Shown here in pieces: positions 1-64,000 of a DNA stretch of 64,000 nucleotides (position 1 is its first letter; each line of letters begins with the position of its first letter). Both the position numbers and the translations under genes were made by a program. The stretch is from Takakia lepidozioides (Eukaryota; Plantae; Bryophyta). Where the stretch lies: positions 30,752,001 to 30,816,000 of the forward strand of contig CM060733.1 of the NCBI GenBank assembly GCA_030704615.1, read 5' to 3'. The notes beneath the pieces are model-generated. The model made no database searches, had not been told where the DNA came from, and saw only the letters and a list, made by a program, of their open reading frames with translations.

Positions 1-433
1 GTGGTCATACATGACTTCATATAAAGTCACCACCAAATATACACCATTCCAATTAGTTTATGGTATGGAAGCTTTACTTCCAGTGGAATTCCTATTGCCT
101 ACCATGAGAACGGAATGGGGAAGGAAAATGGAATTGGAGGATTCAACTAAAGTAAGGAAACATGAATTATATCATGTGGACGAAGTACGTGCTGATGCAG
201 CAGATAACATGACCATAATTCAGATGAAGAGGAAGGATCAGTTTCATGAAGGTAAATTGAAGACTTTTAAGACAGGTGATTTGGTACTATGGTTGCAGAA
301 GAAGAGAAAGATTAAAGCTTCTAAGCTTATGTCACCCTCGAAAGGATCATACAGAAGATGTATGATAACAACACAACCATGTTACAAACCATTAACAAAG
401 AGATGTTTGGTAGAGTCAATGCCAATAAATTGA
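1..433 (+). pseudogene. Ty3/Gypsy integrase C-terminal remnant
   Basis: TSYKVTTKYTPFQLVYGMEALLPVEF ... FKTGDLVL is a typical Gypsy integrase end; it degenerates after the GPY-like region. Confidence 0.8.
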
Positions 434-447
434 AGGGATACAGTGGT

Positions 448-528
448 ATGCCTTTCGGTCTTACAAATGCTCCAGCAATTTTTCAACACATGATGAATGA
501 TATCTTTCGAGAATTTTTAGATGACTAG
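448..528 (+). pseudogene. Ty3/Gypsy reverse transcriptase fragment
   Basis: Manual translation gives [26 protein letters not shown]. Confidence 0.8.
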
Positions 529-529
529 C

Positions 530-2230
530 GATAACAAAAGAAAATCCCCACTTGAGGTTTTTAGTTTTTACTTGCCCCAAGTAAGAACAACAACCACCCA
601 AGGCCTTTGTCCTTTGAAGAAAGTTGGGAAATAAGTGAGTTAGCTTGGATGGTACATCTAACACATTGCATGCTGAATTGCTTCATTGTGGTCTATAATT
701 GAGCAGCCCTCAAATGGAAATAGATCCTGAAAAATCGAGGTAGCATCTCTATATTGAAGCATGTAACCCTACTATTGATATCATGTCTCTCACAACACTA
801 GTCTTTCAACAATCCAAATGTCTGAGAGATAAGTCATTGTTGGTGGTCAGGATTTATATGATAGAACCTACCCACAAAGGGGGCAGTATCCTAGAGGGGA
901 AGAGGTTCATCTTTGCACTGACGTTGGTCGAGGCACTCACTCTCTCTAAGCCTTTGGGTTAGACTGTTCTAGTAGTGCACTTTTTTAGCTAGTTACAACA
1001 TAGCTTGTTGTCATAAGAAAGCATGTTTTTTGCTCCTCAGTAATTAGATCCCTATAAATGCAAATAGAATGGATCTGATGTTGGGGGTTTTCTCCTCATG
1101 AATCCAAAAGCATCTAGCTTTCCATATGTTCCACAAGGGAGTGGGCTCACAAACATGCCCAAACGTGACATTTGATCATAGGTAGGCCAGGGAGACAATT
1201 CAACAGAGGCAATGTTGAATTTGGGTTGATTGATAGAGCCCCCCAATTCGAATAAAATTGAAAGACATGATGCCAGACCCTACCCATTCTAGGACAAAGA
1301 TAAAGCGAGTCTTCTAATGATTCCCTATTTCCAACACATAAGGAGCACGAAGCATCATTATCTAGATAGAGGGATTCTATTGAGAGTAGTTGCGATGAAG
1401 CAGAGGAACATAAAAGGAGGGAGCTGAGACTTGATTGTGAGCCAAGACTGATAACATCTCGGTCCCATCAAAGAAGAGATCATGAGGGGAGCAGGCAGAA
1501 AATCCCATTGATCCCAAATGGAGCCCACGTGAGTGAATCCAGCTGCTTCCCAAACAGCCCATTTGGGTTTGAGAAATAACAAGGATTCAGAATCCAAATT
1601 ATAATTTCCAAATAGGGGTTGGCGACTGCATTCCTCAAAGGAAGTAGGCATGGTAATTTGGGTGCACCAAGCTTTCCATATAGAATTCCAAGGTCTAGAA
1701 CGATTGTCAGCCTGCTGGCATGAATCTTAGAAATCCATCTAAGAGAGGGAGCCCATAACGGAGAGGACGTGGGGCTGGCACCTATTAGGGCCGCTTTACA
1801 CTAGGGCCCAAGCCCAAGACCAAGTGATAATGGAGCATTCCCATTGGCGGAGGCCTGAAAATTGGGCCCAACGGCTTTACACTACGGCCCAAGCCCAAGA
1901 AAATGGAAGTGGGTTATTTGCCTACATGGCACCTACATGGCACAAGTTTTGGTGGCACCACCTTCTTGGGTCGGACCAAGAAAAAGGAACCTTCCTAGAA
2001 TGGAGACCCAACTCTCAGCTCCTGGTCCCAAGAAGTTTGGTGTTAAAATAGACTTTTTTAATGCAATCATGACCGTTGAAGCTGGTCCAAGAGTGGTAGA
2101 AATTGGGCCCAGGATTTCTTGGGCCCTAGTGTAAAGCGGCCCTAAGTAGGGCTGAACAAGTCTGCTGACTTGTGGGGGGGTATGTTTTCCACCTCAGGGC
2201 AGTGTAGGCTGGGGTAGGTGTTTCCTTGGA
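530..2230 (-). mobile_element. Highly decayed L1-like LINE ORF2 C-terminal remnant, interrupted by a MITE
   Basis: RQPLFGN...WAVWEAAGFTHVGSIWD, PWNSIWKAW and WAPSLRWI parallel the C-terminal region of the adjacent L1; boundaries approximate. Confidence 0.55.
1788..2142. mobile_element. 355-bp MITE, probably PIF/Harbinger (Tourist-like)
   Basis: Perfect 25-bp TIR GGGCCGCTTTACACTAGGGCCCAAG (1788-1812 / 2118-2142), flanked by TTA and TAA; internal GGGCCCAA repeats. Confidence 0.85.
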
Positions 2231-2319
2231 AACTTAAAAAATAATAATAATAATAATATATATATATATTCATAACCCTATTTTTATTTAAATCTGGTAT
2301 CCACAAATAAGGACACCCA

Positions 2320-5300
2320 ATTTTTATTTTATTTTATTTTATTTAAATGAATCCCTGGTTACTTTATTGATAATTATTGTGGGGAAAAAAATTAAAACCC
2401 CGTTGTCGCCATAAGGCACACACACCGTATTTAGTGTATTAAGAGCCAATCATCTCCTGATGGAGATTAAGTCTGGAGAACAAAATACCGTGCCACTACT
2501 GATGGACATTTACACAAAGATCCGTGATCCAGGAGCCAAACACCTCCGGTTGGAGGAAAGTCCAAGAGACCAAAAAACAGGGCTCTTTGCCCGAGACCTA
2601 AATCTTAACAATGCATACCCTACCCTGTCTACGATGACGCAGGGAGAGCGATGTCGGGAGAGAGTAAGAAGATCTTTGAATAAGGGGGGGCTGAGAGAGA
2701 GATCTATCTATAGTGCAGCTTAGAAGCAGTCGATGAAGGTTTCTGATGTTTCCAGTTAATGTCCCGTTCAAACTCCAGGGAAAGAGTGGAGTGGTGCACG
2801 AAGATCTCGCCAGGCTTGAGGGGGGAGCTCGTTCCAGCTGCATTGGTCTTGCACAGGGCTGCTGCATATGAGGCCTTGTCTGCCCCAGGTGTGTTGAAAC
2901 TTCCTGTGGAGCGCAGCTGCATTCGTGGCGTCACGTTCAATATCTACACAGAGTTTCCCCCATGCTTTCCTAGCCTCAGTTTGTAAGTCCCAAAATACAG
3001 TGGCAAGGAGAGAGGATGTTGTTGTTGTGTGGCCTTGGAAAGTGTTCTTACAACGTAGTTTCCATAAGTGCCACATCGTAGAGGCTCTGAGGGTTTCAAA
3101 CACTGGGCAATTTAGGGTTCTATTCTTGGAAGCTGGGTCATAGTTAAGAAGGAGGTCTGTATCCGTGAGCTGTCTTTTGTCCCAATATCTATAGAATGAC
3201 TTAACATATGGCCAGATTTTGGCTGGTTCTTGACATGAGAGAAGGCAATGTTCGATGGATTCCAATATTGCAATGGAACAACAAGCACACAAGAGGGCTC
3301 CCTGGAGCTGTAGGCATTCCCCCACTTTGAGAACTCTATTAACAACCTGCCAAAGGAAAGCTGCTATCTTTGATGGCCGGGTTTTGATCCACACTGAGCC
3401 CCAAATGATTTTCCAGTTTTCATCGCGGAAGTTGTAGAGCCCCCATTTTGATTCCCATTTCTTGTTCATGGGTTGGGTGATTGACAGGGCTTTGTAGCCC
3501 TTTTTTGTTGTGTATGCAAAAAAGGGTTATGGGGTGGTGTTGAATTTCCATAACCATTCGGAAGGGTCAATATCCAATTCTGCCAGTGGCCTACCCAAAA
3601 TCCATACAAAGGAGTTGGTTTGGTAGCCAAGCTCTAGTGGTGATAGTGAGGGGTGGCTGGGGATTCATACCCTTATCTGTGGCTGTCCAGCAGCAGACAC
3701 AGATTGGGGTGAGAGGCATATTTTGGATTGTCAAAGGTTCTGTAGAGGTAAGTGTGAGTCTTAGGGAGGTGGTGTTGATGGCGAATGTGAAAACAGCTAT
3801 GTCATTTATGGATATGTCATCTACAAAAACAATGGTAAGCTGGTTGTGAAGTATGATGAGTGCCCAGGATTTTGGGACTTGTTCCGGAGGGCCTGCGGAA
3901 AGGGTGGCCAACCACTGCACTGGTACAGATTGAAGAAGTTGTTGGTGGCCTTTTGTGGCCCTTGCTAGGCCTACAGCTTGAGCCATAGATTGTAGAGATA
4001 TGAAACCAATCCCTGACCATATGTTATGAATTTGTCTGATGCCAAGGCAGTCCCATTCGGACCACCTTTTTGCCTGATTTTTCTGAGAAGGGGTCAGAGG
4101 AGTGTCGTTTAGAAACAAGTGTTGTCTCTTAACTTCATAGAAGGTACTTGGCTGGGCTTTTACAAGCAGTTTCCTTAGCCGCCCCTAGCCTGACCAGATG
4201 TTAGACCATAGAGCGGATCCCACTGTCTTCAGATTAAATCCTTGAGTGAGCCAACGTAGGGAGGAGCTCCATGGGGTAGTCTTGAGAGGGGAGGATTTTG
4301 TAATGTGGTCATAAACCAAGAATTTCCACCATCCCCCCTCCGGCCCTAGAAACCTGGGTATCCATTTGCCAAGAAAAGCTACAATCTGTGTTTCTGGATC
4401 GAGTATCCCTAACCCCCCTTTTTTTTTGGGTAAACAGATTTGGGCCCAGGCTACAAGCAGTCATTTGTTTTGGGATGAGGTCTCGGCTCCCCAGACAAAG
4501 TTCCTAAGCAGGCGCTTGATTTCCTGAATCTGTTTAGAGCGTGGGCGCCAGGAAGAAGCATAATACCATAATCCAGCTGAATGAATCTGATTAGCAACAA
4601 GGGCTCTACCTGTAATTGAGAGATGTTTTGAACCCCAGTAAGTCAGTTTCCTCTTCAAGTTGGTCATTGTGGCAGCAAAAATCTGTTGGTCTGTCTGACC
4701 AATTCCATATGTGTAGCCCAATAGTGTGGTGGTCTCCCCATGTTTGAGCCACCTTAGCCCTTGATCCATTCCCCATGCGGGCGGGGATCCCATTGTGGAT
4801 TTTGAGAGGTTCCCTACCAGCAAACCTGAAGTCTTATTCCAGTTTACTTTGAATCCAGATGCTGCACAAAACTTGTTCAAGGTAAACCCTGCCTGGTCCA
4901 AGTTTTCCGGGGTGGCTTGCAGCATTAAAAAGGTATCATCAACAAACATCGAGTCCACCAAGAAATTGTACTACCTGGTAATGTAGTTAGTGACCCTGAG
5001 GCCCTTTATAAACTGATTTTGCTGTAGCATGTAGCCGAGTGTATCTGCCACCACCAGAAACAGGAAAGGTGAGAGGGGGCACCCTTGCCTCACTAAGCGC
5101 TGCAGAGGGAACGAAGATGATAAATGGCCATTGATTGAGACTCTACTAGATGCATCGGTGAGTAATATCTTGACCCATTTGCAAAAGGATTGGGAAAAAC
5201 CCAATTTGGCCCTGGGGCTGCCAGCAGGTATGACCATTCAACACGATCGAAAGCCTTCCTCAAAGTCTAAAAGGAGGAGGGCAATAGCTTGGTCTGTTCT

Positions 5301-6146
5301 AGCCGCGAAGTCTGGAATTTCCTGGGCTAGAAGGAGGTTATCCAATATGTATCTACCCTTGATAAACCCTGTTTGTTTTGGCCTAATTATAGTTGGGAGT
5401 AGAGGTTGCAATCTAAGGGCCAGTGCCTTCGCCACTATCTTGTAGGCTACATTGAGGAGGGTTATGGGCCGACAATTCGATATGTTTGTTCTATCACCTT
5501 TTTATAGAGTAAGGTTATAACTCCTTGTGTCATAATTGTGGGCATGTGTCCCCGTTGAAACACGTGGTTTGCCATTGCAGTGAAATTCCTGGAGATTTCT
5601 GGCCACAATGCTTTGCAAAATTCCACCGATAAACCGTCTATGCCTGGGGTTCTGAAGTTTCGATAATGCTTCACCCAGCTCTATATATGTGAACTCACCT
5701 TCTAATTGGGAGGCGAACTGGTGGGACAATAGGGTAGGGGTGTGTAACAAACAAGATGTTTGTTCTTCTGTTGGTTGCAGGGAGTCGAGGTCACTATGAA
5801 AAAGATTATGGAAGTGCCTGCCAGCCAGCATGGCCATGGCCTTTGGTGTAGAAGTTGAAGTGCCTGATGGCTGTTCAATGAGCTCAGAAATTGTTTGTGA
5901 GGCACGTCTCAATCTTGTTCTGTCGAAAAAATATTTATTCATTTTTTCTCTTTTTGTGGACCTGCAATTTCCACTTCCTCTCCTGGATTTTGTGATGAAT
6001 GTCAAGGTTGTTTCTGGCTTGGACATATGTACGGTATGTGTCTTCATCACAGCGAGTGGATTCTATTTTCGATTGACAAACTTTGAGGCATTTGTTTAAG
6101 GCTATGACCTTCCTCTTCCTGATGCTTGCTAGTTCCTGACTCATCC
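2320..6146 (-). mobile_element. 5'-truncated L1-clade LINE with disrupted ORF2 (RT, zf-RVT) and 3' UTR with (AAAAT)n tail
   Basis: TPGIDGLSVEF, QTGFIKGRYILDN, VRQGCPLSPFLF, MFVDD, C-x-C..ESIEHCLLSC and MWHLWKLRC; several frameshifts; A-rich tail at 2320-2345. Confidence 0.9.
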
Positions 6147-6502
6147 TCTGGTGATTCTGATAATCATGTCACTCTGTCCGTGATGTGATTGCACTTACGT
6201 GACTCGTACCATCTGTATCTACTGCAGCCCACGTTACTCTATCTTGACTGAGCATCCACACTTTTCCCCATGTATAATCACCTGTGTGCACTATACGCAC
6301 GGCCAAGTCTCCTGGCAGATGGTAGTTTGGATCCTGCGGGTCAAATTTAGTAGTTCTATATTAGCAAACCCAACAATCCTGATTACGAGATCACCCATTT
6401 GAGGTGATGCTCAGATAGTTTTCTCTGGCATTCCATCTTGTTGAACTTGAAATTTGCTGATGAGAAGCCAGCCCGTTTGCTTTGTTGGTCCGTGAACGAC
6501 CT

Positions 6503-6514
6503 GCTCTGATACCA
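6503..6514 (-). promoter_or_regulatory. Primer binding site complementary to initiator tRNA-Met (TGGTATCAGAGC)
   Basis: + strand gctctgatacca immediately abuts the LTR-like repeat. Confidence 0.85.
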
Positions 6515-7571
6515 AAAATAGAGGACCTACCCAGACATCAACTTGATCAACCGTTAGTATTTTGTCTATCCTAGGCTGCAGCAGAGGAGAAAACCAAGAA
6601 TAGACAGTAAAATTTGTGCATGAAACTTATTGTATTATAGACTTGTTGATTTTGCCCAAGCACAGTAGGAAATATCATCCCTTTGGAGTTCATATGTCGT
6701 ATCGTTTCTTGCACTTCAATATCCTGGCATTCCATTTGTTGAAGAACGTTCAATGAGTGCCACTTAGTTAGTCTTGACCTGAAGAGATCAGTTATCATCT
6801 ATTGATGCTTGGGTCAGGACTAATGCATTTCTTAATACATGACAGGCAAGGGAGTTATCTCTGGAAAGCTTCAGCTCTACTAATTGTATGAGGTATGTGA
6901 ACTATTTGCAATTTTACTTGCTTCATGGATCATACTTCTCTCCACTAGGCATTGTTATTGCATATAATTTTCTGATCTTAATATCAGTAAGGAGTTAGTC
7001 CATTAATCAGGGATCAAATCAGATTACTCTATGTGATCTCTATGTCTCTATAGTAAACCGGTTGATATAATACTAGTCTAGCTAATTGTTAAATCCATTT
7101 ATCTATGCTGGAAACACTTGCATATGATCTGATGGTATTACATATTCTAAGTACAAACAGCCCTGCGTTAGTGAAGAAATAGATCCTAATTCTATAATCA
7201 GTCTAGTACATGGTGAAGCAAATAAGTAACAAAGCTTTCTCCCATGATCATAAGACTCAAAAGGCATAGATTGAAATCAGCACTAAATTTTTTTCAACCG
7301 AACAAGCCTAATACATCAGCCTACTCGCTGGTTATGAAAACAACAAGGCACACTACATGTTTACACTCCTCTCTTCTCAATCCACTCCAAGTATCATATA
7401 TAAAACTGGTACTATCTTCTTCCTAGAGCTCTCATTTATACGTGCTCGCTCTCCTTCTTCAGCACACAACACCACTGACTGCCCACATGGGCTCATAATA
7501 TACTACAAACAGAGAATTGAAATCAGATTCTTCATCGTGGAATGTCACGACAAGGCCGGGTATTATCCCCC
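6515..7571 (-). repeat. LTR-like repeat copy 1 (5' LTR followed by PBS and a short internal stub at 6147-6502)
   Basis: Near-identical inverted copy at 10656-11720; TATA-like TATAAAT; adjacent PBS. Confidence 0.75.
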
Positions 7572-8092
7572 TTTGCCTTATCCCCACCTAAACATAAAAT
7601 TGCGGCTACATTAATTTCATCCTCATCTCCTCGATCTTAGTTTGGTCTCAGACCATCCCTTTGCCCATACGGTGCGCCGATCATAACTTAATTCGCCATT
7701 TTTAGGATTCAAATAGTCAACCTGCCAATTAAATTCCTTTGTCAAATTTTCATCCATGATTTCACTATTCATCCCCTACTTCCATCCATTGACAAATAGA
7801 TGAATGTATTTCAAGATTTTGTTTTCATCCTCTTCTCCATCCGTTGTATGAATTTCACTTGTTTCTCCATCTGTTCTCCATTTTCATCCATCACTGACAA
7901 TTTGAATGAAAAACACTGATCATCCTGCATCCATCCCTTTATCCTAAATTCTCGCTGCATCATCTTTATACTTAGCCAATTTCGCTTTCCAGGTCCCGCT
8001 CCATGCCATCGTTCACTGCTTGTTGCTTTGCTCCCGCCATTGTTTTCTATCACTTGCTTTCGCCTTGTTTTGGCAAACTTATGTCACAGAAT

Positions 8093-8647
8093 CTAGAAGC
8101 CACAAGCTGGATCTCCATGACGTTTATAAGATTCAAATGTCTTTTGTTTGGCAATGTTTAGAATGTCATACATTTTTAGAAAATCGTCTCTCGTAGATGC
8201 ACCTTCTGCCTCGTTTTTCTCTTGCCAATGTCGCTTGTGTTCATCCAAAATTGCACGAGGAGTGGTTCCACAATCAAGTTTTTTCCCTATCCATTCCTTC
8301 AATTCTTCCGATATGAAGGGAGCAAATTGAGAACGACGATCAATGGATTCTGGGTCCAAATTTCCATGACAAGGTTTACCCATAGCGTCCGTGTGTTGCA
8401 TATGATAATAAGCCAATTGTGCAACATCGGGATATAAACATAATTGTTTCACTGAAAACATGCATAAACAACCTCGACATGTTGTTTCTCCGTGTCCCAC
8501 CTTGTCTCGTCTTTTTTTCTTGATTTTACGGCCTAACGTTGTTGACACTTGAAGTGTCATAGATGGTGGCGGTGGTGAAGCAATCGGCTCATTTGGATTG
8601 GGACGATCATCCTCTGGACCCCATCCACAATGGTACCTATAATACAA
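8093..8647 (-). pseudogene. MULE (SWIM-type) transposase N-terminal fragment
   Basis: YHCGWGPED, RGCLCMFSVK, HTDAMGKPCHG, APFISEELKEWI and RDDFL; homologous to 41500-41900. Confidence 0.75.
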
Positions 8648-9059
8648 TATTACACTTCAATCACATCAATATGTATTCTATACATAACTATATTTTAATC
8701 TGACAAATATGCATTTAGTAAAATCTACCATTTATATCAGAGGGTTATGTAATGTTCTAATGGATTTTATATCTGAAGAAGTTCTTTCCGTAAGGTTGTT
8801 TTGGGAAACCCTAGTTTTCCTAACAACATACATTTCTTCTATGGAAAGCACCATTTTTTGTCCACAACTAATTACGTGACAAAACAAAGTAGCAGATGAT
8901 ATTACATGCAATGTAATGTAAATAAGATTGCATGCTAAACATATAGAGATAATTTGAAGTAACATGTAAGAAGAAAACACACCATTTGTGTGTAATGTAA
9001 CTTTGAATTGTTGCATTTTGTGGCGGCTTTTGCTTTCGTGTCTTGATCAAATACTAATT

Positions 9060-10655
9060 TGGCCCTAAATTTTTGCCATTTTGGCTACGCCATGGGGAAT
9101 CCACACTACGATGCCATAGCTAGACGCGGTGAGGCTCAACTCGAGAAAGATGAGTCCACCGCGATCTGCCGTGAAGATAATAACGTCAGGTGCCCAAACA
9201 TATATTGGCCCCTGGATGACACTTGGGTCAATCCCAAATGTCAATCTATAAAAGCTAGCTATTTCCTAGCTAACTTCACACTAGTGGTAAAATAACTTAA
9301 CAGTTGTCGTGCGCATACATAACTACATCGCTCACCACTAGTACACCATTAGGCTGCCACTAGACAACCACTAGTCACCACTAGTGCAGCCACTAGTCCA
9401 ACACTAGTGTAGCCACTAGTCCAACCACTAGGCTGCCACTAGCCACCACTAGTGCAGCCACTAGTCCATCACAATCGCCCCCCTAGCTGGCGCTTAGGTC
9501 CCTCTAAGTCCAGGTAGCCACAAGATGTGATAGTGGCCATAGCCTCACTAAGTTCTCCACCACTGTCCCTACTACACTCAAACTCAATAGATCAAGAGGT
9601 CAGGTACAAGAGTTGCCCCATCGTTAGTCGCCGTCTTGCAACATGTGAACTTGAGCCTGAGATCTCGAGTATTAACTCCTATAAGCTTGGCCTCCCATGT
9701 CTTGTTAGCTACCACTAGTCATATCCACTGCCACTATCCCAAGCAGTGTGGACAAAACCAATCTCCATCAGGAACCCTCTCAAGAGGTGGTGTCAAGCAT
9801 CCCATGTCCCAATCTCTTGAGCATCGATCACACACCAACATAATGGCGGCACCACGAGCATGGCCAAACTCCTCATGGGCATGCCGCAGTAACCGTGCAC
9901 GCTGTGTTGGGTGAGGCACGATCCTCACCCGACCATCCTCCTACACTCGAAGCAGGTGTATCCCCTCCCACTTGAACCTCTTGGCTCGTTGCATGATCCG
10001 ATCTCTCTCCTTGGTAGTCACACTAGCTGCCGTGTCTCAAGTGCAGAGGTAACCCAACACAAATGAATCCTCATATATATATCTCTGGCACCACCTGGCT
10101 CATCACTAGCCTCAGGGTCCTCAAACACTCCGTCTACAGTCATCCCTGTTGTAGGTCCAACCTGACCTCCCGATGCCAAGATACACAAAATGGCAGATGC
10201 ATGTCATCCCGACACCATCTCCTCGTCCGTCTCACCATGCCACCGAGCTCCAGTGTCATCCTGCTGGCTCGTGCATGGATTGCGACTCAATCTATCCGCA
10301 TCCCTATTGACCAAACCCGGTCGATGCACCACCTGAAAATGTCTCATATGCTCCTCTACCGTAGCACTAAAGATGATGATGTCATCTATGTAACACTGAG
10401 CAAAGTCCACCCCTTCTAGAATCCTGTCCATGACTCTTTGGAACTCTACAAGAGCGTTCTTAAGCCCGAATGGTAAGAACTGCCACTAATATAGGCAATC
10501 CTTCTCGTGCTCATTGATCCCCCAGAATGTCGTCTTCTGCTTGACCGCCTCATTGATCGGCAACTGGTGATATCCGGACCGCAAGTCCAAAGTGCTAAAG
10601 ACCTTGGCATGCCCGATGGCATCAAAGATCTCTTCTGGTGTGACTTATCAGACTT
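9060..10655 (-). mobile_element. Internally deleted Ty3/Gypsy element: RT, RNase H end, integrase HH, PHD finger, PPT, 3' LTR
   Basis: FSTLDLRSGYHQ, PFGLKNA, CYIDDII, HRPGLVNRDAD, LLRHAHEEFGH and the PHD finger CDRC..GCLTPPLERVPDGDWFCPHC; PPT AGGGGGGCGAT then LTR start TGTGATGG at 9473; left end approximate. Confidence 0.8.
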
Positions 10656-11720
10656 GGGGGATAATACCCGGCCTTGTCGTGACATTCCACGATGAAGAAT
10701 CTGATTTAAATTCTCTGTTTGTAGTATATTATAAGCCCATGTGGGCAGTTAGTGGTATTGTGTGGTGAAGAAGGAGAATGAGCACGTATAAATGAGAGCT
10801 CTAGGAAGAAGATAGTACCAGTTTTACATATGATACTTGGAGTGGATTGAGAAGAGAGGAGTGTAAACATGTAGTGTGCCTTGTTGTTATCATAACCAGC
10901 GAGTAGGTTGGTGTATCAGGCCTGTTCGGCTGAAAAAAATATAGTGCTGATTTCAATCTATGCCTTTTGAGTCTTATGATTATGGGAGAAAGCTTTGTTA
11001 CTTATTTGCTTCACCATGTACTAGACTGATCATAGAATTAGGATCTATTTCTTCATTAACACTAAGGATAAGGGCTGTTTGTACTTAGAATATGTAATAC
11101 CATCAGATCATATGGCAGTGGTTTCCAGCATGCATAAATGGATTTAACAATTAGCTAGACTAGTATATATCAACCGATTTACTATAGAGGCATAGAGATC
11201 ACATAGAGTAATCTGATTTGATCCCTGATTAATGGACTAACTCCTTACTGATATTAAGATCAGAAAATTATATGCAATAACAATGCCTAGTGGAGAGAAG
11301 TATGATCCATGAAGCAAGTAAAATTGCAAATAGTTCACATACCTCATACAATTAGTAGAGCTGAAGCTTTCCAGAGATAACTCCCTTGCCTGTCATGTAT
11401 TAAGAAATGCATTAGTCCTGACCCAAACATCAGTAGATGATAACTGATCTCTTCAGGTCAAGACTAATTAAGTGGCACTCATTGAACGTTCTTCAACAAA
11501 TGGAATGCCAAGATATTGAAGTGCAGGAAACAATATGACATATGAACTCCAAAGGGATGATATTTCCTACTGTGCTTGGGCAAAATCAACAAGTCTAGAA
11601 TACAATAAGTTTTATGCACAAATTTTACTGTTTATTCTTGGTTTTCTCTTCCGCTGCAGCCTAGGATAGACAGAGTACTAACGGTTGATCAAGTTGATGT
11701 CTGGGTAGGTCCTCTATTTT
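10656..11720 (+). repeat. LTR-like repeat copy 2 (solo-LTR-like)
   Basis: Reverse complement of 6515-7571; flanks GACTT / TACTT may be a 5-bp TSD with one mismatch. Confidence 0.75.
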
Positions 11721-12855
11721 TACTTACACACTCTCGTCTCATATAGATAAAAAATGGTCGAAATATCATACATGATAAGTGCTTGGCATTTATTCAGTAA
11801 CCACATCATTCATCAAGAACGATTGCAGTTATGGAGATATCCTTGAAGAAGTATGTTTTTTTTTTAATGCACCAGCACTCAATGTCATTCACGACACAAG
11901 TGGCCTATTAAAACTAAGATAATCTGAGTGGATTTTAGCCCAACATCCAAGTTTTTTTTTGCCAGTTTCCTTTTTGAGAGATTGAGGTGTAATCTAAGGA
12001 CTTCTGGACAAAACAACACTACTGAAAACTATCTTCATCAGCCATTGGCTTAGATCTGAACCAGAAAAGCAGTTGGGGATGGGTGACATTGAGTATTGAC
12101 AATCTCCCTTTTTAATATTCACTCCATCAACCACTTGAGTGGTTGGTGATCCGTGACAAGGGTGAAGAGATTGCCGTATAGATAGGGTCAACATTGTATT
12201 TAAGTCCTAAATTTTGAAAGCTGGAAACAACAGCTTTTGTGGTCCCTGATGTGTCATATTTGGTGGACTGGTGTGATTCTGTCACCTGCTAGCAGTCTAT
12301 CTGAATGAACATCTCTAGTTTCTTGCAATCATTAGAAGGGGTCTGTTGTTGTTTAAGTTTGTCCATTTGTTTCTGCAGAATTGACCTCAGCAAAAATCTA
12401 GTAATCATTATTCCCTTCCCCCAACATGATAGTTACAACTCGTTCTCAAACAAACTGAAATAGACTTGGCCATATAGAAAATCAGTAGTACAATTCTTGC
12501 CACATGCATTATCTTACTCTGCTAGCCAGAGACTTTATAGTGTGTCCTCTCTTCACACTATGCCCAGCAGCCAGAGTTGGTAACACTTAGTCACGATAGA
12601 CAAATACGGTAGCTATTCAAGAATTGGATGTTCAGATATGACATGAAAACCAGTCCTTAAATCAACTTAATCATGTGTAATGCATAACAACTATGGCAAT
12701 TTTAGACTAGATTTTGCATTCTTGCAGATGTAAAACTGATGACCAGCTCTGGGGAGAGTCAATGATGCATCAGCCAGTAACCACAATGTGTACATCTCTT
12801 ACAGTGAAGAGCAACCCATAACAGTTCCCAAGGGAGAGCCCTAGAGTAGGGGAGG

Positions 12856-13796
12856 TGTTGAAAACCTGAAGGGTTTAGGGTTTAGGGTGGTCAACAAAGG
12901 CTTGCAAAGGTAATAAAAAGTAGAAAAAATTCTAGAAAAAAACACAATAAATTTAAAGGGGGGTCGGTTCGGACCCAAATACAAATGCAATGGAAACCAA
13001 GACAAAAGCATCCAATGTGCGCCTATCGTGCCTAAAGGGATGCAATAAGACTATTATGTGTTATACAAGGACTCTCACCCTCACGATATAATGTTCTCTA
13101 ATTGAAGAATGAGGCATTTTCGCTCCAACCGTAAGTTTTTTTTATGTTTGCTTCTCCTTGTTTAGCGACAAAAATCTTGCTTATGGACAAGCATGCGCTC
13201 AAAGCACTCACAAACATAGGGTCAAGTCTCAACCCCTAATTGGAAAACTTATATGCCCCACCTTCAAAAATAGGTTCGTACCTCTAAGGAAGAATGTGAG
13301 GGCTTACCGCATAAGGTCATCGACAAGAAGGTTAGGTCGGCAGAGGCTTGCGCATGCCCATAGTCCTCTGATCGTTCGAGATGAATTCGAGGGAGGATCA
13401 ACCAAGTCCCTTCTCTCCGACCATCGGGCGTACGACAAGGGGAACCGTGTAGTCGGGGCTAAATTAGCTTACCCAACACGATTACCATATACCCCCAGCC
13501 GCCTTCTCCATTGTAAGCGGTGGCTAAGATGGCGTCAAACGGAAGGCTCTATACGCCCATGCTTTGGAAAGAAAAATGGCCTCGGAAGTATCCAAGGGTT
13601 GGGATTCCCTGTTGTGCGCATACCTATCGCTACACAACTACATCGCTGTCCAAAACCACATAATACATGTGCACACCAAACACTAGTCTATCACTAGTCC
13701 ACCACTAGTGTAGCCACTAGTCCAACCACTAGGCTGCCACTGGCCACCTCTAGTGCAGCCACTAGTCCATCACTAGGCTACCACTAGTCCATCACA
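12856..13796 (-). mobile_element. Gypsy LTR related to 9060-9473, with CCACTAG tandem motifs
   Basis: On the minus strand it begins TGTGATGGACTAGTGG and ends TTTTCAACA; shares the ccactagt array with 9335-9473; no TSD seen. Confidence 0.7.
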
Positions 13797-14621
13797 ATCG
13801 TCAAACTCTCTCAAACTCACATACTTGCATATGAAAACATCACTCATATATTAAGTCGAGCCACCAATGTCATTATGACGTGGCTATCAAAAATTCGCGG
13901 GCGGTGAGTTACATACATAAGCTAATTCTCATGGGTGATCAATGCCACAAATGGCTCCACGAGGGTTGCTTTCCCACTGGGTCAATATATAAGGCGTTGC
14001 CTACACTCGCAAGGAATGACAATACTTCATTGTAAATGATAGGTTCCATGCCAATGTAGGCTAAAAATTTTGCCTCTTTCTTGAATGGTGATGCGCTGGG
14101 TTGGCCCTGGCTAGACATCGCTGCAGTGCTTCCAGGTTCCTGACTCCATGGAAGCCAATTGATGTAACTCATTGTCTGAGCTTTCTTTCTGCAATGAAAG
14201 ATTTTTATGTATTTTGTTCAAAAGGACCGAGCTTTCACACTGTTGGAGGAGTAGTGTTCGAGATGTCTGCACTAGATAGATACTGAGAGGTGGACAAGTC
14301 CGGACTGCTTCATTGGGCATAAATCCAGAAACGGATGGGACGGAAGCAGCATGGCGGCCCAAAACATGTATTTCTTTTCCTTTCTCAGCTCCTTCAGTTG
14401 GTGTCATTTGCAGCTTTTCAAATTCTTTTCTTAGTTGCTGCTAATTGTTGGGAAACCGTGGACATTGTTTTGAATATACCAACAAAAATCAAATGGTGCT
14501 TCTATAATTTTTGGGTCAGTTGTGTCTGGTGGCACTTGCCTGCTGTTTTGTGATACTGTTCCAGCAGTGACACAGTGGCTACAGCGTCTTCGTTGGCTTG
14601 GGACGTCATTTGGTACTGGTG

Positions 14622-14860
14622 AACCATTGAATATAAATTATATGGTGCATTTTTTAATGTTGTTCTACCGTGAAAATCAATACTGCTCAACCATTGAGTA
14701 TAAATTCATATGTTGTATTGTTTGATGTTGTCTTGCCTTGAAAATTAATATTGCTCGACCATTGAGTATAAACTCATATGGTGCATTGATTTGATGTTGT
14801 CCTTCTGTGAAAATCAATATTGTTGGACTATTGACTGTGAATTGATATGGTGACACTCAA
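14622..14860. repeat. Degenerate ~68-bp tandem repeat, about 3.5 copies
   Basis: Units start accattga(a/g)tataaa at ~14622, 14690 and 14758, then actattga at ~14827. Confidence 0.75.
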
Positions 14861-16339
14861 GTATTGAATGTCAATTGGTATGGTGACAGTCGGGATGTGA
14901 TATTGCAGGTTATAAGAGTTACAACATTGTTGATGTGCCATGGATGATGGCGTGCATTGTTAGATTAAGTAATATTTAATTAATTTATCTATTTATTTAG
15001 GGTTTCCAATGAAACAATAGTCTTGGAAACACTACCCCAGGAATGGGATTTACTTGTTTGTCATTAAACAATCTAGAACTTTATGTTGTTTCTTTGAGAG
15101 TACAGCAAGATTTGGGGCTCTCCCAGATAGTTTTGTCTTAGAGCTTCTGCCGCCTCCGTACCACTTTTGTTGCCTCTATGGCTTTTCTAAGCTCGCAGAG
15201 GTGTTTTGTGAAGAGGAATTTACTTTTTATGCAGTTTAATCTGGCACGTTTCCTCTGAAAACAATCTTAAAGGGATTGAGAGCGAGTCAGTGCAAGTTCA
15301 ATTGAAAGTGGTGGTACCAACAACCTCCATCATGAGTCTCCTAGAACAAATGTAAGTTTAGGAAATCAGAACTCATTTTGTAGGGATATGGTCAAAGCTT
15401 GCCTTGAATAGACTCATGTCACAAACTAGCTGAAACAGAACGCCAGATGTCACAAAATGCATCACCAGCCCTGTTGTGTCCACTGTCTGCACTTTCATTC
15501 CAGGCACTCTCCCGTAGAAATTCTGCCAGTTATAAATACAGCGAAAACATCAACAGGAGAATAACATCTCATCCATTGAATTGAATCTACCTTATCTACC
15601 TTACTCCCTCAAAAACAGGAAGAAACCTCTTTTTCTGATCAATGGGCTTGTTGTAAATTTATTTGGGAAATAAAGTGAAATTTTCAGATTTTACACAGTC
15701 CACTTATTACCAAATCATCTTCACGAACCTTGAAAACTTTCGTCCCATAACTCTGAGGACGCTAATATACAAGATCAATTCCATTTCTCTCTCTCACAAG
15801 AGAAGCTCGTTCCATTATTCACTGGCATGGGGATAGACAAACAAGCACCACAGGTATAATTAGACGAGCAAGCTCATACTTGGACGGCAGAGAAGTAAGG
15901 GGGAGTTCTCTGAAAAGCCACCGGATCCAAGAGGGCAAAACCAGCAAGGGGGTCATTTGTTAGGCTGCAGTAATTCCCGAACTTGGTCCATTAACCATTT
16001 AGCATTGGGAATATTTCTCTTCCGTACCGTGGCTACGACATGCAATCTATCTGTTCTGACAAGATCAGGAGCTGAACTCTTTTCTAGCAGAGCTACTTTA
16101 GAATCTCTCTCCTTTGATTCATTTGCAAAGACATAGTACAGGCGGATGGCATTGGCCAGTAGTCTGCCAAGTCTGGTCAGCAGAGTAAGTGAGGGTCCAC
16201 CGTACTCAGAATGGCGAGTCAAACCATTTCTCCCTCCTCACCCCCTGCTTCAGTATCTCCAGTCTCTTGCCCTGCTTCAGGATCTCCACCTCGGTCTCGT
16301 CTTGACCATCGCGCTCCTGCCAGGCCCCCTCTCAAAATC

Positions 16340-17167
16340 TGGCCTATAATCAACACGTTCTATCTTTCTTGGAATAGCATCCCTATTTCCCCGATCCACC
16401 TCATGCTGAACTATGACCCTGTTTCTAAACAACTGTTTCTTCATGCCCTGTTTTCGAGACTCTTATAGGATCTGTGCTTTGGAATATCTGGAAACTGAGA
16501 TGCAAAAAAACTTTTGAGGATACATCAAGGAATCTCTCGAGTTTTCTTAAGGGATCTCATTGTAGAGTCAAGAAAAGCTTGGTTGAAAGTGTGTGCAGAA
16601 ACTGAACGTAACCCCGACAAGGCTGCTGCTCTGTATGCCGTCTTCTACTCGACTTGGGCCCTGGGAGGTATCATCTGCAGAAGACAGGAGCACGGCAAAT
16701 ATGTTTGGGAGGAGCCGCCAAATCACTGGAGGAACCACAAAGACACCTTGCACAGCGTCGCCGGAGTTTGACCGTGACATTAACTGGAAGCACGTCAAAG
16801 TTCCTAAGTCCTCGGCCTCCAAGCTTTCTTCCATTGATCTCGTTGTTTTCCTTCTCTCGTTTTAAGTCTCTCAACCACTTAGACGATTCTCCTTGGCCTC
16901 TGGCGACTTGATCGGGGTGGCCCGCACTTCTCTCGCTATAATTCAAGCTTATTCTCTCTTTTCATCCAAGCTCTACTCGTCTTCCATTCATCCCTTTCAT
17001 TTGTCCTCATTCATATGGGTGTGTCACCCTTGGAATGGTCTTATGTCACCCTAGTGACGTATTAGCCTCATGGCTCTTTGGGGTTTTAATTTTTTTCCCC
17101 TTCAATAAACCCAATAAAGTGGTCCAGGGCTTCCTCCCTTGTTTTTAAAAATAAAATAAAATAAAAA
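16340..17167 (+). mobile_element. 3' fragment of a related L1 LINE with A-rich tail
   Basis: LNYDP..WNIWKLRCK..ESRKAWLKVC..LHSVAGV* is homologous to the 2768-3200 region; similar 3' UTR and (AAAAT)n end. Confidence 0.85.
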
Positions 17168-18147
17168 TGTTTGATTCAATATATACCCTCACAAATCCCT
17201 CCATGCCACCTCCCTCACTCTACGGTCACTATAGTAGATGAAGTAAAGCTGGATTTCAAATTAAAATTGCACACGCATGAACTAGTATGAATGCGCTCCA
17301 CTTCAAATTCTCCTCGCACCTCTCACCCGCACTGTACCTAACGTTCTCCCCACCCGGTCATCCCTTCTCCTTCTCTCGTGATCCGTTGCGACCTTTCAAA
17401 ACCTCTCTGTCCGAAATTTACCGGGACAGCTACAGGGAATTGACACAGAGCTACAGAACTCTTCTCTTCACCAACAAACAAACTACACTCGCATAATGTC
17501 AATTTAAGAAGCAAGGCACATCGCCTTCCCAACGAAGACTTTTGGGAGAGCTCCCGGGCGGGAAGACGACTGTTGGTTACATCAGATGGATGGATGAACG
17601 GGTTATCAGATGAACGGTCACAGACGTTGGATGGATGTGAAGTAGGTTGCGTACTTTTTCTTTGCAGCAGGAGTCACGTTACTAACTAGATATGGTGGCC
17701 ACGTGTTGGTCACACACATGCTACACGACATCGAGAGCAACACGTGATTACCTATGGATGAGAATGAAGTCGTCCATCCGGGTTTGTTTGTCTACCATCC
17801 CAGGTCATCGGAAACCAGGGGAATATACTAGGGGAATATACCACTTGTCTCATTCTATTTCTCTTCAAGAAGCGATTGTTCCCCTGGAATTGCAAAGCCA
17901 CAACTTACAAGCAAACATCCAATAGAGTGTGATCTGTCTTTCATATCACTTTCTGGTCACAATTGTTTTTCAAAGTCATCTCCTCACACATACAGCTCTC
18001 GCCTATTAATTGCTGAACTTTGGCTCTGGACTACAGATTGCATGCAAGTTACGCTGCATGCATTGGAGATTACAAAAAATGGGGACAAGCAGGAGCAACA
18101 CCTTCATGAAACAACAGCTATGGCACCAGCAGAGAATATCTCTCCTC

Positions 18148-19535
18148 CTACTGACATAAATCACAATTCCCTTCACATTGATAATACTTCTTCAGTGCTG
18201 AGTCTGCTTGTGGGCGGTTCTTCGTGAAGTCCTCCGCCATCTCAATTTCCTGAATCTCCTGCATCTGCTGCAGGAGCTTTCCAAGATGATACATATCTGA
18301 CGCCTTGGTATATAAACCACCATCTTCTAAGGTAGTCTCATCCCAATCTGCATGCATGATTCTTGGAGCCTCCTTATCACGTCCAGCACTTTCCATATCA
18401 ATAATGACCCACCTCGTCCGCTCAGGGCCATCAACTTTCACAATATTTTGCCACCGAAGATCACGGTGTGTGAAGTTGTTCTTGTGCAACTCTTTGAGGC
18501 CACAAAGAACATCATGGACTGCCGGCCTCACCTCGGTTTGTTGTGGCTGTGCTGCTGGGTCACCAACAGGGTTCAATTTCACCTTGTATAGTTGTTGGCG
18601 GGAACGTGTTGGTTCAGTCACAGCTTGCACCAACCATGGATTGCCTTTAATAGAGGCATAAAGTTTCTTCAGCAGTTCAAATTGGTCATCCTCCATCTTG
18701 GGCACAGATTTGAGAACATACGTTGGACCAAACTCAACCTGATTACCATTTCGCCGTCTCATTGTGCAGTATAGTGAGCCTGGGACACCAGAACTAGGTA
18801 GACGTGCAGCTAGCTGCTGCAACACAAGATACAACCTCATAACAGTCTGAACGAAGAGATGCCTGAGCCTTCGCACATTCAAATCATAAAGTATTGATAT
18901 CGATCTGAAAGATAGCTTCCCGTTCTTGTCTTGGAAAAGAACGAGCCACTGGAATCGACCTCCAGCGCAAGCCCCTCAAATGACGTATGGAATGTTCCCA
19001 TAGTAGAGAGGACTCCAGGTGCTCATTTTTTTGATGTTCTCATTCATAGCAACACTGAAATCTTTGAAATCTGTCTTGTTTTCCCATCTGGCAAGGACTA
19101 CGCCTCTCAGAAGTACTCGAAGGTCTGGCTTTTTCAACTGCAAATTTGCGGAAGCTGTGGTACTTTGGGCAATGCAATCCAACTTATAACTTAAGGACAA
19201 TGTATCTTTTGCTGCCACCATTTGATCCACCATCCTTAAGACGTTTGCTGTCATGTCAGCTAGCTGATGTGACATTGTTGCCTCCCGTGCAGTCAAATCA
19301 AAAGGCTGCCTGCATACTTCTGTAATATAACTTCTCAAGGCTTGCAAATTTGGCGTTTCTCCTGATCCAACTGTTTCGATTAGCGCTTGTGGTGGAAGCT
19401 CCACTGGAGTCGCCAAAACTGTCTCCAGGTCTTTCATATCAGGTAGATGCTCCAGTGGCCGCAACCAAGATGACACAAGAACCTCATTTGCTGCAGGCAT
19501 TTCTTCTGAATCCATGACTTCCGTTTCTTTGAGAT
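18148..19535 (-). pseudogene. Crinkler-like gene C effector exon: PD-(D/E)xK REase plus protein kinase, one in-frame TGA at 18976-18978
   Basis: KKPDLRVLLRGVVLARWENK, WSPLYYGNIPY, HRDLRWQNI, IIDME and SDMYHLG; ORFs 18976..19563 and 18148..18882 are in the same frame; phase-1 acceptor CAG|AT at 19535. Confidence 0.8.
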
Positions 19536-19778
19536 CTGACCTGAGCCTGCAGTCCAACACCAAAATACCAAGATACGAGCCCCATTACTGAAACACTACC
19601 AAAAGAGCCTCCTATGTTATCCACTGCAGCAACCCTGAACCTTAAACAACTGCTATTACACCATGGAGCTTGAAAATGTCACTCTGCCTTTCCCAATTCA
19701 CAGTACCACCACATACAAGCTTAGGAAGGTATGGAAGATGAAAGGCCCTCACAGAGTATGTCCTGGCCTTGAAAGAGG

Positions 19779-20306
19779 CCCTCCCACACTTTACACAGTC
19801 AATCTCTCCTCTTGCCCATGGTGATACAAGGAGGGAGGTAGAAGGTGCTGTAGATTCTTGGGAGAGCTTTGCCACTTCTGCTGCTGATAGAGTCATGGGA
19901 GGAAACTAATTATCTGTGGTAGAGTAGTAAATTGGTGGACCCATGAGATCAAGCTCAAGATTGCTGAGAGGCAGGCGCTCTATAAGGACTGTTGTAATAT
20001 CAAAGATGAAAAAATGCTCTGGTCTAGATACTACCAACTGCGTAAAGAGGTCAATCAGCTTGTAAGGGATCAGAAGAGGCTTTACTATGAGAAGTTGTAC
20101 AGTGACATAAACTTAACCCACCCTGGTCGTAATGACAAAAGATTCCGGTTGGCCTTACAGCCAATCATCATAACACCAACAATTGCACAGCCAATACAGG
20201 TACCCTACCTGGATCTTGGCAAGAACCACAACAGTGATAGACAATGTATACAGACTGGGAAAACGTAACACACCGAAGAGAAAAGAAGACAAGAACGCAG
20301 AACACT
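19779..20306 (+). repeat. Shared intron module R1 (copy at 34038-34572), containing a LINE-like fragment
   Basis: Near-identical to 34038-34572; + strand WSRYYQLRKEVNQLVRDQKRLYYEKL resembles a non-LTR ORF2 tether. Confidence 0.9.
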
Positions 20307-20453
20307 GAGACCTTGTGTTTCATTGACTGCCTAAACTACTCGAACTCAAGACAGAAAAACAAAGAAAAGCAACAAAAGCATGAAGAAAAGCAAAACCCTG
20401 CTACCTGCTGTAGGTGCTACAAAAGCTTTGTGAAGTATCCCCACAATAGCCAA

Positions 20454-21928
20454 CCCATGTTGTTGAGATGCATCTATCATGTAGTGCACAACCAGAATTC
20501 CACATATAAATAACAAACAACCGTGTCTTTCAAAGGACCCTCCTCATATTTTACTTGTTAACATGGATCTATCGAATGAATAAACTGCGTGTCTCAACCG
20601 TACACAGGATCACACACGGGATTGGAAGAAGCTGTTGAAAACCTGAGTGCACAACGCAGCCAAGAAACCAAAAAAATTGCAAACACTTGACTCCAAGCTA
20701 CGCATTGAACGAATCATTGAACAAATCAGCAACTGCAGCGGGTTCAACAATCAGCTGCCCAATTGTCTTGCAAGAATTCAAATGTGCCTGCCCATCATCA
20801 GAATTGCAGACAAAAAAACAAACGGGCTCAGACTGCCCTAGGCAACCCATCGACATTCACCAGACTCTCTCCATGACGCACTATCTGACACCCTAGCTAA
20901 TGGGTGAACACTGTCACAGAAGGTTCTGCAGCCAAGGCGGTTTTGGTTAACTCACATAAGTCACCAACAACCACATTCTGTCATCGACCAATTAACGGCT
21001 CAAAACATGAATTTCGGCTAGAGCTTTCTATCCTCTGAAGATGGTACTCAGCAAATCGTTAGGGTTTCAAATCTTCATTTGATTTTTGTTACGTCTCTTG
21101 CTTCTTGGTTGAACGGTGTTGTGTCTGTCTTCGCAGCCTACTTTCTTTGTGGGATTGTTGGTTATGGAAACCATGGTTGATGGTTTAGGGTGTCAGATAG
21201 TGCGTCAAGGAGGGAGTCTGGTGAGTGTAAGTTTGCAGGGTTTGCTACCAATGTGTGAAGAATGAGTTTATGTTCTCTCTTTAGTACTTTGATGCATGTG
21301 ACCTGCGAATCAGTAGTGTTGTTCAAACTTTTACTGTACATACTCTTGGGATGCCATTGAGCCCGTCCAAATCTATTACGGTTATGGTTATGGATGCAAA
21401 AAATCCAAGAGAGCTCCAGAGACACAAAGGAAGACTGCCTCTCCCTCACAATAAAAATAGAAGTGGATGCAAGGACGGCAATCACTCACAAGTGAACTAC
21501 CAAAATGACGGTTTAGAGTTAGGGTTTCAGGCCACACAACACTTTAAACCTGCCATCATCTGCCGCAATCTGACCGACCACTGCGCTTCAAGAGATTCAG
21601 AAGGGCTTGCCCTCTGACCTCGCACGAAAAGTGCCCACAAAGGTTCACGGCCAGACATTTCCAAGAAGCAGTGCAATGCATATAATCCTTGTGAAAACCC
21701 TTACTCCAAAACGAGTGTGTCGGCAACCAGAATTCCACATACAAATAATATGCTGCTCATTGGCATTTGAGATCATAATCAACCAAGGATTCTGAAGCCA
21801 TAACTAATATTATCATTTCCTCTTCAAAAGGAGCAAATGATCTGGTGACGATAAACTCTAAGTACTTGAACCTCACTATCAGCAAACTCAGGCCGCAGAG
21901 CCCTAAGAAACTCAGACCACCACAAGGA
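20454..21928 (+). repeat. Shared intron module R2/R3 (copy at 28658-30134, partial copies at 33567-33740 and 34975-35249)
   Basis: Direct comparison shows very few mismatches; internal 21058-21334 is inverted relative to 29262-29538. Confidence 0.95.
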
Positions 21929-21954
21929 AGTTTAGGGTTTAGGGTTTATATACC

Positions 21955-22204
21955 CCTACAGAACGCTAGGGCTCACTAAATGCTCTGATGAGCGATAGCA
22001 CCACACCACGTCAGACAAGAAGAACATCGAGCAAAGAACCTCTGTCAGCAGCTGCAAGTGCAAGTACACTTGAAGATGTAAGTCCATTGTTCACAAGTAT
22101 ATCCAAATCTTGGTCACTAATTTCCTCAAACTCCTCCGGTGGTAGCTTTGTCTCCAAAAGCTTTCGAACACGCTCACGCTTAGCCAAACCACAAGATGGT
22201 GTAA
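21955..22204 (-). pseudogene. Gene C header exon, SAM-like helical domain with two premature stops
   Basis: Acceptor GTGCAG|TT (phase 1); KLLETKLPPEEFEEISDQDLDILVNNGLTSSSVLA..DRGSLLDVLLV*RGVVLSLIRAF; donor position uncertain. Confidence 0.55.
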
Positions 22205-23276
22205 CTGCACATAACACGAAGGAGAAGGCCTCCTATACGCAAGGGCTGTAGGGGCGATCGTGATAAACATATTCTCATATTCTTGATCTGGTTTGCATTG
22301 CAGGATGGGAACGTCAGGTTTGAGGAGCTGGAAAAGCATGCACTGGAAGCAGGAGAGCCACTCATAGTTTCTGGCAAACAGATACAGTTCTCTTGTTCAT
22401 GTCTGCAGGAGTTGGCGGAGATGATATTCTACTCTAAATATGACGACTCCAAGTAGGCGCTTGGTAGTCAGAAAGTAGCCAGTGACATCCTAGTTGTGTA
22501 CAGTTGGCTGAAACAGGGAAAGGGGATTCTGTTACGAACATACAATATTGTAGTCAATGCTAGCTTCCTGGTTAGTCTGATCCTAATAATAGTCAATTTT
22601 CCCACAGAAACTGCTCAACCTAAAGTGACTCTACCCAAAGTGGCTTTGAGAAACTTCGGTTTCTCCAAAACAGCTCAGGGCACTCGAGCGTTAACCCTTA
22701 AGCGCCCAGTGCCCAATGTTGACTTTTTGAAAAAAGTGGACCCCAGCTCAGGAAAATGAGAATATCTCAGCGAAAAAAAAGTTTTTGGGAAATTTGACCG
22801 GACATTATGCTCATACCTACCCCTTCCAGACACCGGTAAATTTGCAGGCCAATCAGGCGAAAATCCGAGAAACGCCACCGTTGAGTGTGGGGCCCATTTT
22901 TTGGGCCCCTCCCAAAACAATAAGGGAAATTGGAGGAATATTGTTGCAACAAAGACCTCGGAGCTACATGAACACTAAGGCAAAAAGCTGGAGTAGCAAA
23001 CAAATCATTCAGATAAGGACTCAGTGAACCCCAATACTGCACAACCTCTCTTTGGACTGTCAAGCGACTCTCTACGGCTGGATCCTCAGTACAAACGTTT
23101 CATGGCTACCAACAACAAACCAACCCCCAAACACACCACTGCTTAGAAAAAGACAGAACACCACTACATAGAAAAAGTGTCGTAAGGAGGATACCCCCTC
23201 TTTGGCATCAAAGGTCTCCACATCAGTGCAGTAAGAAATCAACCATATCAATTACTGAACATAGAAGTATCTATAA

Positions 23277-25388
23277 TCAGAGAAGGCTATGGCTCTTGAC
23301 AAAGCATCCTCCAAGGCACATATACACATCTCCACACGCGTGACAAAAATACCTTTGACGCATACCGCAATGAACACACTTCCTCCTCCTACTAGTCTTG
23401 AGGGAGAAATGCACAGACCCCGGGTTGGGCACATCTGCCCCTGGCATTACTGTTCTCCTGGGAGGAACCCACCCCACAATTAGTCCCTTTGCAACCTCCA
23501 AATTGAAAAGCATGTGGCTAAGAGGAATGTGGCCCTTTCCCCTCATAAAACCCAGGTACAATATGTAAGCATTCACCAAATAAGTGTCAACTCCATGAAA
23601 GTACAAGCGGTGCCACCATTTATGGTCCCTGGTCTGAACAGAATAGTAACCCCGTAGCTGATCCTGAACATCCACTCCCCGCATATGCTGCTGGTAATGA
23701 ACCACAATAGGGGAGGTAGGCACATCACGTCTTGCCCCTTTGTGCCATCTTTGTATGAAGCAATCATGACCGACAGGGGAAATGGCAGTGGAAATCATGG
23801 TCACCAACTTGGCATCCATCCAGGCAATAGCGGCTACTTTGCCACTTATGTGAACACGATATTCCAGCCTACCTCTCTCACCCTTCTTCCCCAAATCAAG
23901 GCACGTAGGAAAACCCACTCGGGAGGTTTTTACTGTGCCAGTAGCATAGATCTGTTTTGCTGCCAAATCATAGAACAGGATAGGGCTACTGAAAAAATTA
24001 TCCATCGTTACAATATGGCCCTTACCCTCAAATCCTTCTAGTAACCTTGTCACCACGCCATATCCACTGCCATGGGTCATATCATTCCCATCATCCTTCC
24101 CAAGGTAAACCTCTAACTTCTGAACATATTTGGAACATGCACCACACAAACACCACACCTTCAGACCCCACTGCACAGGCTTCTTGCTCAGGTATTGCTG
24201 GATTCGGGCATATTTGCCCTTGTACTTCACCATTTGCTCATCCACAGTCAAATTCTGCTCGGGGCTCATGTAGGTGGCATACAAACCATTTAGTGCATGT
24301 AGCAACCACCTGGTTTTAGCTAACTTATCAAAAGCAGGGTCAGTGTCAATAGTGCATACATCCTTGTTGTCAACAAGGTGGAGGCACCTCAGAATTGTCT
24401 CATATCGGTTGCGGGACATAATGCGCATGATGGAAGGGCAATTGAAGAAGGCATTGTTGGCTTTCCAATACAATCTAGTACTAGGCAATTTTTTTATTCC
24501 CATGAGCATGTGAACAGCAAGCCAAGCCTTCAATTCACGGATGGTGATAGGGTACCACCATCTACCTCGTTTCAGGTTTCCATTCTGGTTTTCTGTCCTG
24601 GCATACAAGTTGGTCATGTTGCAAATTCGGCGCATGACCGATAGTGGCCAAAACAAATTGAAAAAATCAACTGGATTTGCTGAATCTCCAAAAGGCAAAC
24701 GAGGACCCGAATCCCCACCTAACCATGTAATGTCTGGCAATTCAGTAACAGAGAAGTTCCACATGTCATCACCAAACAACTCAGCAGGACCCCACTGCTC
24801 CCAATTGGGCGGCAAATCATATAATCCCACCTCACGCGTTGGATTCCCCATGTCAACACAGTAGTCCATCAAGTCAGGATTGTCGATGTCAACAAGGTCA
24901 TCATCTTCTGGATTATAGTCACAATCAGAATATGATTCACTATCATCTACTTCCCCCTCAGGCAATTCAGCTTCAGAATCCAACCCCAAGAGCTCAGGGA
25001 TAGTGCACAACATTGAATCATCAAGATTACACACAACACATGACTGTGACGATACCACATGAACACCAAGGACACCAAAAAAAGAGACAGTATAATTTTT
25101 TGTACCATTCAGGATGTCCCATGTCTTGTCTACCACAGTGCCATATCCAAATTCGTGGGCATTGCTAGATGATGCCACATCCTGAAGGTGCAGCTCAGCC
25201 ACTGCCACCTTCACTGTGGATCCCAAAATCCCTATGTCCTCCATAGTTTGGGAGTGACCAGCAGGATCACATAGCGGATTTTGAGAGTTGCGCAAGGAGT
25301 AGGTCGAATTGCCCATCTCCTCACTCATGAAATCAAAAGAGGGTTCAATACGATTACCTCTCTCCCTGGCCAGTTGTTTAAGCCTCAT
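23277..25388 (-). CDS. piggyBac transposase (DDE_Tnp_1_7-type, C-terminal Cys-rich domain), 703 aa, uninterrupted
   Basis: FFNLFWP, LMGIKKLPSTRLYW, MSRNRYETI, catalytic VDEQM / MDNFF / GVDVQDQ, KWWHRLYF and CVHC..CHAC..C..C..H. Confidence 0.95.
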   Translation of the reverse strand: MRLKQLARERGNRIEPSFDFMSEEMGNSTYSLRNSQNPLCDPAGHSQTMEDIGILGSTVKVAVAELHLQDVASSSNAHEFGYGTVVDKTWDILNGTKNYTVSFFGVLGVHVVSSQSCVVCNLDDSMLCTIPELLGLDSEAELPEGEVDDSESYSDCDYNPEDDDLVDIDNPDLMDYCVDMGNPTREVGLYDLPPNWEQWGPAELFGDDMWNFSVTELPDITWLGGDSGPRLPFGDSANPVDFFNLFWPLSVMRRICNMTNLYARTENQNGNLKRGRWWYPITIRELKAWLAVHMLMGIKKLPSTRLYWKANNAFFNCPSIMRIMSRNRYETILRCLHLVDNKDVCTIDTDPAFDKLAKTRWLLHALNGLYATYMSPEQNLTVDEQMVKYKGKYARIQQYLSKKPVQWGLKVWCLCGACSKYVQKLEVYLGKDDGNDMTHGSGYGVVTRLLEGFEGKGHIVTMDNFFSSPILFYDLAAKQIYATGTVKTSRVGFPTCLDLGKKGERGRLEYRVHISGKVAAIAWMDAKLVTMISTAISPVGHDCFIQRWHKGARRDVPTSPIVVHYQQHMRGVDVQDQLRGYYSVQTRDHKWWHRLYFHGVDTYLVNAYILYLGFMRGKGHIPLSHMLFNLEVAKGLIVGWVPPRRTVMPGADVPNPGSVHFSLKTSRRRKCVHCGMRQRYFCHACGDVYMCLGGCFVKSHSLL

Positions 25389-25737
25389 CGTGGCTGGCAG
25401 AAGACGTCTGGAAGTCAGGCCAAACCTCGAGCCTCAAAATGTCGTTGACCTCTGCGCTGAACCCAAGGGGGTCTCCTTCCTCCTTGCGATCTACCCAACC
25501 CAAAATCTCTGCACAATGACGCCTAAACAAGTAACGAAAGTTGGAGGGCTGTGGAAATCCAGGCCAACGCACACGAGCAGGTCTCTTCAAACACAAGAGG
25601 TAGTCCTCATTCAGGCACCCGACAATCCGCTCGACTTGCTCGGTTGATGCGCCCAGTGAGCGTGCCCACTTGGCAATCGATACAGCTTGAGTCTCCAAAT
25701 GCGCAGGTGCAGGGGGAGGCAACACACCCGAACCCAT
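25378..25737 (-). CDS. Small accessory ORF (119 aa) of the piggyBac, overlapping the transposase start
   Basis: ATG-initiated, inside the TIRs, same strand, 11-nt overlap with the transposase ORF; function inferred only. Confidence 0.45.
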   Translation of the reverse strand: MGSGVLPPPAPAHLETQAVSIAKWARSLGASTEQVERIVGCLNEDYLLCLKRPARVRWPGFPQPSNFRYLFRRHCAEILGWVDRKEEGDPLGFSAEVNDILRLEVWPDFQTSSASHDEA

Positions 25738-27059
25738 CTTATACTATGTAGCTTCAACCTTCATCCACCAATTTGCATATGCACACAAGGATAAACACAA
25801 AGATGAGCTACACGATGCCCTAACTGCGCATAGTCTAGCTCAGGTATCAAACAATGAACATTGCCTTGAATGCGCATCCTGAGTATCAATGCAAAGCCGG
25901 CCCATCCTCTCTCACAGCTATGGCTCAGTCTCTGTAGCGGTGCCACAATTTCCAAGTTTCCTCAACTGAAAGAGAAAGAGATAATGGAAGATGCAATCGG
26001 AGTAGACCACCAACGGCAACCTGTCAAGGCATCTGCAATGGCAACCTGCAACAAAGTATGGAACACGCGCGAACGCCACAACAGAGGAGATCACAGCACA
26101 AGGCAAAGCGCGGGAAGGAGAGAGACGACGCTGAAAACGCGGGAGCAAGCCAAAATCGCTGCAGAAGCAGACCCCACCTCCTGCGCAGCCAAAAATTGCA
26201 ACCCTAACAAAAAAAAAAAACCTAATCGCGTGTTGGAATCCTCACTGCCATGTGGCTGGCATCCTACCCTCCAAAAATCAGGTTAATCGGTTCAAATCCG
26301 AGAAAAACAGAGGGGAAAAACCAAAACCAACGGCCGAAAACGGGTCGAATGGGCGCTTAAGGGTTAAAGATCTTTGTGTATATCTCTTACATGTACTGAA
26401 CTGTCACCGAACAGTTTACCAAATACGAATGTATGAGTGTATGCAATTACCAGAAATAAAATCCTACCTATACAAGACCATCGCGGATCATAGAGCTCAG
26501 TTCTTTGTAGCAATACTCAGCAGACTAGACATGACTCAATCAGAGTGCGCCTTTCTAGAGTGCCTCGATCGCCCCCTGTCAGAAAGCTGGCCGATTTTGT
26601 CTCAATTAAAATGGGACCAAGGAAAACCAGAAAACTGTCCCAACATGGCTTTCAGCTGTGCACGCTCTCTCTTGCCATCTTCACTGCTGGTGATGCGACA
26701 AGAAAACCCAAAATCTCTCTACACCAATTTTGTCTGGATCAAAAGTTTTAAAATATATACAGCTTCACCACCACTTTTCAAAAGTTGGATGCTGTTGCAA
26801 ATTGACAACTCCCGGGGGCTTGGCTACATTTATCAAAGTATTTATCGAGTACTAGGACTTGCAATACAGAATTCAGGGGGGCAATGAGATAACCAGCGAG
26901 CTGCCAGATCAAGCGACTCTCCCTGTATAAGAAAGGCATTCTTTTAGCCTCCCGCATTTTACCAAATAACTTCAGGTGTAGCCAATAGAGTCATCCTCTA
27001 CAGTTTCATGTAATTTGTACAGGAGATAACCTGGTGGTTCAAGGTTCAAAGCCGCTGCC

Positions 27060-28402
27060 CTAAGCATCTTTCAATGCCTCCTCTGCAGTCCACTGCTTAG
27101 ACTTAAGACTGCTAATAAACCTCTGAGCAGTACCGCAATGTCGGGATTGCAGAAGTACTCCCAGCTGATACAAATCTGACTGGAGAGTGTAGTGGCCGTC
27201 CTCCAACATGGCCTTGCTCCAATCAGCAAAAGGCTGAAATCCTTCTGGCAATTTGAATGGAGATTCAGGTACCATTTCAAGGTCTATGAGCATGAACCCC
27301 TCCGCTGAAACCTGCACAATATTGGGCAACCGGATATCCCTATGGACGAGGTTTTCCGCATGCAAGACAGACAAAGCCGTTAACACGTCCCGAGCCAACA
27401 GCTTCATATCGTTCTCCAACCTCAACGTCGGGGAGTAGCCCAGCGGACTGATCTCAATATTATAAGTATGTCTACGATCCATTTCAGGCTCTGAAATTAC
27501 CTCCGGAAGAGAAGGGACTCCTCGTGCAACATTGTAGGCCTGCCGAATCAGTTCAAAAGTGGTCCTTTTCTCAATACAAACTTGGGAGGTTCCATATTGC
27601 CTTCCGAACACTGCTCGGCTGAAAGTATATCATCCTATCCCCACATTCTTCTTCAGAAAACATTGCCCGCCGGCCTGGCACTTCCGGGATTGACTACACC
27701 ATCTTCTTCATGATCTCATAGGCATTGCCAAGGCTGAGTAACAACCAGAGGCGGTCATAAAGGTTCGTGACATTAAGACATAGCTTGATTCGAACTGCCG
27801 TCTTTCCAATATAAACCCATTGGAAGTCTGTGCCTAGCCGAGAATGAATTGAACCTCCCCATAAAACGTCGGACTAAGTGGCCTCATCTTTCTCAAAATA
27901 TCCTCTTCAGCAGCAGCTAAGCTGGCCAGCTTGTCCTCACCAACCAGAAAAGTGCATCCACCGGCAATTCCAAGCATGTCAGGCCTCCGCTGTTTTCCAA
28001 TAGTTTTGGTGCTAGAAGTACCTGTCTTCCTTTCACAAGTATTGAACGAAAGCTTGGTATTCAAAGCAGGCAGGCAGAACCGGTCATACAAAGAGAATAT
28101 CGTCTTAAATTTTTTTCCCACAAATAGGGATACTTCCTGCTTTGATACTGGAGGGACAACATTGGCAATCAACAATCCTGATAGCCTCAGAGGGAGCTCT
28201 GAATCATTTGCCTCCACGATGAAGTCCCATGCCTGAGGGGGCAACTCCTGTCAGAGTCTCAAGTAGGTAATTTTGGACACAGGAAGCTTTCCGTGATCCA
28301 AAGGAAACAATGCTGTTGTTAGCTCACAAGAGTTTTGTGGGAGCTTGATAGGCTGAGGCCACAGCATAGAATTGATCCATACTCCAGAATTTTCAATCAA
28401 TT
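27060..28402 (-). pseudogene. Crinkler-like gene B effector exon: REase plus kinase, several stops and frameshifts
   Basis: Phase-1 acceptor CACCAG|AA at 28402; RRPDMLGIAGGCTFLVGEDK, LSPTFYGEVQFILG, HRDIRLPNI, LIDLE and SDLYQLG; stops at 28251 and 27834. Confidence 0.8.
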
Positions 28403-30622
28403 CTGGTGGAAACAAATAACAAATCAGTGAAGCATAGCAAGGCAGACCAGAACAGAGCAACAAGAAGCAAGGAAATGCACAATGGTGGTAATTATCATAT
28501 TAATGAAGTAATTAATTAACATATAAGACACATAAGATACGTGATGGTTCATCTGAAATAACAACCAAAGGAGCCTCCTCATCATCAAACTTTATGACAT
28601 AAAAAAAGACAAGCTCAGACTGCCCTAGGCAACGCGATCTCACACTCTAACCATCATCCCATGTTGTTGAGTTGCATCTATCATGTAGTGCACAACCAGA
28701 ATTCCACATATAAATAACAAACAACCGTGTCTTTCAAAGGACCCTCCTCATATTTTACTTGTTAACATGGATCTATCGAATGAATAAACTGCGTGTATCA
28801 ACTGTACACAGGATCACACACGCGATTGGGAGAAGCTGTCGAAAACCTGAGTGCACAACGCAGCCAAGAAACCAAAAAAATTGCAAACACTTGACTCCAA
28901 GCTACGCATTGAACGAATCATTGAACAAATCAGCAACTGCAGCGGGTTCAACAATCAACTGCCCAATTGTCTTGCAAGAATTCAAATGTGCCTGCCCATC
29001 ATCAGAATTGCAGACAAAAAAACAAACGGGCTCAGACTGCCCTAGGCAACCCATCGACATTCACCAGACTCTCTCCATGACGCACTATCTGACACCCTAG
29101 CTAATGGGTGAACACTGTCACAGAAGGTTCTGCAGCCAAGGCAGTTTTGGTTAACTCACATAAGTCACCAACAACCACATTCTGTCATCGACCAATTAAC
29201 GGCTCAAAACATGAATTTCGGCTAGAGCTTTCTATCCTCTGAAGACGGTACTCAAGAAATCGTAAAGGTTTGAACAACACTACTGATTCGCAGGTCACAT
29301 GCATCAAAGTACTGAAGAGAGAACAGAAACTCATTCTTCACACATTGGTAGCAAACCCTACAAACTTACACTCACCAGACTCCCTCCTTGACGCACTATC
29401 TGACACCCTAAACCATCAACCATGGTTTCCATAACCAACAATCCCACAAAGAAAGTAGGCTGCGAAGACAGACACAACACCGTTCAACCAAGAAGCAAGA
29501 GACGTAACAAAAATCAAATGAAGATTTGAAACCCTAACCCTGTACATACTCTTGGGATGCCATTGAGCCCGTCCAAATCTGTTACGGTTATGGTTATGGA
29601 TGCAAAAAATCCAAGAGAGCTCTAGAGACACAAAGGAAGACTCCCTCTCCCTCACAATAAAAATAGAAGTGGATGCAAGGACGGCAATCACTCACAAGTG
29701 AACTACCAAAATGACGGTTTAGAGTTAGGGTTTCAGGCCACACAACACTTTAAACCTGCCATCATCTGCCGCAATCTGACCGACCACTGCGCTTCAAGAG
29801 ATTCAGAAGGGCTTGCCCTCTGACCTCGCACGAAAAGTGCCCACAAAGGTTCACGGCCAGACATTTCCAAGAAGCAGTGCAATGCATATAATCCTTGTGA
29901 AAACCCTTACTCCAAAACGAGTGCGTCGGCAACCAGAATTCCACATACAAATAATATGCTGCTCATTGGCATTTGAGATCATAATCAACCAAGGATTCTG
30001 AAGTCATAACTAATATTATCATTTCCTCTTCAAAAGGAGCAAATGATCTGGTGACGACAAACTCTAAGTACTTGAACCTCACTATCAGCAAACTCAGGCC
30101 GCAGAGCCCTAAGAAACTCAGACCACCGCAAGGATCAGGTGCTTGTAAAAACAAAACAAGATATCATTATAGCGGAACATGCACTGAAATGACAAAATAA
30201 AATGTCCAAGGTGCTGGATTGGACATCAACATGCGACAGTTGCATCACGTGACGCACTAGCTGACACCCTGATGGGTGAACGCAGCGAAGAAACTTACAC
30301 CACACCTAGTTGCCAAGAGAGCGCGACCCTGAGTGCACATCCAGAATTCCACATCTAAATAACAAACAACCGTGTCTGCCAAGGACCCACCCAGGAACAA
30401 GAATTGCTAACACTTTCTAGTCCACTTTTTAGGAAAGAAATCTCACCTGCAGAATCCGCGGGTTCAAGGATGGTAAGAAGAGATGATTTCACAGCATCAT
30501 CGTGAATAAGAAATGAGCAAAAAGACATCTATCCAATAAAGTAGCGAAGAGTCTACAAATCCAATAAAGCGGCAAAGAGCCTACAAAACCTATCCAATAA
30601 AGCAGCTAGGAGTGAAACATAC

Positions 30623-30824
30623 CAGGAGCAGGAGCAGGAGCTCGTAGGAATGCGTCCTTCAGGCCTGCAACAATCGCACCATCTGTCCAACGTAGTGGGA
30701 AGTAGCGCTCTGGGTTCCCACCCCCATCCTCATAGCTAAAAAGACGCCCATGTATAACGCCCCCTTCCTCCTCAGCAAGTCCAGGCAGAGTCCAGAGTTT
30801 GTCCACCCAGCCACCCTGCGCCAT
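30623..30824 (-). CDS. Gene B header exon (MAQGGWVDKLW...GLKDAFLRAPAPAP)
   Basis: ATG at 30824, Ala/Pro linker end, strong phase-1 donor CCTG|GTATGT at 30622. Confidence 0.55.
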
Positions 30825-32214
30825 GTTGTCCAGGCTGACTGATGAAGGCCCCGGGAGAGCCACCGATGAAGTCAAACCCCAAAACCCTAAATCGCCCCAC
30901 AGCCGTAGAATCAACCAGAAAGCAAGTAGCACTGAGGTTGTAAAGCTCTCAGTTGCCACGCGCTTCCACCGTTTCCACGTTCGCTCGTCTCTGCTCTGAG
31001 TCCATTCAATCAAAGGCCAGTCACACTGCTATTGCAATCTACACCACATAACTCTCTTTTTCGTTACTAAGCTAGAAATCAGTCTATATGGCCATGGCGT
31101 CTCTCTGTCTTCTTCGAGTCCACTGACCCGCTCCACTTATTCTCTTGGTCATGCACCGGTTGTTGCTAATCCAGAACTCTATAAAACGCATCGCTTCCAT
31201 ATCCACATCTCTTGCCAGTAAGTAGTGTTCACAAAAGGCAGTAGCGCGGATGCAATATGAGTCTCCACGATAGGTTTAGCCAGCCCCAAGCGCCATGTTT
31301 AATTTAAGCTTACCGCTCTGCTTTAGCCTGAGCTTTTCGCAAGACAGTGCAGCATGCAAATTGGCAAAACCGCAAATGGCATCGCAGTTGGGCCATGTCA
31401 CAGGAGCAGCTGAACCCTCCCCAATCAGCTGCTTTCCATCCATCTACATACATTCATCCACTACGGGCAAAACTTTATTATACGTCCAAGTACTTGGGGT
31501 TCATACATCCATTGAGAGTACGATGAGATAGATGACGTCCACCGAATCACAGGGATGAAAACTGAATGGATGTGTCCCTACGGATGATAAAGTGAGCTCA
31601 TCCCTAGCGAAGCCTCTGCAGCCAGTACAATCCTTTCCCACTTTTTTCATCCTCTCTTCGCGCTCTTCCTTTCTTCTTGGTCCGCTTGTGAGAAAGGGTC
31701 CATTGCGTGTTACACTAGAGCTCGGAGGAGGATTTTGAGAATGTCTCTAAATCTAGTCTGCTGTTTGCTGTGAATGTAGCCGCAGAGTACACAACAAAAA
31801 CCAAAAAAAGACTCCGCTTGCTGTTGATACAAATACTACAAAAAACGAACCACACCTGAAGGTCTGCGTTTCTTGTGGTACTATCATTCACTAGCATTAG
31901 GTTGGCCAGAGCGGCACCCTGAAGGTCACCCACAAGGGTTTTCGGACGAAATTTATATCTTTATCCGGACAGAACTGTGGCCGTCTATTGAGTGCGATGG
32001 GAAGGCGCTAGTGTCGGGAGAAAACAGACCAAGATTCTGCGCCAAAGGAAGCAGGAAGCCATTGAAGGTGATCAACATAGCACCTTTGCTTCGACTTAAG
32101 CTTCCTAATAAACCACCAAGAAGGTTTTGAGTCTAAACAAGACTTCAGCTTCCTAATAAACCGCCAAGAAGACCTCAGCTTCCTAAAGTTCTGCATCTTT
32201 TACCAGACTACATA

Positions 32215-33539
32215 TCATGCATCAAGCAACTCCAGACACTCTGCTGCAGTTGGCCTTTGGTCTGGCACCTGATGCTTGCATTTCTCCATCAAACCCAAAA
32301 GCTTCGCATCCAGAATAATATTTGAAGTAGACAAAAGGTACCCAATGCCCCAGATGTCAACCATGGTATCATGAGGCCCACCTGTCATCTCCGGAGCATG
32401 TGAATTGATCTAGACGGTGGAGCTTGAAGCACTGATCGCTCTTTATTGCCTCATCAAGATCCACTAGTACCCATTATTCCTGTCACGAAGAACATTTTCC
32501 CACCTGATGTCTCTGTGCACGAGTCCTTTTCTGTGCAACCACTGCAGTGCTTCACACAAACATCGGAGACAGGTCATCAAGTCGTCATGGTTCTTTGGTT
32601 TTGCAACCACAACCCTCTGCACCACAATAGTTCGGTCTGAATCCCTTCTATGCATAAGAAGTTCCAGATTTGGACAAGATGTCGTCGCCTCATAGATGGC
32701 TACAACTTTCCTGTAGAAACCCTCATCTGGATAGGTCTTCTCTACCTTCCTCCAAGATGGACGAATAACTTTTCCACTGTTCCTCCGAATGAGAGGCATA
32801 TCCGACACTTCATCCTTTCCTTCGCAAACATCTTCCATTGTTTTCAGCAACTTCGCCATAGTTATGCAGGCCAGTACAAGCTTAAGTCGATCCTTTGCCT
32901 TTGATATATTGAATTGAATGAGATCACGGCACATAAGATCCTCCATGTGGATCCACAACCACAAGTAGCGCACAGAATGTCACTAGGGCTGCCCTCGCAT
33001 AGTACGCCATGAGAAAGGGGAGATGTTTATACGTCCAGTCCAATTTCGAAATCAATTCCTTTCTTGGATCACCAGCAGTTGTAGGGCCTTTCTCTTCCCC
33101 TCTCCACAAAGCATAGAACTGGAAACCAAACCTAACGACCTTGTCGGGCCTTGTTCCACTAGTACTCCCTTCATCAGACTTGTTTCGCTCTGCTAGCCAA
33201 GGGCCATCAAAGAAAAACTTAAGTGATTCATCAATAACAGTGTCCCAAAGGTAGTGAAAAGAATCTTCTGTATCAGCTGTGGGTGCGGGCATTGGAGGGT
33301 CCACAATAGCATTCAAAAGTGGAACAATCTTATAACACTCTTCATCAGGTCCAGCTAGTTTGAACAACTTGTCCTTGTTCGTCGGCAAAGAGTTCCACAT
33401 ATTCAAAGAAACAGGAAATCGAAGCCATCCTTCAATTCAGTTTCCAACAATCCCTGCAGCTCATCCACTTCGCAAAGTTGCACACGCTGCTCAACTATGT
33501 CCTTCCGAATGGATAAAGTATTGTCAACTCTGGGGGTAC
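32215..33539 (-). pseudogene. Crinkler-like gene A effector exon: REase plus kinase, frameshifted
   Basis: Phase-1 acceptor GTCAG|GT at 33539; TEDSFHYLWD, TSGTRPD..WRGEEK, ELISKLDWTY, HRDIRWENV, HAPEM, VDIWGIG and RPTAAECL*. Confidence 0.85.
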
Positions 33540-33566
33540 CTGACGAAGGAATGGGTTAGAAGACAA

Positions 33567-35249
33567 GCTGCTCATTGGCATTTGAGATCATAATCAACCA
33601 GGGATTCTGAAGTCATAACTAATATTATCATTTCCTCTTCAAAAGGAGCAAATGATCAGGTGACGACATACTCTAAGTACGTGAACCTCACTATCAGCAA
33701 ACTCAGACACAGCCCTGAGAAACTCAGACCACCACAAGGATCAGGTGCTTGTAAAAACAAAACAAGATTTCAACATAGTGGAACATGCACTGAAATGACA
33801 AAATAAAATGTCCAAGGTGCTGGATTGGACATCAACATGCGACAGTTGCATCACGTGACGCACTAGCTGACACCCTGATGGATGAACGCAGCAAAGAAAC
33901 TTACACCACACCTAGTTGCCAAGAGAGCGCAACCCTGAGTGCACATCCAGAATTCCACATCTAAATAACAAACAACCGTGTCTGCCAAGGACCCACCCAG
34001 GAACAAGAATTGCTAACACTTTCTAGTCCACTTTTTACCCTCCCACACTTTACACAGTCACTTCAAGATCTCTCCTCTTGCCCATGGTGACACAAGGAGG
34101 GAGGTAGAAGGTGCTGTAGATTCTTGGGAGAGCTTTGCCACTTCTGCTGCTGATAGAGTCATGGAAGGAAACTAATTATCTGTGGTAGAGCAGTAAATTG
34201 GTGGACCCATGAGATCAAGCTCAAGATTGCTGAGAGGCAGGCGCTCTATAAGGACTGTTGTAATATCAAAGATGAAAAAATGCTCTGGTCTAGATACTAC
34301 CAACTGCGTAAAGAGGTCAATCAGCTTGTAAGGGATCAGAAGAGGCTTTACTGGGAGAAGTTGTACAGTGACATAAACTTAACCCACCATGGTCATAATG
34401 ACAAAAGATTCTGGTTGGCCTTACAGCCAATCATCATAACACCAACAATTGCACAACCAATACATGTACCCTACCTGGATCTTGGCAAGAACCACAACAG
34501 TGACAGTCAATGTATATAGACTGGGAAAACGTAACACACCGAAGAGAAAAGAAGACAAGAACGCAGAACACTTTAAACCTGCCCTCATCTGCCGCAATCT
34601 GACCGACCTTAAGAAAATAATAGTCCTTTAAGTCTGGAAAACTTGGACATTCAAAGAGCTAGCAAAACACATTTTAGCACGAAACCCTAACAGCTCCGGA
34701 AGAATCTCGCCTACACGGTCCTAAAGCATACCTGCATGAGTATGTGGGCTCGTAGAACAACAGGTCATAATCAAGCAAAGATTCTGAAGTCAAGGTGCCA
34801 AGAATCTACATAACCTGGGCCCACGGTAAGGTGTGGCTAACATGCAGTAATCGTGCTGTGGTGCACACTTGCGACGGCAATAGAATTATTGATTTGCATT
34901 GTCATCGGGTGTCTAGAGGGCAAGTATGAAAATAAAGTAACCCCACATTCAAAGGGAGATCATTAACCGCACGTCAAGAGAGCTCCAGAGACACAAAGGA
35001 AGACTCCCTCTCCCTCACAATAAAAATAGAAGTGGATGCAAGGACGGCAATCACTCACAAGTGAACTACCAAAATGACGGTTTAGAGTTAGGGTTTCAGG
35101 CCACACAACACTTTAAACCTGCCATCATCTGCCGCAATCTGACCGACCACTGCACTTCAAGAGATTCAGAAGGGCTTGCCCTCTGACCTCGCACGAAAAG
35201 TGCCCACAAAGGTTCACGGCCAGACATTTCCAAGAAGCAGTGCAATGCA
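33567..35249 (+). repeat. Gene A intron: mosaic of modules shared with genes B and C
   Basis: 33567-34037 matches 29958-30431; 34038-34572 matches 19779-20306; 34975-35249 matches 21406-21680 and 29612-29886. Confidence 0.9.
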
Positions 35250-35635
35250 GCAAGCTCAACAAAATGGCAACTCAAACCATAGAACATGATCCGGCAACTT
35301 TTTCTTCAGCCATTCTCTGCGGGTAGGAGGCGCTGCCCGGAGCAATCTATCAACCAACAAAATGACTAGGAATATAAATTGGACGCTGCCATACGCTGGC
35401 TCTTATCAGACTGCTCGACAGCTGTATGAGCAGGCTGATTAGCATCGTTCCAGAAAATATATGCTAGAGAATTACCCTGGGTGATGCCTGCCTGCAGGAT
35501 ATTGCAGGGAAAGGAAACAAAGAGAACTCATTCATTCATCGGGAGTAACTACAGATAACCGGATAAGGAAAAACTTAAGTAATCTGCTGTAGAGCCATAC
35601 ATACGAGAAAGAAGTACAGATGAAGGCAAACATAC

Positions 35636-35912
35636 TTCCAGGTGGTTCTGAAAGAACATCGGAATGACCATCAACGGCAATGACTGCATTGGCGTCCAGA
35701 TTTAAGGTCTGTTGAATCTTCGTCCAGGTGAGGGTCGTGACACCATCTGTATCCACGGGAATAAGAACCCCTTGAATAGTTATAGTGCCTGACTTCAAAC
35801 CCAGGCGTTTGCCTAGCGTTATGAGACTGATTCTGCCATCTTCTTCGCTCAACATAGAGACTGGAGCCTCCACTCCCTTCTGAAACTTGATGATGGGGAC
35901 CATAGCTGCCAT
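35636..35912 (-). CDS. Gene A header exon, probably a ubiquitin-like (beta-grasp) domain
   Basis: MAAMVPIIKFQ..EEDGRISLITLGKRLGLKSGTITIQGVLIPVDTDG..IAVDG; phase-1 donor GGAA|GTATGT at 35635; fold is inference. Confidence 0.55.
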
Positions 35913-37219
35913 TTCTCAGAACTGATCAGCAGTGCAGAAGCTGTCCTGGAGAGCTGCAAACACCTCCAAAAATGCAGCACTACTTCCTTGATCAATCAAG
36001 ATTTCAAATGCAATGAAATGGTACTTTATAACGTCCGCAGAAAGCCACAAAGGAGAGACAACATACAATTTGCAAGAAAAGCATGAGAAACTAACCTCAA
36101 TTCTCCAGGAATGCCGTCAGCATAAACAGGCGGGGGTGGTGCTGTATATCCACTCTGATACGGCTGCCACAATCATTTAAGAGAGAAATAAGGATTCAAG
36201 ACCTGTCACATGTTAGTACAGGTACTATGATTACAGATTCGCTGTTAGCCTACAATTTTTCTCAAGCTAGCGTGAGAACAATTATGGGTCTTTGCAAAAG
36301 AAGTTCAAGTAGAGTCACAACAGATGGGGCGAGAGGAAGCACATGACTAGTGGTCCCCGTCTCAGAAGAAGTTCAGCGGTTTCCGTAACGTGAATCCTCT
36401 CACACAAGAGAAAAAAAGCTGTCACACCCGAGATTTGCAGAGAAAGGTGCAGGACGGGGCTCGGAAAGAGAGAAGCGCAGAGCAGCAGACCTCCACAACA
36501 CTGCCTGCAAGTAGCAGAGATTCAAGAAACAAGTAGTGCAGCAAGGAAAGCGGACGCGAACTGGGCAAGAGTGTCGTCCCATGAAGACGAGCCCTCTTTT
36601 ATTTCATTTTATTTTATTGTTTCATAAATGGCATTTTTTTTCTTTTTCTTTTTCTTTTTTATGAACAGGGGACAGAGGCCCTGGTGAAATTTATTCGAAA
36701 AGTAATCCAAAAATGGTGTGCCTATAATAATGAAGCTTTTGGGGCCTAAATTGTATAAATTTGCATACTATTTTAAGAACTATTTTGATAGTTAGTGTTA
36801 TGAGGTTTTATAACTTTAGAATTATCGATTAGTGTTTCATGAAGATGGACCCCTATTTTCATTTGCATGATGACTCTAAATTCTTTGGAATTGACCCATC
36901 CTATTGGCTTTACAAGTATCTGATAATTGTTTAAAGCTGTCTACAGAGTACATATTAGATAATTTGAGAAAATGCAATTTAAGCCAATGGTCGATTGACA
37001 ACTTATACTAGAATTGTCTTTATAAATGAAAAGGTTGAGCAAAATTCTATGCTCCACTATTGTCACTTCCACTCTAGGTATCTTCGTGTCTCCCAAAACT
37101 TTACCACCCCTCATTGACCCTAACACATCGACAAAATTATTCATAACATTATTTACTAATCATTGATCTGTAATGAAGCTGGCAGGACGAATATATATCC
37201 CTCAAGGTTGCCGGACATA

Positions 37220-37813
37220 CCGCCCCTTATCAACCGTTTAGGCGATAATTAATACAAATTGAAAGTGCCTAATGCCTAGAAAATTCCAGCAAAAAACTTT
37301 CAAGCCTCTTCTCGTGTTGTTTGTAATAAGATGAAAATTTCATTGAACAAAAATCAATACAAATATACGCGTGCAGAAATAACTTCCTACAAATCTCTTT
37401 GCAAGAGCTCCATGTAACTTCAAAAGCCCCATGCATAGACTCCACAATGTCAGCATATTCATCCTCCTCGCTAATCATCATGATCTCTCCATCTACCCCT
37501 GCAAGCTTTGAGGAGATTTGAGCTCGGCCTGTTGGCATGGGACAAGGGGCCCATGGGCATCGGGTTTCTATTTTGTATTTTTATTCGAAAATAAATGTTT
37601 TCTCTTCTCATGTGCCTAATTCAAAAAACTTATAGCATGAAGATGCCTAATGTGAGAAATGGTTTGAGAAACGTGCCTAAGCAGTCTGTTTGGTTTTTAA
37701 TAATCGGGTGCAAAAAAAGGGTATTTTATAGGGGGGTATTATTTTTAATTTGGGTCTTTATTGGCCACCCTATATTTAGGCGCAAAAATGCCTAAACGGT
37801 TGATAAGGGACGG
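37220..37813. mobile_element. 594-bp non-autonomous Tc1/mariner-type element (MITE)
   Basis: 24-bp TIR CCG(C/T)CCCTTATCAACCGTTTAGGC with TA on both sides (37218-37219, 37814-37815). Confidence 0.85.
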
Positions 37814-38466
37814 TAGCCGTTCCTGGAGTCATCGAGCTGATACAGGATGCAAGAGCCCTACTAGATACCCTGGACGTTCCATATAAGCACACATACCCAG
37901 TTCAAAAAAAAATTGAATCGAAAAAGTATCAAACTCAAGCAAGTCTTTGAGAGTTTGAGGCTGACTTTCTACTAGCAAGTACTTGGCCATGTGGATTGCA
38001 ATCAGTAAATACAGGAAACCTCGTTGACAGGATGAAGACTGCATAGGCAAGAAAAAACCAACACACAATTCAATCAAGATTGCTGGAGAAACTCCACTTT
38101 CGAAGTCAAAGTATCAAAATAATGTTGTTCTTTAGTTTCCTTCCTCTGCACTTCTCCATTTCTAGCACAAAATGATGTGCTCCAACCCTCCACAAACCTC
38201 CATAGCCCTTGGAGCAAGATTGAGAAGGACACTTCCAAAATATGATTTGGGGGTAAGACAAGCCCTGGGGGCAGTGTAGGGTTATGCGACGAGAAGCAGC
38301 AAGGTAGCTCATTCAGGGTGTTGGAAAAATCTGGGCACCTATTCATGGAACCTCAAAAGGGCGTAAGGTGCATATCCCAACTCTGTTCACTGTGAATTCA
38401 ACCCAATGACCCCTGGTAGCCTAGAACATCTCAGCCTCTTTCCTACTGGTGGACAGTCCTATTGCT

Positions 38467-39520
38467 TTAACCTTCTGTGAGCACATCCAGTGTCGGTGGC
38501 AATATGTCAAGAATTTTTGGTCTTTTCTCCCCTTGTTGGGCTTCCTCTTCCTCAAACTTCCTTTTCGTGCCTCCAGGTTTCTCCTCAGTGACCATAACCA
38601 GTTCATCGTCATCCCCATCTCCATTATTGACCTTGTCAGAGGAGGCCTGATATGAAGGAGTGCCTGGTGCAAGACTTCCGCAGAAGAGCTGGAAGGAAGT
38701 TCTCCTGTGATGAGCATCTCATCGGGTTCCTTTTCTTCATCAAATGACTCTCTGAGAGAAAGGAGCAAACAAACCATCCCATGTCAAAACTCCATGAATG
38801 TTTCAACTCAATCATGACAAGGTTCTCAAGAATGAACAAGTGAGCACCGCTTAACTGACGGCTGTTGTGAAAAGATCATAGACTTAGACTTCAGACAGTT
38901 AAGAGTCTCCTTATTACAAATTTTGACTATCACCATCACAACACACCTGTGCTTCACATGAAGGCTGCACCGAAATTCTTGTTGCGAGTCCTCCACGAGT
39001 AGAACCACGCCACTTGTGATAGGCGTGGGAAATGAGTCCAAACTCTGATCCAACCAATCAGCGCTGTTATGTATTGCGGTAAGCAATGCAGCTTTGGTCC
39101 CATTGACTCTGTGATTCACTCCTAGTCCATACTGCCAAACAGTCGGTGCAAGATAGAATAGTCCCAATGTTTACAGACCTTGTCAAGGATGGAGGCATAG
39201 TGAGCAGCCATGTCTTCCTCTAAGTCATCGCCAGTCTCATACAGAAGAGTGGAACCCTGCATAATGAGGGGAGAGTTCACACCCAGCTTGCGCTTCACTG
39301 CCTTCTCAATTATATCCCTCATTGTCGCTGTTGTAGTGTTCACCTCCAATACCAGTGGTGTCTGTCCTCCAAAGCCCCACACACCTAGACTTTTAAGTCC
39401 ACTTACTAAAGCTGGTGGCAAAAATTCATCACACCATCGTGGGCAGAACAAATGCAAAATACCTCAAAGCACACATAGCAGCGCAGGTTAGGTTCAGCTG
39501 GCTCTACTGGCACAATAAGG
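38467..39520 (-). pseudogene. SAE2: 3' portion of SUMO-activating enzyme subunit 2 with three introns; 5'-truncated and frameshifted
   Basis: PVEPAEPNLRCYVCFE|TPLVLEVN..KLGVNSPLIMQGSTLLYETGDDLEE..|SLDSFPTPITSG..VEDSQQE..KHR|ESFDEEKEPDEM..DDDELVMV..KRK; GT-AG introns 39362-39462, 39045-39178, 38752-38946. Confidence 0.85.
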
Positions 39521-40959
39521 GCAAGAAGAGTTTCTGTCACAGTATTATCGTCATCATCAAATATTGCATTCCGATACTCATCGTTTTGTTGGAGCAGCTT
39601 CAGCTTGATTCTTGCCCTCTTCTTACCGTTTGGGATGAGTGACTTCAATGTATCTTTCCAGTCCATGCTTCCGATCGAAATTACAAGCGCAATGTTGAAC
39701 GACCTGAAATTGGAATTTGAGCTGATTAGGGTTTAACCAGCCAGTGCAGTGACGGACAACTTTTTCGAAAGGCACCAAGAGAGAAAGCACACAAAATTCA
39801 CTTGAAATGAGCACAACGCGAGGAAGGGCTACAGAGAAAAGGCGTAAAGCTGGAACCACTACAAGTCCGGAGACTTACTGAATGAACGCATCCAGATCAT
39901 ATGACAGTGCAGCGCAAACCTCGCCTCACCTGACACAAACACTAAGAGAAACTTTGGCGAGCGATCACAGATCGGAGACCAGAAAAGAGCGATCTGAGAG
40001 CGAGAGGGACCATGCGAGCACATATGTTAGCTTCCCACCCTCGAGGGTAGTCATAACCCTCAATCCGCACCATTGGATCATTACGAATCCGACGGCATGA
40101 AGGTACAAAAGATAGAAGGATGCCAGACCACTTGAGTCTAGACTTAAGTGGAAGAACGAGTTGCATATAGCAATAAAAGATTTAATAGTTTATATTTATA
40201 TTTTAATCATTTTTTTAGTTATTTTTAGTATTCATCTTTTTAGTCATAACCTAAACCTTTCAAAAAACAAAAACAACTAAAAAAAAAAAAAAACCCTGGG
40301 AGCGACTGCTCACAATAAACCTTATTAGAATAATTAAAAGTTATATTACTGTACGAATTAAATCAACACATGTTTATTATTTAAAAAAAATAAAAATAAA
40401 AATAATTCAATATTTAATTTTTATACAACCAGTCACTTGTAACTACACAATGCTCTTAAACATGTAAAATCAGCCTCTCATTTTTGAATAATTGGGAGTT
40501 TATGTCGCGCGTGTGGGACAGGGTGCGCACGCCCACACGCTCTCCCCCGCCCGCCCACCCCCACTTGCCAGCCGCCCGCACGCCGCCAGTGGGTCTGCTC
40601 GGGCTGGGTCTACCCAAGCTCGATCTGCCTGCTGGTGGGTTTGCTGGGTCTGCCACCAAGCAGCCCGATCCGGCAAACCCAAACGCACCCCAAATGATGT
40701 GGCGCCCATCTCACCGTGATGCCGCGCTGCTATCATAGCCACCGGATTTAGGGCATGGCAGCCGCTGCCAATCGTGGGCGAAGACTATTTCATCGATCTT
40801 TTCCTCCCTCTGGTCTGTTCCTGCCAACGCGCTTCCCTCTTGCCAAGAAGTGCGTACTGTCGTCCTTCGCTTCCACTTTTCCAAGTCGTATTGCAGGTGT
40901 TTTTGAGTGCGCGAAGAGGTACTACAGTGTATATGGCAACGGCCGTTGATGCCCAACCA

Positions 40960-43900
40960 GAAAGGTTTCTTATACATCCACTGTGACAATGTCTTCAAAT
41001 ACCAAAGGATGAGCCATTTTCCTGCAAAGACCTTTACTGGAAGAACGAGAGTCGCTCTGGATACATGGGCTTTCAAGTGTGGGTCCGCACAGCCTGTATT
41101 CCCTAGGAGAGAGTGCCCGACTTTGTACTTGGAGACGAGTGTTCCACCCAATTTTACATAAATGTGCATGTTAACGCGAAGCCCGGACCGCGAAGAGCTC
41201 CAAGAGCTACTACATATCTAACCTCTGTCATGTCTTCACCATATTCCCGCACAGCCTCTTTGTTCCTGTCCTGTGCTTGTGCTTGTGCTTGCCGGACATG
41301 TACATGCATCATATGTAGATAGGGTTTAGGCTGTCTTACATGCTTGCAGAACTCCATGGGTGTCGATGATATACTCCGGTGTCGATGACATACGACCCTA
41401 TCCAGGTATCAGTGTTGTTATGGACCAGAGGACAAACGCACCAACAATTTGACTGTCACGGATCCTAAAGTCAAGCGAGGAGGTCCGGACGTTGGGGCTG
41501 GAAGCTGTAATCCTCACAAAGGTCCAAGACGAAAGAAAAGCCAATACGGCGAGTCTTACAAGCGTGGGTGTCTCTGTTGTTTCAAAGTCTCGCAATATTA
41601 TAACATATTATAACAACATGCAACACTTGGATGTGTCCGGAAAACCCTATCATGGCGGATATGTTGAGTTCCAGTTCAGCCGATATGCTTATGCTCCACA
41701 TATTAGCGAGGAGCTCAAAAAGTGGATCATGGAATGCTTGTCTCGAGGCTTGAGTGTCGCCCAAGTCATGATTGAACACAAAGAGCACGTCATGCAGAAC
41801 AGTGGCTTGGGAGATGCATGGACAGGCGACGACTTTCTCCTCGAGCAAGATGTCCAAAATCTCACTGAAAAACGAGCCTAGAAGACCTTCAAAAAACACG
41901 CTGATGACGCACAATCCGTGCGTATGTGGAAAGATCAAAACCCGGACTCGGTCTTCTTCTACCAGGAGGAATCATTGGCACCCACATTTCAACATTTTGA
42001 TGGAGATTTGACCTTCACCATTGGGATTCAGACTCCTTGGCAGTGGCAGAAGATGTTGGACTTGGGCCATGCGCGCATCGTAGCTTGCGATGCTAGCATG
42101 ATAGCATACTACCCACTCTTGTGGTGCATTGCTTATTCGTCCTCAATTCCAATAGACCTAACTGTTGTACACCCTGTCCCAGTACACCCTGTCCCAGCAG
42201 ACCTTCCACTACACTCTTTTAGGGCAAACCCTTTTGTGTGTTCACCCTGTTACAGTACACCCTGTGTGTGTTCACCAAGTTGCAGTACACCATGTGCGTG
42301 TTCACCTAGTTGTAGTACACCATGTACGTTTTCACCCTATTGCAATAGACCCTGTGCTAGTACACCAGGTTGAACGGAATTCCGGTTGCATACATATTGT
42401 CAGCACACAATCGAACATCATACCTTACCCCGTGGATGTTAGCTTTGCGTGATGCCCTCCTTCAGGAAAAGCCCACCTCGCGGCCAAATGCCTTCATTGT
42501 TGACGACGCTGAAGCAGAAATCAATGCAATCCGGTATGTCACATCTCAATCTGCCATATGGTCTGCTATATGGCCTCCCATATGGTCCGCTACACGGTCT
42601 GCTATATGGTCTTACGCTTGTGCGGTACTGAATCCGGTATGCTACATCTCATTCTGCCCTATGGTCTGCCCTGTGGTCTGCCATATGGTCTCAATCTGCC
42701 CTATGGTATGCCTTATGGTCCACTCCAGGGTCTGCTATATGGTCTGCCCTATTTGGTTTGCCCTGTTTGGTCTCACGCTTGTGGCAATGCTGAATACGAA
42801 TGCCCCGTCCAGGCACTTCTGACTTTGTGGCCGCATGCAGGTCTGTTTTCACAGGAGTATGCATTTTCCTCTGCCTTTGGCATGTACAGAAGGCCTAGGT
42901 CAAGCAATCATGCCAGAAAATCAGTAATCCGGGAACATTCTCGAAACTGTTGGCAAATATGGGCGACCTTATGTACTGCAGAGGTGGACCGCAGAAAGAA
43001 GACGAAGCTGTAAAATGGGTTAAGAAAAAATTGAAGGCAATGAAAAAGAAATATCATGCTGGTCAGTTGTTCCTCCACTACATTCATGTGTACTAGGTTC
43101 CCAAAATCGCTATGTGGTGTACTGCTGCCCCCAACATTCCACATGCAAGCCAAGATACTAATGCAAGCATCGAGGCATACCACGGAAACTTAAAGGCGAG
43201 ACTTAATATGGGCAAAGGCAAAATGACAGGTCGAAGAGCCGATTAGCTCATATGGGAGTTGACTGGGCGTGTACTGGTCCACTACTGGTACGACATTCAT
43301 CTGAAGACGCATGGGTTTATTCGCAACGATAAACAGGAAAAACACATTTCCAGTGCAATATGTGCAGTCCGCGATATACCTCTTTTATGCGTGACTTTGC
43401 CTGCAGTGCCTGGGCAGCCTGCTTACGCGATCAGCTCCTCTGATCCGAATACAATGTACACCGTGTTCAATCCAGAGTCGCAGTGGGTCTGTTGCACCTA
43501 CCCGTGGGCTCTGAAAGGCAATCTGTGCAAGCACCAGGTTTGGGTCATAAAGTTGCTAAAACGAAACTTGCAAGACGGTCTCATTATTCGGACATGTGGT
43601 TCCCACCTCGGTACTGTTCACGGTGGGTTGGAGAATTTGGATGAACACGATGGCATGGTAGCATGCGACCTCGAAAACGGTAACGACAATGTACGTGCAA
43701 GCACAACCCCGAACACGGCAGAGTCATTGCTTACGCCAGACCTGTTGGAAACTATTGAAACGGGAGATAACCGACCTACTTGACCTTGTACACAACGACG
43801 CATACCTTATACACCATTGCTTGTCTGCGGTGCGTGTTTGCCGAGGGTAAATGCAGGACATCCTCGTCAAAAAAGCTTCCGGCGTGTTACACCCGGCTGC

Positions 43901-44108
43901 AGCACGAACGTTCAATCGTGTAAAAGACAACAACAACTTGTCATTGAAGAGGAAAAAAGATTTTGTGGAACATTTTCAAGCTCGGCGGAAAATGAACCTA
44001 AATGGGGGGAAACGTGTGTCTTCCCTTCCTCCTCTTAGCCATATTTACTCGGCTCTGAGGCGGGTGTCTCATCGTCCAGAATTAAGAAAGAAAGATCAAT
44101 CTAACTAA
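40960..44108 (+). pseudogene. MULE transposase with SWIM finger, multi-exon, disrupted
   Basis: ERVPDFVLG, YAPHISEELKKWI, FTIGIQTPWQ, IVACD, FIVDDAEAEINA, CLWHV, DTNASIEAYH and CT.PWALKGNLCKH. Confidence 0.85.
42150..42760. repeat. Two minisatellites in MULE introns (~30-bp tacacc..gtgttcacc; ~12-bp tatggtctgc)
   Basis: Visible tandem units at 42150-42370 and 42555-42760. Confidence 0.8.
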
Positions 44109-44846
44109 GGAAAGGACCTGCAGTTGTCCAATGCGGTAGACTAATACTCACCTGCAGTAGACCAATGCGGCAGACCATGATCGTAGACCACCTGAAGTAG
44201 ACCAACACTCACCTGTAGTAGACTAATGCGGCAGAGCATCTAGGACTCCCTTAATGTGTTTTTTTAGGGATTGATGAAGGAGACCAATGAAGTCAATAAA
44301 TAATGAAACAAGTAATGAAGCAAACATAGTTCAATGAAGTAGACCAATACAGTATAGGGGTAGACCAAGACAGTACACTCGACTAACGATGGGACTGACT
44401 TGTGCCATATTTAGGCGACCACCGAATTTAGTATATCATTATCTCATGGACAGACCTATACCAAGGAGCAGACCAATAACTGTGGTCCAAACTAAGTCCA
44501 CTCCGCGGAGGTAGCAGACCAATAACATCAGTTTACCAGCAGACCACGGCAAGCAGTATTCCATACATCGGTAGATCAATAACATTGGTTCACCAGCAGA
44601 CCAGGTGAAGCACTACTCAATACATAACATCGACCAGGAATGTTAAGCAGTAGACCACAACAAGAGACTAATGAAATTTTCCACGAAAAAGTCCAGATGA
44701 GTAAATGACATGTTTTTCATTTATTGCCAGGCCTAGAGGAAATAACCCGGACATCGGAAAAGTCTGATACGTCCGACATCTTCCTAGATGACAACTGCCT
44801 TTCTACAACTACATTATTCATAGTACTGAGTGCTTTCAAAATGTAC

Positions 44847-45863
44847 TCAACGTACACACTTTAAGCGTTGTCTGCAAGCATAGCGGAATGTAAACCACTT
44901 TGAGGTAAACGACTTTCCTCTCTCTCTAAGTCCTTTGCCACGATCGCCCTTCAACCAGTCGTAGAACCCCTCGATAAAGGACATGACGTAAAAGCCACAT
45001 TCCCACGAGAAGGGTTGTTGTGGCACTTCAAGGACATGAAAATTGAATGCAGTGGCCTCGTCCCACGACGCCGTGTGCGGCTCCAAGCCGAGACATGCTC
45101 CATATACATTTCGAACCCATGGCAATATCTCCACAAGTTTGTGCATCTCCTTGATTGAGTTCAGATGAGTGAACACGCGGAGCACCCGGTCAATAATCAC
45201 CAAACTCTGAGACCTGCCACAACGCAGGGCGCATCAGCACAAGGGAACAGCTGCAAATCAAAATGGCAGACCCATTGAGCACACTAGTAGAGTTGGGCAG
45301 ACCAATGCTGCAGACCAGTGATGGTGGACCAATGATAAAGGGCAGAGAAACAGTCGTAATGCAGAACACTTACCCATCAACTATTGGTACCAGTATGTAC
45401 TTGCAGGTCTTCAGGTCCTTCCCCATACGATGCACTGTGAATCCGTGCTCCACCTGCGAGCAAACCCGTTACCTGCACTCCAGTGACTCTTCACTACACT
45501 CCAAACCCACGTCGGCAAAATAACAACATCATTATATGTCTTGACATCGAGATCCTACTGATAAAACCTACACCACAACTCAAGCAATCGGTCTGTAGCC
45601 TCGGATTTATATTTCTCTTGGGCTTTCAGGTCCTCGGTGGCAATACTGCACTCAAACTGTGGGTCGTTTTCAAAAAAATACAGCATTGCTTTTCCTTCAG
45701 AGATATGTGCGTTGAAAGTGGAGCCAAATCTGGTAGTGAACCTGCACAAACTCGGAAAAAACCTTTAAGAAGATAGACCACGACAGAACCGGGTTGGCGG
45801 ACCCAGAAAGACCACACCCAGAAGGACTAGACCTACAATGGATACAGTACTGGACCCAAGGAC
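44847..45863 (-). pseudogene. Ulp1/Peptidase C48-like gene of the MULE, 3' part; 5' part lies beyond the CACTA at 58124-60076
   Basis: FTHLNS, VPQQPFSWECGFYVMSFIE and the YILVPI exon; convergent with the transposase. Confidence 0.75.
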
Positions 45864-46732
45864 CACTACAACAGATGAGCGTTTTTATGACTGCACATAT
45901 GACTATTTTTTCAGTCCTATATGCGTTCATGACTACATCACTCTATAGTGAAAAAAGCCCTGTCATAGCGACTAGTCTTTAAGACTGCATTTTGCAAGTC
46001 ATAGCCGTGACTGCGTGCGTGGCACCTGGAGTCATGCATAAGAGAGTGATGTAGTTACAACTCTATGACTTACATATGACTAACTATATGACTACATTGT
46101 CTGATGAGCGTTGCCTATATGGAGAGGCTTTAGAGGAACACGTGCACCACTGTGCAAGCGACACGTCACGACACCTGTTGCACTTCAGATGTGACATGTG
46201 GCACTTAGACATAATATATGACTAGCATATATGGCACGTGTCATCAAGAATGTCTCTGAAAATAATTTAATAGTTATATTTGTAATTTTAAATTCTTAAA
46301 TTTATATATATTTTTTGAAAACAGGGATAGCAGCTTGGAATTTTTTATTAAATGGTATTATTTTTTTAATTTAATAATGTTATAAAATAAAAATAGATTA
46401 AATGATTTAAATTCTTCATTATATGGTGAAATTCTGATATAAAAACAGAATGGACCCCTCTTGCATACTAGCAACCACAAGGACATTCAAAATAGACAAG
46501 TACAGGGAAATACACGCCCTGTAATTATATTACAAAAATCCAAATGAGACCAATGTCCCAATGGACACCTCAAAGGCCACAAGGTCCAAAAATCCATGCC
46601 TGAAAAGGTCCAGTAAGCAAAAAATAAGTAAGCCCACACATGGGCTGAATTGTTGTAATACTAGTTTGTTCTGGTGCTACTAGAATCAAGGACCCTGTTA
46701 AACAGTGCAATACTTACGGCCGATTTGATAAG

Positions 46733-47350
46733 AGGGAAAAATAGGGTGAAATGTGTTGAAGAAGGTGCCTTGATTAACAGTGCCTGATTTGATCAATTTG
46801 TGTCGCTGCTGCTGCGGCTTCCAGTTGACCATCTACCCATGCAAGTTTCTTGTACCTATCCTTCCACAGGGAATCATAGGTAATATGGAGCTTGAAATCC
46901 GGCCCTCTTGGATGAATCTGGACCCACACATCTATCCCTGCTCCTTCAGCTATCCATGCCCCTGCACAAATCATGCATACATCCTCACCTTGCTGCTAGC
47001 AACTGACAATGACAGCCTAGAATTGCTTGAGCAAACACCCCAACCCTACTTATCACACTAGTTCCTATGTTGACTTGCGTCTGCTTCCAACAAGAATTCA
47101 CCTTTTGCCTCGATTGTTCCACCATTGACTGAGGTCGGGAACGTATTCATCCTAGAGCTTCTCCTCGAGTCTCTGTTATCTATTTTTCAATACTTTCCTG
47201 TCGACCACATTGGCAGTAACATGTCAAAATCACTCCAAAACTACCATAGATCCACCAATGAGCTAACTTGCAGAATTCAACATTAAAAATTTAGGGACGA
47301 CTCTGATAGCAGGGGAAAATAAGGTGAAATATATTGAAGAAGGTACCTTC
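46733..47350 (+). repeat. ~600-bp diverged direct repeat inside the CACTA (copy ~56738-57340)
   Basis: Both begin gagggaaaa..gtgaaatgtg.tgaag.aggtgcc and share ccagttgaccatctaccca and downstream blocks. Confidence 0.8.
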
Positions 47351-47449
47351 ATTAGCAGCGCCTTGTTTTATGAATTGTGCTGCTGCCGCTGCTGTTTCCA
47401 GTTGACCATCTACCCACTTGTAGCCGCTGTGAGCTATTGAAGAAGGTGC

Positions 47450-48570
47450 CCCCTTCCCCCATCATTTGATCATAGGTCTCCATACCATGTCTCTGCTCTG
47501 CATACCCTCCAAGCATCGCGTTCCATGACACCACATCTCGTTCAACCATAATGTTGAAAACTCCCTTCGCATCCTTAATGCACCCACATTTCGCATACAT
47601 GTCCACCAGGGCAGTGTTCAGAATGACATCTGGTACAATTCCAGCTTTGATGATGTCACCATGGACCTCTTTCCCCTTTTCCAGAGGTCCCAGGCTTGCA
47701 CACGCATTGCAAACACAAACAAACGTGATGTGGTTGGGCTTCACCCCTTCGCGCAACATTTTGCTCATATTCCTACCACACCCATGCTTGGTAAATCCTG
47801 CCAACATTATATTCCACGTGATCAAAGATCATTGAGACATTCTGTTGAAAACTTTGTGAGCATGCATGCATGATGCTCATGCACTTAACATACATGTTTG
47901 CTCCTGCACCCACATTTTGCATACATGTCCACCAGGGTATTGTTCAAAATGACATTTGGTACAATTCCAGCCCTGATGATGTCGCCATGGACCTCTTTGC
48001 AAGCCCTTTTCCAGAGCTGCCATGGCTGTGTTCAGAATGACATTTGGTACAATTCCAGCTTTGACGATGTCACCATGCACCTCTTTGCCCTTTTCCAGGG
48101 CTGCCAGGCTTGCACACGCACTGCAAACGCACACAAACGTGATGTGGTCGGGCTTCATCCCTTCACACATCATTTGCTCATACGTCTCCAAAGCCTCCAT
48201 CTTGCGCCCCTGCTGTGTATACTCTGCGAGCATCGCACTCCACGACACCACATTTTGTTCAGCCATATTGTTGAACACTCCCTTTGCATCCTCGATGCTC
48301 CCACATTTGGCATACATGTCCACCAGGGCAGTGTTCAGGATCACATCTGGTACGATTCCAGCTCTGACGATGTCACCATGCACCTCTTTGCCCTTTTCCA
48401 GGGCTGCCAGGCTTGCACACGCACTGCAAACGCACACAAACGTGATGTGGTCGGGCTTCACCCCTTCCCCCATCATTTGCTCATAGGTCTCCAAAGCATT
48501 CCTACCACACCCATGCTTGGTAAATCCTCCCAACATTATATTCCACGTGATCAAAGATCATTGAGGCATT
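47450..48570 (-). pseudogene. PLS-class PPR gene fragment of near-identical ~303-bp P-L-S triplets
   Basis: ITWNIML..GVKPDHITFVCVCSACASLAALEKGKEVH..PDVILNTALVDMYAKCGSIEDAKGVF..VVSW repeated; truncated, no E/DYW domain. Confidence 0.9.
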
Positions 48571-48574
48571 CTGT

Positions 48575-49115
48575 TACACATGCGAACGCTGCACCTAGGA
48601 TCTGAGATGGAGTTGTGCTCCTGGCGCCAAGCATTGCTTGGAGAAAAGATGACTGTAATGGTTCCAAATTCTTTTCCCACCAGGAGACAGGGACACCAGG
48701 TGCCCAAAACTCACAACCATTGATGGTAGCAGGGCTGACGACGGTGTCAAACAACCACTTTTTGGTCGGGGGATGCCGCAGATGTATTTGCTTGCATTTG
48801 GCGTGAAGGCGGACGGAGGCCGCCTTACCTTTAGTCAATCTGTCCAAGGCAGGGCTGCAAAGTGAAACTTGGGGGAGTGGATAACCAGACCTAGGTACCG
48901 GTATGATTTGACAATCTCAATTTCCTGCTGGTTGAAGATGAATCTACGATCAGCCTGGCCATTGAAGACCATGATCTTGGTCTTGCTAAGATTGACTTGC
49001 ATCCCATAGTCTTTGCAGAACTGTTCCAAAATTTTGATATGGCATTGCAGAAAGACCGGGGATTGTGCCAAAAGGGCAACATCATCAGCGTAGAGGAGAT
49101 CTGATTGGGCAGAAA
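48575..49115 (-). mobile_element. LINE RT C-terminal fragment (RTE/RTEX/L2-like)
   Basis: LLYADDVALLAQS..LEQFCKDYGMQVNLSKTKIMVF..YRYLG..LFDTVVSP..GCEFW. Confidence 0.85.
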
Positions 49116-50038
49116 ATGAAGTTAGGCAGAAAAACATCCCTGAACATGTTTTCAATTTGTGTCATGGGGGAGGACATCGTGGAAAAACCTTCAGGTCTAC
49201 CACTGTGTGCAGAGGGACTAGTTTTTAGGTCAAGGAAATGTTGCTTTGTCACGTCATTGCACCTGCCTTGGAGTACGCATTTGCTATATGCGTTGATAAC
49301 TCCAACGAGGCTAGGTCTGCAATATCCTTTCAATTGAATTGTGTCTGCACCTGTGTTTACCAACATTGAGAGTCTTTAGGCCTTTTGGGGCTCCGTTGCT
49401 GGGCTCCGCCATACAGCCATTTGGTGATTGTGTGAATAGATGTCCACTGGATATGTGCAAAACCCGGATGGATGTTCTGTTTCCTAGTAAGTTTCATGTG
49501 GTACTGATGTGAACCTGCCCACATTCTGTTTCTTCACCAATGAATGGGCTTACATGTTATGAGGACATTCTGTCCCTCTCCTTTTCAGTTTTTGGCACTT
49601 TGCGCTGCAGGGGAGTGGGTTTGAGGTCAGCCAATCCATAGTTGTGATTGTGGGATGGTTTGTGCTCTGGTGACGTTGTGTTCAGTAGGACTACAGCTGA
49701 TGCACCTTGTGTGTGGGATGTTTTTGGCAGCGGAAGGGGAGTGAAGCTGCAGCAAAGCACTCACAGCCACCACACAATGCCAACCAACACCAACCTTGGC
49801 ACCCACCCCTGCCGGATGGTCTCCACAACAGAGTGCACCATGGGGAGCCCCCCCTGCTTTGGGGTCGTGGCGCTGGCTTCCTGATGTTGCCACGTCACAA
49901 TAAGGGCCTCCCACATCTCCATACGGCCCTCCCCCCTCCGGCACACATCAGTCACCCCCCACAACGTATGACGGCGCTGCTCCAGAGCATGGGGGCAGGA
50001 AACGGACATCAAAGCTGAGGAAGGAACGACGTCATGCC

Positions 50039-53000
50039 ATGAAACAATGGGAAGGAGATGGAGAGGGAAGGGTGGCTGCAGGGCTAAAGCGCCACAAGGT
50101 GGAGGTGCATGGAAATGGAGTCATCAATGTTGGCTGCGAAGGTAAGGAACACTGGCAGCGTGATTTGCGTGGCCTGGCATTGCGTTACCTTGACTCAAGC
50201 GTACAAGACATTGACCAGCAGTCCCAGAGTGCCATGTCAACAGTAATAGAGGGCATAAATGGAATGTACGAGTACACACCTATCCCTACCAATCGTGATT
50301 TTATAGTGAAGCAATGTGGGAAGATAATGAAAGGAGAAAGAGCAAAACTGAAAGATAAATGGGCGAAGACTGGTGTGAGGTCAATGAACACTGAACCCGC
50401 CTATTGGGATAAGCTTGTTGCCTACAGGGAGTCCTCTCGTGGACTTGCAAAGGCTGAAGGGATGAAGCAAGCGTGTGCTTGTGTCACGAACCCCTCGCGT
50501 TGGGGCCGGGCAGGAGTTGCAGGCCAAGCAGCCCGTTTGGTAATCTCCCTCACCCCCTTCTCATTGCTCTTACATTGTGGCATGTTCTGATGGAAGAGAC
50601 ACCCACGAATGGGTTTTATTGCTTGTGCAGAATTAGTTGTTATGTGATATGCAGGGCAGTGTTTTGTCCATATGCTCCTGGCATTTTGTACTGACAGTGT
50701 GTGGATGGGCAAATACAGAAAAGACGCAAAGCGCGGAGCCCGTCACTGTCCGAGCTCGGGGCGGAGTGCAAGAACGCTGCGACTGGCACCCCATCAGAGT
50801 CTGTTTTGAGCCAGGTATGTTTTGAAGTCCGGTTTCCATTCATGAATCTGTTGTTGTACTAAGATTTGGTGGGTATGTGGGGCCCCCACGCACGGTACAC
50901 GAGGGTGTTATGCCAAACCTAGCCATCTCCGAATGCCTGAAATCCTGCACATTCGGCCTCTTCTTCTGGTTTTTAACAGTACGGGTGGGTGTTTGTATGC
51001 GTAGGGAGCGGGGAACTCAATGGCAGCCCGCATCGGGGCCCTGGAGAGGCTTGCGGCTCTCTCTGCGGAGCGGGAGAGGGGAATGGAAGCACAACTGAAG
51101 AAGATAGTGGAACTCATGATGGGGCAAAAAGGGGGTGTGACGGGTGGCATTATGGAAGACCCCCTGCTGCGACCATTGTACCTGACAAGGAGGAAGTAAT
51201 TGTAGTGGGTAGGGATGTGACAGAGGTCCGGGCTATTGTTGATGATATTCACAGTGGGGGCAGGGTCCACTCGTTGAAGAGGGAGAGGTCCAGCAAGTTG
51301 GTGGGGATGACATGGACGATGGGGGGGTCATTGTTGATGATGGGGGAAAAGGGGAAGCTGTAGGGGGAGAGGGTGGTAGTTTGCCTGGTCCAGGCTGCAG
51401 GGGGACCGAAACTTTGCCCTCCGGGGTGACTGTTGTCTCCCAACCCACTGAGGTGAGACCCCGTGACACCCCTTCAAAAGCTCCTTTCATAGAAAAGTCG
51501 AAACTAATTGTTCTAGACCTGAACGGGATCCTGTGCCACTCTATTCCTAACTTTCAGCCCAACCCGAGGCGTCATTGGCCATGGGTGTTGACCACCAACA
51601 AGTATGTTTTCCCAAGGCCCCAGGTCTGCGAGTTTTTAAACCTTCTCTTCCGGTATTTCTACGTTGGGATATGGTCTTGTGCTTCCATGGGGAATGTTGC
51701 AGACATCTTCAAAGTGGTCATGCAGGGGGTCAATGGTTCTCCCCTCTTTGTGTGGTCACAAGAGGAGTGTGACCCCTTGACAGAGCCACACCCCACAAAA
51801 GGGCCTGCCGTACAGAACTTACAGAAGAGACTGTCGAGGGTGTGGTCGGAATTTTCTGGATTTAACGAATCCAACACCCTCCTAGTGGATGATTCACCAC
51901 ACAAGGGGAGGGGGAACTCCCCTTTGAACATGGTCCATCCATTGTTGTTTGATGTCACTGGCAATGTCAGTGAGGGGCCCGATTCAGACTACCTTTTAGA
52001 AACAGTCTGGCCCTACTGCCAAGATTTGTTTTGCTCCAAGGATGTGCGTGTCTTCACAAGCACGCGGAAGCTAACCCCGACTGGCAGCTTGAATGTGGGA
52101 GAGGATGGGGTCGTTGGGGGAAGTACTTCTGCGCCCATGCAGGTGAAACTAACCTTACTGTTTGCAACATGACATCGAAGCCAAAGTCCATGTTTGTTTG
52201 TTCCCCCGGATGCCCTCTCACGCAAGGCTGGCACTATATGTTTTGCAGGGACCACATGGTCGAATGTGAAGAAGGTGGGTCCTGCGCCTACGACCATAGT
52301 GCTACGGCGGCAGCATTCCGGATTCCCCCCCCGGCATGAGGAGGCAGCGCCCAAGGTATGGTTGTTCCCAGCCCCTCTCCGCAAACCTACTTGGTTGGTT
52401 TCCTTTATGGATACACTTCCTGAAGCATTGCAATGTGTATTCATTGCAGGTGAGCAAGAGGAGTGGGCTGTCCCCGGCACCATCATCACAGCATGACGTG
52501 GTTCCCCAGGCATGCATTCATGGCTCCTTGCTTTGCCTGGCTGGTTTTTAGTAGGGTTATTTTTGCCCGGAAGTTGTAGTGCTAGGGTCTGAGCAGGGTG
52601 TTTGTTAGCTTGCTCCGTGGAGGTGTGTTTATACCATTGCAACCACTAGAGTTCATGTTATTCTTATCCGTCTGACTAAACCTCTTTTTGTTGCTGCAGT
52701 TGAAGACACGTGGGCAGCTTTCCTCAGTTGCCACCCTCAGTGACGAGCTTCGCTTCAAGGTACGTTGGTACACCGTGAATTGGCTACTGATTCAGTATTG
52801 TGGCAACCAAGATCGTTTCCATGCCCAGCTGCGCTTGACTTTCACCCTGTCATTGCTATGTTTGATGTTGGTGTCTGCAGATATCAGATCCTGTGTTTCT
52901 CCTGAACCCCCATGACAAGCGGTCAAAGACAGCCGCCGCCAAGGCGGAAGTGGTGGGAATAGCCGGGGTTGACAAGTTCCACTGCAAGGACATTCGATCC

Positions 53001-53162
53001 GGGTGGTACAAGGTGAAAGTCCACGAGATCATGCTTCCAAGTGCTACATTGCCTTGCCCAAATGTGGACGATGCCCCCCCCCAGACCACACTAGCGCACG
53101 TGAAAGGCACGGTGACTCTGTGGCCAGAGAAGAGTATGAGGAAAGGTAAAAGTATCAAGTGA
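50039..53162 (+). pseudogene. Multi-exon CACTA TnpA-like gene with an internal FCP1/NIF HAD-phosphatase-like domain
   Basis: Exon 1 50039-50539 (ERAKLKDKW..YWDKLVAY..SRWGRAG, Ptta-like); exon 50698-50814; exon from 51005; NIF domain to donor at 52143; last exon 52881-53162 (FH..GWYKVKV..LPCP..LWP); frameshift near 51200-51310. Confidence 0.7.
51490..52080 (+). CDS. FCP1/NIF-type HAD phosphatase-like domain
   Basis: KLIVLDLNGILCH, VFPRPQVCEFL, VGIWS, PLFVWSQEEC, KRLSRVW and NTLLVDDSPHK. Confidence 0.85.
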
Positions 53163-54281
53163 CATTTCATGTTTGTAGTCCTTGTTGGGTGTGTAATGAT
53201 ACTCATAGAAGTGTGTATGATACTCACGTTACCAGTTTTGAACATTTGGGCCATGACAGTTTAAGTGATGTCCGGCAATCATGTATGTTGGCATTTAGTC
53301 TTGCTCATATGCAGGTGTGCCGTGACGGTCTCTAATTTGAATGTAATATCACATTTCCTGACTTGTCGTCGTGTCCGTCCACCTTCTATGTGTATATGTG
53401 ATGGTCTTTGGTCTCCCTGTTGCCTCGTCTATTTGGTTCATTAGCGTGATGTTGTGCATGCATCGTGGTCTGTGTTCTCAGTCTCGCCCAGTATCATTGC
53501 TTCTCAATTCCCCCTGCATATGGGTGAACCACTAAAACCAGTAGAATGCATCAGAACCATATTTTCAGCTTAGAATGCAGGTCAGTTGGAACTCACACAA
53601 ACCACTACAAGTGCTCATTTTTCGTGCTTTCCTACTGTAGTGCAACCAACTAGCACAGTGGCAGCGGAGTTGGCCAAAGCAATCCTGAGATAGCACAAGC
53701 ACTCTGCGTCTTTCCACTAGCAGTCGACTCGTCACTGCCATTGCATGGGGACGACGCCACGCGTCGACCCACACACTCTCCACGTGGTCCCCGTGGATTC
53801 GTCTGCCGGAAGTTGTGCAGTTGACTTCGCTAGTGGCTGTTGCGACGTCACATGCAGCACTCCAAGTGATGTGGCCGACTACGATGTGGCATCTTGGGCT
53901 CGTGGCCACGCGGCAGCATTGCCGCTCGTCGCGGTGCCGCCACATCGGCATCCACGTCTGCATCCACGTCCGCGTCCATGTGTCACCGCGCCCCGGGGGA
54001 GTCAGTCCACTCATCCGGAGGGAAAAGTCAAAGTCAACCCAAAAGGTCAGACACACGGGCGGCCCGCCTGGTTACGCCACGTGGTTCTTCAGCATTAATC
54101 GCATTAATCGCTGAGCAGTTGTTCGCGCATCTGCGTCCTTTACCACTCCAATCATTGGATGTCCAACCCAACTACCACGTCTGTTGTAACTAGTCTGTTG
54201 TAACTTCCAGTCGATCCCAGTTTTTTGACTTTTACGACTCAAAATGAGTCGTTACCCCAGTGGTAAATGACACGAATGCTT

Positions 54282-55180
54282 CTAGTGCCTCTTATCCGTT
54301 TCTTGCGAGTTGTCTTCTCTTATCTGTTTGTCTGCCCAGTCTTCAGTGAATGCGTCAAGGCTTTGTGTTTTGGTTTCTTCCTCGCTTTTGTCACCCTCTC
54401 CCATGAATATCTCTTGTTGGCGCTCAAACCTTGCTGAGCTGTAGATGTTGTCCATGCCAATGCATTCTTCTTCACCAAATCCATGTTTTTGCCTTAAATC
54501 CTTGATGTCTTGGCTGGATTTTTGCAGAATAGGCATCCCATCCCCTATTTTGGCCTTCTTTGCACTTCCCCGTGTCAACATGTTGATGTGGGATGTTGTT
54601 GTAGTCTTATTGGAGTGTGATCACTTATATGGTATATCTCGTCCAACTCATCCAGTGCCTCCAGCTCATTATGAGTGAACTGACATGATACTTGTGCTGT
54701 TGGTTGCATCATGTACTCCGTGCTTGGCAATGGGTAAGCTTCTCCTCCTTCCACGTACTCATTGATCACTGCAAAAGGTACTCCATACATCTTCCCTTGA
54801 GGTCCTGCCCCTTTTTTTGCTTCTATGATTGTTTCAGCTTTGCTGAAAGTTTGCCAAGACCCATGTTGGGTTAGTGTGTGACGACTGTGTCTCATGTTAT
54901 TACAGATTTTGCACATTGTTCTTTGTTTGGGCCTTCTGATGCCTTGTCTGATGGACTCAGGTTTGTCAAAATCAACTTGTATCCACTCTGCTTCCATGTT
55001 GTTGCTGTCAGCAGCTTGTTCTTCTGCCAGCTGAACCCCGACAGGGCCTGGGTCTTCCCTTTTGCCCGCATCAGAGCATTTCACAATGTCTGTAGTTGCT
55101 TCATCCTTCCTCAACTCCGCCCTCTCTTTGGCAGGTTGCGCACCTTCACCATCTTTGTTGTTTTGCTTGCGTATCCTCAT
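54282..55180 (-). other. Unknown TE-borne coding remnant with a CxxC-x4-H knuckle-like motif
   Basis: 201-aa and 99-aa overlapping ORFs with coding-like composition; CKICNNMRH. Confidence 0.35.
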
Positions 55181-57559
55181 TGTAGTATTGAATATGCCCT
55201 GTAGGCATTGGCCTTACAAAGCCATTGTGCTCACTCTGGGTTTGGGTCATAGAACTTGGTCTGACCGTTGTCTGTTGATGCATCAGAGACACACCCATGC
55301 TGCTGCTTCCATTCCATCCCTCTGTGTTCTCTTTCCAATCACAGAATCGGCCCTAAATTTCCATGTTGAATTCTGCAAGTTAGCCTGTTGAGTGAATCTA
55401 GTTTGCAGCGAGTTTGATATGATACTGCCGATGTGACAACAGGAAAGTATGTAACAGAGATGAGGAGAAGCTGTGGAATGGATACTTTTGTGACCCCAGT
55501 TAACGGTGAGACAATCGAGGCAAAAAGGTGAATGTCTGTTAGATTACAGAGAGTAACGACGCAATTCAATATAGAAGCGAACGTCTGGTGGCAATAACTG
55601 CCTAAACCAGAATTATACTACATTCCAGCACACATGTAAATGGTCGGATGATAACTCGGAATCCCAGTTGGAGATAATGAGACGAATACATGACTATCTT
55701 GCGAGTTTCAACTTTCTTGGAGGTAGTTTCCAGTTTCTCTAGTGTCACAACTGCCTTCAAGCTGGATTTAGAGGAATTAAGTCCCACTCGCAAATGCAGA
55801 ATGTCTCCCTCATCTGCGTGGGCAAAATTGGGTTTGGCATGATATGATTGTAGTTCACAACCAAAGGGCATATTCTTCAGCCTTGACGTCTTTGCGATCT
55901 TCTTCTGTGACGCCTTCTGCATAACTTGTGAAATGGAAAAGCAGCTACACATCAAATTATTGCGATGCCACTCAATGGCACTATGAACGTTTCGAGCATG
56001 TTGTCAGAAAACTAGACGGGCAAAAACCCAATTCAGCAGCCTCACCTTGCGTGGATACTTGGGAATTGATGTCAGAAGGGCATGCCCGTATGCGCGCTCC
56101 ATCGTGCCTCCATCCAGCACATTCTGTAAATGATGAATGACCAAGACCCCGATGTCACACCGTTCTGAGAAGCCACTACGCGCGCTCACAGTATACGAAG
56201 GCCTTGCCGTGTCAGGATTTCCATTCCCACGTCCCGCCATGTCCGACGCAGCACTTGCATCCTTGTCTCTGCCAGGTGGAGGCAGCACGTATTAAAATAT
56301 CTATTCCCCCAAGGCCACATTTTGTTTACCTCTTTTTGTGAAGGCCACGTCAGCAAATGTGCTGCCGAGTCATGGGTGCAATGAATGCACAGTGGTTCAT
56401 GGAGTCGTTGAGTCGACTACATATTCACTTTAATGAATAAATATCTTTATTCCATTAATCGAATTAGGAAAGAAAATTTGTAGTCGCATGTGCAGTAATT
56501 ACAACCACTTGTAATTTTGGCTTTTTCAAATTTTATGTATTTACGCAATTCGTAAAATAGCCCGGAATTCTGCTACGACTCCGGAGTCGTTGACCCCACT
56601 TCTGTCCGCCGTCTGAAATGCCCCCGTGGGCCTACATTGTCTGTTTCGACTCTCCAATAGTCCTGTTTACTACCAAGTGGTTCCCGGAGTGGTCGCGGAC
56701 ATGCAGTCGAATCGGAAAAGACACGAATGCTTCTAATGAGGGAAAAACAAAGTGAAATGTGCTGAAGGAGGTGCCTTCAGTAGAAGTGCCTGACCTTATC
56801 AATTGTGCCGCTGCTGCTGCCGCTTCCAGTTGACCATCTACCCATGTAGGTTTCTTGTAGCTATCCTTCCACAGGGAATAATAGGTAATGTGGAGCTTGA
56901 AATCCAGCCCTCTTGGATGAATCTGGACCCATACTCTATCCCTGCTCCTTCAGCTATCCATGCCTCTGACAGCCTAGAATTCTACCAGCAAACACCCCAA
57001 CCATACTGGTGTGGAGTTCTTCCCCAAAACACCCCAACCCTACTTATCACAATCTGAAATGCATCTGCTTCTCTGTGTAGTCCAACAGGCATTCGCCTTT
57101 TTGTCTCCATTGTCCCACCATTGACTGGGGTCGGAAAGTGTTCACCCCAAAGCTTCTCCTCACCTCTATTATATGTTTTTGGATACTTCTATGCTACCAC
57201 ACTGGCAGTAACTTGCCAAAGTCACTCCAAACCACCACAGATCTACCCAACGACCTAACTTACAGAATTCAGTATGCATCTTGCGGCCGAGTCTGATGAG
57301 AGGGCAACACAGGCTGAAATAGGTTGAAGAAGAAGGTACCCTACCACATTGTCCTTGACCTGTCCTGACCCATGGAGGATTTGACCGACCATCAACCTAA
57401 AAGGACCTCTTGTGTGTGCTGCTTGTGTCTGTAGTCAGGTAATGTCGGATTGGTCTGTGAGATCGAACCACTACGGCATAGCTGAGTAGTCAGAGATTGA
57501 AACACGCATGCTAAGACCAAGCTGACTCTCCCAAGAACAACGAGCTCGCTTCTCCTCGT

Positions 57560-57650
57560 CTCGTCTCCTCCTCCTCTTCTCCTTCGTGCATCATTTGCTC
57601 AACGCCTCCATCCCACGCCCCTGCATATCCTGCTATCATCGCGTTCCATC
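57560..57650 (-). pseudogene. Tiny PPR fragment
   Basis: WNAMIAGYA...EQMMHEG. Confidence 0.6.
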
Positions 57651-59145
57651 CCTCGGCTATGTGGTGTGGCACAGGAGACAAAAAAACGCCAAGTCCCAAC
57701 CCTCCTTTCTGTTCACGATTACCCTAATGGGCAACCTTATTAGCAATTTTTTAATTTTTTTAAACCTAATGGGCAACCTTATTTGCATTATATGTGCCTT
57801 CAAAATGACACGTGTAGTGATGTAGTCGTATAAATAGAGCTGTGAAACCATCTTCAGTCATGGAGTCATAAGATTCCATGAAACGTCGTCCACGTGTAGT
57901 CAAACATATCACACTAGTCATATAAACCATCCCTGTCATCATGGTCAACAATGTTTGACCAATGCTCCCTAACTTTCCGGAGTCATGTAATGATATCCAT
58001 TACTACAAAGTCATAAAGCTATGACTGTAATGCATTTCAGCGCTCTGTAGTCATCTACCTAGTGCAGTTTTTATGACTCCGCCAAAGCCGTAGTCCTAAA
58101 AACGCTCATCTCTTGTAGTGGACCAGACCAATGAAGCAGGCCAATGGAGCGGATGAACGGCAGCCACATCAGACCCAGCAGATCCATGAAACATACCCAT
58201 ACAACATTTTTGCTGCAGACCCATGGAGTTGGTGTGTTCAGAGCATTGCAAGCAGACCAATGACACTTACTTGTGTTTGTTACGGAGCTCCGCAACTTCA
58301 CTCTCCACTTCAAAGCAGACCTTCTGGTCAGCACTCATGTATACACCAGACTTCGGTTTTTTTGCAACGCCTTTTTTGGGGGAAATTGTTTTTAGCCTCG
58401 GGTCTACCACGCCATCTGATATGTGCTTCTTCCCAGCTCCATTTGATGAAGCAGGTTCCTCCAACTTGTTTTCCAATGCAACAGCCGTCTCCTTCATACC
58501 CTTCCGGAGCTGGCTAGCTCGGCTTCGCAACAAGATTTTGTCCTGGGGTTTATTAACACTCCGTGGTCCCGTTCTAGACGCTTCCTGCACTCCATGGGTC
58601 GAACTGGCCCCTACAATGGGGGTTATCACTATTCGTACACCCTTTGTGCTTGACCCCAAGTTGAGCACCTACGACGGACCACGAGCTGAAACCTTAGACG
58701 CCATAACCTTCACGCGAATATCAAACCACAAAACATCAGTAATGACCACCCAAATGCACTGGAAAAAAAAAAATGGACTGCAAAAATGCAATGGAATCAG
58801 ACCTTTGTGGGCGCTGTGGGTATCTGCAATTGCGCCACTCCTGTGGCAAGTACATCTTCGATTATAGTGACTAGTTCCAGAGAATGAGAAGGGACAGAAA
58901 CATGTGCATGGGTTTCGACAAGGTCTGATGAATGGTCTGCTGTGGGGTTGAACATAAGGAGCACCCTATCAACGGATTGGTCTATTGCCAGTTGTGGGTG
59001 TACAGACGAGTCGGGGTCCACAAAAGTAAGCGGAAAAATGGCCAAAGATGCATCCTCATCTTCAGTAGACCCTGCCTCTAACAGATGGGGAGGGTCACCG
59101 ACCAAGCTGTCACAGTCATAGTCCATAGTTGCATGGGGACAGACA

Positions 59146-59872
59146 AACACTTACCCATCAACTATTGGTACCAGTATGTACTTGCAGGTCTTCAGGTCCT
59201 TCTCCATACGATGCACTGTGAATCCGTGCTCCACCTACGAGCGAACCCGTTCCTAACCTGCACTCCAGTGAATCTTCACTACACTCCAAACCCACGTCGG
59301 CAAAATAACAACATCATTATATGTCTTGACATCGAGATCCTACTGATAAAACCTACACCACAACTCAAGCAATCGGTCTGTAGCCTCGGATTCATGTTTC
59401 TCTAGGGCTTTCAGGTCCTCGGTGGCAATATTGCACTCAAACTGTGGGTCGTTTTCAAAAAGGTACAACATTGTTTTTCCCCCAGAGATATGTGCGTTGA
59501 AAGTGGAGCCAAATCTGGTAGTGAATCTGCACAAACTCAGAAAAAGCCTTTAAGAAGATAGACCACGACAGAACCGGGCTGGCAAACCCAGAAGGACCAC
59601 ACCCAGAAGGACCAGACCTACAACGGATACGGTACCGGACTCAAGGACCAGACCAACGGAGCAGGCCAATGGAGCGGATGAACGGCAGCCACATCAGGCC
59701 CAGCAGACCCATGAAACAGACCCATACAACCTTTTTGCTGCAGACCCATGGAGTTGGTCTGTTCAGAGCATCGCAAGTAGACCAAGGACACATACTTGTG
59801 TTTGTTACGGAGCTCCGCAACTTTGCTCTCCACTTCGAAGCAGACCTTCCGGTCAGCACTCATGTATACACC
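59146..59872 (-). repeat. Partial duplicate of the Ulp1-like gene segment (45366-45863 joined to 58124-58348)
   Basis: Near-identical ORFs MCRFTTRFGSTFNAHIS and GVYMSAD.KVCFEVES occur in both places. Confidence 0.9.
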
Positions 59873-62800
59873 AAACTTCACCTGAGACATTAAAAATGTT
59901 CTTCGAACCTCCTGCACTTTTTTATTCAACTGCACATCTGTATAAAGCGAGAATGTTGCCAGCTGCACAGATGTCGTTGCATCCGATTCATTCAACATCC
60001 ACCATGTAGGATCGATCGTTGTGTGAAACCACCCCCCCCCCCCCCCCCTAAATCCCTTTCCCGTGCTGCAAGGCACCGGTTAGTTTCGGGCATCTCGGGC
60101 AGGTTCCAAAACATTTGATGACGATGACATGGCGATGATGACATGGTGACGATGACGTGGCGAAGATGACGTGGTGACGATGACGAGGCACTCTGGCACC
60201 CTAATCCTGCTCTACGCTAAACTAGCTTCCGACCTTCGGTCGTCGCTAGAATGTTTTTCCATTACACAACAACTGAGATTTTATAGAACGTTCAAGAGTT
60301 GTTACGCAGAAAGTTTCGATGCAAGAGAACACAACTTGGCCGCTGATGTAAAAATGACAGCAGTAGCGAAGATTGTGACATGTGAATGGCTGGTTAGAGC
60401 TCAAGGGATGAGTCACAAATACTGCTGAGATCCAGGCAGAATGGGGAACTTTAGCCTTGGGAAAGATCATGCAAAACTGGTCAAACGCTCAGCCATACGA
60501 TGGAGGTGAGAAAATCACAGTCGAATGTGGGAGAGGATCGTCTTGGGTTGTAGAAGAGAAAGCTTTGAAAGAATTGGACTTGATTCACTGTGGTGCAGCC
60601 GATTGAGAGAGGCATTTCTTGCAAGAGATTACGACAGTCACCAATAGTTTCGGGTTCTCACCAAGGCGAACTAAATTGCCCACCAGTCGAGATGATGAGA
60701 GTGTGGGACAGGGCATGGCAATGGGTGCAAAGGACAGCAGAGATGTACATGGAAGGCCTGCCCCGCCGCGCATTTATGAATTCTTTGACCCAGCTTCTCG
60801 AGTATTTATCTCCTCCTTTTGGTTCCTTCAACTTTCTTTACCTGTAAATTGTTTGCTGCATATGTGTCGAAATAGCCTGGCTTCTTAGAAAGGCTGTCAG
60901 CTTATCATGGACGATGGGTAGGGAGCAGGGAATATCCACAGCTCAACGGGAGGGAAGCTATGGTTGTGGAAAGAATTGAGGAATTATGTGAAGAAGGGAT
61001 GGCACGGCATGCGGCAATGGCTGTTGATAATCGAGCTCAAATACATCTACACGTATGTACCCTTCAATGATGTACTGAATGGAAGATTTGTAATACAGAC
61101 TAGAAAAAGAAAAACTGACTCCTTTTTGAAGGACAAGGCCTGCAAGAGGGTCATTTTACCCTGCAACACATTCCTTGAGAGCAGCCAAACAGCCTAACAT
61201 GTAGACAGGTTCAAGGTGAAATGTTCCTACTTACTAACGATGTCCTGACCCCAGCCAAGTAAGTAGCTCCTTGATTATGTAGGTGTCTGGAAATTAGCCA
61301 CCCTGAGTTCCTTCCCTTCCTAGTCCTTTTTCCTTTGCATTTATCAACTGGCTATAGTTGGTAACCCAAATTGACATACCCTAATTACTGGGAAGATCAG
61401 ACAGCCTACAAATCCGTTTGGTGTCATGCCAGTAAAGAGAAGCACAGAAGAACAAAACAACTAGTAGAAAGATTGCTGTAAAAGTGATGTACTTCCTGCT
61501 ATGTGTAGGTGACTTGTTTGTTTATATGGTGTTTGGTCTCTCTCTCTCGATTGAGCACATAGGCCAATGTGCCGGGGTTGCTTTTACGTACTGTGCCTTT
61601 GAGGATCTTGCAGCAAACCTGGTGTGGCAGTTTTCTCAAGGCAATCACCAGCACCTGTTATAACACTGCATCAATTAGGATGATAAAGCTTGGTGGTAGA
61701 AGGTTTGAGGGTAAATCAATGTGCTGGGCTTAAAGAGCTATGTTTGACAGCATAGATATTATCCACCTATTACTTTGAAACCAGAAGCAAGCGCACAAAG
61801 ATTTGTAAAGCTGACATGGCATTCCTGGAAGCACCAGTTTACTGTTGTTGAGAATTTCTGAGTGGCAACATAAGTCGTTGGTCAACATGGTCCCCGCACT
61901 AGCAGATCTGCAAATTAAGGACATAAAGCTACCATTCGTGGCAAGGGCCATACCTGGTGCTAAAAGAACTATAATGCCACACTAAGCTACCGGGTGCCAC
62001 ACTAAGCTTTCACTTGGATGTGGGCAGGTCTGGGCTTACTTGGAGAATGCATCTGATCAATTCTGTACCTAGATGCTCACAACAACATGTTAGTGAATTG
62101 TAGCTGATCAGCGTCTCCCTTACCAGTGATTCTCATGTGTTAAGTGTTAACCTTCAAAGTGTCTACGTATACTACCAACACCCTCCTAATCCTGTCCTGG
62201 AGATGGTCTCGTGCAGCCTCTTCACGGTTTTGTCCCCCTTACAAGCATGCTGCCTGGCCCACAATTCTCTCCTCATCTACACCGATGTATAGTAAATTAC
62301 ATAAAATGCGTACACTTGTTGGACTGGAGATGTTATGAAGATAAACAGTGAAGAAGAACTGCTCTACATGTTTTCTTTCCAAAGCAAGAATGTCATCTGA
62401 TGGTCATGATGTGAATGTGGGAGGATAGAGTTGTTGAGTGAGTGTGCTCCAGGATCAGTAGTAGACGGCTTTTTCAGAATTGTGCAACATGCCTCAAATT
62501 GTGTACTAATTACGAAGCTGGAGCTCCAATCCCTAGACGCAGCCATGTGCGATCAAATGCAGCCATCTAACACAGCCACAGGCAGTCAATCACTACAGGG
62601 CTTTCCGGGTGCCAATCTTTTCAGATTATGTGAGATTACCAGGGTAGTGACCCGTACCCTTTCCTGTATTGATTTCGAGACTCCACAATGTTAGCCTCAT
62701 ACTCCTGTCTCAGAGTGTCAAAGTGTTACATGACAAGTTTTTGGTGTGTGCAGGAAACTAGAAACCATGCTTCTTTTCTCTCCTGTTTACAATTTCCTTG

Positions 62801-64000
62801 CTCACGAATCTGACAAAAATATCTTGAAAACAAAACATCAATTTGTTCTAAAATGTGAGTGGAACTTGGCTATTGTACTATGCAGAAAAGAAACTATGAA
62901 CTTGAAAGTTGACAGGAAGACTGTCCTGGAAGCCTGGACTACGTACACTTACCAGATCTTGCACTAATCATGGCCCCCTCATGTCCCTGTACTCTAGTCT
63001 GTGATAATGGACAGTGATAATGGACTCTCAAACCGGACGACCCATCAATATATCATGTGAACAAAAAAGACTGCCCTGTGATACGCTGCCACGTCGCATA
63101 CAATAATTCACCCGTCCCAACATACTGCCAGCTGTCATGTTGCCACCTGCCACCCTTTTCTGTCTTATCTTTTCCCTTAATTTTGTTTTCTATTTTTTTT
63201 CTCCAACTGGACTGTCTTATTTGTTGTCAGCCAGTAATTTTCAAGTAAATAAATGAATGTAAGGCGTCGCCCTGTCAAATGGAGGTCGGCCCGAGACGGT
63301 CGCCCGACCTGTGTAAATAGCCGGCGACCCGAAGTTTGAAAGGCTGGCGGGAAGGGCGACAGAACGCGGGGCGGGGCATCGATCGGCACCGCATCTGCAC
63401 GAGGGGGCATTCAGCTCCCCGTGTGTGTGGGATTCTGAGCTGTGCCATGATGGACAAATCCACGATCTTTGCTTGTATCTAGTTATTGTCGGGAGTTTGT
63501 GTGGTTGATTTGATGTGCGCAGGGGCAAGCAGCTGTAGCTAGAGCTGGTTTGCGGACAGAACATGCGTACACTGGACCCGCTTTTTAGTGCCTGCTACGG
63601 GGGAGTGGCGTCGGGGGATACATTTTATGTAAGAACATCTCCGCTTCTTGTTTCTTCCCGTTGCAGATTTAAAAGCCATCGCTGGAACTGGCGTATGCCC
63701 TTGGGCTTGTTTGGAGGATGCAGTACATAGCTGGCATGGCTTGAATGCGAGGGATTTGTCATGTCATGTCTCAAGTCAACATCCAAGCTTGTGATCACCA
63801 GGAGAAACTTTTCCAAGGCAGATGTTTTGGAGTGTGGATTGTTGGTGGGAGTTGCACAAGTAATGCATGCGATGTAACGTCCATCTGGTGTGCGGTGCCT
63901 ACTTGCGACGCATTGCAGTAGGTTTCTTTGTAATCTGACCGCGGATTTGCACCTCATGGTTTTATAGTGAGCTCACCACACTTCATTTACTCCAAGAGCA

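What the first reader, a model, noticed from the sequence alone, without database searches (positions are those of the whole stretch)
19600..33747. Symmetric phase-1 micro-exons embedded in the shared introns
Seen on the minus strand, each bounded by AG and GT and a multiple of 3 long. GAGGCTCTTTTG at 19600-19611 has a homologue GAGGCTCCTTTG at 28566-28577; both read GGSF, differ at a synonymous site, and lie just upstream of the effector exon in otherwise dissimilar sequence. CACCTACAGCAG at 20405-20416 reads APTA. CACCTGATCCTTG(C/T)GGTG at 30124-30141 and 33730-33747 reads APDPCG. A possible decayed one (EPADSA, CAG|GTGAG) lies near 30447-30464. Inference: the shuffled modules are micro-exon cassettes that build a variable Ala/Pro/Gly linker, changeable by skipping or by recombination, similar in logic to schistosome micro-exon genes.
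Basis: partly seen in the sequence, partly recalled or inferred. Interest (0 to 1): 0.72.

Follow-up and report, generated by a model that had tools for sequence, protein, structure and literature searches.

The report
Shuffled linker exon in Crinkler-like pseudogenes
Three broken copies of a plant gene family that likely encodes nuclease-kinase defence proteins share patchwork introns; one 54-base piece matches a moss protein and is likely a real linker exon swapped between genes, but the proposed 12-18-base micro-exons score no better than chance and were not seen in spliced transcripts.

Summary
The six pieces are at the stated places; five have AG/GT ends, all are 3n. They lie in the introns of three broken header + nuclease-like + kinase (Crinkler-like) genes of a land plant. 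The 12-18-nt pieces are unproven: such AG..GT 3n pieces occur 24-38 times per intron against 25-30 in shuffles; the two APDPCG copies sit in one 474-nt, 96% duplicate. Contigs of two probable RNA runs join header B to effector B with no insert listed, and one reads through APDPCG as part of a long exon after a stop (short sides of 26-29 letters). In moss this linker precedes a C-type effector, here effector B, so exon shuffling through the shared intron blocks is likely. Contigs also show one header with three partners. Verdict: phase-1 module shuffling with small linker exons, probable; schistosome-like micro-exon cassettes, not shown.

The parts
35639..35912 (-). Gene C header, coding part of the exon (91 codons + 1 nt, phase-1 donor)
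   Evidence: Sequence; contigs of both runs end or turn loose at 35639 (table 8). No Pfam family; fold model unusable.
35954..36095 (-). 142-nt GT-AG intron in the 5' leader of gene C
   Evidence: Joint 35953-36096 in run X1, shorter side 47 letters; length.
35476..35487 (-).
   Evidence: Rank 1 of 24 in intron C, but matched in 35% of shuffles; covered unspliced by one contig.
33730..33747 (-). Candidate APDPCG of gene C, 190 nt upstream of effector C; unproven
   Evidence: Good acceptor, weak donor. In both runs the exon in front of the effector-C acceptor is another sequence, absent from the window.
32215..33539 (-). Effector C exon: nuclease-like region + kinase; broken by frameshifts and a stop (32464-32466)
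   Evidence: Acceptor marked by loose ends in both runs; 70-84% identical relatives incl. Ceratodon; Pkinase; frame changes.
30623..30824 (-). Gene B header exon, coding part (67 codons + 1 nt, phase-1 donor)
   Evidence: Donor used in two joints and one loose end; no Pfam family.
30447..30500 (-).
   Evidence: Ungapped match to the Ceratodon linker, score 53 against shuffle maxima 43 (n=300) and 45 (n=1000); donor is the best of 193 GT in the intron; 122 nt after the header donor. Not seen spliced in contigs.
30095..30328 (-). Alternative downstream exon (at least 234 nt) with a stop after 7 codons; would give a header-only 74-aa product; includes APDPCG as non-coding sequence
   Evidence: Run X2 only: joint 30327-30622 (GT..AG, side 29) and a contig with 0 differences over 30095-30327; length.
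30124..30141 (-). Candidate APDPCG of gene B; unproven
   Evidence: read through in contigs of both runs (records 8 and 12).
28566..28577 (-). Candidate GGSF of gene B; 5' part of a 27-nt block homologous to gene A; unproven
   Evidence: weak splice sites; also the end of a 68-nt element whose other two copies have no GT there.
28541..28552 (-). Rival 12-nt candidate (DEPS) next to GGSF; unproven
   Evidence: Rank 1 of 38, matched in 10.5% of shuffles; but the T of its donor differs in contigs of both runs (place 28539) and its gene-A counterpart is 11 nt with a 30-nt intron.
27060..28402 (-). Effector B exon: nuclease-like region + kinase; in-frame stops (28251-28253, 27834-27836) and frameshifts
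   Evidence: Acceptor used in joint 28402-30623 in both runs; Pkinase.
21918..21947 (-). 5' break of gene A: cut-off APDPCG copy (21918-21928) next to plant telomere-like repeats; header absent
20405..20416 (-). Candidate APTA of gene A; unproven
   Evidence: rank 1 of 30; matched in 78% of shuffles. No reads were laid on gene A.
19600..19611 (-). Candidate GGSF of gene A; would need a 53-nt intron; unproven
18148..19546 (-). Effector A exon: nuclease-like region + kinase; stop at 18976-18978, probable frameshift near its start
   Evidence: Acceptor by score only; Pkinase.
29958..30431 (-). Shared intron block (= 33567-34037, 96.2%; part = 21752-21928); likely crossover zone between B- and C-type genes
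28655..30134 (-). Intron blocks shared by B and A (620 nt 97.6%; 595 nt 98.8%; 277 nt inverted, 98.6%); 275 nt of it also in C at 34975-35249 (99.3%)
34038..34572 (-). Block shared by C and A (19779-20306, 96.3%); retro-element-like by my recall, no Pfam hit

Best explanation
The region holds three broken copies of a plant gene family, likely Crinkler-type (header + predicted restriction-type nuclease + kinase), whose modules end in phase-1 splice sites and are likely re-paired by recombination inside near-identical intron blocks, with one 54-nt piece likely a true linker exon and the 12-18-nt pieces most likely intron sequence or decayed exons. Shown: phase-1 header donors and effector acceptors; introns made of the same 96-99% blocks in different order while headers and effectors do not align with each other; contigs with header B joined to three different partners and effectors B and C fed by upstream sequences absent from the window; the 54-nt peptide matches a moss homologue's linker. 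Inferred: gene B is a hybrid whose 5' part (header B, 54-nt exon, shared block) came from a gene with a C-type effector, the crossover lying in the block that B and C share; because every junction is phase 1, any such crossover keeps the frame. Inferred: with the 54-nt exon's acceptor dead in this copy, the header splices on to effector B or to a nearer acceptor at 30328 that ends the frame. My odds that each small piece is or was an exon: 54-nt 0.85, APDPCG 0.4, APTA 0.3, GGSF 0.3, SITQ 0.3, DEPS 0.2.
For: Kinase domains in all three effectors; Ceratodon relative at 70%; Atlas neighbours are unnamed kinases of plants, algae, fungi and rotifers (a lead). Block map; local DNA scores among the five header and effector exons only 19-31. 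Joints 28402-30623 (both runs) and 30327-30622 (X2), both GT..AG; loose ends at 30621 (both runs, up to 60 letters), 28406 (202 letters) and 33540 (both runs); the two loose ends that I searched are not in the window. Of 8 joints, 6 do not end in GT..AG and fall in the intron blocks, as mosaic paralogues would give. 54-nt exon. Chance tests for the short pieces.
Against: The two splice joints have short sides of 26 and 29 letters at 80% likeness, under the tool's own bar of 30-31, and are marked 'between: not known'; the runs are only guessed to be RNA, hold unspliced intron contigs, and the contigs may come from paralogues with other introns. A micro-exon spliced on both sides shares no 31-letter word with its intron, and 76 and 32 loose ends were not shown, so inclusion with other partners could be hidden. 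The nuclease domain rests on a recalled PD..ExK motif; the fold failed. APTA and APDPCG rank at or near the top of their introns and lie 190 nt or less from flanking exons in C, as real small exons would. No genome of this organism was held.
Confidence: 0.62

Rival explanations
1. One reading: all listed 12-18-nt pieces are working symmetric micro-exons that are skipped or swapped to build a variable linker.
For: One real small phase-1 exon exists, so the gene plan allows others. In the inferred ancestor APDPCG sits between the 54-nt exon and effector C, where Ceratodon has a 12-residue Gly/Ala/Pro/Ser spacer. APTA ranks 1 of 30, APDPCG 2 of 38 and 3 of 24. GGSF keeps AG, GT and length in two old homologous copies. 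A direct header-effector joint can be read as skipping.
Against: No excess over shuffles in 2 of 3 introns and no single piece beyond chance; no joint with such an insert in tables 5c; APDPCG read through in contigs of both runs; none matches the moss spacer (ranks 16-186 of 262); the exon seen before effector C is another sequence; gene A's GGSF needs a 53-nt intron.
Confidence: 0.22
2. There are no small linker exons at all: the genes are two-exon header-effector genes, and the 54-nt stretch is a remnant of a longer exon or a captured fragment inside a patchwork intron.
For: Header B joins effector B without it in both runs; its acceptor is not AG; in Ceratodon the matching peptide is preceded by more shared sequence in all annotated isoforms, so it may be part of a longer exon there.
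Against: The match ends exactly at the best donor of the intron and starts exactly behind a T-rich tract, at 3n length and phase 1.
Confidence: 0.1
3. For the GGSF block only: the conserved 27 nt are the 3' end of an intron (ending TTTCAG) in front of an 11-12-nt exon or a decayed exon start, or a microhomology scar of recombination, not a GGSF exon.
For: The likeness runs to TTTCAG and again to GTATCTT; this acceptor scores 7.6 against -3.1 for GGSF; gene B's copy is also the end of a 68-nt element whose other copies lack the GT.
Against: The 12-nt piece loses its donor T in contigs of both runs; gene A's counterpart is 11 nt with a 30-nt intron.
Confidence: 0.45

Closest known systems
CR (Crinkler-RHS-type) proteins, REase + kinase class (Zhang et al. 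2016, seen only through the review PMC5289972, passages and section 11)
   Same: N-terminal header, then a region with a recalled PD..ExK motif, then a kinase (Pkinase, Pkinase_fungal); tandem, decayed copies; header and C-terminal part re-paired. The review says such proteins occur in land plants and that the end of the header is thought to be a recombination hot spot.
   Different: Here the exchange zone is a 2.1-2.4-kb phase-1 intron of shared blocks with at least one small linker exon; the review has no occurrence of 'intron'. Headers match no Pfam family; nuclease fold not confirmed.
Schistosome micro-exon genes (PMC10526429, passages seen)
   Same: Short exons of 3n length between longer introns; possible variation by exon choice.
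   Different: MEGs have 10-20 exons of 6-81 nt that make up the protein, with a signal peptide. Here at most 3-4 candidates a gene, about 2-5% of the coding length, none of 12-18 nt shown spliced.
Plant microexons of 15 nt or less (PMC8831610, abstract and passages seen)
   Same: Size of the candidates; retained flanking introns are common there too, which fits the many unspliced contigs.
   Different: [quoted passage not shown] It reports only about half of plant microexons as 3n and most as usually included, not as skipping cassettes.
Ceratodon purpureus hypothetical protein M758_10G097900 / KC19_10G100100
   Same: 70% identical to effector C over the region searched; carries the peptide of the 54-nt exon 12 residues before the effector start.
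   Different: No header like B or C in its 7 named protein records; in the window the 54-nt exon lies in the gene with effector B.
Classical symmetric (phase 1-1) exon shuffling (recalled, textbook)
   Same: All junctions examined are phase 1, so crossovers in introns keep the frame.
   Different: Here the introns themselves are 96-99% shared patchworks between otherwise unalignable genes, pointing to recent, repeated exchange within one family.

Membership tests
CR (Crinkler-RHS) REase + kinase proteins | C-terminal protein kinase domain | tested here: met
   Pkinase in 3 of 3 effectors, E 2.5e-05 to 3.6e-07, each under the curated cut-off as broken pieces; above it in whole relatives.
CR (Crinkler-RHS) REase + kinase proteins | Restriction-endonuclease-fold domain before the kinase | tested here: inconclusive
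   PD..(G/W)E.K motif seen by eye in all three (motif recalled); no Pfam hit; model of relative P0001 had mean pLDDT 37.5, so no fold search was run.
CR (Crinkler-RHS) REase + kinase proteins | Small N-terminal header domain (ubiquitin-like or helical) | tested here: inconclusive
   67- and 91-residue N-terminal exons spliced in frame (for B); no family; pLDDT 48.6; one weak unnamed relative of header C.
CR (Crinkler-RHS) REase + kinase proteins | Headers and C-terminal parts recombine | tested here: met
   Header B with three partners, effectors B and C with other upstream sequences in contigs; shared intron blocks. Contig evidence only.
CR (Crinkler-RHS) REase + kinase proteins | Toxic or nucleic-acid-targeting activity | not testable with these tools
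   All three copies here are broken.
Schistosome micro-exon genes | 10-20 very short exons per gene | tested here: not met
   At most 3-4 candidates a gene; definition from PMC10526429.
Schistosome micro-exon genes | Short exons encode most of the protein | tested here: not met
   30 of about 1630 nt in C, 84 of about 1630 nt in B (lengths).
Schistosome micro-exon genes | Short exons mostly multiples of three | tested here: inconclusive
   True of the pieces picked, but 3n pieces are not in excess in 2 of 3 introns.
Schistosome micro-exon genes | Isoforms by alternative use of the short exons | tested here: inconclusive
   Alternative partners of header B seen, none a 12-18-nt piece; tables cut, contigs only.
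Schistosome micro-exon genes | N-terminal signal peptide | not tested
   No predictor run.
Plant microexons (15 nt or less) | Junction reads on both sides | not testable with these tools
   Only assembled contigs were on offer.
Plant microexons (15 nt or less) | Conserved in other species | tested here: not met
   12-18-nt pieces do not match the Ceratodon spacer; only the 54-nt exon does. One relative only.

The most novel reading that the evidence does not exclude
A non-seed plant runs a combinatorial toxin-diversifying system: phase-1 header, linker and micro-linker exons sit in introns that act as shared recombination platforms, splicing picks among linkers, and a poison exon in the shared block makes header-only decoys or switches the toxin off.
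Probability: 0.2. Interest if true: 0.72.

Novelty: new variant of a known kind. Interest (0 to 1): 0.42.

Why it matters
Crinkler-type genes are thought to diversify by swapping header and toxin halves, but the plant members are barely studied. This locus suggests a concrete route in a plant: frame-safe crossovers in shared phase-1 introns, with a conserved small linker exon as a third movable part and a header-only isoform as a possible off-switch. That makes header/effector shuffling directly testable in moss genomes.

Tried and rejected
No own genome held. Header B and header C as queries for longer proteins: 0 hits among 63 and 235 candidates (weak by the tool's own note). Header C against 1.84 billion representatives: 2 weak hits, one a repeat protein. 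Exact 30-letter APDPCG-region pattern in metagenome contigs: 0; effector alignment in metagenome and viral contigs: 144 and 47 pattern hits, none confirmed. No run is on record as RNA; X3 and X4 gave 0 laid records: no evidence either way. Folds of header C and of P0001 were too poor to search. Rfam on 17500-36500: 0. A second likeness to the moss spacer (PLARVSDSASW, near 29075-29107) scored 33, inside the shuffle range, rejected. Longer versions of the 54-nt exon from upstream AGs do not keep phase 1 (read), rejected. One search crashed before intron C and was replaced. Zhang et al. 2016 could not be opened, so it and its supplements, which may list plant headers and gene structures, were not seen. 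Paper searches (listings only, apart from the three papers named) showed no account of intron-based shuffling or linker exons in plant Crinkler-like genes; one gave 0 papers, 68 one oomycete paper; subscription journals are not covered. Five look-ups of earlier scan findings (19, 22, 51, 52, 53) gave one unrelated note.
Full report
Setting. The window is eukaryotic and plant-like: PPR repeats, a piggyBac-type transposase, and a closest named relative in the moss Ceratodon. No genome is held. Between 18.1 and 36.1 kb lie three minus-strand genes, here A (effector 18148-19546, header lost), B (header 30623-30824, effector 27060-28402) and C (header 35639-35912, effector 32215-33539). Each effector ends in a kinase domain and has, before it, a PD..ExK-type motif that I recall as typical of restriction-type nucleases. 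All three carry stops or frameshifts. This is the layout of the REase + kinase class of Crinkler-RHS proteins as summarised in PMC5289972; the nuclease fold and header folds could not be confirmed.

The observation. As a class they are not beyond chance: 30, 38 and 24 such 12-18-nt pieces per intron against 30, 27 and 26 in 200 shuffles each. By my recalled splice weights APTA ranks 1 of 30 and APDPCG 2 of 38 and 3 of 24, which is mildly in their favour, but shuffles give an equal piece in 53-78% of cases; GGSF ranks 9 of 30 and 16 of 38. The APDPCG pair is one 474-nt duplicate at 96%, so shared borders say nothing. The GGSF pair is truly homologous (23 of 27 columns; 4 of 2000 shuffles) but the likeness continues through TTTCAG and a later GTATCTT, which fits an acceptor and donor around a neighbouring 11-12-nt piece as well as it fits a GGSF exon. 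Neither fits gene A, where the introns would be 53 or 30 nt, against 142 nt for the one intron measured from a long-sided joint.

RNA. Two runs of two studies, guessed to be RNA and kept as contigs, hold 38-39% of the words; their GT..AG joints show spliced molecules. On gene B (65 and 97 records laid) 8 joints are listed. Two are GT..AG: header B to effector B (both runs, in frame, side 26, one letter fitting both sides, no insert in table 5c) and header B to an acceptor at 30328 (X2, side 29), whose contig runs with 0 differences to 30095, through APDPCG, after a stop 7 codons in (74 residues in all). Both sides are under the tool's bar of 30-31 letters and are marked 'between: not known'. 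Header B also continues into a third sequence of at least 60 letters (both runs), effector B is also fed by another 202-letter sequence (X1), and effector C is preceded in both runs by an exon ending STTDTSKGSG rather than APDPCG (141 and 118 records laid, table 5c empty). The two loose ends that I searched are absent from the window. The other 6 joints are not splice-like and fall within the shared blocks, as mosaic paralogues would give.

The real small exon. A search of the Ceratodon protein P0007 against the window gave, besides the effector exons, a weak hit at 30501-30436 (E=0.36). It covers a 54-nt stretch, 30500-30447, that begins behind a T-rich tract, is open in phase 1 and ends at the best of 193 GT donors in intron B. 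Its peptide DDAVKSSLLTILEPADSAG aligns without gaps to the moss DDAVRSSLLALRQRDNSAG, 11 of 19 identical, two of these being junction codons. Tested afterwards with the 36 pre-effector residues of the moss protein against the sense frames of all three introns, the score is 53; 0 of 300 intron shuffles and 0 of 1000 query shuffles reach it (maxima 43, 45). The acceptor reads ACG in this copy. In moss it lies 12 residues before a C-type effector; here it lies in the gene with effector B, 15 nt upstream of the block that B shares with C. The simplest reading is a crossover in that block. The moss spacer of 12 residues could be the counterpart of APDPCG by position, but no candidate matches it in sequence (named pieces rank 16 to 186 of 262).

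How it likely works. Shown: header donors and effector acceptors are phase 1; the introns are the same 275-620-nt blocks at 96-99% in different order and one in different orientation, while the five header and effector exons do not align at DNA level; several pairings exist in contigs. Inferred: ectopic recombination or template switching in the blocks re-pairs header, linker exon and effector without breaking the frame; many products decay, as the three here have. Inferred: the 30328 exon is either cryptic splicing past a dead acceptor or a regulated header-only form; one run only. The 12-18-nt pieces may be further linker exons (odds 0.2-0.4 each) but nothing here shows it.

Comparison. It works like header/toxin shuffling in Crinkler-RHS genes plus textbook phase-1 exon shuffling. 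It is not a schistosome-type micro-exon gene: those have 10-20 short exons that make up a secreted protein (PMC10526429). Plant microexons are common and about half are 3n (PMC8831610), so a few here would not be remarkable alone. Searches showed no paper on intron-based shuffling in plant Crinkler-like genes; Zhang et al. 2016 itself could not be read.

Verdict. Observation partly confirmed; interpretation partly supported. New variant of a known kind; interest 0.42. The bold reading, a combinatorial linker and decoy system, has probability about 0.2.

Noticed in passing
window 36006-36045: A 40-nt stretch inside the 142-nt leader intron of gene C is shared by many different contigs (8-19 per loose end, highest depth of the stretch); single copy in the window, no Rfam match. 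Perhaps a family-wide intron motif or a small repeat.
   Followed up: partly
window 30095-30328 (and the same acceptor at 33934 in gene C): Stop-containing alternative exon inside the shared block; would give a header-only product; seen in one run.
   Followed up: partly
window 21929-21947; 29529; 21060: Plant telomere-like words sit at the 5' break of gene A and at both ends of the 277-nt inversion; 16 of the window's 28 such 7-mers lie in 19500-35700, partly through duplicated blocks.
   Followed up: partly
window 21058-21334 and 29262-29538: A 277-nt intron block is inverted between genes A and B at 98.6% identity.
   Followed up: no
   Followed up: partly
window 23277-25433: Uninterrupted 718-codon piggyBac-type transposase frame (DDE_Tnp_1_7, E 1.6e-79) between genes A and B.
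   Followed up: no
window 6514-7571 and 10656-11721: About 1-kb inverted repeats (96-97%) enclosing 3 kb with a Mutator-like frame by my recall; probably a DNA transposon.
   Followed up: no
window 47352-48557: Degenerate PPR repeat gene.
   Followed up: no
window 39122-39463: Exon-like piece of a SUMO/ubiquitin-activating enzyme (UAE_UbL).
   Followed up: no
window 19500-19546 and loose end at 28406: An SKKRK basic motif, like a nuclear localisation signal (recalled), opens effector A in phase 1 and also ends the sequence that feeds effector B in a paralogue.
   Followed up: no
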